Assembly (NCBI GenBank): GCA_026413965.1
Contig: JAOAJY010000001.1
Coordinates: 125,275 to 189,274 of the forward strand
DNA from: Candidatus Micrarchaeota archaeon
Lineage (GTDB): Archaea; Micrarchaeota; Micrarchaeia; Anstonellales; Anstonellaceae
Length of the DNA: 64,000 bases
Direction of reading: 5' to 3'
Shown here: in pieces, positions 1 through 64,000 of the stretch
Position numbering within the stretch: the stretch's first letter is position 1
How the letters are laid out: each line of letters starts with the position of its first letter
Notes under the pieces: model-generated
What the model was told of the DNA's origin: nothing
Seen by the model: the letters and a program-made list of their open reading frames with translations, nothing else
Databases searched by the model: none
Position numbers and translations under genes: made by a program

Positions 1-27
1 TTCGCTTTCCCATTTTTTGCATCGATT

Positions 28-1188
28 ATGACTGGGGAAGAAAATGTTGGCGCATATTCTCCTTTATTAGGCGTGAATATCCATAGCTACTTTCAGGGGA
101 TGGCAGGGATTTTGCAGACAGGATTTGCGTTTCTTCCAGCCTTGTTTGCGCTTGGGGCTTATTTTGCTTTCAAGGAACGCGAGCGGTTTGCGGCTGTTTT
201 GTTGGCTGCGGCTGCCGCTGTTTTTTTGTTTGCTGCCTCGCCTGAGATAAACCGCGCTTTCCCATTCGTGGATGGGCTTCGGCTTTTGCCCTCGTTTTTC
301 CTGCCGTTTTTCTTTTTGGCAGGAATGGGCGCCTCCGGGATTTATAGGGGCATTGCAGGCATACTTGAAAAAAAATTCCCGAAAGGCAAAAAAGGCGCAT
401 TTGACAGGGAAACTGCAGGAGGAGCAGTGGTTTTTGCTTTGATTCTTCCGCTGGCAAGCGTATTTTTCGTGTATATGTCAACAACAATAAGCCAGATTAA
501 AGGCTCTATGGATTCTGCGATGGTGGCTTTGGATTATGCAAGCATGGCTGAAATTTACGGCTTGGTGGGGGAGGAGAGGGCGGTTTTTGAGCCTCTCGCT
601 TTTTCTTCGCAATATCCAACCTATTGGAAAGATATGGGGCAGGTGGTGGCCCAAGGGCACAGCAACAACCAAGAGAGGATTGAAACCTTGGCCAAGGCGA
701 GAGCAAGATACTTTATACTTGGGCCAAACGAGATAGGAGACAACAAATCAACAAACAGGCTGGAAGATATCAGGCAAATGCAACAGGATGCGAGATTTGA
801 GCAAGTGCCAATTATGGGAAGCGCCAGGCTCTTTGTGCTCAAAGCAGGCGAAAATGGCAGAAAGGCATATGTTGATGGGGGAGAGATAAGGTGGCAAAGA
901 ATTAGGTTTGAGCGGGCAAGCCTGTCTGGCGAGTGTTTGGCAGATGAGTGCAACGTCACAATTTTTGCGGAGATTCCGCCCTATGCCTCCTGCAGGCTAT
1001 CTGGCTCTGCTTGCCAATTTGAATCTGACGGCAAAGCCGCCAAAGCAAAAGTTGGCAGAGGCAGCTTTGCTTTGGAGATTGCGCCCCAGCCCAGAATCCA
1101 GGAATGGGCTCTTGCTTTAGCTTCTCTCTTCGGGCTTCTTGGAGTTCCTCTGCTGTGGAGGCTTTTCCAAGGATTTTTGGAAAATTGA
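28..1188 (+). CDS. hypothetical polytopic membrane protein with C-terminal soluble domain and terminal TM helix
   Basis: Long ORF with an ATG at position 28. The N-terminal 150 aa are hydrophobic and the C-terminal 30 aa are hydrophobic. No recognisable catalytic motif. Confidence 0.35.
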   Translation: MTGEENVGAYSPLLGVNIHSYFQGMAGILQTGFAFLPALFALGAYFAFKERERFAAVLLAAAAAVFLFAASPEINRAFPFVDGLRLLPSFFLPFFFLAGMGASGIYRGIAGILEKKFPKGKKGAFDRETAGGAVVFALILPLASVFFVYMSTTISQIKGSMDSAMVALDYASMAEIYGLVGEERAVFEPLAFSSQYPTYWKDMGQVVAQGHSNNQERIETLAKARARYFILGPNEIGDNKSTNRLEDIRQMQQDARFEQVPIMGSARLFVLKAGENGRKAYVDGGEIRWQRIRFERASLSGECLADECNVTIFAEIPPYASCRLSGSACQFESDGKAAKAKVGRGSFALEIAPQPRIQEWALALASLFGLLGVPLLWRLFQGFLEN

Positions 1189-2055
1189 GCTGGCAAGAGA
1201 GGATAAGCCCAGCTGGATTTTGCCCAGCACGGATTTTTTCTGCATGAGCAATCTTTCATGGGAAACCCCGGGCGCAGCCTCAAGCTTGCCGGGCAATTCG
1301 ACCAAAATCCCTTTCCTCAAAAGCAACGCCAGCCCCTCTTCGCACCTTGCGATTGGTATGTTGTTGGCTGCTGAGAATTTTGGGAGGCTGATGGCGCCTT
1401 GGTGGGAAGCCACCCATTCCAAAAGGAGCTCTTGCAGATGCCGGTCGGATACGGCTTCCAGCTGTTTCACTCTGGCTTTGAGCGCCTCATTTTCCTTTTC
1501 CAGCGATGCGCATGCGAAAGAGCACCTTTCTGCCTCAGCTATCAGCCTTTGCCTTTGAAGCTGGGCTTTCTTTTGCTCCGAGGAGAGCACCTCTATTTTT
1601 TGCAAAAGAGACTCGTAAGGCTCAAGCGAAAATCTCTCTGAAAATTCCAGAGATGGGAGCAATGCCGCAGAGGCTTCGCTTGCGCTTGCCTTGAGGTTCG
1701 GCACAAGCCTCAAGCACCTGAGCAGAAGTATTGCGGCCCTCAGCCGCCTTGATTGCGGATGGCATCCTTCTGGGCAAGAGTATTTGGCTGAAGCCTCATT
1801 GCGGTCCAGCTTTATTTGGCAAAAAAGAAGCGGATTGCCATGCATGTCCCTTGAGTCTATTTTGGACAGCAGGCAGGACGACCTGGTCTGCTGGATGCTG
1901 TCAAAGCCCAAGGAAGAAAGATGGTCCAGCTTCGGAAAACTTTTGCCTTTCAGCTCAATTGGAAATCTGATTTCATGGACTGTTTTGCTTTCTTGCGGCA
2001 TTGGCACCCCTCTTTTTCCCTTCTTTCCTGCTTTCTTCTTTTTCTGAAAGCTCAA
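1117..2055 (-). CDS. hypothetical coiled-coil protein immediately downstream of a HerA/FtsK-like ATPase; true start probably internal (around 2001)
   Basis: 312-aa minus-strand ORF overlapping the 3' end of the ATPase gene. Central heptad-like segment QKKAQLQRQRLIAEAE...ENEALKARVKQLEAV. No database-recognisable motif. Confidence 0.3.
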   Translation of the reverse strand: MSFQKKKKAGKKGKRGVPMPQESKTVHEIRFPIELKGKSFPKLDHLSSLGFDSIQQTRSSCLLSKIDSRDMHGNPLLFCQIKLDRNEASAKYSCPEGCHPQSRRLRAAILLLRCLRLVPNLKASASEASAALLPSLEFSERFSLEPYESLLQKIEVLSSEQKKAQLQRQRLIAEAERCSFACASLEKENEALKARVKQLEAVSDRHLQELLLEWVASHQGAISLPKFSAANNIPIARCEEGLALLLRKGILVELPGKLEAAPGVSHERLLMQKKSVLGKIQLGLSSLASSIFQKSLEKPPQQRNSKKPEERS

Positions 2056-3496
2056 ACTCCACTTTTCCTTCGCTTCCTGCCATCCTCAAATTGGAAAACA
2101 CCTCCAAAAGCTGCTTTTCTCCTGCCCCAAGCTCGCGAAGGAGCGAGATTATGGTTGGGCGGGCAAAGCCAAAGCCTTCCAGAATTCGTACAAATTCAGA
2201 GGCTTCCATCGAAAGGCTGCTTTTTTCGAATTTGGCAAGAACGATTGCTGCCTGCTTTTCAGAAAGCCCAAACAAGTGAAGCTGCCTCAGAAGCTCGCTT
2301 CGCTCCAAGCTTATGTCCATGCCACCACCTCTCAGCCTGCAAAATTCTGCCAGCGGCTCCCCATCCACCTTCAATATGAAATCCCGTGAGCATTGGGCAG
2401 GCGTTGCGGTTTCTATATGCACAAGAGCCTGCCCCACTCCCAATGAATGCGAAAGCTCCTCATAGTTTTGGGAGTAAGACAAGGAGGAGCGGACATAGGC
2501 CCTCTCGGAATCCAAAGTGAGCCTGAAGCAGATTGTGGTGCCGCTGTTTGAGAAAATGCTTTTGTGCACATCAGATGGGTTTTGGGATGCGACAATTATG
2601 GAAAATCCGTATTTTCTGCCTTCACGCACTATCGAAATGACATCTGAGCGCTCGTCTGACGCTATTTTCCAAGCCTCATCCACCACCACGAACAGGCGAG
2701 GAAAGGGATTTTCGGAGTAGGAAGAAAGGCGCATGCTCTCCTTCAAGAATTGCAATATGGTCAAGCCAGCAAGGCTTCTTTGCTCCTCTGTGGGGAGAGA
2801 ATGCAGATCTATGCAGACCAAGCCCTCTGATATGGAGCTGATTTTCAGCTTGGAGCTGCAGAAAGACTCTCCAGAAGCCAAAAGAAGATTCCGTATTCTC
2901 CTTGCGCAAATCCTGTGCGCTTCGCTTTGCTTTTGCCTTTTGCCAAGCAGAAAGAGAAGATGCTTGAGGGTGGGGCTTTTCCATCTTCGGTAGCACTCCA
3001 GCATTGCGTCCTCTGTGATTCTTATTTGCTCAGGATAATTGCCAAGGTCGGTAAGCATGCATAAAGCCGAAATCACCTGCCTGGCGCGCACATGCGGCTT
3101 CTGCCCTCCCAAATCCATCATGTTCACTCCGTTCCTGCCAAAATCAACCACCCTGCCTCCTGCCGCCCAAACCCAGCTGGAATATTCTCCTGCCCAGTCC
3201 AAAATCAGAGCCGATGCGCCCAAGACCAGCCTTGCGCGGGTGATGAAAGTCTTTATGAAGTAGGATTTCCCTGAGCCGGTTATGCCGACCACGCACAAAT
3301 GGGGATTGACCAATTTTCTCGGGTCCCAGAAAAACGGCACCCTGCAAAAAAGCGTTTTTCCTATGTATATGGAGGAGGATGGGCGGGAGACGAGGATTTT
3401 TGGGTCAGGCTCTGGCGGGCGCAATAGTATGTTTCTTGAGGCTAGCTGCCCGGAAAGCACCTTGTTGATTTGCAATGATTTCATGAGCTCAATCAA
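1973..3496 (-). CDS. HerA/FtsK-like P-loop ATPase (DUF87-type)
   Basis: Walker A GITGSGKSYFIKTF, Walker B RLFVVVDEAWKIA, and a C-terminal helical region. Length 507 aa. Confidence 0.55.
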   Translation of the reverse strand: MIELMKSLQINKVLSGQLASRNILLRPPEPDPKILVSRPSSSIYIGKTLFCRVPFFWDPRKLVNPHLCVVGITGSGKSYFIKTFITRARLVLGASALILDWAGEYSSWVWAAGGRVVDFGRNGVNMMDLGGQKPHVRARQVISALCMLTDLGNYPEQIRITEDAMLECYRRWKSPTLKHLLFLLGKRQKQSEAHRICARRIRNLLLASGESFCSSKLKISSISEGLVCIDLHSLPTEEQRSLAGLTILQFLKESMRLSSYSENPFPRLFVVVDEAWKIASDERSDVISIVREGRKYGFSIIVASQNPSDVHKSIFSNSGTTICFRLTLDSERAYVRSSLSYSQNYEELSHSLGVGQALVHIETATPAQCSRDFILKVDGEPLAEFCRLRGGGMDISLERSELLRQLHLFGLSEKQAAIVLAKFEKSSLSMEASEFVRILEGFGFARPTIISLLRELGAGEKQLLEVFSNLRMAGSEGKVEFELSEKEESRKEGKKRGANAARKQNSP

Positions 3497-4398
3497 AACT
3501 CTCCCAAAACCTTTGTTTTGAGGATGTGCAATATGTCTATTTTTGAAGCCTCGGAGGCGATGGTGTTTGAGGCGACTATCTCCTCTGCGCCTGCCTCCTG
3601 TATCTTGGCGTATGCGTTGCCCAAGAAAAGCCCGTGGGTGCAGCCGCAGCAGACTGATGCCGCCCCGCCCTCAACCACTGCGCGGGTGGCGCGAATCATC
3701 GTCCCTCCGCCTGCTATCATGTCGTCAAGTATGACCACTTCCCTGCCTTTGACATCAAAGCCTGCCTCTATGCTTGCGACTGGGCGGAGAGCCTGGCGCT
3801 TGTGGTTTTTGTAATCTCCGCGGACTTTTTTCATGCTTTTTCCGCCTGCCTCAGACACGATGTAGGAGGCTCCTTGGTCTGGGCTTATGAAAAGCGGATT
3901 TTGCCTTCGGGACTTGAAGTAATGCACCAGCTCCCCTGAAAGCGTAAAGTTCCTTATCTTCAGCCCTCCGTAGCTGAATACGCCTGGCTTTTTGAGGAAG
4001 TGGCAATCAAAGGTCGCAATTGAGCTGAAGCCTGCGGAAGCAAGCATTTCGCAGACTGCCTCAGACGAAAGCGCCTCGCCTTGCTTCCATATTTTGTCCT
4101 GGCGGGCATAAGGAAGATAGGGGATTATGGCTTCCATCCGGTTTGCGACCTTTGAGACGGTCTTTCCAATAAGCACAAGCTGAAGAAGAGAGCTGTCTTG
4201 CTTTGGGTAGCACCTGTGGAGGACTTGGACGTCTTTCCCTCTGCATGCTTCCAAATCCCTTATGAAAACGTGGCTTTCTTTGTCTGGGAAGCTTTTGAGC
4301 TCAATGTTGGCAGGAAAAAGATATGATGAGTTTTGGCTCACCAGAAGATAGGTTCCTTTTTTTGAGGCTTGCTGGCTGCTGGAATAGTAGGCGACCAT
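3493..4398 (-). CDS. prs: ribose-phosphate pyrophosphokinase (PRPP synthetase)
   Basis: PRPP-binding motif VVILDDMIAGGGTMIRA and a Prs-type N-terminal domain. About 300 aa. Confidence 0.75.
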   Translation of the reverse strand: MVAYYSSSQQASKKGTYLLVSQNSSYLFPANIELKSFPDKESHVFIRDLEACRGKDVQVLHRCYPKQDSSLLQLVLIGKTVSKVANRMEAIIPYLPYARQDKIWKQGEALSSEAVCEMLASAGFSSIATFDCHFLKKPGVFSYGGLKIRNFTLSGELVHYFKSRRQNPLFISPDQGASYIVSEAGGKSMKKVRGDYKNHKRQALRPVASIEAGFDVKGREVVILDDMIAGGGTMIRATRAVVEGGAASVCCGCTHGLFLGNAYAKIQEAGAEEIVASNTIASEASKIDILHILKTKVLGEF

Positions 4399-4420
4399 GA
4401 TAGTATATGATAGATGGGTT

Positions 4421-4975
4421 TTAAAGCTGCTGTCTTTCTGCCCCGGCTATCCTTCTCAAGACTGCCACCAAGATAGGCATGTGCCTGGCTTTTGAGCCGC
4501 CCTCTTGGGAAGCGCTTTTGTCGCATCTTGGGCAGGTTGCCTTGCCGTTAGGCAGAATCTTGAAGTGGCTGGTTTCTTTTCCGCAATAAAAGCAGAAAAC
4601 TTGTATCTGCCTGCCCCATTTTTTCGCGGCGCAGCTGGAGTGGGCAATGGAGCCATCTGAAAGCCTGAGGGAGTGCTGGTGGGCTTCTATCCGCCTTGCG
4701 CAAAGGGAGCACTCCGGCAGCTGGTCTATCCGCTCAAGCTCGGAGAAGCAATATCCGCAATAAGCCCTTCCTCTCCTTTGCTTTGACTCCTCTTGCCTTA
4801 CGCGAAGGCCGCATTTGCTGCAGATGGCGAAGGAAGCCTCAGAGGTCTTCTTGATGTAGCAAGGTATGCAGAGCATGGCTCTTGCATAATATGCGGAGTC
4901 ATATTCATCCACCTCTGCTCCGCAAGTCAAACAGAAGACCATGCGAAAGATTATCAAAAAGCAAATAAAAAGCAA
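4421..4975 (-). CDS. multi-zinc-ribbon protein (seven CxxC pairs)
   Basis: CLTCG, CIPCY, CSKCG, CGYCF, CSLCA, CFYCG and CPRCD spaced as tandem zinc ribbons. The start is possibly internal. Confidence 0.35.
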   Translation of the reverse strand: MLFICFLIIFRMVFCLTCGAEVDEYDSAYYARAMLCIPCYIKKTSEASFAICSKCGLRVRQEESKQRRGRAYCGYCFSELERIDQLPECSLCARRIEAHQHSLRLSDGSIAHSSCAAKKWGRQIQVFCFYCGKETSHFKILPNGKATCPRCDKSASQEGGSKARHMPILVAVLRRIAGAERQQL

Positions 4976-4987
4976 AGCGTAAGCGCC

Positions 4988-5479
4988 TTAGAAATTGAAA
5001 GCGGAGACTTTGTAAAATTTCGGCTCATTCTGGCTGCCGCAAGCCACAATCAGCTCAAGCCTTGCCAGATGCGCCACCCTCACTTCCTCCTCCAGGCTTT
5101 TTTTGGAAGGGAACTTGCCGGGAGCCAGGCACACCAATTGGCTGGGCCGCTCCTCTTCCCTGCCTACGCCAGGGGAATAGACGCGCAGATATTTGGAGGA
5201 GCCAGAATATGGGCGCACAATCCTTCCTTTTTTGCGGATGAGGGAATAGACTTTGAAGGCGAAGGCAAAAAGCTTGTCTTTTTTTGAGGCGCGCTTGAGG
5301 AATTGCTGCAGGGTTTGGCTTTGGAAGGAGGTATGCTTTTGCTGGGCAAGATATGCTGCCTCAAGCGGATGCAGAAGGTTTTCCTGCCCAGGAAGCCCGA
5401 AGCCTGCCTGCGCGAATTTGGAGCGGAGAGCCTCGTCTGACTCGCAAAAAAGCCCTGCCCCTTTTTTCTCAACAAGCAC
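4988..5479 (-). CDS. endA: tRNA-splicing endonuclease, short homotetramer-type
   Basis: FKVYSLIRKKGRIVRPYSGSSKYLRVYSPG matches the EndA YxVYxDLRxRGYxVKxGxKYGxDFRxY block. C-terminal VRVAHLARLELIVAC matches the catalytic His region. Length 163 aa. Confidence 0.65.
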   Translation of the reverse strand: MLVEKKGAGLFCESDEALRSKFAQAGFGLPGQENLLHPLEAAYLAQQKHTSFQSQTLQQFLKRASKKDKLFAFAFKVYSLIRKKGRIVRPYSGSSKYLRVYSPGVGREEERPSQLVCLAPGKFPSKKSLEEEVRVAHLARLELIVACGSQNEPKFYKVSAFNF

Positions 5480-5481
5480 GC

Positions 5482-6648
5482 TTACACCCTGCTTTTTCTC
5501 AACGATAGGACAAAATCTGCCTCTTCCTCATCAAGCCTAAAGTAGCCTGCGGCGCCTTCCGGATTGCGCCTGCAAAGCTCTGCCAGCAGAGGGAGATAAT
5601 GGCTGGCTTGCTTAATCGAGCAGTGGCAGGCGGCTGCCACTTTCCTCAAAAGGCTGAGCCGCGCAGCCCTTGGCTGCTTGGTTGCGCCCATTTGCCTCAA
5701 AAAATCAGGATAGGCCAGGTTTTTGAATTTTTTGTATGGGCCAAGCTTTGACACTGCCACGCCTGCCGAAGCCAAGTCTTTGGAATACCTCAGGTAGCCC
5801 CAGTGCTGCTGCCTGGAAATCCTGCCGTCAAAAACATCCGCGCGAGAAAGGCAGCTGTACGCCTCCGCTATCTCAAAAGGCTTCTCGTATTCCAGCGGTA
5901 TGTTGTGGGCTATCCAAAGTTTCAAAGTGTCATGCTCGACTTCGGAAAGCAAGGCGGCTTTGCGCGCCTCAGAATAGCTGCCAGCTTTGAGTATTGCCCG
6001 CACGACCTCAAAAGCATTCTTTTCTGAATCTCTGGAAGCGTGCATGTTCCTTCCTTTCAAATCGTTTATCGCTGCCCGGACATCTCCGCCTGAAGCCTGC
6101 GCGATAATTCCCAGATGCTCTTGAGGCATCTCTGAGCCTGCCGCCATGCGCCGCAGCAGAGGCAAAATGGACGAGGCAGGCACTCTGCGCATCTCCAAAG
6201 GAGTGCAGTGCGGCCTTATCTGCGAAAGGCTTTTGCTGTAAAGGGAAGCGGCAGTCAGGATTATGGGCTGGCTGGAAGAGGAGACTAGCCTCAAAATCGC
6301 TGCTGCGCCGCCACGGTCTTCTTTGCCAGAAAGCGAATCGGCATCATCTATCAAAATGAGCCGCAGGTTTCCAAAAAGAGTGGAGGAATTTGAAGCATGC
6401 AAGACTACCCTTTCAACCGTTTCCTGGTCGCGGACGTCCGAGGCATTGAACTCCAAAAGCTCCCAGCCAAACTCTTCCGCAAGCGCATGGGCAAGAAAGG
6501 TTTTGCCTATTCCTGTTGGCCCGAACACCAAAAGCGGCTTTTGCGCCTCGCCTCTGCTCCACTTTTCAGCCCACTCCCTTGCGGACCGAACAGCGTCTGA
6601 ATTGCCCACAAGCTTGCTGGTTGGCTTCTCGCCTGAGGTGGCAGCCAT
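5482..6648 (-). CDS. rfcL: replication factor C large subunit
   Basis: N-terminal AREWAEKWSRGEAQKPLLVFGPTGIGKTFLAHALAEEFGWELLEFNASDVR is typical of archaeal RfcL. Walker B LILIDDAD. Confidence 0.7.
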   Translation of the reverse strand: MAATSGEKPTSKLVGNSDAVRSAREWAEKWSRGEAQKPLLVFGPTGIGKTFLAHALAEEFGWELLEFNASDVRDQETVERVVLHASNSSTLFGNLRLILIDDADSLSGKEDRGGAAAILRLVSSSSQPIILTAASLYSKSLSQIRPHCTPLEMRRVPASSILPLLRRMAAGSEMPQEHLGIIAQASGGDVRAAINDLKGRNMHASRDSEKNAFEVVRAILKAGSYSEARKAALLSEVEHDTLKLWIAHNIPLEYEKPFEIAEAYSCLSRADVFDGRISRQQHWGYLRYSKDLASAGVAVSKLGPYKKFKNLAYPDFLRQMGATKQPRAARLSLLRKVAAACHCSIKQASHYLPLLAELCRRNPEGAAGYFRLDEEEADFVLSLRKSRV

Positions 6649-6651
6649 GCC

Positions 6652-7857
6652 TTGATTATGCCGCCATCAATTTTAAACCGTTGCCGCCTTCTTATCCCTA
6701 TGCTCATCGGATTGGTTGGCGCGCCCAATAAGGGGAAAAGCACCTTCTTCTCAGCAGCCACCATGGTGGATGCTCAGATTGCCAACTACCCATTCACAAC
6801 AATAAGCCCAAACAAAGGAGTGACATACGTCCGCGCCCCGTGCCCGCATGCGCCATTGGGGCTGCCTGGCTGCAACCCAAAAAACAGCAAGTGCATAGGC
6901 GGAACCCGCCTGGTGCCTGTCAATATTGTGGATGTGCCGGGCTTGGTTCCTGGCGCCCACAAAGGAAAGGGGCTTGGCAACAAGTTCTTGGACAGCATAC
7001 GGGAAGCGGACGCGCTGATACAGGTTTTGGACGGGACAGGAAAGACGGATTTGAATGGAAACCCCTGCGATTTTTCGCCGCCTATTGAGGAGGCCAGGTT
7101 CCTGAAAAATGAGCTTGCGATGTGGATTGCGGGGATAATGAAAAGGAGGGAAGGGAAAGCCGCAACGCAAAAAGAAGCGGCAGTTGCGCTTTCTGGGCTC
7201 AAAATCAGCGAGCAGATGATTGCGGATGCAGCAAGAAAATGCGGGCTGGACATAAGCGGAGGCATGCCTGATGAGGAAGGGATTGAGAGGATGGCGCGCG
7301 CAATTGTGGATTTGCGGATGCCTCTTGCAATCGCGTGCAACAAAGCAGACGCCCCTGGAGCTTGCAAAAACTGCAAAGAACTCAGGCAGGCATTAGGCAG
7401 CGGGGTTTTCATAGTCAGCGCAGCTATTGAGCTGGCGCTCCGGAAAGCCAATGAAAAGGGGCTGATAAAATATACGCCTGGCGACTCTGGATTTGAGATT
7501 GCCGGCAATCCAGATGAGAGGCAGCGCGAGGCGCTTGAGAAGATGAGGCTTTTTCTTGCGGAAAATGGAGGGAGCGGAGTCCAGCAAGCCATTGATTGGG
7601 TGGTGTATGGCTTGATTGGAGGCATTGTGGTCTATCCGGTGGAGGATGAGCACAGGCTCTCCAACCATAAAGGAGAGGTCCTGCCAGATGCCTTGTTGGT
7701 GCCAAGGGGCACAACCGTGCTGCAGCTGGCTGAAAGGATACACACCGATTTTGCCAAAAAATTCATAGGCGCAATTGATGCGAAAAGGAAAATCAGGGTT
7801 GGTGGCGACCATTTGCTCTCCAACGGCGATGTTATAAAGATTATTGCGTCTAGGTGA
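6652..7857 (+). CDS. Obg-family GTPase (YchF/OLA1-like) with C-terminal TGS domain
   Basis: G1 GLVGAPNKGKSTFF, G3 DVPGLV, and a C-terminal TGS-like beta-grasp region. The start is probably internal (around 6700). Confidence 0.6.
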   Translation: MIMPPSILNRCRLLIPMLIGLVGAPNKGKSTFFSAATMVDAQIANYPFTTISPNKGVTYVRAPCPHAPLGLPGCNPKNSKCIGGTRLVPVNIVDVPGLVPGAHKGKGLGNKFLDSIREADALIQVLDGTGKTDLNGNPCDFSPPIEEARFLKNELAMWIAGIMKRREGKAATQKEAAVALSGLKISEQMIADAARKCGLDISGGMPDEEGIERMARAIVDLRMPLAIACNKADAPGACKNCKELRQALGSGVFIVSAAIELALRKANEKGLIKYTPGDSGFEIAGNPDERQREALEKMRLFLAENGGSGVQQAIDWVVYGLIGGIVVYPVEDEHRLSNHKGEVLPDALLVPRGTTVLQLAERIHTDFAKKFIGAIDAKRKIRVGGDHLLSNGDVIKIIASR

Positions 7858-7873
7858 AAGGCAGGTGGTTGGC

Positions 7874-9355
7874 ATGAAAAAGGCGAAAGGCTCTGCAGGC
7901 TCGGGCAGCCAAAAACAAAGCAGCAGTGGAAACCAGAATTTTGCAAATTATGTGATAATTGGGGCTGCAGTGGCTGTGCTTGCTATTTTGGCTTTCATGC
8001 TTCTTGGAGAAAAAACGCCTCCTGCTGCCTCGCCTGCCAGCGGAGCTGCAGCGGAGCTTCTCCTGTCTGCTTATGACAAGGGAGCAGGAATGGTTGCCTA
8101 CCAGATGGCTTACTGGCAGGGCGAAAACGACGACATCAGCAACTACACCCTCAAAAGCTCTGGCAAGCAGCGCTTCGCCAAGGTGGAGGGAAGATTTGGC
8201 GCAATTGAGGGATATTTCGCCTATGAGTCTCCAGAGGCAATTTGCCTGGAATACGGCGAGGCAAAGCACTGCGCGGCTGTTGGAAACCACAGCGGAATGG
8301 AGGAGCTTGCAGGCAGCTTGAAAGCGCTTTTCCCAACCCGCAAGGCATATATGGAGCAAAAGGAGGCTCTCTCCAAGCTCATCAAAAACGGCGCCATACA
8401 ATTTGAAGGCGAAATCCTGCAGGAAAATGCAGGCAGCTTTGCAGCCAAAAAAATAGCATACAGGCTGGATTACTCAAACCTCACAGTCCAGCAGCTTGCG
8501 GATTTGGGGATTGACCCTGCCTCGCCAATGCTGAAAGACCTCAAAGAGCAGAAGGTGGCTTTTTGGATTGATGAGAAGACCGGCATGGTTGTCCGGAGCC
8601 TTTCCACCTATCTTGAAAAAGGAATCCCGAAAAAATACGAGACTTTCTATTCGGAGATTTTGCTTTCCCCGCCTGATGAGATTGCCTTGCCGAATGCCAC
8701 CTTGAGCCCCAGCCGCTTTTACCAGTTTTACCAGCAGGCGAAGGCAGATTTTGTGGAGAAGGAGCAGTGCCGCCTCTCTCCAAGGCAAGAGCAGCCGCAG
8801 TGCTACAAGAACTTGGCGTACAAAAAGGACGACCACAAGCTATGCCAGCCTATAGATGAGGAGAATGAGAGGGAGACCTGCATGCTGATAATTGCCCAGA
8901 AAACGAAAAATGACAGCATATGCGGGCTTCTCCGCAAGAGCAAAGACGACTGCTACATAAACGTCGCTGGGCAAAAAGGAGACTGGGAGATTTGCAAGAA
9001 GGTCTCGGATGCAGGCAGGCTTGAGGAGTGCGCCAACGCAGCAGCGCAAGGAGCTAAGATTATTGAGAGGGAAAAGCAAAGCGCCGCGCCTGCGCCTCCT
9101 AAAAATTGCGAAAAGAATGATGACTGCAAAGTCTTTGGCGCGCAGTATTGCGCCCCAAAAAACTCCACTGGCGACTTTGGGAGCGCTGACGAGTTTGCGG
9201 TTTGCTATGCTTCCATACCATGCGTTTGCGAAGAGGGCTACTGCAAGTTCAAAAAAGACGAGGATTTCTACGCATGCATAAGCAAGATAGAAGAGGGGAT
9301 TACCCGAAAATTCATATTGGACCTGATAGCGCAAAGCCAAAACAAAAGCGGATGA
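7874..9355 (+). CDS. membrane-anchored secreted Cys-rich protein
   Basis: Lys/Ser-rich N-terminus followed by a TM helix YVIIGAAVAVLAILAFMLL. The C-terminal 200 aa contain about 24 Cys in spaced pairs. Confidence 0.4.
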   Translation: MKKAKGSAGSGSQKQSSSGNQNFANYVIIGAAVAVLAILAFMLLGEKTPPAASPASGAAAELLLSAYDKGAGMVAYQMAYWQGENDDISNYTLKSSGKQRFAKVEGRFGAIEGYFAYESPEAICLEYGEAKHCAAVGNHSGMEELAGSLKALFPTRKAYMEQKEALSKLIKNGAIQFEGEILQENAGSFAAKKIAYRLDYSNLTVQQLADLGIDPASPMLKDLKEQKVAFWIDEKTGMVVRSLSTYLEKGIPKKYETFYSEILLSPPDEIALPNATLSPSRFYQFYQQAKADFVEKEQCRLSPRQEQPQCYKNLAYKKDDHKLCQPIDEENERETCMLIIAQKTKNDSICGLLRKSKDDCYINVAGQKGDWEICKKVSDAGRLEECANAAAQGAKIIEREKQSAAPAPPKNCEKNDDCKVFGAQYCAPKNSTGDFGSADEFAVCYASIPCVCEEGYCKFKKDEDFYACISKIEEGITRKFILDLIAQSQNKSG

Positions 9356-9361
9356 AATAAG

Positions 9362-9449
9362 CGGGCCCAGAGGGATGCCCGAGTTGCTTTTCGAACCCCC
9401 GACACGTGGATTAAGAGTCCACCGCTCTACCAAGCTGAGCTATGGGCCC
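9362..9449 (-). tRNA. tRNA-Lys (anticodon CUU) with probable 14-nt insertion/intron in the T-loop
   Basis: Reverse complement folds as acceptor GGGCCCA/UGGGCCC, D-arm GCUC-AGCUUGGUA-GAGC, and anticodon arm GUGGA-CUCUUAA-UCCAC. T-stem GGGGG/CCCUC is interrupted by a 21-nt loop UUCGAA+AAGCAACUCGGGCA+U. Confidence 0.55.
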
Positions 9450-9508
9450 GTGCAGGCGATAATATAAAGGGAAGAATATAAAAGTGCAACGTCTGGAAGG
9501 TTTTTCTT

Positions 9509-10495
9509 ATGCTGGAGATTGAAAGGAAGATAGAGGAGCTGAATAGGCCTGTCAAAAGAAGGCTGCAGGAGCTTTTTGCGCCTGGAAAAAAGCCGTTTGA
9601 AGTCTACGGCCTGCTTTCAGAATTCATGGCAAAGCCGGGCAAGCTCTTGAGGCCTGCCCTTTGCTTGGCTTCCTGCCAAGCTGTCGGAGGGAGGAGAGAG
9701 GATGCGGTCTCAGCCGCAGCGGCTATTGAGATGTTCCACAACTTCACGCTCATACATGATGACATTGAGGACAACTCGCTGCTTCGCAGGGGAAAGCCGT
9801 GCCTCCATATAAAATACAGCCTGCCGCTTGCGCTCAACGCAGGCGACGGGCTGTTCATGCTGGTTTGGAAGGAGGCGCTCTCCATTCCAGGGCCAAGGCG
9901 GGAGGAGGCGCAGAGGAGGCTTCTGTCAGGCTTCACCCAGGTTTTGGAGGGCCAGGCTATTGAGCTTGGATGGTACTTCAAAGGCAAATGGGATGTTGCG
10001 GAAAGCGACTATCGGACGGTTGTTGAGGGGAAAACCGGGGCATTGATTTCCTGCGCTTGCGAAGTGGGCGGGATGCTTGGAGGAGGAGACAGGGCTGCCT
10101 GCCGCGCGCTTTCGGAATTTGGAATGGGCATCGGGGTTGGTTTTCAGATTATGGATGACGTCCTCAATCTCTCAGGCGACCAGAAAAAATACGGGAAGGA
10201 GATTGGCGGAGACATTGCCGAGGGCAAGCGCACCCTAATAACCATACGCGCCTTGCAAGCCTTGGAGGGCAGAAAGAGGGAGAGGCTTGGCTTCATCCTC
10301 AAAAAGAGCAAAAAAAGCAAAAGAGATGTCAAAGAGGCGCTTTTGCTCATAAAAGAATCGGGAGTGATGGAAAGCGTGGTCAATGCCGCTGAGGAAGAGA
10401 TTTCGCGCGCCATTTCCAAGCTAGATGCGCTCCCGAGAAATTCCCAAAAGCTTCTCCGAGAGATTGCGGAATACATCACCAAACGGGAGCGATAA
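9509..10495 (+). CDS. idsA: geranylgeranyl diphosphate synthase (trans-polyprenyl synthase)
   Basis: First Asp-rich motif LIHDDIEDNS and second FQIMDDVLN. Confidence 0.75.
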   Translation: MLEIERKIEELNRPVKRRLQELFAPGKKPFEVYGLLSEFMAKPGKLLRPALCLASCQAVGGRREDAVSAAAAIEMFHNFTLIHDDIEDNSLLRRGKPCLHIKYSLPLALNAGDGLFMLVWKEALSIPGPRREEAQRRLLSGFTQVLEGQAIELGWYFKGKWDVAESDYRTVVEGKTGALISCACEVGGMLGGGDRAACRALSEFGMGIGVGFQIMDDVLNLSGDQKKYGKEIGGDIAEGKRTLITIRALQALEGRKRERLGFILKKSKKSKRDVKEALLLIKESGVMESVVNAAEEEISRAISKLDALPRNSQKLLREIAEYITKRER

Positions 10496-10553
10496 GGGAA
10501 GATTTTTAAATTGGAACCGAGAAGAAGGAGGCAAGGCGAAACCGGGTGATTGG

Positions 10554-10814
10554 ATGGTTGTGAAAGTTTCGAAAATTTATGGGATGGATATTTACACTGA
10601 CGGCGGAAAGTTTCTTGGGCGGGTGCAGGAGATACTGCTTGATTTGGAAAAGGGGGAGGTCCTTCGCCTCACTATGGAGCCTCTCAACTCTGTGTCAAAA
10701 GACGAGGCAAAGCGCATACTTCGCGACCGGTCTGTCCTTTACAAAAGCGTAAAATCAATTGAGGACGTGGTGGTTGTAAGCAAAGGAGCAGCCAGCGCGG
10801 GCCTGGAGAGCTGA
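10554..10814 (+). CDS. PRC-barrel domain protein
   Basis: MVVKVSKIYGMDIYTDGGKFLGRVQEILLDLEKGEV resembles PRC barrels. ATG at 10554 is in frame with the longer listed ORF. Confidence 0.45.
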   Translation: MVVKVSKIYGMDIYTDGGKFLGRVQEILLDLEKGEVLRLTMEPLNSVSKDEAKRILRDRSVLYKSVKSIEDVVVVSKGAASAGLES

Positions 10815-10873
10815 ATTGGCTTTTTTTAATGGCTAATTTGGGCATTTTGCTGTTTTTGGCTTAACCCCCCAAG

Positions 10874-11027
10874 CCCCAGACTTCCTTTAATATTTTGCAT
10901 TTTTTATGTGATTTTTCTCTATGTTTTTTATCTTTTTGAAATTTTATTATTTTTAATTAATGTAACCATAGTTACAAACAAACCAACCACCATAACCAAA
11001 CAGTTAAACAATATGGGAAGTCTGGGG
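10874..11027. repeat. 12-bp perfect inverted repeat (CCCCAGACTTCC / GGAAGTCTGGGG) flanking a 130-bp AT-rich spacer in a convergent intergenic region
   Basis: Arms at 10874-10885 and 11016-11027 read directly from the sequence. Confidence 0.6.
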
Positions 11028-11044
11028 GCTGCACAGGCAAAAAG

Positions 11045-11119
11045 TAGCGGGAAGTGGATTTGAACCACTGACCTCTGGGTTATGAGCCCAGCGGGCACTC
11101 CAGACTACCCTATCCCGCT
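11045..11119 (-). tRNA. initiator tRNA-Met (anticodon CAU)
   Basis: Reverse complement is AGCGGGA-UA-GGGU..GCCC-G-CUGGG-CUCAUAA-CCCAG-AGGUC-AGUGG-UUCAAAU-CCACU-UCCCGCU-A. The A1:U72 pair and three G-C pairs closing the anticodon loop are archaeal initiator features. Confidence 0.8.
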
Positions 11120-11151
11120 AATTTCTATTTGAAAAAGACGTAATTAAAAAA

Positions 11152-11730
11152 TTACCTCTTTTTGCGCTCAAATAACTCCAAAAACTCCTGTTTGTTGCCG
11201 CTTTCCTGCTCAGCAAGCGCATTTTTTCGCGAGTAATCTTCCTCAACTTGCGCCTCCCCAACGTCGCATTCCACAATATTTTCCTTTTCCCCCCCAAACT
11301 CCCGCAGCTTCTCCTCGCTCATTTTCCAAATATACGAATACCAGCCGCTATCCTTGTCTCGGACGCGAGTATATGAGAAAAGGCCGCACCCATGCAGCCT
11401 GTTCAAAACAATACGCACATCACTGGCCTTTATGCCTATCTTTTTTGCCAAATCCTCATCAGTCATGTCTTTGTCAAATTCCCTAATCACATCAATCGTA
11501 TTCTCCCCGCCCATCTCAATCAAGCGCTGCCTGGCTTCAGCGCTTGCAAGCACTGCAAGGCGAGCCGCCTTGGAGTAGGTGGATTTTTTGACTATTATGT
11601 CTGGGTTTGAAGTTTTTGGCTTGGCTTTTGGCCCAGATTTTTGCCCGGCTCTTTTTTTCATGCTGCCTCTGCTCTTTTGTTTTTTGATGGACGTTTGGGG
11701 TTTCTGCTTGGAAGATTTCTTTGCGCCCAC
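11152..11730 (-). CDS. tfe: transcription factor E alpha (TFE/TFIIE-alpha winged helix) with Lys-rich N-terminal tail
   Basis: Winged helix IDVIREFDKDMTDEDLAKKIGIKASDVRIVLNRLHGCGLFSYTRV...GWYSYIW. Confidence 0.6.
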   Translation of the reverse strand: MGAKKSSKQKPQTSIKKQKSRGSMKKRAGQKSGPKAKPKTSNPDIIVKKSTYSKAARLAVLASAEARQRLIEMGGENTIDVIREFDKDMTDEDLAKKIGIKASDVRIVLNRLHGCGLFSYTRVRDKDSGWYSYIWKMSEEKLREFGGEKENIVECDVGEAQVEEDYSRKNALAEQESGNKQEFLELFERKKR

Positions 11731-11773
11731 TCAAATCACACCATTCTTTCAGCAGGAATGAGTATATATTATT

Positions 11774-12301
11774 TCATCTGTTTTTTACACGAATAACACT
11801 CTTACCACACTTATTTGGGATGATTCTCATCTTTCCCTCAAACCTTTTGCCAAGCTCTTCGCCTTTATGATACCGGTCTAAGAACAAAGCCAAGGCAGAA
11901 ACTTCTGAATGGGGTTGATTTGAGACTGCAAGATTGTAGTCTGAAAGCCTGTAAATCTCTGCAGGCACTTTGCCAGCCCCCACCACAACCACCACATTTT
12001 TCCCAAAAAGCTCGGCCATCGCGCCCTCAAAAGGCTCCCCATACATGGTCAAATGGACGATTGCCCATCCCGCCTTCTTGCGCTCCAAAATGAATTTTTT
12101 CCAGCTTTCCACATGGCGGATCTGGAAGTCTCCCCCCCAAAGTCCGCATACGTTTTTGATGGAAGCCAGCACTTTCTGGTCAAAGTCCCCGCAAAGGGCG
12201 CCTTCATCCCCCCCAAGCGCCCTTGCCGCAAGAAAGACATGGGTGGTGAGCCTCTGGTCCCTAATTGCTCGGTGCCCCAGCCTAAGAATGCAGACTGCCA
12301 T
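11774..12301 (-). CDS. trm56: tRNA (cytidine56-2'-O)-methyltransferase aTrm56
   Basis: MAVCILRLGHRAIRDQRLTTHVFLAARALG...HLTMYGE...DYNLAVSNQPHSEVSALALFLDRY closely follows the aTrm56 family consensus. Start set at the Met preceding ILRLGHR. Confidence 0.8.
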   Translation of the reverse strand: MAVCILRLGHRAIRDQRLTTHVFLAARALGGDEGALCGDFDQKVLASIKNVCGLWGGDFQIRHVESWKKFILERKKAGWAIVHLTMYGEPFEGAMAELFGKNVVVVVGAGKVPAEIYRLSDYNLAVSNQPHSEVSALALFLDRYHKGEELGKRFEGKMRIIPNKCGKSVIRVKNR

Positions 12302-12400
12302 AGCCTCAGCCAGCATATTTTTCCCATCAGCCTCTAATACCTTCGCTTTTCGCGGCAGCCTTCGGGCAAGCATTAAAAAAGAGGCCTGCATTCCTTTTCT

Positions 12401-12790
12401 GTGCAAAAAATCCTTTTGGACACCAGCTTTCTCATGCTCCAATTTGAAGATGGAATTGACCTCTCCTTCAGCCTGCAGGAGCTTTTGGACAGCCCTGCCT
12501 GCCTCCTTTTGCCTACTGGCATGCTAAGTGAGCTGCGCGCGATTGCGGGCAGGGGAGGAAGGCGGGCATCTGCCGCAAGGTTCGTGCTGCAAAACCTCCC
12601 GCAAATCCTGCGCGGATTTGCTGTGGAGCAAGTTGAAAGCAAAGGCCCGCTTGACGAATGGATTTTTAAATATGCGGAAAAAAACAAGGTGACGGTCGCA
12701 ACAAATGACGCAAAGCTTCGCTCAAGGCTCAAAAAAGCCGGAATTCCTGCGATAACTGCAAAAAGCAAAGCGAAGCTTGGATATGTCTGA
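12401..12790 (+). CDS. PIN-domain protein (Fcf1-like small nuclease)
   Basis: ILLDTSFLM at the N-terminus and VATNDAKLRSRLKKAGIPAI at the C-terminus. Length 129 aa. Confidence 0.5.
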   Translation: MQKILLDTSFLMLQFEDGIDLSFSLQELLDSPACLLLPTGMLSELRAIAGRGGRRASAARFVLQNLPQILRGFAVEQVESKGPLDEWIFKYAEKNKVTVATNDAKLRSRLKKAGIPAITAKSKAKLGYV

Positions 12791-12803
12791 ATGAGGTGAT
12801 GGT

Positions 12804-14867
12804 TTGGAATCTGCCTTGCCGCTAGAACTGGGCTTGCTTTTGCCGCTGCTTCTTGCGCTGGCCGGGATGGCTTATGGCGCGTTCCTGATGGCGCAGATTT
12901 TCAGGCGGGATGAAGGAACTGAAAAAATGAAAGAAATCTCGCAAGCCATAAAAGAGGGCTCTGATGCGTATCTGAACAGGCAGTTCAAGACCGTTGCCCT
13001 GTTTGCCCTTCTTCTGCTGGCAGTAATCTATATTGCCTTGGGGCCGTTTGTGGCTGCGGCATTCCTTGTGGGAGCAATAGCGTCCGGGCTTTCAGGATAT
13101 CTTGGGATGTATGTTGCGGTCCGCTCCAACGCACGGGCTGCGCAAGCCTCTCTTTTGAGCATGCAGGAAGCGCTGGCGGTTCCATTCTCAGCCGGCGCAG
13201 TCAATGGGGCTTTGGTCTCAGGCATCGGGCTGCTGGGCGTGTCTTTGGTGTTCGCAGGGGCCTACTTTCTTTTGGGGGGCGGAGAGCAAGCCATGATAGA
13301 GGCAGGCAAAACTCTCATAGGATTTGGCTTTGGCGCCAACTTGCTGGCCCTTTTCATGAGAGTGGGCGGGGGCATTTACACAAAAGCAGCTGATGTGGGG
13401 GCAGATTTGGTCGGAAAAGTGGAGGCAGGAATACCTGAAGATGACCCGCGCAACCCTGCCACAATAGCAGACAATGTTGGGGACAATGTTGGCGATTGCG
13501 CAGGGATGGGCGCAGATGTCTTTGAATCCTACACAGTCACCATAATCTCCGCAATTGTCTTAGGCGCAGCCGCCCTTGGCATGCTGGGGGCCATATTCCC
13601 TCTTTTGGTCGCAGGAGGAGCCATGGTGATCGGCTTGGCATCCACAAGGTTTGTCAAGGTTAAAAGCGAGCAGGAGCACCCGTTTGACGCAATGAAAAGA
13701 GGCTTTGCAATCTCAACTGTTCTCCAAGCCGCGCTGTTTTATGCCCTCTCCATATATGTCTTGAACAGCGTTGAGGCGTTTCTTGCCCTTCTCACAGGCC
13801 TTGCCGCAACCCATCTCATAATCTTCATCACCGATTATTACACCTCCACAACAAGGCCTCCTGTCCGCCAAATAGCAGCTGCCGCCAAATCCGGAGCAGG
13901 CACCAACCTCATCGCAGGATTGGGGGTGGGCATGGAGTCCGCAGTGGCAGGCATAATCGTGGTGGCGGCAAGCATCCTTGCTGGGTATTTTGGCTTGGAG
14001 CCTTTTGGCATAGGGGCAAAAGGGCTTGGCTATTTTGGAATAGCTCTGGTTGGCTTGGGCATGCTTTCTACCACCGCAATGATAATGGCTATGGACACCT
14101 TCGGCCCGATATCCGACAATGCAAATGGAATAGGCGAAATGTCTGGGCTTGACAAGAAGGGGCGCAGAAGGATGGATGTGCTGGATGCTGTGGGGAACAC
14201 CACCAAAGCCGTGACAAAAGGCTTTGCCATAAGCTCTGCGGCAATAGCGGCAGTCGCCCTGTTTTCAACCTTCTTTGAAAGCGCAGGCCTCAACTCAATA
14301 AACGTCGCTCTTCCGGCTGTTTTTGTGGGGCTGCTTTTGGGCGGCGCAGTTCCGTTCATATTCTCCTCTCTTACCATGGGGGCTGTTGGCAAGGCAGCAA
14401 ACCTGGTGGTGGAGGAAGTGAGGAGGCAGTTCAAAGACCCAGGCATAATGAAGGGCACAAAAAAGCCTGATTATGCGGCATGTGTGGATATCTCCACCAA
14501 AGCAGCGCTGAATTCTCTGCTGCTTCCTGCGGCAATAGCCATAGCGGTTCCGGTCCTGATAGGCTATTCTCTTGGGCTTGAGGCGCTGGGCGGATTTCTT
14601 GCAGGCGCGATACTGGTCTCCCAGCTGATGGCAGTTTTCATGTCAAATGCGGGCGGGGCTTGGGACAACGCCAAAAAGTATATAGAGGAAGGCAATCTTG
14701 GAGGAAAAGGCTCAGATGCCCACAAAGCCGCAGTGGTTGGGGACACTGTGGGGGACCCGTTCAAAGACACCTCTGGGCCTGCGCTCAACCCGATGATAAA
14801 AGTGCTCAACATCGTCTCCCTGCTGGTGGCTGCTGTGATTGCAGGCAAGCAAATAGGCGCAATCTAG
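12804..14867 (+). CDS. hppA: membrane-bound H+/Na+-translocating pyrophosphatase
   Basis: GGIYTKAADVGADLVGKVE, DNVGDNVGD, GDTVGDPFKDTSGP and about 15 TM segments. Confidence 0.9.
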   Translation: MESALPLELGLLLPLLLALAGMAYGAFLMAQIFRRDEGTEKMKEISQAIKEGSDAYLNRQFKTVALFALLLLAVIYIALGPFVAAAFLVGAIASGLSGYLGMYVAVRSNARAAQASLLSMQEALAVPFSAGAVNGALVSGIGLLGVSLVFAGAYFLLGGGEQAMIEAGKTLIGFGFGANLLALFMRVGGGIYTKAADVGADLVGKVEAGIPEDDPRNPATIADNVGDNVGDCAGMGADVFESYTVTIISAIVLGAAALGMLGAIFPLLVAGGAMVIGLASTRFVKVKSEQEHPFDAMKRGFAISTVLQAALFYALSIYVLNSVEAFLALLTGLAATHLIIFITDYYTSTTRPPVRQIAAAAKSGAGTNLIAGLGVGMESAVAGIIVVAASILAGYFGLEPFGIGAKGLGYFGIALVGLGMLSTTAMIMAMDTFGPISDNANGIGEMSGLDKKGRRRMDVLDAVGNTTKAVTKGFAISSAAIAAVALFSTFFESAGLNSINVALPAVFVGLLLGGAVPFIFSSLTMGAVGKAANLVVEEVRRQFKDPGIMKGTKKPDYAACVDISTKAALNSLLLPAAIAIAVPVLIGYSLGLEALGGFLAGAILVSQLMAVFMSNAGGAWDNAKKYIEEGNLGGKGSDAHKAAVVGDTVGDPFKDTSGPALNPMIKVLNIVSLLVAAVIAGKQIGAI

Positions 14868-14920
14868 CCTAATGCCTAAAGGGCAAAGCTATATAAGCAG
14901 AAAACAAGCAACTTTAGCTG

Positions 14921-15319
14921 ATGGCAGCGCAGCAAATGAAGCCGCCTGAAGACAGCAGGCAATTCTTCAACCTCGTTGGCTCCAATGTTGCTGAGAACTG
15001 GGAAGAAGCAGTAAGCATAGTCCGCAAGGCTTTGGAATGCTTCCCAAACTGGCAGTCAACCAAAGCCGCGCAGTTCCTCAGAAAAATTGAGAGCGGGAAA
15101 GCAAAAAGCCTGAAAGCAAGCTTTGGTGTCCAGCAAGACAGCGGAATCATGATTTATAGCGTAAAGCTGGAAACGCATGATGGCGCAAACGAGGTGCTCA
15201 CCTTAAGAGTTGGCAAAAGCCTGACAGAAATCTCCTACCAAAAAAACGGAAGCATTGAGGAGATTATGCGGCATGAGAAAGGGGAAGTTTTGCGCTGGAG
15301 CTCCAAAGGGGGTGTTTGA
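14921..15319 (+). CDS. hypothetical protein
   Basis: 132-aa ORF with coding-like composition and no recognised motif. Confidence 0.3.
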   Translation: MAAQQMKPPEDSRQFFNLVGSNVAENWEEAVSIVRKALECFPNWQSTKAAQFLRKIESGKAKSLKASFGVQQDSGIMIYSVKLETHDGANEVLTLRVGKSLTEISYQKNGSIEEIMRHEKGEVLRWSSKGGV

Positions 15320-15476
15320 TGGAGAAAACAGTAGTTCAGCCATTTGACGAAAACGCAAAACAAACCATACAAAATATCTTACGAACCTTCGTCAAAACTC
15401 TCCCTCCTGTTTTGACCGAGCAGCCGCCTACTAAAAAGAAAACCCTAACAATCAGATAAAATAGGGCAGGTGTTTT

Positions 15477-15764
15477 ATGAAGCCAAAATTCCCGCACCCA
15501 GACAATATCTCTTGGGATAAGATAAAAGAGGTCAAAATCACAAGCGATGAAGAGAATCACAAGCTTGAGTTCAACTTGGATGAAAGAAAGCAGAAGATAG
15601 TGATTTCCTTAGCCCCTGGCTCTATTTCATACACCCTTTGCGACAAAGACGGCTCTCCTCTTCTTTCTGCCATCCAAAAGGGGAATGAGGTCAAAGTGCT
15701 TGACTTCTCAAAAAAGCTGCCCGCCAAAGCAAGCAATGCAAAAGCCAGAATAAGAAAAGTTTAG
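15477..15764 (+). CDS. hypothetical protein
   Basis: 95-aa ORF with no recognised motif. Confidence 0.3.
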   Translation: MKPKFPHPDNISWDKIKEVKITSDEENHKLEFNLDERKQKIVISLAPGSISYTLCDKDGSPLLSAIQKGNEVKVLDFSKKLPAKASNAKARIRKV

Positions 15765-15766
15765 CA

Positions 15767-16855
15767 TCAGCCCTGCTTTTTCACCACAGAAAAAATGTCT
15801 CCCTCTTCAAGCACATGCTGCAGCCCAACCTTCTGCCCGGGGAATTTGGCGGATTTGCCCCACACCAAAGCATACTTGAAATCCCTCACAAGGTCACGGT
15901 GGAGCTTGTTGCAGGCGTCTTCAATCGTTGAGCCTTTGCGCAGCATCATAGGCTCTTTCAAGTCCGCCTCTTCCATGCGAGGCTTGGTGTATACCCGAAT
16001 GAGGCTCAGGCGCCCAAAAATCTCTTTTTTGAGCTTCTCAATGTTGAGCCCCTTTTCAGCAGAAATCGGCACAAAATCAAACCCCAGCGCCTTGAGGTAT
16101 TCTTCTCCAACCATATCCACCTTGTTCAAAACCACAAGAGAAGGCACGTAGCGCCTATTTGCCGCCAAAACATCTATGAGCTGGTCTATGCTTGCGTCCT
16201 GCCGGAAAACAACAGTGGCATTGTGCACCCCGTACTCGTTCAAGACGCCTATGATGGTCTTTTCGTCAAGCTTGGTAAGCTTCACCGTGGAGTTTATCTC
16301 AATCCCGCCTTTCAGCTTTTTGGTTATGAATATCTTCGGAGGCTCCTCATCTAGCCTTATGCCCATGCCGGCAAGCTCCTCCTTTATTTTTGGGAGTATG
16401 CCCGGCTGGAAAACATCCAGCATTATCAGCACCAAATCCGCGCTTCTTGCCACTGCCAGCACCTCTCTGCCCCTGCCTTTGCCTTCGTGGGCTCCAATTA
16501 TTATCCCCGGCAGGTCCAGCAGCTGGATTTTTGCGCCGCCGTATTCCATCACACCAGGTATGCATGAGAGGGTGGTGAATGCGTACGAGGCGGTCTTGCT
16601 TTTTGCGCCAGTCAGCGCATTCAGAAGGGTGGATTTTCCGACAGAGGGCAGCCCAATGAAAACCACAGTGGCATCGCCGCTTTTTTTGACGTCAAATCCG
16701 CCCAAGCGCGCGCCTGCTTTTTTTGGGGAGACAAGCTCCCTTTTCAGCTTGGCAATCTTGGCTTTCAGCAGCCCTATATGGTATTCAGTGGCTTTGTTTT
16801 TCTGGGTTCTTGCAAGCTCCTCCTCAAGCTCCCTGAGCTTTTCCTCAATCCCCAT
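15767..16855 (-). CDS. DRG-family GTPase with TGS domain
   Basis: VVFIGLPSVGKSTLLNALTG, DLPGII and a C-terminal TGS domain. Start placed at MGIEEKLREL. The upstream ORF extension is hydrophobic junk. Confidence 0.7.
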   Translation of the reverse strand: MGIEEKLRELEEELARTQKNKATEYHIGLLKAKIAKLKRELVSPKKAGARLGGFDVKKSGDATVVFIGLPSVGKSTLLNALTGAKSKTASYAFTTLSCIPGVMEYGGAKIQLLDLPGIIIGAHEGKGRGREVLAVARSADLVLIMLDVFQPGILPKIKEELAGMGIRLDEEPPKIFITKKLKGGIEINSTVKLTKLDEKTIIGVLNEYGVHNATVVFRQDASIDQLIDVLAANRRYVPSLVVLNKVDMVGEEYLKALGFDFVPISAEKGLNIEKLKKEIFGRLSLIRVYTKPRMEEADLKEPMMLRKGSTIEDACNKLHRDLVRDFKYALVWGKSAKFPGQKVGLQHVLEEGDIFSVVKKQG

Positions 16856-16909
16856 GCATGATATGAGGGTGCGAAACCCTTTAAATTCTGGATACGCAAA
16901 GCCAACAAT

Positions 16910-18235
16910 ATGGCAAGAAAAGAGGGAAAAAAAGAGGCTTCCGCAGAGGCTGAGCCAGGAGACAAGGTGCAGGTTGAATGCGCAAGCGGGAAATACTGCG
17001 GAATTCTTCTCCCTCGCAAGCAAGAGTCGCCTTTTTTGGCGCTAAAGCTTGGCTCAGGCTACAATATAGGGATAAGGAAAGAAGCCATCACCGCAATCTC
17101 AATCCTTGAAAAAGCATCCGCCCAATTCAGAAAGGAGCTGAAAGAAGAAAAGAAAAGCTCCAGCCCAGCAGGCAAGGTTTCCCTTCTTGCTTGCGGCGGA
17201 ACCATCGCAAACAGGGTGGATTACCGCACAGGCGCTGTCCATCCTGCGGTAAGCGCAGAGGAGCTTTTGGAGAGCCTGCCTATGCAGACGCGCGGAACCG
17301 TCCAGCCCCGCATGCTTTTCTCGCTTCCTTCTGAGGACATGTCTCCTGCGCACTGGGCTGAGCTTGCGAAGGCAGCCGCAGAGAGCATAAAAGGCGGGGC
17401 AGAAGGCGTGGTCATCACGCATGGGACAGACACCATGCACTACACTTCTGCCGCCCTCTCCTTCATGCTGCAAAACCTCCCCTGCCCAGTGGTCCTCACA
17501 GGAAGCCAGCGCAGCTCTGACCGAGGCTCGTCAGATGCGGAGCTTAACCTCTCCTGCGCTATTGCAGCAGCAAAATCCGACCTATCCGGGGTCTTCATCT
17601 GCATGCATGAGAATCTCTCAGATGAGTCCTGCGCTCTTCTTTTCGGCCCAAAAGCCAGAAAGATGCACACCACCCGAAGGGACGCCTTCCGCCCCATAAA
17701 TTCGCTTCCTGCGGCAAGAGTGGATGCAGCCAGCTTGTCTGTGGAGAAAATATCCCCAAATTGCCAGCCCCGCAAAAAAGAAAGCAAGCTTGCGCTTGAC
17801 ACCCGCATGAACACCAACGTAGCCCTCCAATACATATACCCAGGGCTGAAGCCGTCAGCAATCGCTTCACTTGCCGGGTATGATGGGGTGGTTTTGGCTG
17901 GCATGGGCCTGGGCCATCTTCCTGTCAATCTTTCAGGCGACAAGCTTGCCATGCCAATACTCAAAGAGGTTGCGCAGCTGGTCAACTCAGGCATTCCGGT
18001 GGTCTTGGCCTCGCAATGCATTTACGGCAGGGTGGATATGGACGTTTACACAAACGGGCGAGTGCTCAAAGAAGCCGGCATCATAGGCAATCTTTGCGAC
18101 ATGACTCCTGAGACTGCGTATGTCAAGCTCATGTGGGTGCTTGGGCGGGAAAAGAGGATGGGAGAGGTTAAAAAGCTCATGGAAACCTCCATCGCAGGGG
18201 AAATATCGGAAAGAAGCCCAATAGCTCCTTATTAG
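16910..18235 (+). CDS. gatD: Glu-tRNA(Gln) amidotransferase subunit D
   Basis: Asparaginase-like LLACGGTIA and HGTDTM motifs. Lies immediately upstream of gatE. Confidence 0.8.
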   Translation: MARKEGKKEASAEAEPGDKVQVECASGKYCGILLPRKQESPFLALKLGSGYNIGIRKEAITAISILEKASAQFRKELKEEKKSSSPAGKVSLLACGGTIANRVDYRTGAVHPAVSAEELLESLPMQTRGTVQPRMLFSLPSEDMSPAHWAELAKAAAESIKGGAEGVVITHGTDTMHYTSAALSFMLQNLPCPVVLTGSQRSSDRGSSDAELNLSCAIAAAKSDLSGVFICMHENLSDESCALLFGPKARKMHTTRRDAFRPINSLPAARVDAASLSVEKISPNCQPRKKESKLALDTRMNTNVALQYIYPGLKPSAIASLAGYDGVVLAGMGLGHLPVNLSGDKLAMPILKEVAQLVNSGIPVVLASQCIYGRVDMDVYTNGRVLKEAGIIGNLCDMTPETAYVKLMWVLGREKRMGEVKKLMETSIAGEISERSPIAPY

Positions 18236-18244
18236 AGGCGGAAC

Positions 18245-20104
18245 ATGAAATGCGGAATTGAGATACACCAAAGGATTGCCGGGCGCAAGCTTTTTTGCAG
18301 ATGCCCCTCTCCTTCTGATCACCCATCCTCTGATGGCTCCAAAGCAGGCGAAGCCAGATTCACACGCAGGCTGCATGCTGTTCTCTCAGAGCTTGGGGAG
18401 ATGGATGCTGCGGTCCGGATGGAGTCCATCCGGCAGCGCCAATTTTCATACGCCGCCAGCCTAAACGAGTGTTGCCTTGTTGAGGCAGATGAAGAGCCCC
18501 CGCACCAAATCAGCCAAGAGGCTTTGGCAGCAGCGGTTGCCATATGCCGCCTCCTGAAAAGCAAAGTGGTGGATGAGCTCCATGTGATGCGCAAGAACGT
18601 GATTGACGGCAGCAACACCTCCGGCTTCCAAAGGACAGCTCTTGTGGGCATAGGGGGAGAGGTGGAGACTCCCTTGGGCAAGCTTGCGATACAGACGGTG
18701 TGCTTAGAGGAAGAGAGCGCAGGGATAATTGAGGGCAAAGAGGGCAGCGCCGAATACAGCCTCTCGCGCTTGGGCGTGCCTTTGGTTGAGATAGCCACCG
18801 AGCCCTCGCTTTCAAGCGGCAAGCAAGCCCAAGAAGCGGCTTTTGCCATAGGCTCTCTTTTGCGCAAGACAGGCTTGGTGCAAAGGGGCATAGGCTCCAT
18901 AAGGCAGGACTTGAACGTCTCAATTCCAGGCGGCGCAAGAGTGGAGATAAAAGGAGTGCAGGAGCTGTCAATGATTGCAACCACAGTTGATATGGAGGCC
19001 GCAAGGCAATCCCAGCTTATCCAGATTTCCAAAGAGGCCCAAAAAAGGCTTTCAGGCAAGCCCATAGAGGAGGTTTTTGTTGACCTGACTGAAATATTCA
19101 AGGAGACTTCCTGCTCCATCATAGGCAAAGCCATACGCTCGGGCGGCTGCGCCATGGGGCTTCTCCTGCCAAAGCATGAAGGCCTTCTTGCCAAAGAAAT
19201 CCTCCCAGGCAGGCGGTATGGCACTGAGCTTTCAGATTACGCAAAATCCGCAGGCATAAAAGGCATAATCCATTCTGATGAGAACCTTTCAAAATACGGG
19301 ATAACAGACGATGAGGCGCTAGAGGTCCGGGCAGCCCTCTCCGCCAAGCCTTCGGATGCGTTTGTGATTGCGGCAGGGGAAAGGAGAAAAGCCCAAGCGG
19401 CTCTTTCCGAAGTCTGCCGCAGGGCAAACTATCCCGGAGTGCCTGAGGAGACAAGGAAAGCCAACCCTGACGGAACGTCCAGCTACATGCGCCCTCTTCC
19501 TGGAAAGGCAAGGCTCTATCCTGAGACCGACTTGCCGCCTTTGGAGATAGGCAGCAGCATTTTGCGGAAGGCAGAGGAAGAGGTCAGAAGGATGGAGAAA
19601 GAGGAGAAGGAAAAAGCGCAGCTGCTTTCTGCGCTCAACCCGCAGCTTTCATCGCAAGTTTCAAGCGTGCGCGGGCTGATTTCGCACAACGAGAGCTTCA
19701 GCCAGGAGTTCTCCTCTCCAGAATTTTCGGTTTTTGCGGCTTGCGTGAAAAAAGGAATAGACGCAAAATTCGCAGCTTCGGTCATTTCAAACACCCTTCA
19801 AGCCCTAAAAAGGGAAGGGGCGCCTGTAAGCAGCTTGGATGAGCCGAAGCTGATTGATTTTTTCGAGTCCTTCCAAAAAAGAGTGTTCTCAAAATCAGCC
19901 TCGCCTGAGATTTTGCGGGCAATGTGCCAGGAGGGCATCTCCGCCAGCCAGGCAGCCAAAAAGCTCGGCCTTCAGCTGGTGACAGGAGATGAGCTGCTCA
20001 GCCTGATTTCAAAAGAGAAGCTTGGGATTTCGGAATTCATGGCAAAGCACAGGCTCAGGGTGGATGCTGAAGAGGTGCAGAAGGCATTCAAGAAAATCAC
20101 TTAG
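18245..20104 (+). CDS. gatE: Glu-tRNA(Gln) amidotransferase subunit E
   Basis: MKCGIEIHQRI...KLFC is the archaeal GatE N-terminus. 619 aa with a GatB/YqeY-like C-terminus. Confidence 0.8.
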   Translation: MKCGIEIHQRIAGRKLFCRCPSPSDHPSSDGSKAGEARFTRRLHAVLSELGEMDAAVRMESIRQRQFSYAASLNECCLVEADEEPPHQISQEALAAAVAICRLLKSKVVDELHVMRKNVIDGSNTSGFQRTALVGIGGEVETPLGKLAIQTVCLEEESAGIIEGKEGSAEYSLSRLGVPLVEIATEPSLSSGKQAQEAAFAIGSLLRKTGLVQRGIGSIRQDLNVSIPGGARVEIKGVQELSMIATTVDMEAARQSQLIQISKEAQKRLSGKPIEEVFVDLTEIFKETSCSIIGKAIRSGGCAMGLLLPKHEGLLAKEILPGRRYGTELSDYAKSAGIKGIIHSDENLSKYGITDDEALEVRAALSAKPSDAFVIAAGERRKAQAALSEVCRRANYPGVPEETRKANPDGTSSYMRPLPGKARLYPETDLPPLEIGSSILRKAEEEVRRMEKEEKEKAQLLSALNPQLSSQVSSVRGLISHNESFSQEFSSPEFSVFAACVKKGIDAKFAASVISNTLQALKREGAPVSSLDEPKLIDFFESFQKRVFSKSASPEILRAMCQEGISASQAAKKLGLQLVTGDELLSLISKEKLGISEFMAKHRLRVDAEEVQKAFKKIT

Positions 20105-20912
20105 GCAGCGCATACTCTTTGTTTTCAAGGAATTTTTTTTTCCCGAACCAAAGGATTTCTAGCTTGTCTTTGCTGAATTTCAGCAAATCTTTGTCTTGCG
20201 AGTGGACTTCAAGCGTTATCGTCCCGTCATAAAAGGATTTCAGGCGCCTAATCGCATTCCTCATGTCTATTTTTCCTGCTCCAATCGGCAGGTGCTGGTC
20301 TGCCTTGCGGTCATTGTCATGAAGATGGACGTGCGCTATTTTTTTCCTGAAAGCCTCCAAATATCCTTCGACGCCCTCTCCGCCATCCATGGAAGCATGC
20401 CCGACGTCAAGCGTCATGCCCGCATCCACCTCCTCAAACAACAGTTTGAAGTCCTTTATTGAGAAAGAGGAGGCGCTATAGTTCTCCACCAGAAGCGCCA
20501 GGCCCCTATCGGAAGCTTCCTTGTGCAGCTTCTTCACAGTCTCAATAGTCCTTGCGATGTGCACCTGCCTATCTTGTATGCCGGAAGGAAGGAATTCGGT
20601 GTGCACAGTGGCTTTTTTTGCCCCCAGCATGGCCGCTGCGTCAAAAGCCAAGCAAAATTCCTCCACAATCGCCTTCTGCACGCGCGGATAGGGGTGAGCC
20701 ACTGAGAAGTACCACGGGAAATGGCTCAGCACCCCGAAATTGTAGGAGTGCAAAGCATCATGTATCTCCTTTTTGCCTGCCATTATCTTTTCAGGAGTTG
20801 CGCCAGGAGCCTCTATGGTGATTTCAACAAAGTCAAATCCCATCTCTCCAAAAAGAGAAATCTGCCCCGCCAGGCTTTCCTTCGGGCTGTTCATAGCCCC
20901 GATAATCAACAA
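20097..20912 (-). CDS. xylose-isomerase-like TIM-barrel protein (sugar phosphate isomerase/epimerase or AP endonuclease family 2)
   Basis: HVHLHDNDRKADQHLPIGAGKID and VGHASMDGGEG metal-binding blocks. Confidence 0.5.
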   Translation of the reverse strand: MLIIGAMNSPKESLAGQISLFGEMGFDFVEITIEAPGATPEKIMAGKKEIHDALHSYNFGVLSHFPWYFSVAHPYPRVQKAIVEEFCLAFDAAAMLGAKKATVHTEFLPSGIQDRQVHIARTIETVKKLHKEASDRGLALLVENYSASSFSIKDFKLLFEEVDAGMTLDVGHASMDGGEGVEGYLEAFRKKIAHVHLHDNDRKADQHLPIGAGKIDMRNAIRRLKSFYDGTITLEVHSQDKDLLKFSKDKLEILWFGKKKFLENKEYALPK

Positions 20913-20921
20913 ATCACCTGC

Positions 20922-21668
20922 CTATCCTATCTGGATTTCCTCCTCAATCTTTTTTATCCTATTCAAGGCAGACAAGGCTGCAAGCATGGAGGTTTTTGGG
21001 TTCTGCCTAAAGGGCACATTCTCAAAAGCCATCTCCATAGCCCCTGCTGAGGAGGAAGCGATTATCTTGTGGGTGTTTCTTTTTGCGCAAGGGTCGCTTA
21101 TTATCCTGACTTTGGTTTTCCGGAATCCTGCTCCGGCTATTGAGATTGCTGCTGACACATTCACGTTCTTTGGATAAAGCCTGCATGCTTCCTGCGCGCT
21201 TCCTTCAAACAAAACCACCCGCCTAGCATCCATTCTCCCAAAGGCTGCAGGCGGCTTGGAGGTCTCAAGGACAACTCTGAGTCCGGCTTTCCTTGCCGCT
21301 GATATGGCGTCCAAGCCGCCTATGGCTCCTGACGGAATGTATATTTTCCTCCTATGCTTTCTGGCTTTTCTTTTCAAAAGCTCCAGCAGCTTTTGGTCAG
21401 CAAGCGCCCCTACTGACATGACCATCACATCGCAGTGCTCAAGGCATCCAAAAAGCATAGGGACTGCTTGCTGGGAAGCCGCTTCCACCACAAGCTCTGC
21501 TCCTCCGCACCTTTCCGGCATCTTGCTGTAGAATGGGCACCTCAGCCCCAGCCTTTCCATCCTTTTTTTGGCTTTTGGATCCGAATCCAACACCCACACA
21601 AGCTGCTTTTTTAGCCGCATGGCAAGAAAGCTGCCGATGTTGCCCAAGCCAATCAGGCCAATCCTCAT
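20922..21668 (-). CDS. L-aspartate dehydrogenase-like NAD(P)-binding protein
   Basis: MRIGLIGLGNIGSFLAMRL Rossmann N-terminus. Size of 248 aa fits NadX-type enzymes. Confidence 0.5.
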   Translation of the reverse strand: MRIGLIGLGNIGSFLAMRLKKQLVWVLDSDPKAKKRMERLGLRCPFYSKMPERCGGAELVVEAASQQAVPMLFGCLEHCDVMVMSVGALADQKLLELLKRKARKHRRKIYIPSGAIGGLDAISAARKAGLRVVLETSKPPAAFGRMDARRVVLFEGSAQEACRLYPKNVNVSAAISIAGAGFRKTKVRIISDPCAKRNTHKIIASSSAGAMEMAFENVPFRQNPKTSMLAALSALNRIKKIEEEIQIG

Positions 21669-21677
21669 CGCATCTCC

Positions 21678-22088
21678 TCACAACAGATTGCCCAATCCAC
21701 TGCCTTCCAACGCTTTTTTCCGCTCGATATATGCCTTATGGAGCTTTTCCACCGCCCTTTCATCTATTCTTACCCTTCCGCCGTGCGGCCTGAGAGCTCC
21801 TGAGAAAGTTTTGGGTATGTGCAAAAGCTCGTGTATCAGCACCTTCTCCTTTTCGCTTTCAGGCAGCTTGTCGTAATGCTGGGAAACCACTTCTATTATG
21901 TAAAATGCCCCCACCCCAAGCGCCTTCTGCCATATCTTCGGCAAGTTCCATATCCTTGCGTATGCGTTTGCTTTGGTGTTGTATGAGCGCATGCAAAAAA
22001 TCCTGAACTCGTTTATATGCCCATAGGAAAGCGCGCTTACAATATCGGTTATTTTCCGCTCAACATCAGGAGCCATCTCAACCTGCAT
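21678..22088 (-). CDS. putative HExxH zinc metalloprotease (SprT/DUF45-like)
   Basis: HELLH motif in a 136-aa protein. Confidence 0.4.
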   Translation of the reverse strand: MQVEMAPDVERKITDIVSALSYGHINEFRIFCMRSYNTKANAYARIWNLPKIWQKALGVGAFYIIEVVSQHYDKLPESEKEKVLIHELLHIPKTFSGALRPHGGRVRIDERAVEKLHKAYIERKKALEGSGLGNLL

Positions 22089-22148
22089 GAATGGCTAACC
22101 GCAGCCCAATTTTTATATGTGCCCCCCAAAAATCCATGCGGTGCGGCA

Positions 22149-23462
22149 ATGGGGAATCTGGAAGCCTTCTTCAGCAGGTGCCAAGAGGCATGCGAAGAAA
22201 TATTGCGCATGCAAAATCCCCTCGTAGTCCATCACTATGACTGCGACGGCATAGCGTCAGGCTCAATAGCGGCGTGGTGGCTTGAGCAGAATGGAAAGCA
22301 GTATCGCATGGTTTCGGTCAGGAAGCTGGACGAGCTTTTCCTAAGCTCCATCGCCGGCGAGCCTAATTTGGTGTTTGTGGATTTGGGGAGCGGAACCCCT
22401 ATGGTGGAAGAGCTCAAAAGCAGCATCGTCATAATTGACCACCACCAGCCTGCGTTCAAATCCTGCCTGCAGGCAAATCCCCATCTTTTTGGGTTTGATG
22501 GCGGGCATGAAATCTCCGCCTCAGGCTGCGCTCATTTTGTCTTCAACTCTCGGGCAGATTTGGGGGTGGTGGGGGCAGTTGGAGACATCCAATATCCTCT
22601 AAAAAGCCTCAACAGGATAATGCTTGACAAGGCAGTGTCATCCAAGCAGGTGGCAGTCTCCACAGACCTGCGCCTTTTTGGCAGGAATTCCCGACCGCTC
22701 ATCCAGTTCCTCTCATTCTCAGACGACCCTTACCTTCCAGGGCTCACAGGGAACGAGGAGGCTTGCGCCAAGCTCCTCTCAGAGCTTTCCATCAGCCTCA
22801 AAGAAGGGGAAAAATGGCGGGCGTATTCAGACTTGTCTTTGGAGGAAAAAAGGCGGCTGGTCTCCGCTCTTGCGGAGATCGTCTCGCAGCGCATCTCTCC
22901 AGAGGCAGCTTCCAGCCTCACAGGAGAGGTGTATTCTCTGCTGCAGCAGCCGCAAAACACAGAGCTTTCGGATGCTTCTGAATTTGCCACCCTGCTCAAC
23001 GCATGCGGCAGGAACTCCCAGCCGCAGCTGGGCGTGGATGTCTGCCTTTCCAGGCAAGGCGCCTTTGAGTCAGCCCGCCTCCTTTTGGCTGAGCATAGGA
23101 GAAGGCTGCGGGAAGGGATAGAATTTGCCCTCAAAAACGTGCAGGATTTCGGCAAGTTCTTTCTGATAGATGGCCGCGGAGCCATTCCAGACTCCATAAT
23201 CGGCGTGGTTTCAGGCATGATTTTTCCAGGAGGCAAAAGCAAGCCTGTGCTGGGGCTCTCCCTTGAGGAGACTGGCGCGATAAAGCTTTCTGCAAGGGGA
23301 ACTAGGAAGCTTGTTGAGGAAGGGCTCAACTTGGGCAAGATAATGGCAGAAGCAAGCTCTTCGGTCGGAGGGGTTGGCGGAGGGCACAACATAGCGGCAG
23401 GAGCCACCATACCCGCAGACAAGCTTGATGCGTTTGTGCAGGAGTTCGCAAGGAGGCTATGA
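22149..23462 (+). CDS. DHH-family phosphoesterase (RecJ/GAN-like)
   Basis: HHYDCDGIASG (motif I) and IIDHHQP (DHH motif). ATG at 22149 is in frame with the longer listed ORF. Confidence 0.6.
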   Translation: MGNLEAFFSRCQEACEEILRMQNPLVVHHYDCDGIASGSIAAWWLEQNGKQYRMVSVRKLDELFLSSIAGEPNLVFVDLGSGTPMVEELKSSIVIIDHHQPAFKSCLQANPHLFGFDGGHEISASGCAHFVFNSRADLGVVGAVGDIQYPLKSLNRIMLDKAVSSKQVAVSTDLRLFGRNSRPLIQFLSFSDDPYLPGLTGNEEACAKLLSELSISLKEGEKWRAYSDLSLEEKRRLVSALAEIVSQRISPEAASSLTGEVYSLLQQPQNTELSDASEFATLLNACGRNSQPQLGVDVCLSRQGAFESARLLLAEHRRRLREGIEFALKNVQDFGKFFLIDGRGAIPDSIIGVVSGMIFPGGKSKPVLGLSLEETGAIKLSARGTRKLVEEGLNLGKIMAEASSSVGGVGGGHNIAAGATIPADKLDAFVQEFARRL

Positions 23463-25766
23463 CTTCTTGGCTTTTTTGGGCTTCTCAATGCTTTCCTGCA
23501 TCTCCGCGCTTTCCTGGACTTCCTGGCTGACCAAAGAGGAGAAGACTTTTTGCCATTCAGCATCCACCAATTTCCAATCCACCTCTCCTTCTGATGCCTC
23601 CAGCCTCTTGAGCAGGTTGTTTGCTTGCGTGGTGCATTTGAGGACAAAGTCAAGCTCCAAAAACTGCGGGTGGGAATACTTGCGGGAAGCCTCGAGTATC
23701 TGAGAATAAAGCTTGCCTTTGAAAAACGCCTCCATGATGTACTGCGCAGGAGGAATTCCTGTCTCCTCGCATCTTCTCTCAAGAGCAGGAGGGATGAATT
23801 CCAACTTCAGACTCTTTGAGATTTTGCCCAAATCCGCATCAGCAAGAGACTTTGCCTCTGCTTCTGGGAGGTTGGTGAAAAGGCATTTCAGCCTGGTGCT
23901 CTCTATGTCTTCTCCCCTCTCAAGCCTGAAAACCTCCACAAATTTCCTCTCCTTCAAATCAGTCTCATACTGGAAGCCCAGCATCCTGTAAACCTGCGCC
24001 TTTCTCCCAAACCTCACTTTTTTGAGGAAAGAGTACCTGTCAGTTGAGAACATGGAGGCAGCCGGCACCCCAAACACCAGCTCAAGCCTGTCCTGCACGT
24101 CCTTCAACGACTGGGCATGGAGGTTGTAAAGAAGGAATATGCCTGGCTGCGTGTTCAGCAGGTTGATCACTCCCTGCACAGCAAGGCGCGAGCGGATTTC
24201 ATTTATTATGACGCAGGCATCTCCCATGCGCAAGGCCGCATTGGTCATGGAGACCAAGTCAAGCTCGCTGCTCCCTATGTCTTCCCTGTCTGAAGACTGG
24301 ACTTGCACTGCGCCTATGTGGAAACCGCGCTTCCGGTAGGCTTTGGTAGGAATCTCCTCAATATCCTGTATTGGCAATATCCTCTTCTTTGTCCCTATGG
24401 CGGCGATTTTTGCTGAGGTGAAGGCGGTTTTGCCCACTCCTTTTAGCCCAAGGACAGCCTCAGAGCAGCCCAGGCTGACCATGACATCGTCATATCCTGC
24501 AAAAAAAGGGCTCATGGAGCCAAGCTTAAGATACATGGGGTAGGTGAAAGGCTGGTCCCTCATTATCCTAAGCGCAGCTTGAAGCTCCCCGAAAGTCGCA
24601 GGCGGCCTTTGCAGGTGGCATCTCATGGCAAGCCGGGTGAGGACCACATCAATCACCGGCTGGTTCTTGTCAAACCGCTTGGTTCCTTGCGATGCCGCCA
24701 CTATGTTCTTGAACGCATTCTCCATCATCTCATGGTTGTATCTCCAAAGCGTATGGCACAGGCCGTACTTGGCATGCTCTATGTAAATGGGAGAATTCTC
24801 GCCATCGATGTAAATGTCAGTTATGTTGTCCCTGTCCAAAGCCATGTTCTCAATAGGCGCGCCCAAGCCAACCACCCATGCGGCAGCTTCTCTGCCCATG
24901 GCAATTGCCTGCTCTTGCGTTATGGGTATCTTCTCCAAAGTGGCTCGGTCTATGAACGATTGCGCATACTCGCGCGAGCGGTCATCAAAGACAGTCGCAT
25001 AATCCAACGTTTGCCGTATGTCTTTCAAGCCTTCCTGTATTGTAGCCCTAAGCATCTCCTGAAGCTTGGCAGGCAGGTTCTCTATGGTCGGGTTCTCAAT
25101 AGTGTAAAGGTGCGCCTCTCCGCCGGGTATGTCGTAGATTTTCACTTGCAGCCCTCCTGGAAGCTCGTATTGGGCATCCTTTGAGTCAATCAAGACAGCC
25201 TCCTTTGGGACTGAGAGCATGAAGTTTTGTATGAAAAGCAGGCTCTTGAGCCCAAGCAGCGCCAAAAAGGCCGCCCGCAAATCCCCTGTCTTTTGGCAAA
25301 GAAGATAAAGGGAAGACTTGGTGTAGGCTTCAAGTATCCCATTCACCCAAGCCTTGAAGTTCCTGTGCCCCTCAACAAAAACCGCCTTTTCTGGGTAAGG
25401 CTCGCTGTATGACTTCAGCACTTGCGCAGCCACCAGCGGATTCATGAACATGAATTCGTAAAAGTCTTTCAGCGCCTTCTTTCTCTGCTGGTAATAGTCG
25501 TCCTCGGGCCTGCCATAAGTCTTTGGGTTGAGCATTATCGCCTCGACCTGCCTCACAATAGCGTTGTACTCAGAAATTATCGCGCTTTTTTCAGCATCCA
25601 GCTCCACCACTATCTCTTCTTCATATCTCATGGTTTTCCAAGGCTTCAGGAGCTGCGAGGTGACCCTCAGATGCGAGTTTATGCACTGGGGGGTGGTCAA
25701 TCCAAGGCCGCAAGTGGGGCAGTCCATCACCAGGCGCATCCCTTGGTATGAAGGTCGGCAACCCAT
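23457..25766 (-). CDS. highly divergent type II/IV secretion-family ATPase (FlaI/PilB/VirB11-like) with long N- and C-terminal extensions
   Basis: N2-like ITDIYIDGENSPIYIEHAKYG, Walker A GLKGVGKT, Asp box RILPIQDIEEIP, Walker B DACVIINEIRS, and His box LLNTQPGIFLLYNLHAQS, in canonical order. Length 769 aa. Confidence 0.55.
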   Translation of the reverse strand: MGCRPSYQGMRLVMDCPTCGLGLTTPQCINSHLRVTSQLLKPWKTMRYEEEIVVELDAEKSAIISEYNAIVRQVEAIMLNPKTYGRPEDDYYQQRKKALKDFYEFMFMNPLVAAQVLKSYSEPYPEKAVFVEGHRNFKAWVNGILEAYTKSSLYLLCQKTGDLRAAFLALLGLKSLLFIQNFMLSVPKEAVLIDSKDAQYELPGGLQVKIYDIPGGEAHLYTIENPTIENLPAKLQEMLRATIQEGLKDIRQTLDYATVFDDRSREYAQSFIDRATLEKIPITQEQAIAMGREAAAWVVGLGAPIENMALDRDNITDIYIDGENSPIYIEHAKYGLCHTLWRYNHEMMENAFKNIVAASQGTKRFDKNQPVIDVVLTRLAMRCHLQRPPATFGELQAALRIMRDQPFTYPMYLKLGSMSPFFAGYDDVMVSLGCSEAVLGLKGVGKTAFTSAKIAAIGTKKRILPIQDIEEIPTKAYRKRGFHIGAVQVQSSDREDIGSSELDLVSMTNAALRMGDACVIINEIRSRLAVQGVINLLNTQPGIFLLYNLHAQSLKDVQDRLELVFGVPAASMFSTDRYSFLKKVRFGRKAQVYRMLGFQYETDLKERKFVEVFRLERGEDIESTRLKCLFTNLPEAEAKSLADADLGKISKSLKLEFIPPALERRCEETGIPPAQYIMEAFFKGKLYSQILEASRKYSHPQFLELDFVLKCTTQANNLLKRLEASEGEVDWKLVDAEWQKVFSSLVSQEVQESAEMQESIEKPKKAKKS

Positions 25767-25849
25767 GCTATCTGCAACACGTCTCAGGTTTTTAAATTAT
25801 GATTAAAGAAGGGAAAAGCGCGGCTTTCAAGCCGCGCAAAAACAAAAAC

Positions 25850-26065
25850 TCATGCATTCTTCAGCTTCGCCTTGTAGACATATCCGTCCTTCCCAAGGTA
25901 GTACATGTACCCTTTCTGCTTCTCCACCTTCTCAGTGCCGACCTTCTTTTTCCTTCCGCCTTTGTTGTGCTTCATCGGGGCAGCCCAAACATATCCGTCC
26001 TTCCCTATGTAGTAAAGGTAGCCGTCCTCGCGCTTGATTTTCTCGCTCCCAATCTTTTGTCCCAT
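25850..26065 (-). CDS. small basic protein with internal tandem duplication
   Basis: EDGYLYYIGKDGYVWAAPMK and QKGYMYYLGKDGYVYKAKLK are two near-identical modules in 71 aa. Sits directly upstream of the ATPase on the same strand. Confidence 0.4.
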   Translation of the reverse strand: MGQKIGSEKIKREDGYLYYIGKDGYVWAAPMKHNKGGRKKKVGTEKVEKQKGYMYYLGKDGYVYKAKLKNA

Positions 26066-26196
26066 TCAGACACCTCCAAAATAGATATCGGGATTTTCCC
26101 GCCGTGTCTTCGTCGGCATAATTTATAAAGATATGTCTGCGCCCTTTGGCAATAGGTTTAAACGTTCGCCCTGCATTAGCTTAAAGGCGTGATTGG

Positions 26197-27522
26197 ATGG
26201 ATTTGGGAAGGAGCCTGCGCGCCGCTCTGGCGAAATTCACAGGCGCTCCGCTGGCAGACGAAAAAGCGGTCAAATTGCTTTGCCGCGAGCTTCAGCGCAT
26301 ACTCATCTCCTCAGACGTGAATGTGCGCCTGGTTTTTGAGCTGACCAAGAAGATAGAGGCAAGGGCTCTTGACTCAAAGCTTGCAAAGGGCTTGTCTTTG
26401 AGGGAGCATGTGGTCAAGGTGGTTTATGAGGAGCTTTCCTCTCTTATGGGAAGCCAATACGAGCCAAAAATCAGCCCCCACAAGATTCTTCTTCTCGGGC
26501 TTTACGGGAGCGGCAAGACCACCACAGCAGGCAAGCTTGCTCACTTTTACAAAAGCAGAGGGCTTTCGGTAGCGCTGGTATGCTGCGATACCGACCGCCC
26601 GGCAGCATATGAGCAGCTTGAGCAAGTGGCGAAATCCTCCGGCTCCGCATTCTATGGCATCAAAGGAGAAAAGGACGCGCTGAAAATACTTGGCTATGCG
26701 ATGCAAAAATGCAAAGAAGACGTGATAATAGCGGATTCTTCGGGAAGAAGCGCGTTTGACGAGGCTCTTGTGCAGCAGCTCAAGCAGATAAGCCAAGCCT
26801 TCAGCCCAGACGAAAAATTCCTGGTGATATCTGCCGACATAGGGCAGGTGGCAGGCAAGCAGGCTGAGCAGTTCAACCAAGCCGTAGGGCTGTCTGGCGT
26901 TGTAATCACCAAGCTGGATGGCAGCGGAAAAGGGGGAGGGGCGCTTTCCGCAGTTGCTGCCAGCGGGGCGAAAGTCGCATTCGTCGGCACAGGCGAAAAG
27001 ATGGACGCTTTGGAGCCTTTCAACGCCCAGAAGTTCGTGGGCAGGCTTCTTGGCTTTCCTGATTTGGAGGCGCTGATGCAGAAAGTCAAGAAAATCTCAG
27101 AGGAAGAGAAGCTGCAAGAGGGATTGGACGAGAAGCTTACCCTGAGGGCTTTCTATGAGCAGCTTCGGGCAGCCAAAAAGCTCGGGCCGCTATCAAGCGT
27201 GTTCTCCATGCTTGGCATGGCTGATGTGCCTGACGAGCTTGTGAAAAACAGCGAAGAGAAGCTGAAGAAATTCGAGAGCATAATAAACTCCATGACGCCG
27301 CAAGAAAGGGAAGACGCGCAGCTTGTCAAGAAAAGCCGCTCCAGGATAGAAAGGATAGCGCGCGGCTCCGGAACCTCTGAAAAAGACGTGCGCGAGCTGA
27401 TTTCCCAATTTGAGAAAGTGGAAAGCATGGTCAACCAATTCAAGCACAACCGAAGCCTGAGGAAAAAGATGGAGAAGCTTATGCGGGGCGCAAACATAGA
27501 CTTGTCAAGGCTTGGAGGCTGA
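26197..27522 (+). CDS. srp54: signal recognition particle protein SRP54
   Basis: G-domain GLYGSGKTTTAGKLA and DTDRPAA. M-domain SMTPQEREDAQLVKKSRSRIERIARGSGTSEKDVRELISQFEKV. Confidence 0.85.
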   Translation: MDLGRSLRAALAKFTGAPLADEKAVKLLCRELQRILISSDVNVRLVFELTKKIEARALDSKLAKGLSLREHVVKVVYEELSSLMGSQYEPKISPHKILLLGLYGSGKTTTAGKLAHFYKSRGLSVALVCCDTDRPAAYEQLEQVAKSSGSAFYGIKGEKDALKILGYAMQKCKEDVIIADSSGRSAFDEALVQQLKQISQAFSPDEKFLVISADIGQVAGKQAEQFNQAVGLSGVVITKLDGSGKGGGALSAVAASGAKVAFVGTGEKMDALEPFNAQKFVGRLLGFPDLEALMQKVKKISEEEKLQEGLDEKLTLRAFYEQLRAAKKLGPLSSVFSMLGMADVPDELVKNSEEKLKKFESIINSMTPQEREDAQLVKKSRSRIERIARGSGTSEKDVRELISQFEKVESMVNQFKHNRSLRKKMEKLMRGANIDLSRLGG

Positions 27523-27524
27523 CC

Positions 27525-28274
27525 TCAAATTCTTGGCTTCATGAGCGCAAGCTCTTTTGCAGCAAGCTCCTCAATCACTTCTTTGGCAATGACCCGCCTG
27601 CCGCCAATTTTCTCGTGCGGTATCCTGTTCCTGTCCAGCCTCCTCTCAAACGCATTCCTCTTTATCTTCACTCCCTTGGAATTCAGCACCTGCACAGCCT
27701 CAGCCACATCATAATAATTCTTGCATACGTGTATCATGCTTTCAATGGCGGACTTTGGCACCCAGCGCTGCGTCCCAATCTTGAGGGACGGGACAGAGTT
27801 TTTCTCTATTCTTCCGATGAAAGCGCGGAGGTTTATCTTCTCGTATTTCTTCAGCTCATTATATGCCTGCTTGACTGTGTAAAACTCATTAGCAAGGGAC
27901 ACCCAATCCTCAACAACAGGCTTGGGTATGAGGCGCTTGTTTCCAATCTTTTCTGAGCGGATTGACCGCCTCTCCACGCGCCCTCCAAAAGCGCGGAAAG
28001 AAAGGTCCACTCCCCCTTTCCTCAGCTCTTCATATGCCTCCTCAAGAGTGTAAAGGCCCATGCTTTTCAGCTGCTCCCTCTCAAGCTTGTCTTGCGCATG
28101 CATCTGCTTGGCTTTCTCCACAATCTCGCTGATGCTGTCATGAATCTCTTTCTCAACGCTTGCCCGCTTGGCTTTGAGGTCGGATATTTTAAGCGATTTC
28201 AGCTTGGCTACAACAGGGTCCTTGACAGTCTTTTCTATCACAATTCTTCTCCCGCGAGGCATATGGTCACCCAC
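27525..28274 (-). CDS. protein composed of three tandem excisionase-type (HTH_17-like) DNA-binding repeats
   Basis: Three ~45-aa modules ending RSIRSEKIGNKRLIPKPVVEDW, NSVPSLKIGTQRWVPKSAIESM and NRIPHEKIGGRRVIAKEVIEEL. Each is preceded by Y..EA...L...GV..S.RAF. Confidence 0.5.
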   Translation of the reverse strand: MGDHMPRGRRIVIEKTVKDPVVAKLKSLKISDLKAKRASVEKEIHDSISEIVEKAKQMHAQDKLEREQLKSMGLYTLEEAYEELRKGGVDLSFRAFGGRVERRSIRSEKIGNKRLIPKPVVEDWVSLANEFYTVKQAYNELKKYEKINLRAFIGRIEKNSVPSLKIGTQRWVPKSAIESMIHVCKNYYDVAEAVQVLNSKGVKIKRNAFERRLDRNRIPHEKIGGRRVIAKEVIEELAAKELALMKPRI

Positions 28275-28387
28275 TCCTTTTACTCATAAATACACATTTT
28301 ACCATAATTTTTTGCCACCACTCATTTATAAGCCTTCCCTTCTGCTTTTGGCAAGGCTTCCCGGCTCTTGCCTACAAGTTAGCCGTG

Positions 28388-28402
28388 CAATATTTAAATA
28401 CT
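28388..28402 (+). promoter_or_regulatory. candidate TATA box (AATATTTAAATAC) about 25 nt upstream of the proposed GTG start of pus10; leaderless arrangement
   Basis: AT-rich box in a divergent intergenic region. The spacing fits archaeal BRE/TATA-to-TSS distance. Confidence 0.3.
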
Positions 28403-28419
28403 ATTTCAAGAACCACATC

Positions 28420-29553
28420 GTGCGCCTCTTCCAGCTGTGCGCATTGTGCGCAAAAAGATTCCCGAAAAGCAGACACATCATCGCAGCCAAAAGAGCCGAA
28501 GGCTGCTTCATATGCAGAGGGCTCCTTTCCGCAATAGGCGCGCTTTCAAGGCAGGCAGTTGAGCTTTCGGACGGCTTTGAGTGGGGCTCTTTTTCGGTGG
28601 CCTCTTCCTTCCCCAAAGATGCGCTTGCGCGCGAGCAGGATGTCTGCGACCTCTTTTCGCCTCGCGAATGCACCTCAATGAAAAATTCAGCGAACGCGCT
28701 TGCGGCAACCGCCATAAAAAACCTGTCTGGCAAGCCGAACAGCCAAAGGGAAGCGGACGCGAATTTTCTTCTTGATTTCTCCATCCAGAAGGCTTTTTTC
28801 CAGCCAAGCCCGATTTTCGTTTTTGGCAGATACCTCAAGCTTTCCCGCTCGCATTGCCAAAGCAGATGGCAGTGCTTCAAATGCGGCGGGCGGGGAGGGG
28901 AGTGCTGCAGCGGAAGCGGAAAAAGCTACCCGTCAGTTGAGGAGGAGCTCGGCAAGGTCTTTGCCCAAGCTTTTTGCGCCAAGGATGCCAAGCTGCATGC
29001 GAGCGGCAGGGAAGATGTGGATGTGCGCAACCTTGCAGGCAGGGCCTTTGTGATGGAGCTTGCCAGCCCGAAAAAAAGGAAGGCGGATTTGCTTGCCATA
29101 GAGAAGCAATTCGGGGAAAGCTGCGCAGTCAGGGCTTTCGGCTTGCGCATGGCAAAAAAATGGGCAGTCGAAGCAGTCTGCAATTCGCATTTTGACAAGG
29201 AGTATGTCGCCATCGTTTCAGCTGATCGCGAGCTTTCGCAGCAAGATTGCCAGAAGATGTCCTTTCTGGAAGGGGCGGAGATAGAGCAGCAGACTCCTTT
29301 GAGGGTGCTTGGAAGGCGGGCGGATTTGGTGCGAAAAAGAAAGGTGCTTTCAATATCTTGCCAGCCGGAAGGGAAAAAGCTCAAGCTGAGGATTCTTGCA
29401 GAGGCAGGGACCTACATAAAGGAGCTGGTGAGCTCGGATGGCGGAAGGACAAAGCCAAGCGTCGCCTCAATTTTGGGGTGCAATGCGGTTTGCGAAGAGC
29501 TGGATGTGGCAGGCATACGCGATTATTTCTTGGAGACTATAGAGTTTGATTAA
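28420..29553 (+). CDS. pus10: tRNA pseudouridine(54/55) synthase Pus10
   Basis: N-terminal zinc ribbon CALC...CFIC. GREDVDVRNLAGRAFVMEL and TYIKELVSSDGGRTKPS are Pus10 catalytic/THUMP-adjacent blocks. Start assigned to an in-frame GTG because the longer ORF overlaps the opposite-strand gene. Confidence 0.6.
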   Translation: MRLFQLCALCAKRFPKSRHIIAAKRAEGCFICRGLLSAIGALSRQAVELSDGFEWGSFSVASSFPKDALAREQDVCDLFSPRECTSMKNSANALAATAIKNLSGKPNSQREADANFLLDFSIQKAFFQPSPIFVFGRYLKLSRSHCQSRWQCFKCGGRGGECCSGSGKSYPSVEEELGKVFAQAFCAKDAKLHASGREDVDVRNLAGRAFVMELASPKKRKADLLAIEKQFGESCAVRAFGLRMAKKWAVEAVCNSHFDKEYVAIVSADRELSQQDCQKMSFLEGAEIEQQTPLRVLGRRADLVRKRKVLSISCQPEGKKLKLRILAEAGTYIKELVSSDGGRTKPSVASILGCNAVCEELDVAGIRDYFLETIEFD

Positions 29554-29577
29554 ATATTTTGCGGGAAAGGTTTTTGC

Positions 29578-30474
29578 ATGCTGGAGTTCTTCCAAGCCCC
29601 GCCAGAAGTTCCTGGGATAGAGGCAAGGATTGCTGTGGCAGTGGCTTTCACGGCAGCTGCGGCATACTATGACATGTTCAACAAAAAATGGGTGCCAAAC
29701 GCGCTCCTTTACGCGTTCATCCTTTCCGCCATCGCCGTCAACATAGCTTTTTTTGAGGAGAAGGTTTTCATGCAAGCAGTTGCGTTTGGCGCAGCTGCAT
29801 TTGCGGTTTCCTATCCTTTGTACAAAATGGGGCAGCTTGGAGGGGCAGACGTCTATGCTTATTCAGGAATAGCCCTCTCCATTCCCTATCTTCCTCAGCC
29901 TATTTTTGGGCCTGCCCAGCAGATTCCATACCCATTTCTTTTCTCAGCGCTTGCCCCAACCGGGCTGGCTTTCATTGCCCACATGCTTGTCAGGTTCGTC
30001 CCATACATAGCGGCAAGGCTCAAGTCAGGAGAGGTTCGGATAAGCGCGCAAAAAGCAGCCCCGGCAGCCCTGATTTCGCTTGCGTTCCTGTTTTTCATCT
30101 ATTCGCTGTCCAGCCTGCCAGTGGCTCTCCCCGCCCACTATCTTGCCATTCTTGGCTTTCTTTTTTCAGCGCTGGTTTTCTTCTCATTGTTCAAGGAGGA
30201 AATCAAGGAAAGCATGATAGAGTACCTGCCGCTTTCAAAAATCCAGCCAGAAGATGTGCTTGCTGTTGAGAAAATGGACCAAAAGGCAGTCTTGCGCTTG
30301 AGGCTTAATCCGCTGCTTGACCAAGGAGCAATCAGCAGGATGAAAAAAGCGAAGCTCAAAAAAGCCCCAATATTCACCAAGATGCCATTTTTCTTGCCCT
30401 ACCTTCTCTTCGGGCTCATCATCAGCATCCTTTTTGGGGACATGGTGCATTTCTTCCTCAATTCCGCCTTATAG
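29578..30474 (+). CDS. A24-family prepilin/preflagellin peptidase
   Basis: First catalytic Asp block YYDMFNKKWVPNALL (D x4 K x VPN), second block MGQLGGADVYAYSGIAL (GGxD), and a polytopic membrane topology. Confidence 0.55.
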   Translation: MLEFFQAPPEVPGIEARIAVAVAFTAAAAYYDMFNKKWVPNALLYAFILSAIAVNIAFFEEKVFMQAVAFGAAAFAVSYPLYKMGQLGGADVYAYSGIALSIPYLPQPIFGPAQQIPYPFLFSALAPTGLAFIAHMLVRFVPYIAARLKSGEVRISAQKAAPAALISLAFLFFIYSLSSLPVALPAHYLAILGFLFSALVFFSLFKEEIKESMIEYLPLSKIQPEDVLAVEKMDQKAVLRLRLNPLLDQGAISRMKKAKLKKAPIFTKMPFFLPYLLFGLIISILFGDMVHFFLNSAL

Positions 30475-31000
30475 CCTGAAGAATTTCCTCAGCTCCGCCA
30501 TCTTTGTGGAATTCTCTTGCGCTTTCAATCGCTGCCTCAAGATAAGGCCTTGAAGGAAGCGCATCTGCCGCTTCCCCTTCCAGGACAAACGCAGTCGCCA
30601 AGACCTCGCTTCCATCAGCAAGCTTCGCCTTCACAGGCATCCTCCTCCAAAACCCTGCCCAGTGGGATTTTTGCAGAGCCTCAAGCTGATGCTTTGCCAT
30701 CCTATATACCGCTCCGCGCGCAATCCCATTTTCATCCGGCACCAAATTCGCAACGCCAAACTCTGTTTTTTTGCTGGTCTGGAAAGCAATCCGGTAGCCC
30801 TCCACAACCGCAGGCTCGGCAGAATCAAATCCTCCTGCTTTTTTTGCAATCGTGCTTTTGCTTGCTGATGGGCCGTAGGCAAAAAGCGCAACAGAAGACC
30901 GGCTGTCTATGTGGAGGAAAGCCATAAGCAGCAATCCTGCGCAGGCAGCGCAGAGAATGATGAAAGCCAGCCTAACCCAGTCCATCCAACCACTTCTCAA
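30458..31000 (-). CDS. gamma-glutamyl cyclotransferase (AIG2)-like protein with N-terminal TM helix
   Basis: LFAYGPSA near the start of the soluble domain and YRMAKHQLE in the C-terminal half. Confidence 0.4.
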   Translation of the reverse strand: MRSGWMDWVRLAFIILCAACAGLLLMAFLHIDSRSSVALFAYGPSASKSTIAKKAGGFDSAEPAVVEGYRIAFQTSKKTEFGVANLVPDENGIARGAVYRMAKHQLEALQKSHWAGFWRRMPVKAKLADGSEVLATAFVLEGEAADALPSRPYLEAAIESAREFHKDGGAEEILQAIRRN

Positions 31001-33414
31001 AAGAATGAGGAGAGGCTTTTTTGCTCCCCGCCAAACCTCAAGTCCTCCTCCCGATACCCAAGCTCATGGAGTATCTTCAAGACTGATGGCAGCACTTGAT
31101 TGTCGATGTAGTATGCAGGGTCATAGTCTTTCGCAAGCTCAACAGGCTGCGCCTTTTCGGATATGCTGCTTCCTTTCTTGGTTATCACATAGCCTATTAT
31201 GTGCCCTTTCTCCACCGGCATGCCTGCGGCTATGGCTTTTTGGGCGGCAGAAAGCTCGGGAGATTTCACATCATATTTTCTTGGGTCTTTCCTTATCTGC
31301 GTGTAAATCGCAAGCTCCTCAAGAGGCACCTCGCCGCTGCGCAGCCTCTCAATGACTTTCCGGACTTCGCTTACTGCCTTTTCCTTGCTTCCGTATTTGA
31401 GTATCGCCTCCAATACTTTCCTCTGTGTAGACTTTGCGATTGCGGACCAGTCTCTTCTGACAAGCTCAAACCCGCGTATTTTTATCTTCCCATCCTCGCC
31501 AATCAGAGCGTATTTTTTCTTTGCTCCGGTTTCCTCCCCGGCGCCTTTTTTCGTGACAAAAACCCCCCTTGGATAAAACCCTTCCAGCTCAAGCTCCATG
31601 TCCCCTGGAAGCTCCTCATTTATCTTTTTCATGAATTCAAGCGCCTCTTGCTTGGTCTTGCCTCCCATAAGAAGAAAGATGGAGTCAGTGTCCCCGTATA
31701 GGACCTCAAATCCGGCTTGCTCTGCTTTTTGGATGGTCTCCTGGATGAAGTGCCTGCCCCAAGCCGTCACCGCCTCCCCGCATTCGCGCGAGTACCACCG
31801 CGACCTTGGGTATGCCAGATATCCGTAGTAAGAGTTGGCAAGGATTTTCAGAGACTGCACTCTGGCAAAAAGCATCTCGTATTCCGCAGTGTCCTTCTCA
31901 ATTTCTTTGAGCCTCTGCTTCATGCTGCTTCTGGCTGCAATCAGCTCTTGAAGGACTGATGGAATCAGGCCACGCGGGCTTTTGGCGAATCTGCTTCCGC
32001 TTGGGGAAACATAGCACTCAGCATCGCCTGCCCCGCTTGGGGGATTGAGCGTGAATGGGTCAATGTTGTGCGAGGTTATTATTGAAGGGTACAAGCCGCG
32101 GAAGTCAAAAACCACCAGGCCCTCGTATATTCCAGGCTGCGGCAGCTTGACAAACGCGCCTTTTATCGGGCCAAGCTCGCGCTCACGCGCCAAAGCCTCA
32201 TCGGGCTTGTTTGGTATTATTGCCCCTCTCTCAAAGCTTTTGTGCATCAGCAAGGACTCCACAAGCTGCCCCGCAGTGGCGTTGGCGGCGTCAAACAAAG
32301 GCAGCCTTGTCAGGCGGCTCATCTCCATCTCCAAAGGAAGAAGCATCTTCCCAATCTCCATGGTGGCTTGCGCGTCAAAAAGGGAATATTCGGCAAGCTC
32401 GCCCACAAGGGAGGGGTTTTCCCACATCTTCCATATCTCCAGCTTCCGGACCATCAGCTTCTTCTTGCCAGTGAGCTCCTCGTAAGCGTTTTCAAGGCTG
32501 TACTTTGAGACTTTGAATGCCCCAATAAAGCCCATGAACCGGACAATGGGGTAAAGGTCCAGATGTATGCGCCCAGTGATTTCCGCCACATCGCGTATCC
32601 CCTGCCGCCTGGTCCTGAAAGGCTTCCCATCCCTGCCTATCGGAAAGTCCAGCCCATTCGCATCTGCCCTGGCTTTCAGGTAAGGCAAATCAAAGGCAGT
32701 GCTGTTGTAGCCAAACAAAACCTCAACATCATTTTCTTTTATGGCCTCAAGGAATTTCTTTATCATCTCCCTCTCGTCTTTGCACACAACCGCAAAGCCT
32801 TTTCCAACCTCCTTGCTTGTGATCACCTTCCGCTCCCCAGTTTCCCCAATCTCGTAAGAAATCATGATTATCTCGTCTTTGTCTGGCCGGGGCATTCCTG
32901 TAGGGTTGTAGGTTTCAATGTCAAAAGACATCGTCCTCAAGCTGGCCGCCTTCTGCATGCGCTTGACAATCCTCTTTATCCATTTTCCTTGCCGCTCATA
33001 GACTATTGTGGAGAAAGGCGCAAGCCCCTTGTCTATAAGATATCTCCTGCCAAATGGAATGTCCTTTTCAAAGGTTGGATATTTTGAGAGAGCAGAGCTT
33101 AAGGCAGGGACATCATAGGGCATCTGGCAATAAACCTTCCAAATCTTCTTCCTTTTCCCAAGCACTTCGCGCTCCACAAGCTCGGCTTTCGTAGGGGAAG
33201 CCACCCTCCCTCTGCTTTGCGCTTTGGCGGAAAGGATCTCCTCCAAGGCGGACTCTGGAGCATCAGCATAAAAATAAGGCTCGTACCAGTCGTACAGCCT
33301 GAAGAAGCGCTTTCCTTTCATAAGCAGGCGGACAGCGGTTTTGCCATCCACTATCGCGTAATCAGCGTCAATCAGGATAGCCTTTCTTCTGGCAAGCACG
33401 CTTTCATCTTCCAT
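30997..33414 (-). CDS. polB: family B DNA polymerase
   Basis: Exo I FDIETY, motif A DFRGLYPSIITSHNI, motif C LYGDTDS. Start placed at MEDESVLARRKAILIDADYAIVDGKTAVRL; the longer ORF N-terminus looks non-coding. Confidence 0.8.
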   Translation of the reverse strand: MEDESVLARRKAILIDADYAIVDGKTAVRLLMKGKRFFRLYDWYEPYFYADAPESALEEILSAKAQSRGRVASPTKAELVEREVLGKRKKIWKVYCQMPYDVPALSSALSKYPTFEKDIPFGRRYLIDKGLAPFSTIVYERQGKWIKRIVKRMQKAASLRTMSFDIETYNPTGMPRPDKDEIIMISYEIGETGERKVITSKEVGKGFAVVCKDEREMIKKFLEAIKENDVEVLFGYNSTAFDLPYLKARADANGLDFPIGRDGKPFRTRRQGIRDVAEITGRIHLDLYPIVRFMGFIGAFKVSKYSLENAYEELTGKKKLMVRKLEIWKMWENPSLVGELAEYSLFDAQATMEIGKMLLPLEMEMSRLTRLPLFDAANATAGQLVESLLMHKSFERGAIIPNKPDEALARERELGPIKGAFVKLPQPGIYEGLVVFDFRGLYPSIITSHNIDPFTLNPPSGAGDAECYVSPSGSRFAKSPRGLIPSVLQELIAARSSMKQRLKEIEKDTAEYEMLFARVQSLKILANSYYGYLAYPRSRWYSRECGEAVTAWGRHFIQETIQKAEQAGFEVLYGDTDSIFLLMGGKTKQEALEFMKKINEELPGDMELELEGFYPRGVFVTKKGAGEETGAKKKYALIGEDGKIKIRGFELVRRDWSAIAKSTQRKVLEAILKYGSKEKAVSEVRKVIERLRSGEVPLEELAIYTQIRKDPRKYDVKSPELSAAQKAIAAGMPVEKGHIIGYVITKKGSSISEKAQPVELAKDYDPAYYIDNQVLPSVLKILHELGYREEDLRFGGEQKSLSSFF

Positions 33415-33515
33415 CTTTATCGTAGGTTTCTCCACGGCAAGCATTAAAGAGGTTTCAACAGAGCCTAGTGCTTGGATTTTAAATTTCACTCGCGTTTTGG
33501 CTGACAGGTGGTTGC

Positions 33516-34523
33516 ATGATAAATGTGGCGGTGAACGGGTTTGGAAGAATCGGAAAGCTTGTTGTGAGGGCGGCTTTTGAGCGCGGCTTTGTGGGCAAAA
33601 AATTCGAGATAGTTGCGATAAATGACACCCACGACCCAAAGCTTTCAGCCCATCTGTTCAAATACGACTCCACGCAAGGGAGGTTTTCAGGAAAGGTGAG
33701 CGCAGAGCCAGGCAAGATGCAGATAAACGGCTATGACATAAAGCTGGTCTCATCGCGCGACCCCTCAACAATCAAGTGGGGCGAGATGGGGGTGGATTTG
33801 GTCTTGGAATGCACAGGCGCATTCACAGACAGGGCAGGAGCCTCCAAGCATCTGCAGTCAGGGGCAAAAAAGGTCCTGATTTCCGCCCCATGCAAAGGAG
33901 GCGAGGCGGACGCCACCATCGTCATCGGAGTCAATGACGAAAAATACGACAAAAAGAAGCACCACATAGTGTCAATAGGCTCATGCACCACAAACTGCCT
34001 TGCCCCAGTGGCAAAGGTGGTTGATGACGCATTCGGGATAGAGGCTGGGTTCATGACCACCTGCCATGCTTACACAAACGACCAGCTCATACTTGACGCA
34101 AACCATAAGGACTTCAGGCGCGCAAGGGCAGGCGCAATAAACATAATCCCCACCTCCACAGGCGCTGCGAAAGCCATAGGCGAGGTGATACCGAAGCTGA
34201 AAGGGAAGATGGACGGGCTGGCTCTTCGGGTGCCCATCCCAGTTGGCTCAATAAACGACCTTTCTTGCCTTCTTTCAAAGGAGGCAAGCGCAGAGGAGCT
34301 GAACGCGGCTGTCAAAAAAGCCGCGGAAGGAAAGATGAAAGGAATACTGGAATACACCGAAGACCCGATTGTTTCCTCAGACATAGTCCACAATCCAGCA
34401 AGCTCCATATTCGACGCCCTTTCCACAAAGGCAATCGGCAAGACGGCGAAGCTTCTGTCATGGTATGACAATGAATGGGGCTTTTCCAACAGGATGGTGG
34501 AAATGGCGGCAAAGATGTTCTGA
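33516..34523 (+). CDS. gap: glyceraldehyde-3-phosphate dehydrogenase, class I (bacterial/eukaryotic type)
   Basis: NGFGRIGKLVVRAA, catalytic SCTTNCLAP and C-terminal WYDNEWGFS. Confidence 0.85.
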   Translation: MINVAVNGFGRIGKLVVRAAFERGFVGKKFEIVAINDTHDPKLSAHLFKYDSTQGRFSGKVSAEPGKMQINGYDIKLVSSRDPSTIKWGEMGVDLVLECTGAFTDRAGASKHLQSGAKKVLISAPCKGGEADATIVIGVNDEKYDKKKHHIVSIGSCTTNCLAPVAKVVDDAFGIEAGFMTTCHAYTNDQLILDANHKDFRRARAGAINIIPTSTGAAKAIGEVIPKLKGKMDGLALRVPIPVGSINDLSCLLSKEASAEELNAAVKKAAEGKMKGILEYTEDPIVSSDIVHNPASSIFDALSTKAIGKTAKLLSWYDNEWGFSNRMVEMAAKMF

Positions 34524-34672
34524 CGATGGGATTAAAAATTCTCGGATGCCCAATGGCATGCATTCTGGAATTTTAAGAAAAGTAGGCCTGCGCAAAAAAG
34601 CGCGCAGGCAAGGCGACCAGTTTTCTGTCCAAGACAGAAAGAAAAGACGGGCATTTCATAATGTTAGGTGTT

Positions 34673-34690
34673 GCATTATATATAAATGTT
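34673..34690 (+). promoter_or_regulatory. candidate TATA box (ATTATATATAAATG) upstream of coiled-coil gene
   Basis: Strong AT-rich box followed by AGAGGG 8 nt upstream of an in-frame TTG at 34732. Confidence 0.3.
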
Positions 34691-34731
34691 TGCATGCATT
34701 TAAACATAAAATACAACAAGAGGGTAATTTC

Positions 34732-35514
34732 TTGGCGGAAGAGAAAAAAGAAAAGCAGGCGCTTTTGGAGAGCCTTCCAGACGGCTTGAAGGAGATAGCG
34801 GATATACCTCAAGAAAAGCTCCTCACGCTGCCTGCGAAAGAGCAAGAGAAGCAAGAGCTCCTGCCCTCTCAGCAGCAAAAGCCTGCGCTTCCTGAAAGGC
34901 CCCGCACCCAAAAAGAAAAAGAGCTGGACGAGCTTATAGCCGCCCGCCAATCCATAATTGAGCAGCTTAAGGAGAAAAACCCAAAGCTTGCCGAGGCGCG
35001 CAAGCAAATAGCCTCCCTTCTGCCATCCCTCAAAGGCAAAGGAGCTGGCAAAGCAGTGGAGCTTATGCGGGAGGAAGAGAGGATAGAATTCTCAATCGCA
35101 ACCGAAGCATACACTCCCAAGCAGGAGCGGGAGCTTCTCAAGCGCCTGAGAGCCATAAGGGCAGAGCTTTCGCAGCACAAGGAGCTTGACGCGATAAGAA
35201 AGCAGGTGGAGGAGAAAAGAGCAGAGGTCAGGGCTTTGGCCTCTGAGATAAAGGAGTTGGAGAAAAAGCTTGCCGAGGCGCGCGCCGCCTGCGACGCAAA
35301 ATACGCAGAAGTTCTTGCGGAAAGGAAAGCTGCTTATGAAAAAAGGCAGCGCGAAAGGGCACAAAAGAGGCAGGAGCGCCTTTCTAGCCTTCTTGAAGCC
35401 AGGAAGAGAAAGCGGGAAAAGGAAATGGCAAAATACATGAAAGCATTTGACGACACAGTCTCAATGGATGAGATAGTGCAGATAGAGCGCAAAGAGAAAA
35501 AGAGCAAAAAATAA
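34732..35514 (+). CDS. Lys/Glu-rich coiled-coil protein (start uncertain)
   Basis: Heptad-rich KE sequence. The listed ORF begins inside the GAPDH 3' end. TTG at 34732 has an SD-like AGAGGG. The last 37 coding nt plus stop form repeat copy 1. Confidence 0.35.
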   Translation: MAEEKKEKQALLESLPDGLKEIADIPQEKLLTLPAKEQEKQELLPSQQQKPALPERPRTQKEKELDELIAARQSIIEQLKEKNPKLAEARKQIASLLPSLKGKGAGKAVELMREEERIEFSIATEAYTPKQERELLKRLRAIRAELSQHKELDAIRKQVEEKRAEVRALASEIKELEKKLAEARAACDAKYAEVLAERKAAYEKRQRERAQKRQERLSSLLEARKRKREKEMAKYMKAFDDTVSMDEIVQIERKEKKSKK

Positions 35515-35524
35515 TCATTCAAGA
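35475..35524 (+). repeat. 50-bp perfect direct repeat, copy 1 (AGTGCAGATAGAGCGCAAAGAGAAAAAGAGCAAAAAATAATCATTCAAGA)
   Basis: Identical to 36419-36468 by direct comparison. Covers the 3' end and stop codon of the upstream gene. Confidence 0.9.
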
Positions 35525-35550
35525 TTCAGCCCATCCAAACTAATAAAAAT

Positions 35551-35557
35551 AAGGAGG
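35551..35557 (+). promoter_or_regulatory. Shine-Dalgarno-like AAGGAGG 13 nt upstream of pilin ATG
   Basis: Seen directly in the sequence. Confidence 0.4.
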
Positions 35558-35570
35558 CAGTATAAAAGGT

Positions 35571-36392
35571 ATGCGTGGCTACTCCTTAAAAAAAGCTCAA
35601 GGAAGCACGGAATACCTAGGTATAATGATAATCGTCCTGGTGATCGCACTTGTTTCTATATCAATAATGAACGATGCATTTGTCAAGACATCAGATGTTA
35701 AGGTATCCGAAAGCTCTGCCTATTGGCAGTCTGCTTCTCCGATTGCAATTCTGGAATCTAGGGCAGATGCTTCTGGCTTGACATTTAAGGTTAGGAATAA
35801 TGGGTTAGAAAGGATCGAAATAAATGGGATTCTTTCTTCTGGCTCGCAAATTCCCCTTTCACCTGCCATTTCTCTTTCCCCTGGCGAAGAAAGATTGATT
35901 TCTAATATAGCTGGATTGAACCTTACAGCAGGCAGAAAAAAGGTAGATGTTTTTTCACTCGGTTTTTCCTATACGGTTCGCTTCGGCTCAATGTCCATGA
36001 CCAAGATCCAGACAGGCCCCCCAGTCACCTCCATAGTATGTGGTGATGCCGATTGCTCTAGCCTCGGCAGCTCTTCTGGTTGCGGAATAGGGTGCGGATT
36101 TGGCTATACCTGTTGCAGCTATGAGCCTGGGCAGTATGCCTGTCTATTTGCAAGCGGAGGGACACTATGCAGCGGATTTGAAGTGTGCAGCGAAGGAAAG
36201 TTTTACTGCGAGCCAATGGGCCAGTGTGTCCCCCTAGGAACAATCTGCAATAATTGCATGGGCAGCTGCGGAGAGGGGCAAGTGTGCTGTGTTTGCGATG
36301 CCCAATGTGTTCCTGAAGGGCAGTGTGCTTGCGAACACTGCTTGGAAATCCAATGCTCAGGCGGGAACTGCATCTGCGTTTCTCAAGGATGA
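35571..36392 (+). CDS. archaeal type IV pilin-like protein (class III signal, DUF361-like QGSTEYL motif) with Cys-rich C-terminal domain
   Basis: MRGYSLKKAQGSTEYLGIMIIVLVIALVSISI is a prepilin-peptidase signal plus hydrophobic helix. The C-terminal ~115 aa contain about 30 Cys (CGIGCGFGYTCCSYEPGQYAC...CVCDAQCVPEGQCACEHC). Confidence 0.6.
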   Translation: MRGYSLKKAQGSTEYLGIMIIVLVIALVSISIMNDAFVKTSDVKVSESSAYWQSASPIAILESRADASGLTFKVRNNGLERIEINGILSSGSQIPLSPAISLSPGEERLISNIAGLNLTAGRKKVDVFSLGFSYTVRFGSMSMTKIQTGPPVTSIVCGDADCSSLGSSSGCGIGCGFGYTCCSYEPGQYACLFASGGTLCSGFEVCSEGKFYCEPMGQCVPLGTICNNCMGSCGEGQVCCVCDAQCVPEGQCACEHCLEIQCSGGNCICVSQG

Positions 36393-36418
36393 TTTTCGAA
36401 TAGCAGCAAACAGCCACA

Positions 36419-36468
36419 AGTGCAGATAGAGCGCAAAGAGAAAAAGAGCAAAAAATAATCATTCAAGA
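36419..36468 (+). repeat. 50-bp perfect direct repeat, copy 2
   Basis: Identical to 35475-35524. Lies between the pilin stop codon and the convergent geranylgeranyl reductase stop, overlapping its last two codons. Confidence 0.9.
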
Positions 36469-37692
36469 CAGCAGAAGCCTAAGGTAAAACAGCGGAGAGG
36501 CATATCCCTTGCGCGCCTCTTCGTCCGAAAATGTGCTTGCTATCGCTTCCCTTGCTTTCTGGCTGCTTGAGGCTTTGGCTATCACGAAGTTCAGCAGCCA
36601 CTCGTGCCTTCCAAGCTTTTGCATCATGTAGCTTCTTTCAAGCTCGTCCCCCACTTCTTTCCAAAGCCTCTCAGGATACCTGGCAAGAAAGCTTTCAGAG
36701 GTGTCTCCTGCCGCAAGAGCCTCATCTGCAACCTGCGCGGCTATTTTTCCTGAAAGAAGCGCATTCCCGATTCCTTCGCCTGAAAAAGGATCGACCAAGC
36801 CTGCCGCATCTCCGACCAAAAGCACGCCGTCCGAGTGCACTTTTCTTCTTTTTGAGCCAAAAGGCAAAGACCAAGCCTTTATTGGCGTAAGCTGCTTGGC
36901 GGACTTGAACCTTTCGGCAAAAAGCGGGTTTTTCTCTATCACCTCAAGCATGGCTTTCTGGAGGTTGACGTTCCGAGCCTTCATGTCCTCCATCACCATG
37001 CCAACGCCGACGTTCGCAAGCCCGTTCTCCAGCGGGAAAATCCAAAAATAGCCAGGCATTATGGAGCGGACGAAATGTATCTCCAAAGCATTGCCCATGC
37101 CAGAAATGCCGGAGTAATACGCCCTGTAAGCTATGCACGTGTGGGCAGGGTCAACCTCTGAGCCCCTGATTTCCCTTGCGACAAGAGAGGACACTCCGTC
37201 TGCGCCGATAATTATTTTGCCGCGGAACTCCTCTTCCCTTCCGCCTATTTTTGCCCTCACTCCGCACACCTTCCCATTCTCCCGCAACACTCCGACAACC
37301 TCAGCGCCATCCCTTGCCTCGGCTGCCTTTGCAGCCGCTTTCCAAACAATGTGGTCAAAAACCTGCCTTCTGCAAACATAGCCTTTCTTGATTCCTTTTT
37401 CCTGGCTTGCGAACGTTATGGAGGCGACCTTGCCGCTTGGCGAGGAAAATGTGACTCCCTCAACCAAGGCATGGTCTGCCCTCTCAAGCTCTCCAATAAG
37501 CCCAAGCTCCTCAATTATCTTTATGGATTTTCCGGATATGGCATCCCCGCAGGTCTTGTCTTTGGGCCATTTTTCCTTCTCCAAAAGAAGGACCTTCCTC
37601 CCTTTGCTTGACAGGAATGCGGCGGCAGAGCTTCCTGCGGGCCCTCCGCCAACCACTACAGCGTCATACATGGTTTCTGCCACAAAACTCAC
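36463..37692 (-). CDS. geranylgeranyl reductase (digeranylgeranylglycerophospholipid reductase)
   Basis: FAD motif YDAVVVGGGPAGSSAA, GDAAG, about 409 aa. Confidence 0.8.
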   Translation of the reverse strand: MSFVAETMYDAVVVGGGPAGSSAAAFLSSKGRKVLLLEKEKWPKDKTCGDAISGKSIKIIEELGLIGELERADHALVEGVTFSSPSGKVASITFASQEKGIKKGYVCRRQVFDHIVWKAAAKAAEARDGAEVVGVLRENGKVCGVRAKIGGREEEFRGKIIIGADGVSSLVAREIRGSEVDPAHTCIAYRAYYSGISGMGNALEIHFVRSIMPGYFWIFPLENGLANVGVGMVMEDMKARNVNLQKAMLEVIEKNPLFAERFKSAKQLTPIKAWSLPFGSKRRKVHSDGVLLVGDAAGLVDPFSGEGIGNALLSGKIAAQVADEALAAGDTSESFLARYPERLWKEVGDELERSYMMQKLGRHEWLLNFVIAKASSSQKAREAIASTFSDEEARKGYASPLFYLRLLLS

Positions 37693-37745
37693 CAGCCTTA
37701 GCTAAATTTCCAAAACAATAAAAAAAGCTTCTGCCAACTTTATTT

Positions 37746-38381
37746 GTGGCAAGCAGCACAATTTTCTCTGGAGTGAAGGTCACATGGCTTGGGCATGCCA
37801 GCATACATCTGGAAGGCGATGGCATGTCGGTTTATGCAGACCCATATGTTCTTCCAAAGGCTCCCAAGCCGGCAGATGTCATACTTTACACTCATGGACA
37901 CTTTGACCACTGCGTAGCCGCCCCTTCAATAACTACCCACAAGACAGTTGTGATTGGGCACGGGTGCAAGCTGCCTTGCAGGGTGATACAAGCAGGTGGC
38001 ATTGAAAAAATCGGCGGATTGCTTGTGGAGGCAGTTGAAGCCTACAACATCAGCAAGCCGTATCATCCAAAAGGCTCAGGCGTGGGGTATATAGTCAAGT
38101 TCAAAACCGCCTCTGTGTACATAGCAGGCGACACCGATTTCATACCAGAGATGCGGAATTGCAAGTGCGACATAGCGCTGGTCCCTATAGGCGGGACTTA
38201 CACCATGGACGCAAAAGAGGCTGCCTTGGCGGTGGCTGCCATCAAGCCCAAGCTGGCAATACCCATCCACTTCAACTACCTTGCCGAGACCAAGGCCGAC
38301 CCTGAGGAATTCCGATCAGAGGTGGAACGGCTCTCTTTGGGGAAAATAGAAGTCAGGATATTGGCTCCTCAGGGCAGGTAG
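37746..38381 (+). CDS. MBL-fold metal-dependent hydrolase (UPF0173-like)
   Basis: HGHFDH motif in a 211-aa protein. Confidence 0.6.
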   Translation: MASSTIFSGVKVTWLGHASIHLEGDGMSVYADPYVLPKAPKPADVILYTHGHFDHCVAAPSITTHKTVVIGHGCKLPCRVIQAGGIEKIGGLLVEAVEAYNISKPYHPKGSGVGYIVKFKTASVYIAGDTDFIPEMRNCKCDIALVPIGGTYTMDAKEAALAVAAIKPKLAIPIHFNYLAETKADPEEFRSEVERLSLGKIEVRILAPQGR

Positions 38382-38410
38382 GTTGTCTGGAAAGCGGAAA
38401 AGTTTTTGAT

Positions 38411-39274
38411 TTGGCTCAAGCAGCAGCCAAAGGCTTTCTCTCAGCGCTCTTTGCCTTTTTGCTTGCCTCCGGCTTATCCCTAAGCGTCATGGCGCAAAAG
38501 CTGCTTGACGCCGAAGCCTATATGGCTTCAATTGAGAAATACGCTTCCTATTCTGAAATGAGGAATCACTTGGCGGCATCCATCGCAAGAAGCTTCCCGC
38601 CAAATTTGAGGCAGGGCGCGCAAGAAGAGATAAGAAGCGCCATAACTGAGGATTATCTGCGCAGCCAAGTGCGAAATGCAGTGGGCTCTGCCCTCGACTA
38701 TCTTTCCTCAAAATCAGACAGGCTTTATTTGCGGATGGACCTCTCTCCAATCAAAGAAAAGCTGAAAGAAAGCCAGCTGCCTGAGTTGAGGGTTGCCTCT
38801 CAAGCCTTTCCTGCCAGTCTTGATTTGGCTGAGGAAGAGGGGAACTTGGAGCAGATGAAGCAGCTGGAAAGCGCGCGCCAGCAGATAAGCCAGGCAAACA
38901 AAATAAAGCACCTGCTTGTCGCAGCCTCTATCCTGCCTCTTGCGTTGCTTTTCTTTTTCCATGAAGGCTATAGAGGCTGGCTGCATGGGTGCGGAAGCCT
39001 TCTTTTGAAGGCAGGCGTATCTTGCCTATCTTTAAGCGCAGTCCTTTTTGCCATGCCTTTTGCTCTGCCAGAAATCCTTCCGTCCATGCAAAATTCATCG
39101 CAGGGAGCTGAAACCGCCCGCCTTGCCGGGCAGATATTGGGGGAAGTTTTTTCGCAGGCAGGAGTTGAGCTTGCGCTGCATTCCGCCCCAATCATTTTGG
39201 CAGGCGGAGCCCTCATGCTCCTGCTCAAGAAGCCCGAAACGAATAATAATCCAAGCTCCGAAGCTTCTGCATGA
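38411..39274 (+). CDS. hypothetical membrane protein
   Basis: TTG start. N-terminal TM helix plus C-terminal TM helices. Its stop overlaps the start of the giant downstream gene. Confidence 0.35.
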   Translation: MAQAAAKGFLSALFAFLLASGLSLSVMAQKLLDAEAYMASIEKYASYSEMRNHLAASIARSFPPNLRQGAQEEIRSAITEDYLRSQVRNAVGSALDYLSSKSDRLYLRMDLSPIKEKLKESQLPELRVASQAFPASLDLAEEEGNLEQMKQLESARQQISQANKIKHLLVAASILPLALLFFFHEGYRGWLHGCGSLLLKAGVSCLSLSAVLFAMPFALPEILPSMQNSSQGAETARLAGQILGEVFSQAGVELALHSAPIILAGGALMLLLKKPETNNNPSSEASA

Positions 39275-42200
39275 TGATGGGGTGTCCAAAAAGGCACCTT
39301 GCCTTTCTTGCGAGCCTTCTTCTTTTCGGCTTAGCTTTCCCATCCGGGCTTTCAGGCTGCTTTTCCCCATCGCCTCTTGAAAGGTTCTGGGAGAGCCCAG
39401 GGTATTTCGAGTCCAACCCGCACGTTTCCAATTTGGGCATTTTCAAGTTCTATTCCTACGCATTTGACAATTCGACAAAAAGCCTGGAGCTTGAGCAAAC
39501 AGCGCTGCTGTCGCAGCAGGAAATCTTTTCTGCCCTAAGCCTCGAGCAAAGGGAAGAATTCTTCCCAGCCATAAAAGAGCTTGAGGCATCGCAAAGCCAC
39601 CTTTCGAAGGCAAAAGCGCATGCCGCAGAAGCCCAGAGGCTTTCCTCAGAGTCCCAAAAGCTCGCCTCGCATATTTTTGACCAAACCCAAATCGCCCTCC
39701 TTTACCTCCCCTATCCATTTTCCAACTTGCCGGCAATATGGCTTTTTCTCAAGTCCCAGGCAGCCTCTGAGTATATCTCAAAATACCCTGCAACTCTGCA
39801 AGCCGCATATTCCCACTCGGCAAGCGCCTATGACTCTGCCCAAAAAGCAGCCTATCTTGCAGCCTCCCTTGCGGACAAAAAAGCCTCGGCATTGCTGTTT
39901 GCAGGGGCAGGAGACGCCAAATACTCAGGGAAGGCGAAAAGCGCCTATTACCGCTACCAGGAGCTTCTTTCCTCAGGCAGGCTTTGCGGCAAGCAAAGGG
40001 CAGAAAGCATACGCGGCTATTTTTCATCCAGCCCCAGCATGCCTGACTTTTCGCAGGCAGGGTTCGGCCAGCATCTGAGGCAGATTGCAGGCAAAGGCAA
40101 CAATTCCTCGCTTTTCCAGCTTGCTTTGCTTTATTCCGAGCTTTCCTCTGCCCATGCCGCCATGCAAGAGGAGTACTTTGAGATGAGGGCAAGCGCGCTG
40201 GAATCCCAAAGGCAGCTTGAGCTCCACATTTCCCTGCTGGAGTCCGAAAGGCTGGACCTGATAGACAGCCTATCAAATGAGGCTGGACAAAAGAGCCTTT
40301 CAGCAGGGACAGGCTTTGCCGGGCTCTCCAGCGGCCTGAAAATAGCCAAAGACAGGCTCTTCTCATCGCAGCACCTTCTTTCGTCATCCGAATCCATCGC
40401 AAAATCAAAAGATTACCAAGGCTACCTTTCGGATGCAATCCACAAAGCCTCGCAAGCCAAAGAGCTCTCCCAAAGCTCGCTTTCTTCTCTGTCCAAAATA
40501 AGGCAAGACGCAATTTTTCTTGCGGACGGCAAAAGAAAAGAGGCGGAGCAATCCATATTAGACGCTGAAAGCTATTTCTCAAATGGAAGCCAGGCAAGCT
40601 CAAAAATGCGGGCGCAGTCTCTTCTCATGCTTCAGGATGCGAAAAAGAAGTTCAGCCTTGCGTCACAGGCAAAGCGGATAGGGGAGCAGTTTGTCCTTTA
40701 TTCAGAGGCAAAAGCCATGGCAGAAGCTTCGCGCCAGGCTTTGCTCACTGGAAGCCTGGCTTCCGCGAAAGAGCAAGCCTTCAAGGAGGTCCAGGCGCTT
40801 TCTGATGCCATCTTGAAGGCAGAAAAGGACGGGCTGGATGTCTCCTTTGAGAAGTCCAAGCTTGCAGAGTACCAGCAGCTTTTGCAGCTTGTTGATTCTG
40901 CGGAGGCAATGCTTGCATTAAGCGAAGCTTCCAGAAGCGAGCATCAAGGGCTGATTTTGAGGCTTTCAGGAAAATACCGGCATCTCTCCGACGGATTCCC
41001 GCAGCTGCAAATGCTTGTGCTGGAAATAAGAAAAAAAGACCCGCTTTTCTTGCCGGAGTTTGACAGCGTGTCCAAATACTTCAAGGAGGGGGGTTTGGAC
41101 GCCAAGGAGGCTGCAGGCAAGCTGAAGGAAATAGAGGCTTCCATCAGCGAGCTATTATCCAAGGCAAAAAGCAGAATACCTCAGCACCTCTCGCAGGTGC
41201 TCTCGGAGAATGCAGAAGCCATAGAGCTAAGGGAGCCGTTCTCGATAGGCAAGCCAAGCAAATACAAGGCAAGCATCCACACCCAAAACACAGCAGAGAT
41301 TGGCTACAGCGGCACTGTGGTGTTTTTTGCCAGGACTTCCTCTGCCCTCTCAACCCAGGACTTTTCAGGAGGAAGCCCAATCAAAGACGCTTACCAAAAA
41401 GAAGGCAAAACCGCAATAGAGATTTCCGGAGTTTCTCCAAAGCAAACCCTGTCTTTCTTCTTTGAGAAATTTGAGCAGCCGGTCCAGGCAGTCTCCCTAA
41501 AGCCATTTTGCCATTCCGCTACTCAGGAGGAGGCTTCAGCAGGGGCAGAGCTTCGTTTTGTGTCAGAAAAGCCGCTGGAATCGGCTTTTTTTGCCCTGCC
41601 TGCCCCAGAAAGCCTGGCAAGCCCATCAGCATCATATCTTGGCTTCCCTGCTGACTACATAAGGCAAGCCCCAGGAGGGATGCTTGAGGGGAGAATATCC
41701 CAAATCCAAAAGGGCGATGGGAGGCTGGAAATAAGCTATAAAGTCATGAAGCCATTTGATGCCAAAGTTGTCGAGGAGAGCTCCAAAAGCCTAGGGGCAG
41801 GAAGGCAAGCCATCCGCATGTCTTTGGTGGTTGAGAACGCGGCTCTTGATTGCGCACAAGCTTCAGTCTCTTTCCAGCTTCCTTATTTTGGGATTGAGAA
41901 CTTCTCCGTCGCAAGCCCAAGCGGCAGTGCCATATTGTCCAAGCAGGTTGCGCAAAACTCCGCAGGCTCTGAAGCAAAATTTGCCTTTTCCCCTCTTGCC
42001 AAGGGCTCAAAAGCGCATTTTGAGCTGCATTTTGAGGTCCAAAACAAATCTGAAGCTTTAAGCCACGCTATCCGGATGCTTGAGCTTTCAGCTTTGCACT
42101 CAAACAGCACCCTCCAGCATTTGGCTTTGGAGCAAGCGCGGCTTCTTGCAGAGGCAAACAAGACTGATGAGGCGCTGCTTCTTTCCCAGTCAGCCTACCG

Positions 42201-43317
42201 CCTTCAAAGCCAAAGCAGCCCTCTTGACATCATCTCCTACCAAGAGAGCCTGGAGCATGCCCAAGCTCTCCTCTCTTCGGCAAAATCCTCCCAAAAAGCA
42301 ATGCGCCAATCCTCATCAATGCATCTTGAGCTGTCAAAGGCAATAGCAGACCTTGAGTCTTCAATCTCGTCAGCCTCTTTTCTGGCTGAGCGCGGAAGCT
42401 ACTCAAAGGCGGCAAGCCAGCTTAGGGAATCTTCTGGCAGCTTCCAATCTTTCATAGCCCAGCTTGCCTCAAAATCCGCAAATGACGCATTGGAAGGGTA
42501 TTCAAAGGCAAAAGAGAGGCAGGCGGACCAAGCGCTGCTTTCATCCTGCTCGCAGGCAATTTCCCAGGGAAGCCGCCTGTTTTCCCAAGGCGAAATCCTA
42601 AAGTCGCTTGAGCGCTTCGCAGAAGCCCAAAGCATCCTGTCTGAAATTTCCGGCATCCAGGAAGCTCAAGAGAAAGAGCTGGCTTTGCAGGCAGAAGAGA
42701 TAGGGAAAAAATTCCAAGCCCTAAAAGAAGAGTTTGAAAGCAAGCTTTCGTCATATTCTCCGCAGTACTCCTCATTGTCCCAGCAAAGCAGAAGGAAGCT
42801 TCCAATAACCCCAAGCGAGGCGCAGGCAAGGCTCGCGGAGGCGCAAAGGAAGATTTCCTCAGCCTCAAAATACAAGGATGCCAAGCAGCGGCTGCAAGAG
42901 GCGAGCCAATCCTACATGCTTTTGGAGTCTGCGGACAAGTCGCTTTCAGATGCAATAAGCCAATTGCGCTCCTCAGCAGAGTCATCGCTTAAGGTGGCAA
43001 GAATAGCTTTGGCTGAGGCGCAAGCAAAGTCCTCAAGCCAGGACAGCTCCCTGCTGGCTCAGATGGAGAAAGAGGCTGAGAAGGCAGAGGAGGCTTACGC
43101 CAACGGGCTTTATGCGGATTCCCTTTCGTCTTCTGACAGGGTGATAAGCGCGGCAAACGCGCTGTTGTCATCAAAAAAGCAAGATGGCATCCCCAAGGCA
43201 GAATTGCTTGCAGCCATCTCCGCCATATTCATTATTGCGGCTGCCTATTTCCTGCTCTCAAAAGCCAACAGGGGCAGCCAGAAAAAAGAGAAGAAAAGCA
43301 TCCCCAAGTCCGATTAG
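39271..43317 (+). CDS. giant (1348 aa) low-complexity coiled-coil surface protein with N-terminal signal/lipobox-like peptide and C-terminal TM anchor
   Basis: N-terminus MMMGCPKRHLAFLASLLLFGLAFPSGLSGC. Body rich in Ser/Ala/Leu/Gln/Glu/Lys. C-terminus LLAAISAIFIIAAAYFLLSKANRGSQKKEKK. Confidence 0.5.
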   Translation: MMMGCPKRHLAFLASLLLFGLAFPSGLSGCFSPSPLERFWESPGYFESNPHVSNLGIFKFYSYAFDNSTKSLELEQTALLSQQEIFSALSLEQREEFFPAIKELEASQSHLSKAKAHAAEAQRLSSESQKLASHIFDQTQIALLYLPYPFSNLPAIWLFLKSQAASEYISKYPATLQAAYSHSASAYDSAQKAAYLAASLADKKASALLFAGAGDAKYSGKAKSAYYRYQELLSSGRLCGKQRAESIRGYFSSSPSMPDFSQAGFGQHLRQIAGKGNNSSLFQLALLYSELSSAHAAMQEEYFEMRASALESQRQLELHISLLESERLDLIDSLSNEAGQKSLSAGTGFAGLSSGLKIAKDRLFSSQHLLSSSESIAKSKDYQGYLSDAIHKASQAKELSQSSLSSLSKIRQDAIFLADGKRKEAEQSILDAESYFSNGSQASSKMRAQSLLMLQDAKKKFSLASQAKRIGEQFVLYSEAKAMAEASRQALLTGSLASAKEQAFKEVQALSDAILKAEKDGLDVSFEKSKLAEYQQLLQLVDSAEAMLALSEASRSEHQGLILRLSGKYRHLSDGFPQLQMLVLEIRKKDPLFLPEFDSVSKYFKEGGLDAKEAAGKLKEIEASISELLSKAKSRIPQHLSQVLSENAEAIELREPFSIGKPSKYKASIHTQNTAEIGYSGTVVFFARTSSALSTQDFSGGSPIKDAYQKEGKTAIEISGVSPKQTLSFFFEKFEQPVQAVSLKPFCHSATQEEASAGAELRFVSEKPLESAFFALPAPESLASPSASYLGFPADYIRQAPGGMLEGRISQIQKGDGRLEISYKVMKPFDAKVVEESSKSLGAGRQAIRMSLVVENAALDCAQASVSFQLPYFGIENFSVASPSGSAILSKQVAQNSAGSEAKFAFSPLAKGSKAHFELHFEVQNKSEALSHAIRMLELSALHSNSTLQHLALEQARLLAEANKTDEALLLSQSAYRLQSQSSPLDIISYQESLEHAQALLSSAKSSQKAMRQSSSMHLELSKAIADLESSISSASFLAERGSYSKAASQLRESSGSFQSFIAQLASKSANDALEGYSKAKERQADQALLSSCSQAISQGSRLFSQGEILKSLERFAEAQSILSEISGIQEAQEKELALQAEEIGKKFQALKEEFESKLSSYSPQYSSLSQQSRRKLPITPSEAQARLAEAQRKISSASKYKDAKQRLQEASQSYMLLESADKSLSDAISQLRSSAESSLKVARIALAEAQAKSSSQDSSLLAQMEKEAEKAEEAYANGLYADSLSSSDRVISAANALLSSKKQDGIPKAELLAAISAIFIIAAAYFLLSKANRGSQKKEKKSIPKSD

Positions 43318-43934
43318 CCTAGCCTGGCAATCTCGGATTCTATGGCTTGCTTGAATTTCCCAAAAGGCTGCGCACCCATTATCTTGGTTTCCCCAATCTT
43401 GAAGGTGGGCGTCGCAGCAATCCCTTCCTTTTCTGCCTCTTCCATGTCTTTAAGCACCTTCTCCCTCCCCCTGCCGGATGCCACGCAAGATCGGAATTCC
43501 TCCATGTCAACCCCAATTTCTGATGCGTGCTTTTGCAGGTCCGAGTCCGAAAGCGCATGCTGGCTTGAAAAGAGCCTGTCGTGCATCTCCCAGAATTTGC
43601 CCTGCTCCTCGGCGCAGGCAGCCGCAATCGCAGCAGGCATGGCTCGGGGATGGATTCCAACAAGCGGATAGTGCCGGAAGACCAGCTTCACCTCATTAGG
43701 ATAAGCCCGCAACACCTCCTCAACAACAGGCTGCGCTTTAGCGCAGAATGGGCATTCGAAGTCCGAATACTCATAAATCACGATTTTCGCACTCGGGCTT
43801 CCGCGGTATGCTCTCCCATTTTCCATTCCTGCGCTTATGGGCGCGGCTGCGCACCCAAAAAGCAAAGCTGCCATAAGAGCCAGCAGCGCAAAATTCCTCA
43901 TGCATGCAGATAGGGCAAAATCGATTAAAACCAT
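43314..43934 (-). CDS. DsbA-like thiol:disulfide oxidoreductase with N-terminal membrane anchor/signal
   Basis: Thioredoxin active site FECPFCAKAQP with a hydrophobic N-terminus. Confidence 0.65.
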   Translation of the reverse strand: MVLIDFALSACMRNFALLALMAALLFGCAAAPISAGMENGRAYRGSPSAKIVIYEYSDFECPFCAKAQPVVEEVLRAYPNEVKLVFRHYPLVGIHPRAMPAAIAAACAEEQGKFWEMHDRLFSSQHALSDSDLQKHASEIGVDMEEFRSCVASGRGREKVLKDMEEAEKEGIAATPTFKIGETKIMGAQPFGKFKQAIESEIARLG

Positions 43935-43959
43935 TTCTGCTAACTATTTTGGTGGTTTT

Positions 43960-44358
43960 ATGTATCAGGCAAAGCTGATAAAGGCAGATACCATCCCTGA
44001 GGCTGCCGAGCAAATAAGGAAAATAGACGTCGGAGAGGAGTGCGTCAGGATAATGAAAGACAAGGCAGTCTTCCGCCTCGTCAAGCTGCATGATGTGCGG
44101 AATGCTGTCGCCAACATAATAAAGCAAGAGATGATTTCGTGCGGCGGAGACGCCACAGTCTCGCAATGGACTGTCAATTGCACGCACCCAAAAACAGATG
44201 TTCTTCTGATGGGCACCATAAAGCAATACAAGCTTCTTATTGCCAAGATGAGGATGCAAGGCGCCTACAGGCCAAACGAAGAGAAGAAAAAAGAATACAA
44301 GGCAGTCTGCGACGAGCTTTCTGAGATCCTCAAAGACGACTTGAAGCCAAAAGACTGA
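43960..44358 (+). CDS. hypothetical protein
   Basis: 133-aa ORF from an in-frame ATG. No confidently recognised motif. Confidence 0.3.
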   Translation: MYQAKLIKADTIPEAAEQIRKIDVGEECVRIMKDKAVFRLVKLHDVRNAVANIIKQEMISCGGDATVSQWTVNCTHPKTDVLLMGTIKQYKLLIAKMRMQGAYRPNEEKKKEYKAVCDELSEILKDDLKPKD

Positions 44359-44417
44359 GGGCTTGCCCTCTTGCCCAGCCTGGCAATTATAAAACTTAGC
44401 TGGCATATGTAGTTGGT

Positions 44418-45326
44418 GTGGGCGTGCGGGACCTCATTTCAATCCGCGACCTTGGGAAAAAAGACATAGAGTCCTTCCTTTCAGAAGCCTCCAGGATGGA
44501 AAAGCTGCTGACCAAGCCAAAGCACCTGCTCTCAGGAAAGATAATCGCCAGCATGTTCTTTGAGGCATCCACCAGGACCAACATGTCTTTCCAGACTGCC
44601 GCAAAAAGGCTGGGCGGAAAGCTTCTGACTTTTTACCCTTCCATAAGCTCCGCAGCCAAAGGAGAAAGCCTGGCAGACACGATAAGGATGATGGATGGCT
44701 ATGTGGATGCTATTGTGCTGCGCCATCCTTACGAGGGGGCTGCCCGGTTTGCAGCTGATTTGGCGGAGCATCCTGTGATAAATGCGGGGGATGGCGGAAA
44801 CCAGCATCCGACTCAGACGTTGATTGACCTTTACACAATCAAGAAGCTCAAAGGAAAAATCCAGGGCTTGAAAGTGACGCTTATGGGCGACTTGAAGCAT
44901 GCCCGCGCAATGCGCTCGCTTCTTTACGGCCTTTCGATGTTTGGCGCAGAAGTGGCTCTTGCCTCCCCGCCTTCGCTTGCGATGGACCAGGACATAATAA
45001 GCGAAGTGAAAAGCAAATTTGGGGCAGAGCCCGTCCAGTCGCAAAAGGCTGAGCTTAAGGACTGCGACGTGCTTTACGTGTGCAGGATACAAAAGGAGCG
45101 CTTCCCAGACCAGTATGAGGCTGAAAAGATGCAGAGGGATTTCCGGGTGGACTTGGAGCTGCTCAGCCACGCAGATGAGTCAATGGCAATACTCCATCCT
45201 CTGCCCAAAGTCGATGAGATACCGCCAGAGGTGGATTCAGACCCCCGCGCAAAATACTTTGAGCAGGCGAAAAACGGCGTGCCTGTCCGCATGGCGGTCC
45301 TGAACAAATGCATAAATGGAAGGTAA
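44418..45326 (+). CDS. pyrB: aspartate carbamoyltransferase catalytic subunit
   Basis: STRTR block FEASTRTNMSFQTAAKRLGG, HPTQ, about 302 aa. Confidence 0.85.
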   Translation: MGVRDLISIRDLGKKDIESFLSEASRMEKLLTKPKHLLSGKIIASMFFEASTRTNMSFQTAAKRLGGKLLTFYPSISSAAKGESLADTIRMMDGYVDAIVLRHPYEGAARFAADLAEHPVINAGDGGNQHPTQTLIDLYTIKKLKGKIQGLKVTLMGDLKHARAMRSLLYGLSMFGAEVALASPPSLAMDQDIISEVKSKFGAEPVQSQKAELKDCDVLYVCRIQKERFPDQYEAEKMQRDFRVDLELLSHADESMAILHPLPKVDEIPPEVDSDPRAKYFEQAKNGVPVRMAVLNKCINGR

Positions 45327-45768
45327 TGCTATGCCGCTGACAGTCCAAAAGATAGAGGAAGGGACAGTGATTGACCACATCACCGCAGGAGCCGGCACAA
45401 AAGTCCTGCAAATGCTGTCCTCCTCCTATCCAATATCAAAGATGTGCGCGCTGATAATAAATGCCCCAAGCAGAAAGCTTGGGAAAAAAGACATAGTCAA
45501 AATAGAGGGCGTGTTCCTGGAAGAGAAGACGGTGAACAAAATATCGCTTGTCGCCCCCCAAGCAACTGTCAACATAATAAGGCAAGGCAAAGTCAGCGGC
45601 AAGCAGAAAGTCAGCCTGCCGCCTGTGTTGTCAGGGGTTGTCAAATGCCCCAACCCCAAATGCATAACCAATCTGGAGCGCGCAGAGACCTGCTTTTTAC
45701 AAATGCAAGATGGGCAGCTCCGCTGCAAGCACTGCGAAAGGGTGTTCAAGCCCTCAGAGCTTGCCTGA
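45316..45768 (+). CDS. pyrI: aspartate carbamoyltransferase regulatory subunit
   Basis: C-terminal zinc domain CPNPKCIT...CKHCE. Overlaps the pyrB stop. Confidence 0.8.
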   Translation: MEGNAMPLTVQKIEEGTVIDHITAGAGTKVLQMLSSSYPISKMCALIINAPSRKLGKKDIVKIEGVFLEEKTVNKISLVAPQATVNIIRQGKVSGKQKVSLPPVLSGVVKCPNPKCITNLERAETCFLQMQDGQLRCKHCERVFKPSELA

Positions 45769-45771
45769 GGG

Positions 45772-46119
45772 ATGGATATGAAAGAGCTTTTTTTGAAAAT
45801 CAAGCCAAGCTCAATCCTTCTTTTGCTCAAAGACAGCCAGCAATCCTGGTATCCATCCAAGCTTGCCAGGGCATCAGGAGCATCCTATGTCCACACGGTC
45901 AATCTCCTTGGCAAGCTCAGGAAGGCAAATGTCGTGTCTCTTGAGAAAAAAGGCAAGCAAACCTGCTACAGGCTCACTGAGAAAGGGGCGCATCTTGCCC
46001 TCTCGCTTGACGACTTTTCAAAAAAATGCGACTCCCTTGCCGCCGATTCGGAAAAGGCTGCGCCACAGCAGCAGCCATCGCCTCAGCCGCCCCAAGACAA
46101 GCCTTTGCAGCAGAAATGA
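45772..46119 (+). CDS. winged-helix DNA-binding protein with Pro/Gln-rich tail
   Basis: SKLARASGASYVHTVNLLGKLRKANVVSLEKKGKQTCYRLTEKG is HTH-wing like. Confidence 0.4.
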   Translation: MDMKELFLKIKPSSILLLLKDSQQSWYPSKLARASGASYVHTVNLLGKLRKANVVSLEKKGKQTCYRLTEKGAHLALSLDDFSKKCDSLAADSEKAAPQQQPSPQPPQDKPLQQK

Positions 46120-46152
46120 ATTAAGTATTTATATCTTGCACAAGCTTTTCAT

Positions 46153-46683
46153 TTGGTGATACTCTTGCCGTCAGCAAAGCAAGCATCCGCATCAACGCAG
46201 GCGCCCCTCAAGCCCATGCTTCATTTTTTGCCTGAGGGCTTGCCCAGGAAAGCTGCCGAGTTTTTGGTTGCAATCATCCCAGGCGCGATTTTGCTTTTCG
46301 CCTTTTTCATAGCTGCTGAGGCAACGGTGGCGATTTTCACGGGAGAGAAAGGCAACAGCTTCATGTCTGTGATTTTTCTTCCTGTCATCTGCTTGCTCCC
46401 CCTGCTTTCCGGGGTGGTGTCTGCTCTCATTTTGGAGAAGCTTCGCAGAGCCCAAGTCAGCGTTGTTGATGGGGCGGTTGCAGGGGCAGCCTCAGCAATG
46501 GCAGGCTCAGCCGCCTCCTCGTTCGTGCTTGTCGCCCTTGACATCGCCTTGAGGCTGCACCCATTCGGCAATTCAATAACCGGGCTGATGCTGGCTCTTG
46601 TGATGGCTTTTGTGGTTGCCATGGACACTCTGCTTGGAGCTATCGGCGGCGGGATGACCGCGAAATTCCTCAAGGATTTCTGA
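46153..46683 (+). CDS. hypothetical membrane protein (in frame with the next ORF across a single TGA)
   Basis: Four to five predicted TM helices. Stop TGA at 46681-46683 is followed by GCC then ATG in the same frame. Confidence 0.4.
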   Translation: MVILLPSAKQASASTQAPLKPMLHFLPEGLPRKAAEFLVAIIPGAILLFAFFIAAEATVAIFTGEKGNSFMSVIFLPVICLLPLLSGVVSALILEKLRRAQVSVVDGAVAGAASAMAGSAASSFVLVALDIALRLHPFGNSITGLMLALVMAFVVAMDTLLGAIGGGMTAKFLKDF

Positions 46684-46686
46684 GCC

Positions 46687-47679
46687 ATGGCGCCTCCTCT
46701 GGATTTTTCAGGGCAATCCTTCGCATTCAGCGCAGCCATTTTGGCTGCAACCATCTCCATACTCTTGGGCGGCATGCTTTTTGGGGTGGGGCTTGCTTTT
46801 GGGCTCAGGAGAATAAGGCTTGCCGGGCAGGAGGAAATAGCCCAAGGCATAATATCGGCAGCAATGGCAGGCGGCATCATATCATTTGCTGTCCTTTTGG
46901 ACTCGCTTTCTGCGCAGGCGGCTTTCGGCTCTTCCCTGCCAGTCTGCCCATCGGTCCAAAATCCCAGCCAGTCTGCCTTTTCGGCATATCTTTGCCATCT
47001 TGAAAGCAGGGCGCAGGCTTATCTTAGGCTGGCAGGCGCGCTTTCAAGGTCCTCGGACATATGCGGGTTCGCAGGCTCGCTTGTGGTTTCAGCAGGGGCA
47101 GTGCAAGCCCAGCCTTTCTTCTCCCTGGAGGCTGCCTCAAAGTCTCTCTTTGGCCTTTCGCAAGATGCCTACTGGCTGCATGCAATCGCTTCCATGCAGT
47201 TTCAGGCTGCTGATGCCTTGAGGGCAGGCGCCCTGCTGGTGTTTCTTCCTGCTGGGCTGCTCTTGAGGACTTTTTTTGCCACCAGAAAGATAGGCGCAGC
47301 GGCAATGGCTGCCGCAGTCTCCATATACATGTTTTTTCCGCTTCTCTTCCTTTACACATTTCCGGCAAGCAAAGCCCTTGCCGAGTCCCAAAGGGCAGCT
47401 GAGGCTTCGGAAGAGTTCAACTCGCAGTTTGCTTCCATCCCTCTTCTTGACTTGGAGCAGCCTTCTTCCGTCAGGAGCAAAATGGACTTCATGGCGCAGC
47501 AGGATTTCAGCTCCCGCCTGCAGCCCATCTTTTCGCTCTCCTCCCGCGCGGTTGCCTTAGGATTCCCAGACTTGGTCCTTTACCCAATCCTCTCTCTTCT
47601 GCTTTCTCTTGTTGCTGCAGCCCAGCTTTACAGCATATTCTCCATGCAGATATTTTTGCCAAGATACGATTTGATATGA
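46687..47679 (+). CDS. hypothetical membrane protein
   Basis: Multiple TM helices. Same frame as the upstream ORF. Confidence 0.4.
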   Translation: MAPPLDFSGQSFAFSAAILAATISILLGGMLFGVGLAFGLRRIRLAGQEEIAQGIISAAMAGGIISFAVLLDSLSAQAAFGSSLPVCPSVQNPSQSAFSAYLCHLESRAQAYLRLAGALSRSSDICGFAGSLVVSAGAVQAQPFFSLEAASKSLFGLSQDAYWLHAIASMQFQAADALRAGALLVFLPAGLLLRTFFATRKIGAAAMAAAVSIYMFFPLLFLYTFPASKALAESQRAAEASEEFNSQFASIPLLDLEQPSSVRSKMDFMAQQDFSSRLQPIFSLSSRAVALGFPDLVLYPILSLLLSLVAAAQLYSIFSMQIFLPRYDLI

Positions 47680-48153
47680 CTAAAGGCTTTTTTCAAAAAG
47701 AGAAAGCGCCTTCCTTATTTTCTCAAAGGAGGTCTCCATCCTCTGCCTGTAGATGTGCGCCAGCGCCTCAGCCAAATCGTCGTTTTCCTGCTGGGGAGCC
47801 AGCACGAAGCGGTATTTTCTCCTTTTGCTTTCTATAAGCCCCAGCTTCTTGAGCTGAAGAAGATGGTATCTGACGGCTTTTGGGTTGGGCTCGGCTTTTT
47901 TCACCTGCCGAACCTTCTCAAGTATCTGGTGTATGTCTGGCTCGCTTCCGCCCTGCCTCATCTGATAATGCAAAGCCAAAAGAGCCTCCAGAACCTCAAG
48001 AAGGCCGGTCCGGGATTCTCTTGGCGAAATCAGCCCCAAAGACAAGGCAAGATATCTCACCAAGCCCTTTCTTGTCAGCTTCACATCCTCTGTCAGCTGC
48101 AAATCGCGGACGAGGCACTCCCCTCTTATAAGCGCGCTTTCAGGCATTTGCAT
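47680..48153 (-). CDS. winged-helix (ArsR-like) DNA-binding protein
   Basis: AVRYHLLQLKKLGLIESKRRKYRFV is an HTH recognition helix plus wing. Confidence 0.4.
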   Translation of the reverse strand: MQMPESALIRGECLVRDLQLTEDVKLTRKGLVRYLALSLGLISPRESRTGLLEVLEALLALHYQMRQGGSEPDIHQILEKVRQVKKAEPNPKAVRYHLLQLKKLGLIESKRRKYRFVLAPQQENDDLAEALAHIYRQRMETSFEKIRKALSLFEKSL

Positions 48154-48212
48154 GCTTTAGCCTGCTCACACAAGATTAAAAAGTTCCACGGAATTATCAT
48201 TGTGGTGAAAGC

Positions 48213-48578
48213 GTGCTCAACCCCTCCACCCACTTTTCCCCCATACGCATGGAGGCTTACGTGAGAAACGAGGTTGAGATGGAAGTTTCGGTCAAAAACG
48301 AGGGCAACGAGCCTCTTTGGGTGGAGGCGGACGTGGCTGTGCCTGAAGCAATATCTCTTGCCCCTGACAGGCTGCTTTCACGAGGAAGAATGCGCATAGG
48401 GATAGCGCTTCCGGGCGAAAGGATATCAAAGAAAGTGAAGATTTTCGGGGGAGCCAGCTCTTATCCTGACACATACGCCATCCGCATCACATTTTTCGGC
48501 TATGGGAAGGACGGCACAATCGCGCAAAGGTGCGAGCTTAGGTCTGACTTGCGCTGCGAGAGGGCAGGGCATGCCTGA
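48213..48578 (+). CDS. hypothetical protein with CARDB-like beta-sandwich segment
   Basis: VEMEVSVKNEGNEPLWVEADV resembles CARDB strands. Confidence 0.3.
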   Translation: MLNPSTHFSPIRMEAYVRNEVEMEVSVKNEGNEPLWVEADVAVPEAISLAPDRLLSRGRMRIGIALPGERISKKVKIFGGASSYPDTYAIRITFFGYGKDGTIAQRCELRSDLRCERAGHA

Positions 48579-49074
48579 TTCATCCATCCAGCATTTGCAA
48601 GCGCGGCTGCTTTTTCTCTTCAGCCTCTTTCTTGGCGCAGCCTTCTTTTTCCTCGGTGTGCTGGACGGCTTGTTTTTCCAGCCTCCTGAGTATTCAAAAA
48701 GCGCCTTTGGGATGGCTTTTTCAAGGGAGGACCTATATTACGCCTCCCTGACCTTGTCGGTTGCGCTTTTTTGCGCAGCCTTTGCCTTGGCAGCCGAGAT
48801 AGGGCGGTCCATCAAGCCATCTGCCCTCAGGTTTTTTCTTTTCGCCTCAGCTAGCTCAATCCTGTTTTCTGTCTGGATTTGGGCTATTGGGTGGATGCAA
48901 ATCTCCCCGACAATGTTTTCAGGGGCAAACAAGCCTCTTGATTTGTGGCGCTTTGGAGGCACAGCAATCTACATAAACACATTTGATTTTCCTCTGCTTA
49001 TCGCAGCTTCGCTTGCCGCCCACATCCTGCTTATCTATCAAGCCTCAAAGACAAGCTGGCTTTCGCAAGGCTAA
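48571..49074 (+). CDS. hypothetical membrane protein
   Basis: Four hydrophobic helices. Start set at an internal Met to avoid overlap with the upstream ORF. Confidence 0.35.
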   Translation: MPDSSIQHLQARLLFLFSLFLGAAFFFLGVLDGLFFQPPEYSKSAFGMAFSREDLYYASLTLSVALFCAAFALAAEIGRSIKPSALRFFLFASASSILFSVWIWAIGWMQISPTMFSGANKPLDLWRFGGTAIYINTFDFPLLIAASLAAHILLIYQASKTSWLSQG

Positions 49075-49682
49075 TCCCATCCCTCAGCTTTTCTTGCCAC
49101 AATAGGCTCAACTTGCGCAAGAACATGCGAAAAAACCTCGTCCTTTGGCTTGGAGGCATCAATGACTGCGTACTTGTAGGACAAGAAGCCCTCCCTGGCC
49201 ATCCGAAGGTAGTTCTTGCGGACTTTCTCCAAGAATGCTACATCGCGCTCGTGCCTGTCAGGCGATTTTTGGCTTCTTTTCCTTGCCGCCCCTTCCTTTG
49301 CAGCTATGTCCATCACCAAAACCAATTCAGGCACAACCGCGCGGCTTTCCAAAAGCATCTTCTTGACTTTCCCATAGCCAGCTGATGCGCCTTGGTATGC
49401 CAGCGTGGAGTGGAAATACCTGTCGCACACCACCACCAGCCCCTGCCTGATCTCCTGCATTATCTTGCTTTGCTCTTTCAGCATGTCCTGCGCAAAAATT
49501 TCGGCAAGCCGGCAGGCAGGGACCTCCTTCTCCCCATAAAGATGCTGCAGAGCCTCTTTGGCTTTTCTTGTTGGGTATTTGTGCACCTTGTGCCCTATCC
49601 TGCTCTGCCTGAAAAACCTGGAAAGCATGCCCACCTGGATTCCCTTTCCTGAGCCGTCTATGCCCTCAAAGACAATCAGCAT
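49071..49682 (-). CDS. tmk: thymidylate kinase
   Basis: MLIVFEGIDGSGKG P-loop and a DRY-like VVCDRYFHS. Confidence 0.8.
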   Translation of the reverse strand: MLIVFEGIDGSGKGIQVGMLSRFFRQSRIGHKVHKYPTRKAKEALQHLYGEKEVPACRLAEIFAQDMLKEQSKIMQEIRQGLVVVCDRYFHSTLAYQGASAGYGKVKKMLLESRAVVPELVLVMDIAAKEGAARKRSQKSPDRHERDVAFLEKVRKNYLRMAREGFLSYKYAVIDASKPKDEVFSHVLAQVEPIVARKAEGWD

Positions 49683-49734
49683 GCATCTTCAATCGCCTGC
49701 ATCCAATTTAAACGGTTATCCTATAACCTTTACC

Positions 49735-50706
49735 ATGGGCACAATATTGGTCACAGGAGCAGCAGGCAGGCTGGGCTCGCTGGTTTGCTCTGCTCTCCTT
49801 TCAGAAGGCTATTTTGTGCGAGGAATCGTGAAGCCGGGCTCAAAAGCCTCTCTTCCAGCTGGCGCTGAGAGGGAAGAAGCAGATTTGGTACTTCCCATTC
49901 CAGCCTCCGCATTCTCAGACGTTGAGGCGGTGGTTCATTGCGCAGGGCTTGTGGGCGAAAAGCCATACGGCCAGCTTCTGGTGCACAACGCTTTTGCAGT
50001 CAAAAACCTTCTTGCAAGCTGCCCTGAAAGCGTTGAAAAAATCATCCTGGCAAGCTCCATATCAGTCTATGGGCAGCATCCAGGGGTGGTGGCAGACGAG
50101 TCCTTTCCGACCAATCCTGACACCAACTATGGAAAAAGCAAGCTTCTTGCGGAAATGTTCGCAAGAGACTACAGGGACGCAAAATCCATCTGCTTGCTCA
50201 GGTTTGGCATGATATACGGCTCCTCTTTCACAGACGGGTATTTTCAAGTCCTAAGCATGCTGCAAAGCGGAAAGATGAGGATTGTGGGGGATGGGCGCAA
50301 CCGCCTGCCTCTTTTGCACCAAGCGGATGCGGTTTCTTCTGTCTTTGAGGCGCTGAATTCATGCCGCCCTGGATGCCATGAGTACAACATCGTGGGGTGC
50401 GAGCAAAAGACGCAGCGGGAGCTTCTTTCAATAGCCGCAGGCTTTCTGGGCGTGCCTGCCCCGTCCAAGTCTGTGCCTGCTTTTGCCGCAATCCTGGCTG
50501 TTAAAGCCCAGAGGGCTCTTTCTTTTTTGAGGCTCGCCAAGCCGCCCAGCCTGACAGAGGAGAACATAAGGCAGCTCTCATCAGACAGGGCATACTCCAC
50601 AGACAAGGCAAGGAAGGAGCTGGGCTTTGAGGCAAAGGTTAAATTAGAGGATGGCATCAACGAAGTGGTGCAAAGCTATCTCTCCTGGAGGAGAGGGAGC
50701 AAGTGA
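49735..50706 (+). CDS. NAD-dependent epimerase/dehydratase family protein
   Basis: MGTILVTGAAGRLGS Rossmann start and a YGKSK catalytic dyad. The upstream ORF extension is divergent-promoter sequence. Confidence 0.65.
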   Translation: MGTILVTGAAGRLGSLVCSALLSEGYFVRGIVKPGSKASLPAGAEREEADLVLPIPASAFSDVEAVVHCAGLVGEKPYGQLLVHNAFAVKNLLASCPESVEKIILASSISVYGQHPGVVADESFPTNPDTNYGKSKLLAEMFARDYRDAKSICLLRFGMIYGSSFTDGYFQVLSMLQSGKMRIVGDGRNRLPLLHQADAVSSVFEALNSCRPGCHEYNIVGCEQKTQRELLSIAAGFLGVPAPSKSVPAFAAILAVKAQRALSFLRLAKPPSLTEENIRQLSSDRAYSTDKARKELGFEAKVKLEDGINEVVQSYLSWRRGSK

Positions 50707-50710
50707 TTGG

Positions 50711-51478
50711 ATGGGCAAGGTTGAAAATTACATAAAAGAGGGCATCGCAAGCAAAGGCGGGCTTCTTTTTGCCCTAATAGACCCGGTGGATTACCCAAGC
50801 CCAAAGCAGGCGATTGAAGCAGGGATAAGCTCTTCTGAGGCAGGGGCAGACATTGTGCTTATTGGAGGAAGCATAGGGGCGCAGGGAGAGCTTTTGGACA
50901 ATGTGGCTTGCGGGATAAAGGACAAATCCAGCGCCCCAGTCGTCCTCTTCCCAGGCAACATCTCCACAGTCACAAAGCATGCGGATGCGATTTACTTCAT
51001 GTCTCTTCTCAACAGCAGAAACCCATATTGGATTTCTCAGGCGCAGGCGCTCTCCGCCAGGATAGTCAAGCAGATGGGCATTGAGGCTCTTCCAGTTGGA
51101 TATATAGTTGTTGAGCCAGGAGGGACGGTGGGGTGGGTTGGCGATGTGAATTTGGTCCCCCGCGACAAGCCGCACATAGCGGCTTCTCTTGCGATGGCAG
51201 CAGAGCTCAGCGGCTCGCGCATGGTCTTGACTGATTGCGGAAGCAACCCCAAGGAAGGGCATATCCCGCTTGAGATGGTATCAGCAGTGGCAAAATCCAT
51301 ATCAGTCCCATACATAGTGGGCGGCGGCGTGCGCACTCCAAAAGAGGCAGCTGCTGTGATATCTGCCGGCGCCGGAGCGGTGCAGGTGGGGACTGCTCTT
51401 GAAAGAGGGGGGAATGTGGGAAAAAGGGTTGCCGAGCTTGCCAGAGCCGTGCTTGAGGCAGGCAAGAAAAAAATCTGA
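50711..51478 (+). CDS. geranylgeranylglyceryl phosphate synthase (PcrB family)
   Basis: LIGGSIG and YIVGGGVRTP phosphate-binding motifs. Size about 255 aa. Confidence 0.8.
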   Translation: MGKVENYIKEGIASKGGLLFALIDPVDYPSPKQAIEAGISSSEAGADIVLIGGSIGAQGELLDNVACGIKDKSSAPVVLFPGNISTVTKHADAIYFMSLLNSRNPYWISQAQALSARIVKQMGIEALPVGYIVVEPGGTVGWVGDVNLVPRDKPHIAASLAMAAELSGSRMVLTDCGSNPKEGHIPLEMVSAVAKSISVPYIVGGGVRTPKEAAAVISAGAGAVQVGTALERGGNVGKRVAELARAVLEAGKKKI

Positions 51479-51493
51479 TTCAGGCAAATCCCT

Positions 51494-52105
51494 GTGGTTG
51501 AGATGGAGATCTCGTTTGGCAGCCTCAGGATTTCTGTCTGCGAGTCAGTCTATCAGCCTTCAGAAGACTCCTTCCTTCTTGCTGCATATGCCTCCTCGCT
51601 GTCTGGAAAGATTTTGGACATGGGGACTGGCACAGGCATCGTTGCCCTTGCGGCAGCATCCTCCAATCCGCGCAATGATGTTGTCGGGCTGGACATCAGC
51701 CAAAAAGCGGTGGAGTGCGCAAAAAAGAACGCCGCAGCAAACGGAGTCTCCAACGCGGTTTTTTTCCAATCAGACCTTTTCTCAGCCACCAGCGAGAAAT
51801 TTGACGCCATCCTTTTCAACCCCCCCTATCTTCCGACAACAAGGGAGGAGAGGCTTTTGCTTGGGGATGAGAATTTGGCTTATGATGGCGGCGAATCCGG
51901 GCTTGAGGTATTCCGCAGGTTCGTTTCCCAAGCCCCAAGCCATCTTTTCTTGGGCGGCAAAATCGCAGTCATAGGCACTTCTCTTGGGGATGGGATAGAA
52001 AAGGCAATGGAGGAGCTTGAGTCAAGGGTGGGGCCCGCATCCGTGCTTGCGCAAGAATCCTTCTTTTTTGAGAAGATAGCCTTGATTGAAGCGGTGTTGA
52101 GATGA
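51494..52105 (+). CDS. HemK/Mtq2-like protein N5-glutamine methyltransferase
   Basis: VYQPSEDSFLL, SAM motif ILDMGTGTGIV, NPPYLP. Confidence 0.65.
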   Translation: MVEMEISFGSLRISVCESVYQPSEDSFLLAAYASSLSGKILDMGTGTGIVALAAASSNPRNDVVGLDISQKAVECAKKNAAANGVSNAVFFQSDLFSATSEKFDAILFNPPYLPTTREERLLLGDENLAYDGGESGLEVFRRFVSQAPSHLFLGGKIAVIGTSLGDGIEKAMEELESRVGPASVLAQESFFFEKIALIEAVLR

Positions 52106-52863
52106 GCCAAGGGAGATTCCGCATTGTCTTGGTTGAGCCAGAGTATGAAATCAACGTCGGCTCGGTTGCCCGCGCCATGAAGAATTTCGGGTTCTCCGAG
52201 CTTTTTTTGGTCAAGCCAAAATGCGACCACCTGGGATTTGACGCAGTGAAATTCTCCAAGCACGCTCGGGATGTTTTGGAGGGCGCAAAGGTTGTGCAGA
52301 CTTTGGAGGATGCCTTCGCAGGCTGCAAATTCCGGGTGGGGACGACAGGCGTGCTTTTCCGCCACTGGGACAAGACAATAAGAAGCCCAATCCCAATAAA
52401 GTCCCTTGCAAGCAAGCTGAAAGCCGAAAAGGAAGGGCGGGTGGCGATCCTATTCGGAAATGAGGGGACAGGGCTTTCTGAGCAGGACATTTCCGCATGC
52501 GATTTTCTTGCCACCATCCCGACAAGCAGCCAGTACCCTGTGCTCAACCTCTCGCATGCCGCAGCCATTGTCTTATATGAGCTTTCAGGATTGGAGAGCC
52601 AGGCATTTGTGCCTGCAGGCGAAAAAGAGAAGGAAAAGCTCATCGAAACCTTTTTCCTTTATGTTGAAAGGTATGCCCATGCCATGAGAAATCCCAGAAA
52701 GGCAAAGATAGCATTCAGGCGCATGGTTGGCAAATCCATGCTGACTGACAAAGAGTGCGCCTCTATACTTGGGGTTTTGAGGAGGGCATACCGGGAGCTT
52801 CCAGCTGTTGAAGCCAAAAGGCAAAAGAACAGATGCCATGCAGGCAGAAAAGCCCTTCCTTAG
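52102..52863 (+). CDS. SpoU/TrmH-family RNA 2'-O-methyltransferase (TrmJ-like)
   Basis: RIVLVEPEYEINVGSVARAMKNFG, ILFGNEGTGLS, LNLSHAAAIVLYEL. Confidence 0.65.
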   Translation: MSQGRFRIVLVEPEYEINVGSVARAMKNFGFSELFLVKPKCDHLGFDAVKFSKHARDVLEGAKVVQTLEDAFAGCKFRVGTTGVLFRHWDKTIRSPIPIKSLASKLKAEKEGRVAILFGNEGTGLSEQDISACDFLATIPTSSQYPVLNLSHAAAIVLYELSGLESQAFVPAGEKEKEKLIETFFLYVERYAHAMRNPRKAKIAFRRMVGKSMLTDKECASILGVLRRAYRELPAVEAKRQKNRCHAGRKALP

Positions 52864-53225
52864 CGCTTTTTGCTCTTGACAATCTTGACTTTTGAGGGCG
52901 TCAGCAGTATTTTGTCATTGTCAATCCTGGCGATGTCTCCGTTTATCTTTGTGATGAACATCTTTATGTTGTCAATGGTCTGCCTCAGCTTGTTTGGCTG
53001 CTTGCTCATGGGGGAGACATTGAGAAGGATTATGTTCTTGGCTTTCAGCTCATCCATTATCACTGAGACATCAGCTTCGCTTTCCAAAGCAATAGGCTTC
53101 ACATAAAAGTCTGCTGCCTCATGCAGAACATCCACATTCTCCATCTCAACAGCATTCATGTATTCCTCAAGGTTCATCTCTTTGGATATGCCTATGCTTT
53201 TGGTAATCTTTTCAAGTATGCCCAT
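52860..53225 (-). CDS. sepF: SepF-like (DUF552) cell-division protein
   Basis: 121 aa. VKPIALESEADVSVIMDELKAKNIILLNVSPM resembles the SepF core. Confidence 0.45.
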   Translation of the reverse strand: MGILEKITKSIGISKEMNLEEYMNAVEMENVDVLHEAADFYVKPIALESEADVSVIMDELKAKNIILLNVSPMSKQPNKLRQTIDNIKMFITKINGDIARIDNDKILLTPSKVKIVKSKKR

Positions 53226-53327
53226 CTTACCACCTCAAGCCTGTAGAATACAACAGCATTGCTTTTTCGGTGTATACCTTAATAAGCCTTTTCTCGCCAT
53301 GAAACCTTCCTGCGCCAAGGCGAGCTT

Positions 53328-54569
53328 ATGCCGTCCTTTTCGGAGATTTTGAGCAAACCAACCGTTTTTGCAGACCGCAACGTGCTTTCGCCCCACTATG
53401 TGCCAGAGACGCTGCCATTCAGGGAAAAAGAGATAGAGCGGATAATGGTCTGGCTTTCTCCGGCTTTGAAAAATGAGCGCCCGCGCAACATATTCATCTA
53501 CGGCAAGACTGGGACAGGGAAAACCTGCTCGGTCAAGCACGTGTTGTCCAAGCTCTCCCAGCACAAGTCAAGCGCCTTCTCCTGCTACATAAATTGCAGG
53601 ATGTACAATTCCAGGTACCGTGTCATACAGAAGATAACAAAAGACCTGCTTCCAAGCTTGGACTCCATGGGCTTTGGGCTAGCCATGCTTTATGAGAAGA
53701 TGATGCACTCTGTTGACTTCGGAGATGCGCAGGCAGGCGCAGAGAGCGGAGGGCAGGCTGGCAAAAGGCTCATTGTGGTCCTTGACGAAGTTGACATGGT
53801 GAAAGACCTGGACGACTTGCTTTACACCCTGACCAGGTGCAACGATGAGCTCAAAAGAGGAAGCGTCAGCCTAATAGGGATATCAAACAAGCTTTCATTC
53901 AAGGACCAGCTGGGGCAGCGCTCCAAAAGCTCCCTGTGCGAAAACGAGATGGTCTTCGCCCCATACACCGCAAACCAGCTGCAGTCAATAATTGCCCAGC
54001 GGGCGCAAATCGGTTTCAAGCCAGGGGTGGTGGAGGAGTCCGCAATCAACCTTGCGGCTGCCATAACTGGCCAGGATGTTGGGGATGCAAGATATGCGCT
54101 CAAGCTTCTTATGAAAGCAGGGGAAATAGCGGACGAAAAGGGGCTGTCCAAAATCACAGACAAGGAGGTGGATGAGGCGCGGCGCTCGGTTGACAGGGAT
54201 GTGGTTTTTGAAGCCATCTCCACCCTTCCTGACCATCAGCAGCTGGTTTTGCTGGCTGTTGCCAATTTGGCTTTGGACAAAGGAAAGAACACCCGGCTTG
54301 CGGAAGCAGGCGAGGAGGATGCTCAGCTCCTCATATCAGGCGAGGTTTATGAGGAATACTCCAAAATGTGCAGAAGATACCGCAAGCCAAGAAGAAGCGC
54401 AAGGTGGTACCGCGAATACCTCAACGACTTGGAGATGCTTGGGCTGATAACCACCATAGAATCCGGGGCAGGAATGAGGGGAAGGACCAGGCTCATACGC
54501 ATAGGCTATCCTGCCTCTGATGTGAAAAAGATAGTGGAGAAAAACTTCCAGATAATAGAGTCTCCTTGA
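53328..54569 (+). CDS. orc1: Orc1/Cdc6 replication initiator
   Basis: NIFIYGKTGTGKTCSVKHV, Walker B VVLDEVD, and a C-terminal winged helix. Confidence 0.85.
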   Translation: MPSFSEILSKPTVFADRNVLSPHYVPETLPFREKEIERIMVWLSPALKNERPRNIFIYGKTGTGKTCSVKHVLSKLSQHKSSAFSCYINCRMYNSRYRVIQKITKDLLPSLDSMGFGLAMLYEKMMHSVDFGDAQAGAESGGQAGKRLIVVLDEVDMVKDLDDLLYTLTRCNDELKRGSVSLIGISNKLSFKDQLGQRSKSSLCENEMVFAPYTANQLQSIIAQRAQIGFKPGVVEESAINLAAAITGQDVGDARYALKLLMKAGEIADEKGLSKITDKEVDEARRSVDRDVVFEAISTLPDHQQLVLLAVANLALDKGKNTRLAEAGEEDAQLLISGEVYEEYSKMCRRYRKPRRSARWYREYLNDLEMLGLITTIESGAGMRGRTRLIRIGYPASDVKKIVEKNFQIIESP

Positions 54570-54578
54570 GGTGAGAGC

Positions 54579-55118
54579 ATGCCCTCCCAGCAAAAAACAT
54601 TCTCCCTTCTTTTTGAGTCGCTTTCGCTCAAAAAGCTGCCTCGGATGGGCTGGGTGGCAGAGGGCGCCCCAAGGGAATCTTTGGCGGACCACTCGTTTGG
54701 GGCAGCTGTTATTGCTTTGGCTTTGGCTCGGATGGAGGGGCTGGATGAGAAAGAAGAGGCAAAGCTTGTCCGCATGGCATTGCTTCATGACATGCACGAG
54801 TGCAGGATAGGGGACCTCTCCCGCCTGCAAAGGCAATATGTTGCCGCTGACTGCGTTAGGGCAGAAAAAGAGCTTTTTGGGGGGACGCATCTTGAAGGCG
54901 AGCTGGAGCTTCTGCAGGCAGGCAAGGCAAGCAGGCTGGCAGCGCTTTGCAAAGACGCAGACAAGCTGGACATGCTTTTCCAAGCGATTGACTATTCCAA
55001 CAGGGGAAGCTTGGGGATGGGCAGGTTCATCCGCTCAGCCCTAAAGCAGATAAAGTCCGCCTCCGGCAAAAAGCTTGCCCGGATGGCGCTAAAGAAGCTG
55101 AGAAGGAAAAGGATTTAG
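54579..55118 (+). CDS. HD-domain phosphohydrolase (YfbR-like 5'-nucleotidase)
   Basis: HSFGAA...HDMHECRIGD is an HD motif. Confidence 0.65.
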   Translation: MPSQQKTFSLLFESLSLKKLPRMGWVAEGAPRESLADHSFGAAVIALALARMEGLDEKEEAKLVRMALLHDMHECRIGDLSRLQRQYVAADCVRAEKELFGGTHLEGELELLQAGKASRLAALCKDADKLDMLFQAIDYSNRGSLGMGRFIRSALKQIKSASGKKLARMALKKLRRKRI

Positions 55119-55119
55119 G

Positions 55120-55374
55120 ATGGAGCTTAAAGAGGCAGTTGGATTTGCGGCGGCGATAGCCACCACTTTGGGGTTTCTTCCAAAGACCTATCATGTTTGG
55201 AAAAGCCGGTCAGCCAAGAATATAGAGTGGTGGCTTATCGGGGTTTTCTGGCTTGATGTTGCGCTTTGGTTTGCCTATGGCATGCTGATTGCAAGCAAGC
55301 CCACTTTGGCAGCTTCGGGGCTGATAGGCATTCTGGTCGGATGCATAACCGCTGCGAAGCTCAAATTCGGCTGA
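55120..55374 (+). CDS. PQ-loop/SemiSWEET-like small membrane protein
   Basis: 84 aa with three TM helices. GFLPKTYHVWKSRSAKNIEW resembles the PQ-loop motif. Confidence 0.4.
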   Translation: MELKEAVGFAAAIATTLGFLPKTYHVWKSRSAKNIEWWLIGVFWLDVALWFAYGMLIASKPTLAASGLIGILVGCITAAKLKFG

Positions 55375-55377
55375 GGC

Positions 55378-55665
55378 TCACTGGTCCATAAGCTCAAGGG
55401 CTTTTTTGACAGACATGCCCTCGCGTATCCCCAAGTCGTCAGCCCAGGTGGTGAATGACTTTATCTTCGCCTTGAAGAACTCATCCCAGTTCTTGACTCC
55501 GCTGACAAAAGCAGCCACGTCGCCAAACCTTTCGGCAGCCTCTTTTGATATGTATCCGCAGGCGACATACCCTTTTTTTGCCTTCACAATAAGCAAAGGC
55601 ACGTTGCCTAATGGAAAGCTAACCCCTACATATTCCCTTCCTTCAAAAGTCAGCTTCTCTTCCAT
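55378..55665 (-). CDS. hypothetical small protein
   Basis: Start placed at MEEKLTFEG. The upstream ORF extension is Gly/Pro-rich and antisense to a neighbour. Confidence 0.3.
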   Translation of the reverse strand: MEEKLTFEGREYVGVSFPLGNVPLLIVKAKKGYVACGYISKEAAERFGDVAAFVSGVKNWDEFFKAKIKSFTTWADDLGIREGMSVKKALELMDQ

Positions 55666-55696
55666 GGCATCACCTTTCTTGTGGGCTGATGGAGGG

Positions 55697-55999
55697 CTAC
55701 CACCTGCGCCCGCTGTTCCACCTTTCAGAAGGCTGCCTGGGCTGCCTGCCGCCTCTCTCGGCTTGCCTGGCAGCTCGGCTTTTGAGCTTTTCGAATATCC
55801 GCTTGGCTTTCGCGCAAGATATGCAATAGTGCTTCTCCACAAATGTGGAGGTGCGCACATCATCTCCGGTTTTGAGGTCTGTGGAATACACATTTGTGGT
55901 GGTGTAGGTTATCATCTTGTCCCTTGGGATAGTCCTGCCGCAAGCATCGCATGAGCTTGGCCTCTCCCTTCCCCGAGTCCTGCGGACCATTCTAAACAC
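55697..55999 (-). CDS. rps26e: ribosomal protein eS26
   Basis: CDACGRTIPRDKMITYT and KHYCISCAKAKRIFEKL match the eS26 zinc-ribbon blocks. Confidence 0.6.
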   Translation of the reverse strand: MFRMVRRTRGRERPSSCDACGRTIPRDKMITYTTTNVYSTDLKTGDDVRTSTFVEKHYCISCAKAKRIFEKLKSRAARQAERGGRQPRQPSERWNSGRRW

Positions 56000-56186
56000 C
56001 CTGCCCCTGTATCTTTATGGCATACCTTCCCGGAGCCTTCACCTCCAGCTTTTTCCCTATCTCTGAATTCTCCGGGTCAATCACGACAATCTGCCCCATG
56101 AACTTCTCCGTCAAGTTCTTGGATTGGCAAGAGGGGCACTCATCAGCTTCCTCTACAATCAGCCTGCAATTGGCGCATGCTCTCAT
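55992..56186 (-). CDS. spt4: transcription elongation factor Spt4 / RNA polymerase subunit E''
   Basis: CANCRL...CPSCQS zinc ribbon followed by GQIVVIDPENSEIGKKL...GRYAIKI. Confidence 0.65.
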   Translation of the reverse strand: MRACANCRLIVEEADECPSCQSKNLTEKFMGQIVVIDPENSEIGKKLEVKAPGRYAIKIQGQGV

Positions 56187-56195
56187 AAAACCATC

Positions 56196-56789
56196 TCAAG
56201 AAGCCTTCTCCTCCTTCTTCTTTTTCGCCTCTTTCGGCTCTTTCTCCTCCTCTTTCTTTGCCGCAAGCCATTCGTCTTTCCCAAGCCCTTCTGGCCGCAT
56301 GGTCAGGCCTATTTTGGTTTCAGGTATGGTTGCCTTCATGCTTACCGTAGATATCTTGGCGAACACATGGTCGCCTTTCTTGAGGGATTTTTTGCTTTCC
56401 CTTCCGACAAAAGACATTGTTTTCTTGTTGAAGCTGAGGAAATCGTTTGCTATTTGGGAAAGATGGACCAAGCCCTCCATAGGCCCAAGCCTCAGGAAAA
56501 CCCCGAACTCCACAACCTCGGAGACATCGGTCTCAACCACCTCGTTTATCATAGGGTGGTATGCAAGGACATCAAAGGAGACATCATAATAGGCGGCATT
56601 GTCTCCTGGGACAACCAGCCCGTCTCCTTCAGCCTTCACATTCCAAAGCGCAAGGACCACTCCGGCATCCTTGTCAATCCTGCGCTCATACCTTTCCCGC
56701 AGCATCTGGGTCAGGGCATCCTCAAGCTTAAGGCTGAAAAGCTGGGCAGGAAGCCTGACTTTGTCTTTGCATGAAAGCACAAAATACAT
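56196..56789 (-). CDS. rpoE: DNA-directed RNA polymerase subunit E' (Rpb7 homolog)
   Basis: MYFVLSCKDKVRLPAQLF N-terminus plus an S1 domain. Confidence 0.8.
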   Translation of the reverse strand: MYFVLSCKDKVRLPAQLFSLKLEDALTQMLRERYERRIDKDAGVVLALWNVKAEGDGLVVPGDNAAYYDVSFDVLAYHPMINEVVETDVSEVVEFGVFLRLGPMEGLVHLSQIANDFLSFNKKTMSFVGRESKKSLKKGDHVFAKISTVSMKATIPETKIGLTMRPEGLGKDEWLAAKKEEEKEPKEAKKKKEEKAS

Positions 56790-56871
56790 AAAGGCACCTT
56801 CAAACCAAAGCCCATAAGAAGAGCCGCCCCTTTATATTTCCAAAGAAGGTTTAAAATATGAGCGGAAAGGC

Positions 56872-57711
56872 CTACCTGGAATCATAAATCCTCTTCATCT
56901 CCAAAGCGTCCTTTTCCAAAAGCGGCGATTCGCATATCGCGGTTCCTGCCCAGCCGTTTTCTTTCCATGCCTGGGCAAGAGGGGCAAAAGGAGGGGAGCT
57001 TGAGGAAATGGGCAAATGGCTTCTTTCCCCTTTATCGCTGTATTGTATGCCTGAGAAATGGCAGTGGAAGTTTTTTGAAGCCTCAGAGCCCAGCCGCCTC
57101 TCAACTTCCGAGAGGATGCGGAAGTAATCCTCTTTTGCCTCCAGCCTTTCATGGCGTGCATGGTAGTGGGCATAATCCAGCACCGGAACAACCTGCTTTA
57201 TGCCAAAATGCTCCGCCAAATCAATTATCTCATCAAGAGAGCCATAAGCGGATTTTTTCCCTGTAAGCTCTGCCCCCAAAGCCACGCCTTTCACCCCCAA
57301 AGCTTCCATCTCCTCTATGCATCGGCTGAATGTGGCATAAACAAGCTTGCGGCACTCTTCAGCTGGCCTTGACATGTAATGCCCGGGGTGTATCACTATC
57401 ACCCAAGCCCCCAGCCAATAGGCAGCCTGGGCAGTTGAGACGATTTGGCGCACGCTTGACTCTATTTTTTGCTTCTCCTTTGCGCAGCAGTTTATGTAAT
57501 ACGGGGCATGGCAAGAGAGCCTAATGCCGCTTTCTTCCGCGGCTTTTTTTGCCTCCTTTGCCTTCTCCTGCCCCAAATTAACGCCATGCACAAACTCCAC
57601 TTCCATAGCCCCCAGCCCAATCTTCCTGCAGTACCTTATGCCGTCTGCGGTGCCTCCTGCAGGAGCGCCAATCGGTATTCCAGCAGGCCCGAAAACCACG
57701 CCTCTTTCCAT
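56872..57711 (-). CDS. endonuclease IV-like (AP endonuclease family 2) TIM-barrel protein
   Basis: CHAPYYINCCAKE, IVIHPGHYM, VLDYAHYHARH, HCHFSGIQYSDKGERSHLPI follow the Nfo metal-site pattern. Start placed at MERGVVFG. Confidence 0.5.
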   Translation of the reverse strand: MERGVVFGPAGIPIGAPAGGTADGIRYCRKIGLGAMEVEFVHGVNLGQEKAKEAKKAAEESGIRLSCHAPYYINCCAKEKQKIESSVRQIVSTAQAAYWLGAWVIVIHPGHYMSRPAEECRKLVYATFSRCIEEMEALGVKGVALGAELTGKKSAYGSLDEIIDLAEHFGIKQVVPVLDYAHYHARHERLEAKEDYFRILSEVERRLGSEASKNFHCHFSGIQYSDKGERSHLPISSSSPPFAPLAQAWKENGWAGTAICESPLLEKDALEMKRIYDSR

Positions 57712-57713
57712 CC

Positions 57714-58100
57714 CTATCCCCTCATGCCCATGTGCTTGTAGAGAGCCAGCTTGAAGACTTTCAGCGGCAAAAGGGCGCATTTCAGCCTAACAGGGCCAGG
57801 GTCTATCCCAAGCATCCCCAGAATGTCTCTTTTGCCTATTTTCTTTGCCTCCTGAATGCTTTTCCCCTTTGCCTCCTGGCTTAGCATGGAGGCTGATGCC
57901 AGGCATATTGCGCATGCGCTTCCGCTGAATTTAATCTCAGATATTTTCTCCTCGGAAAATTTGAGGTAGAATGCTATCTCATCTCCGCATAAAGGGTTGG
58001 AGTCCTCTGCCTGCGAGTGGGCATCCTCAAGCTTTCCGAAATTGCGCGGCTTTTTGTAGTGGTCCAATATGTTCTCCCTATAGAAGCTTTCGCCAGGCAT
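57714..58100 (-). CDS. sufU: IscU/SufU-like Fe-S cluster scaffold
   Basis: NPLCGDEIAFYL and GSACAICLASASM Cys motifs. Start placed at MPGESFYRENILDHY. Confidence 0.6.
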   Translation of the reverse strand: MPGESFYRENILDHYKKPRNFGKLEDAHSQAEDSNPLCGDEIAFYLKFSEEKISEIKFSGSACAICLASASMLSQEAKGKSIQEAKKIGKRDILGMLGIDPGPVRLKCALLPLKVFKLALYKHMGMRG

Positions 58101-58104
58101 TTTT

Positions 58105-59316
58105 TCACCCCAGCTTTCGCCAGGCTTTTTTCGCCGCATCCGCAAGCCGAAGGGCTTCTTCCTCAGTGTTGTATATATAAAAGCTGGCTCTGGCAGCCGA
58201 AGACTCCCCCAGCACTCCCATGAGCGGCTGCGCGCAGTGGTGGCCTGTCCGTATCGCCACCGCCTCCCTGTCAGCAAAGCTTCCCAAATCGTGCGCATGG
58301 ATTCTGCCTATGTTGAAGGAGACAATGCCAGCAGGGCCTGGCTCACCGTAAAACCTCGCCTGCGGTATTTTCTCAAGCTCCTGCCTGCAAAAGCTTGACA
58401 GCTTTTGCCCGTGCTGGCAGACAGCAGCCATCCCTATCTTGCCCAAATACTCAACCGCTGCAGCAAGGCCCACTGCTGCTGCCACGTTGGGAGTTCCTGC
58501 CTCAAACTTGTGCGGAGGGCAATTCCACGTGGAGCCGCCAAAGCTCACGCTTTTTATCATATCCCCCCCTCCAAGAAAAGGCTCAAGCTCTTCTTGCAGC
58601 TCTTTTCTTGCGTAAAGAACGCCAATGTGGGGCCCAAGCATCTTGTGCCCTGAGAAAGCAAGAAAGTCGCAGCCAATCCTTTTCACATCCATTTGAAAAT
58701 GCGGGGCGGACTGGGAAGCATCCACGCAGGAAATCGCGCCGTATTTTTTCGCCAGTCTGCAAAGGAGCCTTGCGTCATTTTCCACCCCAAGCACGTTTGA
58801 GACGTGCGCAAAGGAAAAAACAGACGCCGCGCCATCCTCAAGCAAGCTCTCGGCATCATGGCAATCAATCTTCCAGCCATCCATTTTGGCGTATTTGATT
58901 GCAGCCCCAAACCGCCTGCCTGCAAGCTGCCAAGGGACTATGTTGCTGTGGTGCTCCATCTGGCTTAGCAGCACCTGCCCAATCTTCCTGCTTGAAAGGC
59001 AGCACCAAGCCACAAGGTTGAGAGCTTCAGTTGCGTTTTTTGTGAAAATTATCTCTTCGCTCCTTGCATTTATGAATAAAGCCACTTTTTTCCTTGCTTT
59101 CTCATACGCCTCTGTCGCCTCTTGCGAAAGGGAATAGGCTCCGCGATGGACGTTGGCGTTGCAGGCCTGGTAATATTCCGCAATCGCCTCAATCACCTGC
59201 TTGGGCTTTTGGGAGGTTGCCGCATTGTCCAGGTAAGCAAGCGGCTTTCCGAAAAACTTTCTTGCCAGGATTGGGAAGTCTTCCCTTATTCTATCCACAT
59301 CAAGCCTTTTGACCAT
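58105..59316 (-). CDS. sufS: cysteine desulfurase (SufS-type aminotransferase class V)
   Basis: PLP lysine SGHKMLGPHIG, MVKRLDVDRIREDFPIL start, RTGHHCAQP. Confidence 0.8.
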   Translation of the reverse strand: MVKRLDVDRIREDFPILARKFFGKPLAYLDNAATSQKPKQVIEAIAEYYQACNANVHRGAYSLSQEATEAYEKARKKVALFINARSEEIIFTKNATEALNLVAWCCLSSRKIGQVLLSQMEHHSNIVPWQLAGRRFGAAIKYAKMDGWKIDCHDAESLLEDGAASVFSFAHVSNVLGVENDARLLCRLAKKYGAISCVDASQSAPHFQMDVKRIGCDFLAFSGHKMLGPHIGVLYARKELQEELEPFLGGGDMIKSVSFGGSTWNCPPHKFEAGTPNVAAAVGLAAAVEYLGKIGMAAVCQHGQKLSSFCRQELEKIPQARFYGEPGPAGIVSFNIGRIHAHDLGSFADREAVAIRTGHHCAQPLMGVLGESSAARASFYIYNTEEEALRLADAAKKAWRKLG

Positions 59317-60439
59317 CAAAGACCTCTTTTGCCCTCTTCCTGATGCTTTCCGAAAGCACGGCTGCAATTTTCGGGTTCAAGCCAGCGGAGGCTATCAGCC
59401 CTGAGAAAAACCCTTCCAAAACCATTCTCCTCCCTTCGCTTTCATCTATGCCCCTGCTTTGCAGGTAAAACAGCTCTTCCTCATCCACGCTTGAGACCGC
59501 AGAGCCATGGCCTGCGGAGACCTCGCAGTTTCTCACAAAAAGCTGAGGCACAATGCGGAATCTGGGATTCCCCAGTATGGGCATGCTTTTGGCAAGAAGG
59601 TGGGTGTCGGATTGCGGGGCAGGCTGCTCTATCACCACCTTGGCTTCAGCCTCAACCTGCGAATTTCCAGCAGCCCCGAAGTGGAAAACCGAGCGGGAAT
59701 ATGTGGATGGGGCAAGATGGAAATGCTCTGATTGCAGCCTCATCCTCTGCCCGTCCCCCATGAGGCTGGCGTTGTAATGCTCGCACCGGCTTTGCCTTTT
59801 TGCCTGCAGGATGCAAAACGAGTCCTGCTGGCTTTTCCCTCCGATGTTGGAGCGAAGGATTTTGGCTTTGGCTTTGCCTTCGGCTTCAACCACTGCCCCC
59901 AGCTTTCTCTGGGCATGGGGCGAATTGGCTTGGGCAAGGCAAATTTGCGCCTCTGCCTCATTTTTTGCGGCTGCGAAAAGCCCGGAAACCCCATCCGCGC
60001 GGTGCTTCTCGGAATAAATCAGCGCAGCCTTGCTTTTTTCAGCAAAGACCACAGCATCAAAGGCATAGCCTATGCTTCCGTCCCTTTCAAGAACGGCTGG
60101 CGCTTCCTCCTGGCCGGAAATCCAGGCAGCAGAGCCGCTGGAAAACAGGGCAAGGGATAGCAGGAAGTCGTTGGGGGAAAAGCCTGCTTTTGCGCAGAAG
60201 GACAAGGCTCTTCTGAAATCTTTTTGCCTGCAGGCTTCCGCAAGGCTTTCGGCTTTGCAGCCTCTTTGGGAAGGCATGCTTTGATTTTCAGGCAAGCCGG
60301 AATCAAAATCCTCCACCTTTTCCAATCCGCGCTGCCTGAGTGCCGAGGCTGCCTGCAGCCTTATTTTCAGCAGAAAGTCCGGCTCGCCAAGCTCTTTTGA
60401 TATCTGCCTTGCCTTATCTATGATGGCGATTTGGCTCAT
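59300..60439 (-). CDS. sufD: Fe-S cluster assembly protein SufD
   Basis: 379-aa SufB/SufD-family paralog immediately downstream of sufB. Confidence 0.7.
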   Translation of the reverse strand: MSQIAIIDKARQISKELGEPDFLLKIRLQAASALRQRGLEKVEDFDSGLPENQSMPSQRGCKAESLAEACRQKDFRRALSFCAKAGFSPNDFLLSLALFSSGSAAWISGQEEAPAVLERDGSIGYAFDAVVFAEKSKAALIYSEKHRADGVSGLFAAAKNEAEAQICLAQANSPHAQRKLGAVVEAEGKAKAKILRSNIGGKSQQDSFCILQAKRQSRCEHYNASLMGDGQRMRLQSEHFHLAPSTYSRSVFHFGAAGNSQVEAEAKVVIEQPAPQSDTHLLAKSMPILGNPRFRIVPQLFVRNCEVSAGHGSAVSSVDEEELFYLQSRGIDESEGRRMVLEGFFSGLIASAGLNPKIAAVLSESIRKRAKEVFDGQKA

Positions 60440-61863
60440 CCGACCGAACCCTCCATCTCCATCTCAATAAGCCGATTCATCTCCACCGCATACTCCAAAG
60501 GAAGCTCCTTGACTATCGGCTCTATGAAGCCTCTCACTATCAAGGCAAGAGCCTCCTCAGCATCAATGCCTCGGCTCATAAGGTAAAACAGCTGCTCCTC
60601 TGATATCCTTCCTACCGATGCCTCATGCCCTATCTGGGCGTCCTTTGAGCGTATGTCCATGACTGGCACGGTCTCAGCCTTGGATTTTGAGTCGGATATT
60701 ATGCTGTCGCAGCGGACATTGGCTTTCACCCCGCTGCATCCCGGAGCCACATAAAGCATCCCCCGGTAGCGGACCACTCCTCCTTTCTTGCAGATGCTTT
60801 TTGATAGGATTTTGGAGGAGGTTTGGGGAGCCATGTGGAAAACTTTGGCTCCGGTGTCTTTGATCTGCCCCTCGCCTGCAAGCGCGATGCTCAAATGCTC
60901 CGCGCGCGCCCCCCTGCCTGCAAGGATGCTGCACGGGTAAATCATGCTCACCCCTGAGCCAAGCGTTCCGCTTACCCACTCCATGACCGCGCCTTCCTCC
61001 ACAATTGCCCTTTTTGTGTTGAGGTTGTAGACATTCCTGCTCCAATTCTGGATTGAGGTGTATCTTACTCGGCTGCCTTTGCCTGCGAATATCTCCACAA
61101 CCGCAGAATGCAGCGAGTCTTTGGTGTAATGCGGAGCAGAGCAGCCCTCAATGTATTGCACCTGCGCGCCCTCCTCAGCTATTATCAAAGTGTGCTCAAA
61201 CTGGCCGAAGCCTGGATAATTCATCATGAAGTAAATCTGAAGGGGGGTGGGGACTTTGACTCCTGCTGGGACATAGACAAAGCTTCCGCCTGACCAGAAA
61301 GCCCCATGAAGAGCCGCAAACTTGTTGTCCTCCGGAGGGACGCACCGGGTCATGAAGTGCTTCCTCACAAGCTCGGGGTAATCTTTCAAAGCGGTGTCCA
61401 TGTCGGTGAATATCACCCCCAATTCCGAGATGCTTTTCCTGAGGCTCTTGTAGAGGACCTCTGAATCGTATTGGGCTCCAACCCCTGCCAAAAATTTCCG
61501 CTCAGCCTCAGGTATGCCAAGCCTCTCGAAAGTGTCCTTTATCTCCTGCGGCACTTCATCCCAGCTGTTTGGCTGATGCTCCTTGCCTTTTGGGCGCACA
61601 AAGCCGGTTATGGCTGAAAAATCAAGCCCTGACAGGTCAGGCCCCCAGGATGGCAGGGGCTTGCGCTGGAATATCTTGAAGCACCTTTTCCTGTGCTCCC
61701 TCATCCAATCCGGCTCGCCTTTGACATCAGAAATCTCGTCTATCAGCTCCTCGCTGAGCCCTTCTTTTTTCGCCTTGTAGCCAACGACCCTCTCTTCCTT
61801 TGCCACCATTCTTTTTCTGGGCAAAGCGTCCCTTCCAAACAGCCTAAGCGTCGCATTGTCCAT
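60436..61863 (-). CDS. sufB: Fe-S cluster assembly protein SufB
   Basis: 475 aa with C-terminal SufB blocks (EASVGRISEEQLFYLMSRGIDAEEA). Confidence 0.85.
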   Translation of the reverse strand: MDNATLRLFGRDALPRKRMVAKEERVVGYKAKKEGLSEELIDEISDVKGEPDWMREHRKRCFKIFQRKPLPSWGPDLSGLDFSAITGFVRPKGKEHQPNSWDEVPQEIKDTFERLGIPEAERKFLAGVGAQYDSEVLYKSLRKSISELGVIFTDMDTALKDYPELVRKHFMTRCVPPEDNKFAALHGAFWSGGSFVYVPAGVKVPTPLQIYFMMNYPGFGQFEHTLIIAEEGAQVQYIEGCSAPHYTKDSLHSAVVEIFAGKGSRVRYTSIQNWSRNVYNLNTKRAIVEEGAVMEWVSGTLGSGVSMIYPCSILAGRGARAEHLSIALAGEGQIKDTGAKVFHMAPQTSSKILSKSICKKGGVVRYRGMLYVAPGCSGVKANVRCDSIISDSKSKAETVPVMDIRSKDAQIGHEASVGRISEEQLFYLMSRGIDAEEALALIVRGFIEPIVKELPLEYAVEMNRLIEMEMEGSVG

Positions 61864-61872
61864 AGCAGCACC

Positions 61873-62610
61873 TCAGGAATAATCCCCTATCCACGCATAG
61901 CCTCTCTCCTCAAGCTTGTACGCAAGCTCAGCCTTGCCTGAGGCAACGATTTTTCCATTCTTCATCACATGGACAGCATCAGGCTGCAATCCCCTAAGCA
62001 TCCTGGCATAATGAGTGACAATTATGAATGAAGCGTCCTTTTGCCTTATTTTCCCAAGCGCAGACATGACTTTGGCAAGGCCCTCAATATCCAGCCCAGA
62101 GTCCAGCTCATCCAGCAAGGCAAGCTTTGGCTGGAGGACTGCAAGCTGGAGTATCTCGCTTCTTTTCTTCTCGCCCCCAGAAAAGCCCTCATTCACCCCC
62201 CTTGAGGCGAAAGCCTTGTCCATCCCTATAAGAGACATCTTCTCTTCAAGCAGCCTCTCAAATTCGGCTACAGACATCTCCTTGCCATGGCAAGCCGAAT
62301 AAGCTTGCCTCAAGAACGAGGATAGCGGAACTCCGGAAACCTCGTTGGGCGTCTGGAACGCCAAAAATATCCCTGCTCTTGCGCGCTCATGGGGCTTCAT
62401 GGAAAGCAAGTCTTTGCCCTCAAATTCCACCTTTCCTTCCACGGAGTATTTCGGATGGCCTGCAAGAGCGTTGAGGAGGGTGGATTTTCCAGAGCCGTTT
62501 TGCCCCATTATCACATGCACTTCCCCTTTCTTTATGGAAAGAGAAACTCCCTTCACAATCTCTTTTTTGCCTGCAAACACTCTAAGGCCCTCAATTTTCA
62601 TAATCTCCAT
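61873..62610 (-). CDS. sufC: Fe-S cluster assembly ATPase SufC
   Basis: Walker A GQNGSGKST, ABC signature LSGGEKKR, Walker B LALLDELDSG. Confidence 0.9.
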   Translation of the reverse strand: MEIMKIEGLRVFAGKKEIVKGVSLSIKKGEVHVIMGQNGSGKSTLLNALAGHPKYSVEGKVEFEGKDLLSMKPHERARAGIFLAFQTPNEVSGVPLSSFLRQAYSACHGKEMSVAEFERLLEEKMSLIGMDKAFASRGVNEGFSGGEKKRSEILQLAVLQPKLALLDELDSGLDIEGLAKVMSALGKIRQKDASFIIVTHYARMLRGLQPDAVHVMKNGKIVASGKAELAYKLEERGYAWIGDYS

Positions 62611-62949
62611 TCAAGCACCCTCTGCCATGCAAATCATGCATGGGTCTTTTCTTCCAAGCCTGGACTTTTTGGCAAGGACAACTATTTTTGCCACCTCTGC
62701 TTCAAGCTCGGCTTGGCTCCCAATCCCAGAAGCTATCTTTTTGGCAAGCTTTCTGCATGCCTTCCTGCATGCTTCCGGAAGCCTTTCTCCCCCTCTCTTG
62801 CCGCTTATGTATTGCGAGATGGCGGCAGGAGTTGCCCCAATCGCCTGGGCTATCTTTTTCCGAGGCACTTTCATCTTGTCAAGCGAGAGCGCAAGCTCCC
62901 TGCTTATTGCAGGCAGGATTTTCCAATGCACTTGTGAGCATGGAAGCAA
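62611..62949 (-). CDS. HTH-type transcriptional regulator upstream of the suf operon
   Basis: IAQAIGATPAAISQYISGKR is an HTH. Lies immediately 5' of sufC on the same strand. Confidence 0.45.
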   Translation of the reverse strand: MLPCSQVHWKILPAISRELALSLDKMKVPRKKIAQAIGATPAAISQYISGKRGGERLPEACRKACRKLAKKIASGIGSQAELEAEVAKIVVLAKKSRLGRKDPCMICMAEGA

Positions 62950-62991
62950 GCCAATCCCTCTTGTTTAACAATTGTTAACGCTGAAAGGTAT

Positions 62992-63636
62992 TTATTTGAA
63001 TACCTTTCCAGTCTCCTCAGACCAAAAAAGAAGGTCCAAATGCGCCATCGGAATTCTCCTTTTCCTGCAAAATTCCTCCATCTTTTTCTCTATCAGAAGG
63101 TATTTTTTTGCGGTGAGGGTTTTTGGCATGCTTCTGATGGCGTTGTGCTTTTTGAGGTTTTTCAGTATGTGCCTGTCCAATATTGCGATTCCATCTCCCC
63201 TGCCTATGTTCCTAAGATAATGGCTGGCTTCCTTCCAGCCCATGCCCTTGACATTCTTCACCAGCCACTCCCGAGCCTGCATGCTGTCAGGCAGAAAGGA
63301 AATCTCCTCAAGCTTCCTGAAAAAGCCTTGCCCAAGCGATTCTCTTGCAAGAACAAGATACTCTGCCTTTTTGTTGTGGAATCTCACCTTCTTTGCAAGG
63401 GCTGCCGCAATCTCTTCTGCAGACCCTCCATAAAGCAGCCCTCTCCTTTTCAGCTCCTTAAGCGCAGAATCGCAGGAGAGCGCCTTGCTTTGTGGCGTCA
63501 GAAGGCAAAAAGCAAGCTCCTCAAACAGCCGCTTGCCGCCCATTTTCCCTGCCCTTTTGAATAGGTCCAAGCGAGCCTGGATCTGCTTCTTCCTCTTCCG
63601 ATAGCTTTCAGCCAGGCTGCTCCGCATTTCTCTCAA
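62992..63636 (-). CDS. ogg: HhH-GPD N-glycosylase/DNA lyase (archaeal Ogg-like)
   Basis: GMGWKEASHYLRNIGRGDGIAILDRHIL is an HhH-GPD signature. Confidence 0.6.
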   Translation of the reverse strand: MREMRSSLAESYRKRKKQIQARLDLFKRAGKMGGKRLFEELAFCLLTPQSKALSCDSALKELKRRGLLYGGSAEEIAAALAKKVRFHNKKAEYLVLARESLGQGFFRKLEEISFLPDSMQAREWLVKNVKGMGWKEASHYLRNIGRGDGIAILDRHILKNLKKHNAIRSMPKTLTAKKYLLIEKKMEEFCRKRRIPMAHLDLLFWSEETGKVFK

Positions 63637-64000
63637 TCTCCCCGTGCCCAGGGCAAAGCAGGCGGTAAGGCAGGCGCCTTATCTTTCCCAAGCTTTCCTG
63701 GATTTGCTCAAAGCTTCCACCCAAATCCGTCCTGCCATGTACTCCTTGAGCAAAAAGTGTGTCTCCGCTGAAAAGCAGGCCGGTTCTTCTGTCAAATACG
63801 CATATGCTGCCGTCTGTATGCCCAGGCGTATGCAGGAATTCAAGCCGATGCTTCCCAAAAACCACATCCTCCATCGGATTCTCTTCAGCGTTTTCAGGTA
63901 TGCTTATGTACGGCCCTTTGAACCTGAATTCAGCAGGATGGATAAGCACCCGCTTCCAGCTTTTCCGCACTCCGCCTGTGTGGTCAAAATGCCCGTGAGT
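63608..64000 (-). CDS. MBL-fold metallo-hydrolase, 5'-truncated by window edge
   Basis: THGHFDH is encoded at the window edge; HTPGHTDGS lies downstream. Confidence 0.55.
   Translation of the reverse strand, partial: THGHFDHTGGVRKSWKRVLIHPAEFRFKGPYISIPENAEENPMEDVVFGKHRLEFLHTPGHTDGSICVFDRRTGLLFSGDTLFAQGVHGRTDLGGSFEQIQESLGKIRRLPYRLLCPGHGEIERNAEQPG

Follow-up and report, generated by a model that had tools for sequence, protein, structure and literature searches.

Micrarchaeota are obligate symbionts, and their envelope constitutes the interface with the host. Cytoplasmic bridges have been reported between DPANN cells and their hosts; to our knowledge, neither host contact nor cytoplasmic bridging has been linked to a particular protein in Micrarchaeota. 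Tetrabrachion of Staphylothermus marinus, a surface glycoprotein of about 1500 aa with a signal peptide and a C-terminal anchor, spans the pseudo-periplasm. Its structure combines beta-rich arms with a parallel four-helix coiled coil that is continuous over 70 nm and has regular repeats. In Sulfolobales, SlaB (S. acidocaldarius Saci_2354, PDB 8QOX; 475 aa) is N-glycosylated, anchored in the membrane and placed under the S-layer. It comprises a Sec signal, tandem beta-sandwiches, an unbroken helix of 132 aa, which assembles into a trimeric coiled coil, and one C-terminal transmembrane (TM) helix, and its gene adjoins the lattice gene slaA. PS2 (CspB) of the bacterium Corynebacterium glutamicum is a mainly helical surface protein with a C-terminal TM anchor, folded as a helical bundle with a stalk (bioRxiv 10.1101/2024.05.28.596244). 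It is about 500 aa long and devoid of a beta-sandwich module.

The S-layer protein of Micrarchaeota is known, but the manner of its attachment to the membrane is not. SLP_Mh, an MSTP-like S-layer protein (PF05123 / TIGR01564), is glycosylated, beta-rich, about 980 aa long and has no C-terminal TM. Gfrerer et al. found no anchor in the Micrarchaeum S-layer protein and proposed that a second, TM-bearing protein serves as the stalk (bioRxiv 10.1101/2021.04.28.441871). Cryo-ET of the related ARM-1 resolved three discrete densities that run from the S-layer to the membrane (PMC11329633). Here, we compare with these systems a giant protein encoded in a 64,000-nt window, which is the whole stretch of DNA analyzed.

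An uninterrupted gene with variable neighbors

The ORF at 39271..43317 (plus strand) is a real gene. It is uninterrupted and encodes 1348 aa, as the first-pass annotation had stated (146.5 kDa, pI 7.1); the start common to the homologues and to the NCBI gene model is the third ATG, at 39277, which yields 1346 aa. The compositional bias noted earlier is borne out, with S, A, L, E, K and Q making up 65% of the chain. S and Q are enriched twofold. The sequence entropy is 3.80 bits; for 14 other window proteins it ranges from 3.83 to 4.14, and their pooled value is 4.08.

The first-pass annotation had also pointed to a 4-nt overlap with an upstream membrane protein gene. The ATGA is present in the DNA, at the junction with the ORF at 38411..39274 (plus strand; a multi-TM protein of 287 aa), but the overlap is probably not functional because the start shared by the homologues lies at 39277. 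Nor is the upstream gene conserved as a partner: in relatives, its place is taken by a gene for a TPR protein, by one for an unrelated protein of 313 aa or by PyrB/HTH genes. An operon partnership with the upstream membrane protein was rejected on the ground of this variation.

The convergent gene at 43314..43934 (minus strand) encodes an exported DsbA-like thiol:disulfide oxidoreductase, with a CPFC motif and a signal ending in LLFGC. It is kept beside the giant-protein gene in some relatives, and in a distant subfamily it is replaced by a non-orthologous thioredoxin-like gene; an extracytoplasmic Trx-fold gene adjoins the giant-protein gene in two distant subfamilies. It is plausible that the DsbA-like neighbor helps to form disulfides in the ectodomain. 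No S-layer gene was found beside the giant-protein gene, in the window or at eight related loci.

A family detected by exhaustive profile searches

Even when a 99-sequence profile was used, word-indexed homology searches retrieved no more than three orthologues, and a metagenome scan with a five-sequence alignment returned four loci. The family became visible only in an exhaustive profile HMM search, which recovered 136 cluster representatives, 83 of them at E < 1e-10. More than 100 homologues are full-length and collinear; members are mostly 1200-1500 aa long, align across the whole profile and are acidic (median pI 5.0). All 14 named members are annotated as 'hypothetical', and all belong to Candidatus Micrarchaeota, Micrarchaeia or Norongarragalinales, save one Ca. 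Iainarchaeum. The first-pass annotation had proposed to seek orthologues in symbiotic or episymbiotic archaea; nearly all the named ones are from Micrarchaeota. A single copy appears to be present at each of the loci examined. As a side observation, the family is a useful lineage marker.

Pfam and NCBIfam scans gave no match for the 1348-aa protein, and nothing recurrent for 36 diverse members or, at E <= 10, for the isolated beta module described below. In particular, no match to PF05123 (S_layer_N), TIGR01564 or TIGR01567 was found in the giant protein or its relatives, which belong to a family unrelated to SLP_Mh although they share its phylum and, by prediction, its compartment. A sequence search of the PDB with the single protein as query was negative, and the literature that we searched holds no description of the family. 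As judged from these sequence searches, this is a previously undescribed family, almost confined to Micrarchaeota.

A predicted signal peptide and a single C-terminal anchor

Hydropathy and the contexts of the orthologues delineate a predicted Sec-type signal peptide at aa 1-~27 (39271..39351, plus strand), composed of the n-region MMMGCPKRH, the h-region LAFLASLLLFGLAF and the c-region PSGLS. Close orthologues have in common the n-region motif M[GR]CxG[RG]HL. The hydrophobic stretch extends over aa 9-31, and the N-terminus is strongly hydrophobic in 80 of 99 family members, in agreement with the signal peptide proposed earlier. The predicted mature N-terminal segment (aa 28-90; 39352..39540, plus strand) bears Cys30, conserved in the subfamily within the motif SFS[DE]C[FVY]. 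It also contains a motif common to the family, (R)FW...NP, as well as a small beta-hairpin and FDN67ST, an invariant sequon.

The first-pass annotation had read this region as lipobox-like. At the end of its signal, the window protein does have LSGC, which fits the lipobox pattern [LVI][ASTVI][GAS]C, but the motif recurs in only a few other members, and the lipoprotein idea fails for want of conservation. The residue preceding the Cys is E or D in 18 of the 22 close orthologues that possess it, one close orthologue lacks the equivalent of Cys30, in the wider family the Cys is missing (25% of sequences), and distant members display AxA-type sites and no Cys. Most likely, signal peptidase I removes the signal peptide a few residues before Cys30.

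At the other end, a single C-terminal TM helix is predicted at aa 1309-1332 (43195..43266, plus strand) from hydropathy and from an AlphaFold2 (AF2) helix; its best 19-mer, aa 1312-1330, reaches a KD of 2.46 and is followed by SKANRGSQKKEKKSIPKSD. The short Lys-rich, putatively cytoplasmic tail KANRGSQKKEKKSIPKSD and the stop codon occupy 43267..43317 (plus strand). Of 99 members, 97 have the TM helix, and 96% of the family carry a tail with a net positive charge. The C-terminal arrangement described in the first-pass annotation is confirmed. N-glycosylation sequons are enriched 1.44 times, at about 10.6 per protein, and three of them keep their position in each of the four closest sequences, which suggests N-glycosylation at N67, N278 and N945. 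Four cysteines conserved in the subfamily, C30, C239, C747 and C861, could form two disulfides.

The features of the type I class are present: a signal peptide, a single C-terminal TM helix, a positive-inside tail, sequons and conserved cysteines. Taken together, the conserved sequons and cysteines, the DsbA-like neighbor and the positive tails strongly indicate that the family consists of type I membrane glycoproteins of the Micrarchaeota cell envelope, with ~1280 aa predicted to lie outside the cell and the single C-terminal helix holding the protein in the membrane. The earlier view of a giant, exported, membrane-anchored envelope protein in a small-genome (DPANN) archaeon is supported by the same features. 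The roles suggested with it, in tethering, in cell-cell attachment or as an element associated with the S-layer, may apply.

A predicted ectodomain of helical hairpins and tandem beta-sandwiches

AF2 was run on the two halves of the protein (pLDDT 74 and 80; for the N-terminal half, pLDDT 79.6 and pTM 0.57). In the models, turns connect helices of 15-59 residues, and no long coiled coil is formed. Helical module I (aa 91-652; 39541..41226, plus strand), delineated by AF2 and by family motifs, contains about 20 helices, five of them of 46-54 residues. Its family motifs are GAGxxxYSG (212-220), MxxEY (298-302), YLADAI (385-390), G471, AEKDGxDVxxE (517-527) and G616. Foldseek with the N-terminal half yielded no structural match (best E 0.24 in the PDB and 0.14 in BFVD); only long-helix proteins came up, all non-significant, namely dynein stalks (PDB) and tape-measure proteins (BFVD). 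The models thus strongly indicate a 560-aa module of long antiparallel helices with no known fold relative.

Between two long helices of this module sits a hydrophobic, Pro-rich, charge-poor loop, aa 137-166, QIALLYLPYPFSNLPAIWLFLKS (39679..39768, plus strand), which is conserved family-wide. Pro is three times enriched and charge is half the usual, and aa 139-153 are modeled with a pLDDT below 50. Its hydrophobicity is moderate, with a median KD19 of 1.26 and values above 1.6 in 20% of members.

The middle of the chain, aa ~653-925 (41227..42045, plus strand), is predicted to be a tandem beta-sandwich module of about 270 aa, as judged from AF2 strands, Foldseek and hhalign; an internal duplication is detected by an hhalign self-match with a probability of 92.6%. 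Cys747 and Cys861 are conserved in the subfamily, and N673(P), G791 and G815 are family motifs. The best Foldseek matches of this module are to Ost1/ribophorin I (E 3e-7 to 7e-5), followed by the M1 aminopeptidase N-domain and mu2 adaptin. Helical module II (aa 926-1300; 42046..43170, plus strand; AF2 and motifs), membrane-proximal and 375 aa long, has helices of up to 59 residues at a pLDDT of about 90, the conserved sequon N945 and the motifs Y1162 and G.Y1281ADS. A duplication between the two helical modules is weakly hinted at by hhalign (probability 74%) and is not claimed.

This architecture departs from the coiled coil with heptad character that the first-pass annotation had described. 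Fourier power at periods 3.5, 3.67 and 7 lies within that of shuffled sequences (z <= 1.4), the predicted helices are broken by turns, and the middle of the chain, where the beta-sandwich module missed earlier is located, is not uniformly helical. For these reasons, the coiled-coil fibre fails. The same features set the giant protein apart from tetrabrachion, which it resembles in being a giant archaeal surface protein that has both a signal peptide and a membrane anchor at the C-terminus: it has neither a long continuous helix nor heptad or undecad periodicity.

A candidate strut between membrane and S-layer

Our preferred reading, to which we assign a probability of roughly 0.4, is that the giant protein stands between the membrane and the overlying MSTP-type S-layer as a stalk or spacer similar to SlaB. 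The protein would be exported by its Sec-type signal peptide, be cleaved by signal peptidase I before Cys30, and stand on the membrane as a strut that sets the width of the pseudo-periplasm and holds or organizes the S-layer, contact with the latter being made by the beta-sandwich and N-terminal helical modules. The order of parts seen in SlaB, from tandem beta-sandwiches through a helical region to one C-terminal TM, is present in the C-terminal half (aa ~653-1348), and the Sec signal is common to both proteins. Glycosylation, predicted here from sequons, and membrane anchoring extend the likeness, the N-terminal 560-aa helical module being additional. A strut of this kind would also suit the TM-bearing stalk proposed by Gfrerer et al. 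and the densities that cryo-ET shows between S-layer and membrane in ARM-1.

Sequence gives a weak pointer to SlaB. When the family profile was compared with the PDB, the best match was to 8qox_B (SlaB), residues 350-443 (E 1.3e-5), in the membrane-proximal helix of SlaB, and it falls at the corresponding place in the giant protein, directly ahead of the TM. It covers an S/L/N-rich low-complexity helix, with low posterior accuracy. Since the matched helix is of low complexity and a SNARE-like protein designed de novo comes close in score (1.1e-4), the match is no evidence of homology. Three further observations weigh against the strut. First, slaA and slaB adjoin, whereas the giant-protein gene has no lattice-gene neighbor. 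Second, its helices, of at most 59 aa, are broken into hairpins, with no single long stalk helix comparable to that of SlaB and no heptad signal. Third, a plain strut accounts neither for the additional N-terminal module of 560 aa nor for the hydrophobic loop, which is conserved.

Alternative roles

A role in host contact would draw on this loop. In that case, the ectodomain would reach through or beyond the S-layer and bind the host cell, and the loop, placed at the tip of a long helical hairpin, would act in the manner of an adhesin or a fusion loop: by entering the host membrane, it would contribute to the formation of cytoplasmic bridges. The restriction of the family to symbiotic DPANN lineages, the type I topology with long helical hairpins, the family-wide segment at aa 137-166 with its Pro enrichment, low charge and low pLDDT, and a searched literature that describes no DPANN fusogen are all in line with this role. 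However, architecture and length are constant across the phylum though hosts differ, while known DPANN adhesins, such as the Mia14 surface proteins, are lineage-specific and modular (PMC5498576). In addition, neither viral nor cellular fusogens emerged as structural matches when the N-terminal half was searched with Foldseek against the PDB and BFVD, and a moderately hydrophobic loop could simply be buried. We therefore regard host contact as unlikely. The more specific proposal of a host-engagement machine of Micrarchaeota and Iainarchaeota, whose fusion-loop-like tip (aa 137-166) inserts into the host membrane and helps to open cytoplasmic bridges, is more doubtful still.

The giant protein might instead build a second, mainly alpha-helical surface lattice or coat, anchored by its own C-terminal TM, as PS2 is. 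Size, acidity, sequons and a C-terminal TM are typical of S-layer proteins, and helical-bundle S-layers with a C-terminal TM exist (bioRxiv 10.1101/2024.05.28.596244). On the other hand, an abundant MSTP-type S-layer protein already accounts for the hexagonal lattice in Micrarchaeota, the giant protein matches no S-layer family, and neither Foldseek nor the PDB profile search revealed a sequence or fold match to PS2. A lattice of its own is, in our view, distinctly improbable.

The fold matches of the beta module raise the idea of an extracytoplasmic scaffold or chaperone for secreted glycoproteins, which would act beside the glycosylation and secretion machinery in the manner of an Ost1/ribophorin I luminal domain. 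The yeast and human OST subunits (PDB 6EZN, 6C26, 6S7T, 8B6L) are indeed the best matches, with a tandem beta-sandwich and type I topology of their own. But the TM-scores are low (0.11-0.17) at about 11% identity, and the generic beta-sandwiches of the M1 aminopeptidase N-domain and mu2 adaptin score nearly as well. Ribophorin_I (PF04597) is matched by 0 of 36 members, the gene context differs, with no AglB or Sec gene adjacent, and the OST subunits offer nothing that corresponds to more than 900 helical residues. Such a scaffold seems very improbable.

Little credence, and slightly less than to the scaffold, can be given to the earlier reading of a lipoprotein-type coiled-coil fibre held at its two ends by a lipidated N-terminal Cys and the C-terminal TM helix: LSGC, and likewise LLFGC in the neighboring DsbA-like protein, speak for it, but the E or D that precedes the Cys in most close orthologues, the Cys-less orthologue, the AxA-type sites of distant members and the lack of heptad periodicity speak against it. 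Finally, nothing except the biased composition speaks for a spurious ORF or for an artefact of assembly like the collapsed repeat raised in the first-pass annotation. Short of read-level evidence, this reading has been refuted: the 1348-aa protein is free of tandem and internal repeats, end-to-end alignments with homologues at 34-36% identity show no frame breaks, and the collinear relatives, more than 100 of them, stem from independent assemblies.

Implications for the envelope of Micrarchaeota

The family is large, phylum-wide, apparently single-copy at the loci examined and in no protein-family library searched. Its size, its spread across the phylum, the lack of a library match and the novel 560-aa module therefore make it a testable candidate for the missing S-layer anchor of Micrarchaeota; a part in contact machinery is less likely. 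Should the host-engagement proposal hold, the giant protein would be the first candidate for an archaeal cell-cell fusogen or membrane-bridging protein of such a fold. If, instead, it is an ordinary strut, it would represent a new family of a familiar kind of protein.

The giant ORF and its family

Reading of the window DNA confirmed the ORF of the first-pass annotation at 39271..43317 (+), 1348 aa without interruption, together with its biased composition: S, A, L, E, K and Q account for 65% of residues, the S and Q content is twice that of 14 other window proteins, and sequence entropy is 3.80 bits, versus 3.83-4.14 (pooled 4.08) in these 14 proteins. The 4-nt overlap with the upstream ORF is visible in the DNA as ATGA, but the N-terminus, MMMGCPK, offers three ATGs, and both the homologues and the 1346-aa NCBI gene model begin at the third, at 39277, which probably makes the overlap incidental.

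An identical protein is recorded as hypothetical protein N3F07_00910 of a Candidatus Micrarchaeota MAG, and the window genes are those of an ordinary archaeal chromosome (PolB, GAPDH, geranylgeranyl reductase, PyrB/PyrI, SRP54, GatDE, H+-PPase, SufBD). Word-indexed searches returned only three full-length orthologues (34-36% identity, aligned end to end), and species-representative genomes contributed two more, from a Micrarchaeia MAG and a Micrarchaeota MAG. An exhaustive HMM search, using a profile covering aa 30-1150, yielded 136 cluster representatives. Of these, 83 scored E < 1e-10, and the majority of the 136 are 1200-1500 aa long and collinear across the full profile. All named members are annotated "hypothetical protein" and come from Candidatus Micrarchaeota, Micrarchaeia or Norongarragalinales, with a lone exception labelled Candidatus (I)ainarchaeum sp. 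Pfam and NCBIfam scans of the giant protein, its isolated beta module and 36 diverse relatives gave no family match. We conclude that the ORF is a real gene of a large, lineage-restricted and unannotated family. A spurious ORF or assembly artefact, such as a collapsed repeat, is refuted by the end-to-end orthologues and many collinear relatives and retains practically no weight; searches for tandem repeats in the gene and internal repeats in the protein found none.

Family statistics were taken from A6, an alignment of 99 full-length members (median size 143 kDa, median pI 5.0). Conserved motifs are distributed along the entire chain, in its N-terminal (W40, NP50, GAGxxxYSG 212-220, E301, YLADAI 385-390), middle (G471, AEKDGxDVxxE 517-527, G616, N673, G791, G815) and C-terminal (A968, Y1162, Y1281) portions, and conservation is even, only aa 50-200 being more variable. 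The gene is single copy at each locus. On the metagenome contig of the related locus L007 (3094-6639), the family member is broken into two ORFs, starting at 3094 and 5906, by a frameshift representing either a sequencing error or a pseudogene.

Topology and modifications

Hydropathy analysis located hydrophobic stretches at aa 9-31 and aa 1306-1333 (best 19-mer 1312-1330), the latter followed by SKANRGSQKKEKKSIPKSD. A strongly hydrophobic N-terminus is present in 80 of the 99 A6 members and a C-terminal TM in 97, and the 15 residues following the TM are net positive in 96% of the family. The signal peptide and the positive tail predict a type I, N-out/C-in topology, and the signal peptide, C-terminal anchor and envelope assignment of the first-pass annotation all stand. 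The signal-peptide n-region (window 39271-39300) keeps the motif M[GR]CxG[RG]HL, with a Cys at position 3 from the homologues' start, among orthologues of only ~35% identity, which is unusual for such an n-region.

N-glycosylation sequons occur in the family at 1.44 times the expected frequency (~10.6 per protein), and N67 (in FDNST), N278 and N945 are position-fixed among the four closest sequences. Four cysteines (C30, C239, C747, C861) are conserved in the close subfamily, and another subfamily has its cysteines elsewhere in the chain. These patterns suggest that the protein is glycosylated and disulfide-bonded.

Predicted structure

The protein was modelled with AlphaFold2 as two overlapping halves, each from a four-sequence alignment, and the models were usable. 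In the N-half (pLDDT 79.6, pTM 0.57), an almost entirely helical chain of ~20 helices joined by turns, five of them 46-54 residues long, follows the signal peptide and a short region with a beta-hairpin. The C-half (pLDDT 74.1) comprises beta strands at aa ~665-924, helices of up to 59 residues at aa 926-1300 (pLDDT ~90) and a TM helix at 1309-1332. Fourier analysis of hydrophobic positions in both helical regions detected no heptad or related periodicity (z <= 1.4). The models therefore depict helical bundles on either side of a beta module, not the coiled-coil fibre initially suggested; the central beta-sandwich module had escaped the first-pass annotation.

Within the beta module, an hhalign self-match (probability 92.6%) shows a tandem duplication. 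The N-terminal helical module had no significant match among PDB structures (best E 0.24) or viral models (best E 0.14). The two helical modules (aa 80-645 and aa 926-1305) resemble each other weakly when their profiles are compared (hhalign probability 74%, E 2.9e-5), which could reflect an old duplication or merely common helical composition.

Genomic neighbourhood

The region is syntenic throughout in the closest relatives: prepilin peptidase, PolB, GAPDH, GGR and an MBL-fold protein come first, then a gene that varies, the giant gene, the DsbA-like gene convergent with it, and PyrB. The variable, directly upstream gene encodes a 287-aa membrane protein in the window, a TPR protein at loci L002 and L003, and an unrelated 313-aa protein in a third contig. 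At L001, PyrB and an HTH protein lie upstream and another gene downstream, and in the distant subfamily (L005-L007) the neighbours are Pelota and an exported, CSAC-containing thioredoxin-like protein whose gene is transcribed divergently. The sole recurring theme is an adjoining extracytoplasmic thiol:disulfide oxidoreductase in non-orthologous forms: the exported DsbA-like protein of the window (43314-43934, -; CPFC, signal ending LLFGC) and the upstream thioredoxin-like protein of the distant subfamily (LLSGC/VFGC; L005 2003-2683, -, and L006 3490-4086, -). This is consistent with an ectodomain needing disulfides. No S-layer, pilus or glycosylation gene was consistently linked to the giant gene.

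Elsewhere in the window, a 273-aa protein (35571-36392, +) begins with a signal peptide of class III, resembling that of type IV pilins (KKAQGSTEYLG), and is very rich in Cys over its C-terminal half; the prepilin peptidase gene (Peptidase_A24; 29578-30474, +) lies 5 kb upstream, and the corresponding region of L003 also encodes a class-III-signal protein. A 769-aa ORF (23457-25766, -) with a GVGKT Walker-A-like motif and no Pfam match may be a divergent secretion/pilus-type ATPase. A 503-aa ORF (7844-9355, +), also without Pfam match, encodes an uncharacterised envelope protein that is anchored by an N-terminal TM and has an ectodomain rich in Cys. A coiled-coil-like ORF of 349 aa (34465-35514, +), rich in Lys and Glu, gave weak, chance-level Pfam matches; because it starts inside the GAPDH gene (33516-34523), overlapping the end of that gene, its true start probably lies further downstream.

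Possible functions

We tentatively propose, with a probability of about 0.4, that the C-terminally anchored ectodomain would serve as a strut or anchor beneath the Micrarchaeota S-layer. SlaB, the S-layer stalk protein of Sulfolobales (PDB 8QOX), is made up of three beta-sandwiches followed by a helix of 132 aa and a TM spanning residues 448-470 (PMC10903991), and the C-terminal half of the giant protein has the same order of parts. Against the PDB, the family profile scored best with the helix of SlaB, which lies in the equivalent place (E 1.3e-5), but this match is low-complexity and a designed helical protein scores nearly equally. In Micrarchaeota, the S-layer protein is a beta protein of MSTP-like type in which no anchor has been recognised, and those who discovered it postulated a second protein, a stalk with a TM (bioRxiv 10.1101/2021.04.28.441871); cryo-ET of ARM-1 revealed three discrete densities from S-layer to membrane (PMC11329633). 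Against the strut, the helices of the giant protein are broken, in contrast to the 132-aa helix of SlaB, and no S-layer gene adjoins the giant gene.

A role in host contact or membrane engagement is less likely, though it ranks second. Besides the signal peptide and TM, the family shares a third hydrophobic peak at aa ~137-166 (QIALLYLPYPFSNLPAIWLFLKS; window 39679-39768), a loop between two long ectodomain helices with pLDDT below 50 at aa 139-153, Pro enriched threefold and half the usual charge (family median maximum KD(19) 1.26; 20% of members > 1.6). It could be a buried interface, dip into the membrane of its own cell or engage another membrane. That the protein forms a helical coat of its own is improbable, and the remaining weight falls on functions beyond those considered here.

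An Ost1-like scaffold is more doubtful still: the top PDB folds for the beta module (E 3e-7 to 7e-5) are the luminal tandem beta-sandwiches of Ost1/ribophorin I in the oligosaccharyltransferases of yeast and human, but TM-scores are low (0.11-0.17), and the next matches, to the M1 aminopeptidase N-domain and mu2 adaptin, are not far behind. A lipoprotein fibre is slightly less probable again. The LSGC of the window protein fits the lipobox pattern invoked by the first-pass annotation, but the motif is not conserved: position -1 is E/D in 18 of 22 close orthologues with the Cys and G/S in four (typical contexts AFA/EATVQDC, SFA/SLTEC, SAA/SFSDC), distant members lack the Cys and carry sites of the AxA type, and heptad periodicity is absent. 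Signal peptidase I cleavage a few residues upstream of the Cys thus appears the better reading.

Our literature search found no mention of the family, which is new in that it occurs in no library searched and no structural relative of its N-terminal 560 aa turned up in the PDB or among viral models; its kind, the giant, C-terminally anchored archaeal envelope glycoprotein, is already familiar. Taken together, these data show or strongly indicate a surface protein that is exported, anchored at its C-terminus, composed of three modules in its ectodomain and conserved across Micrarchaeota.
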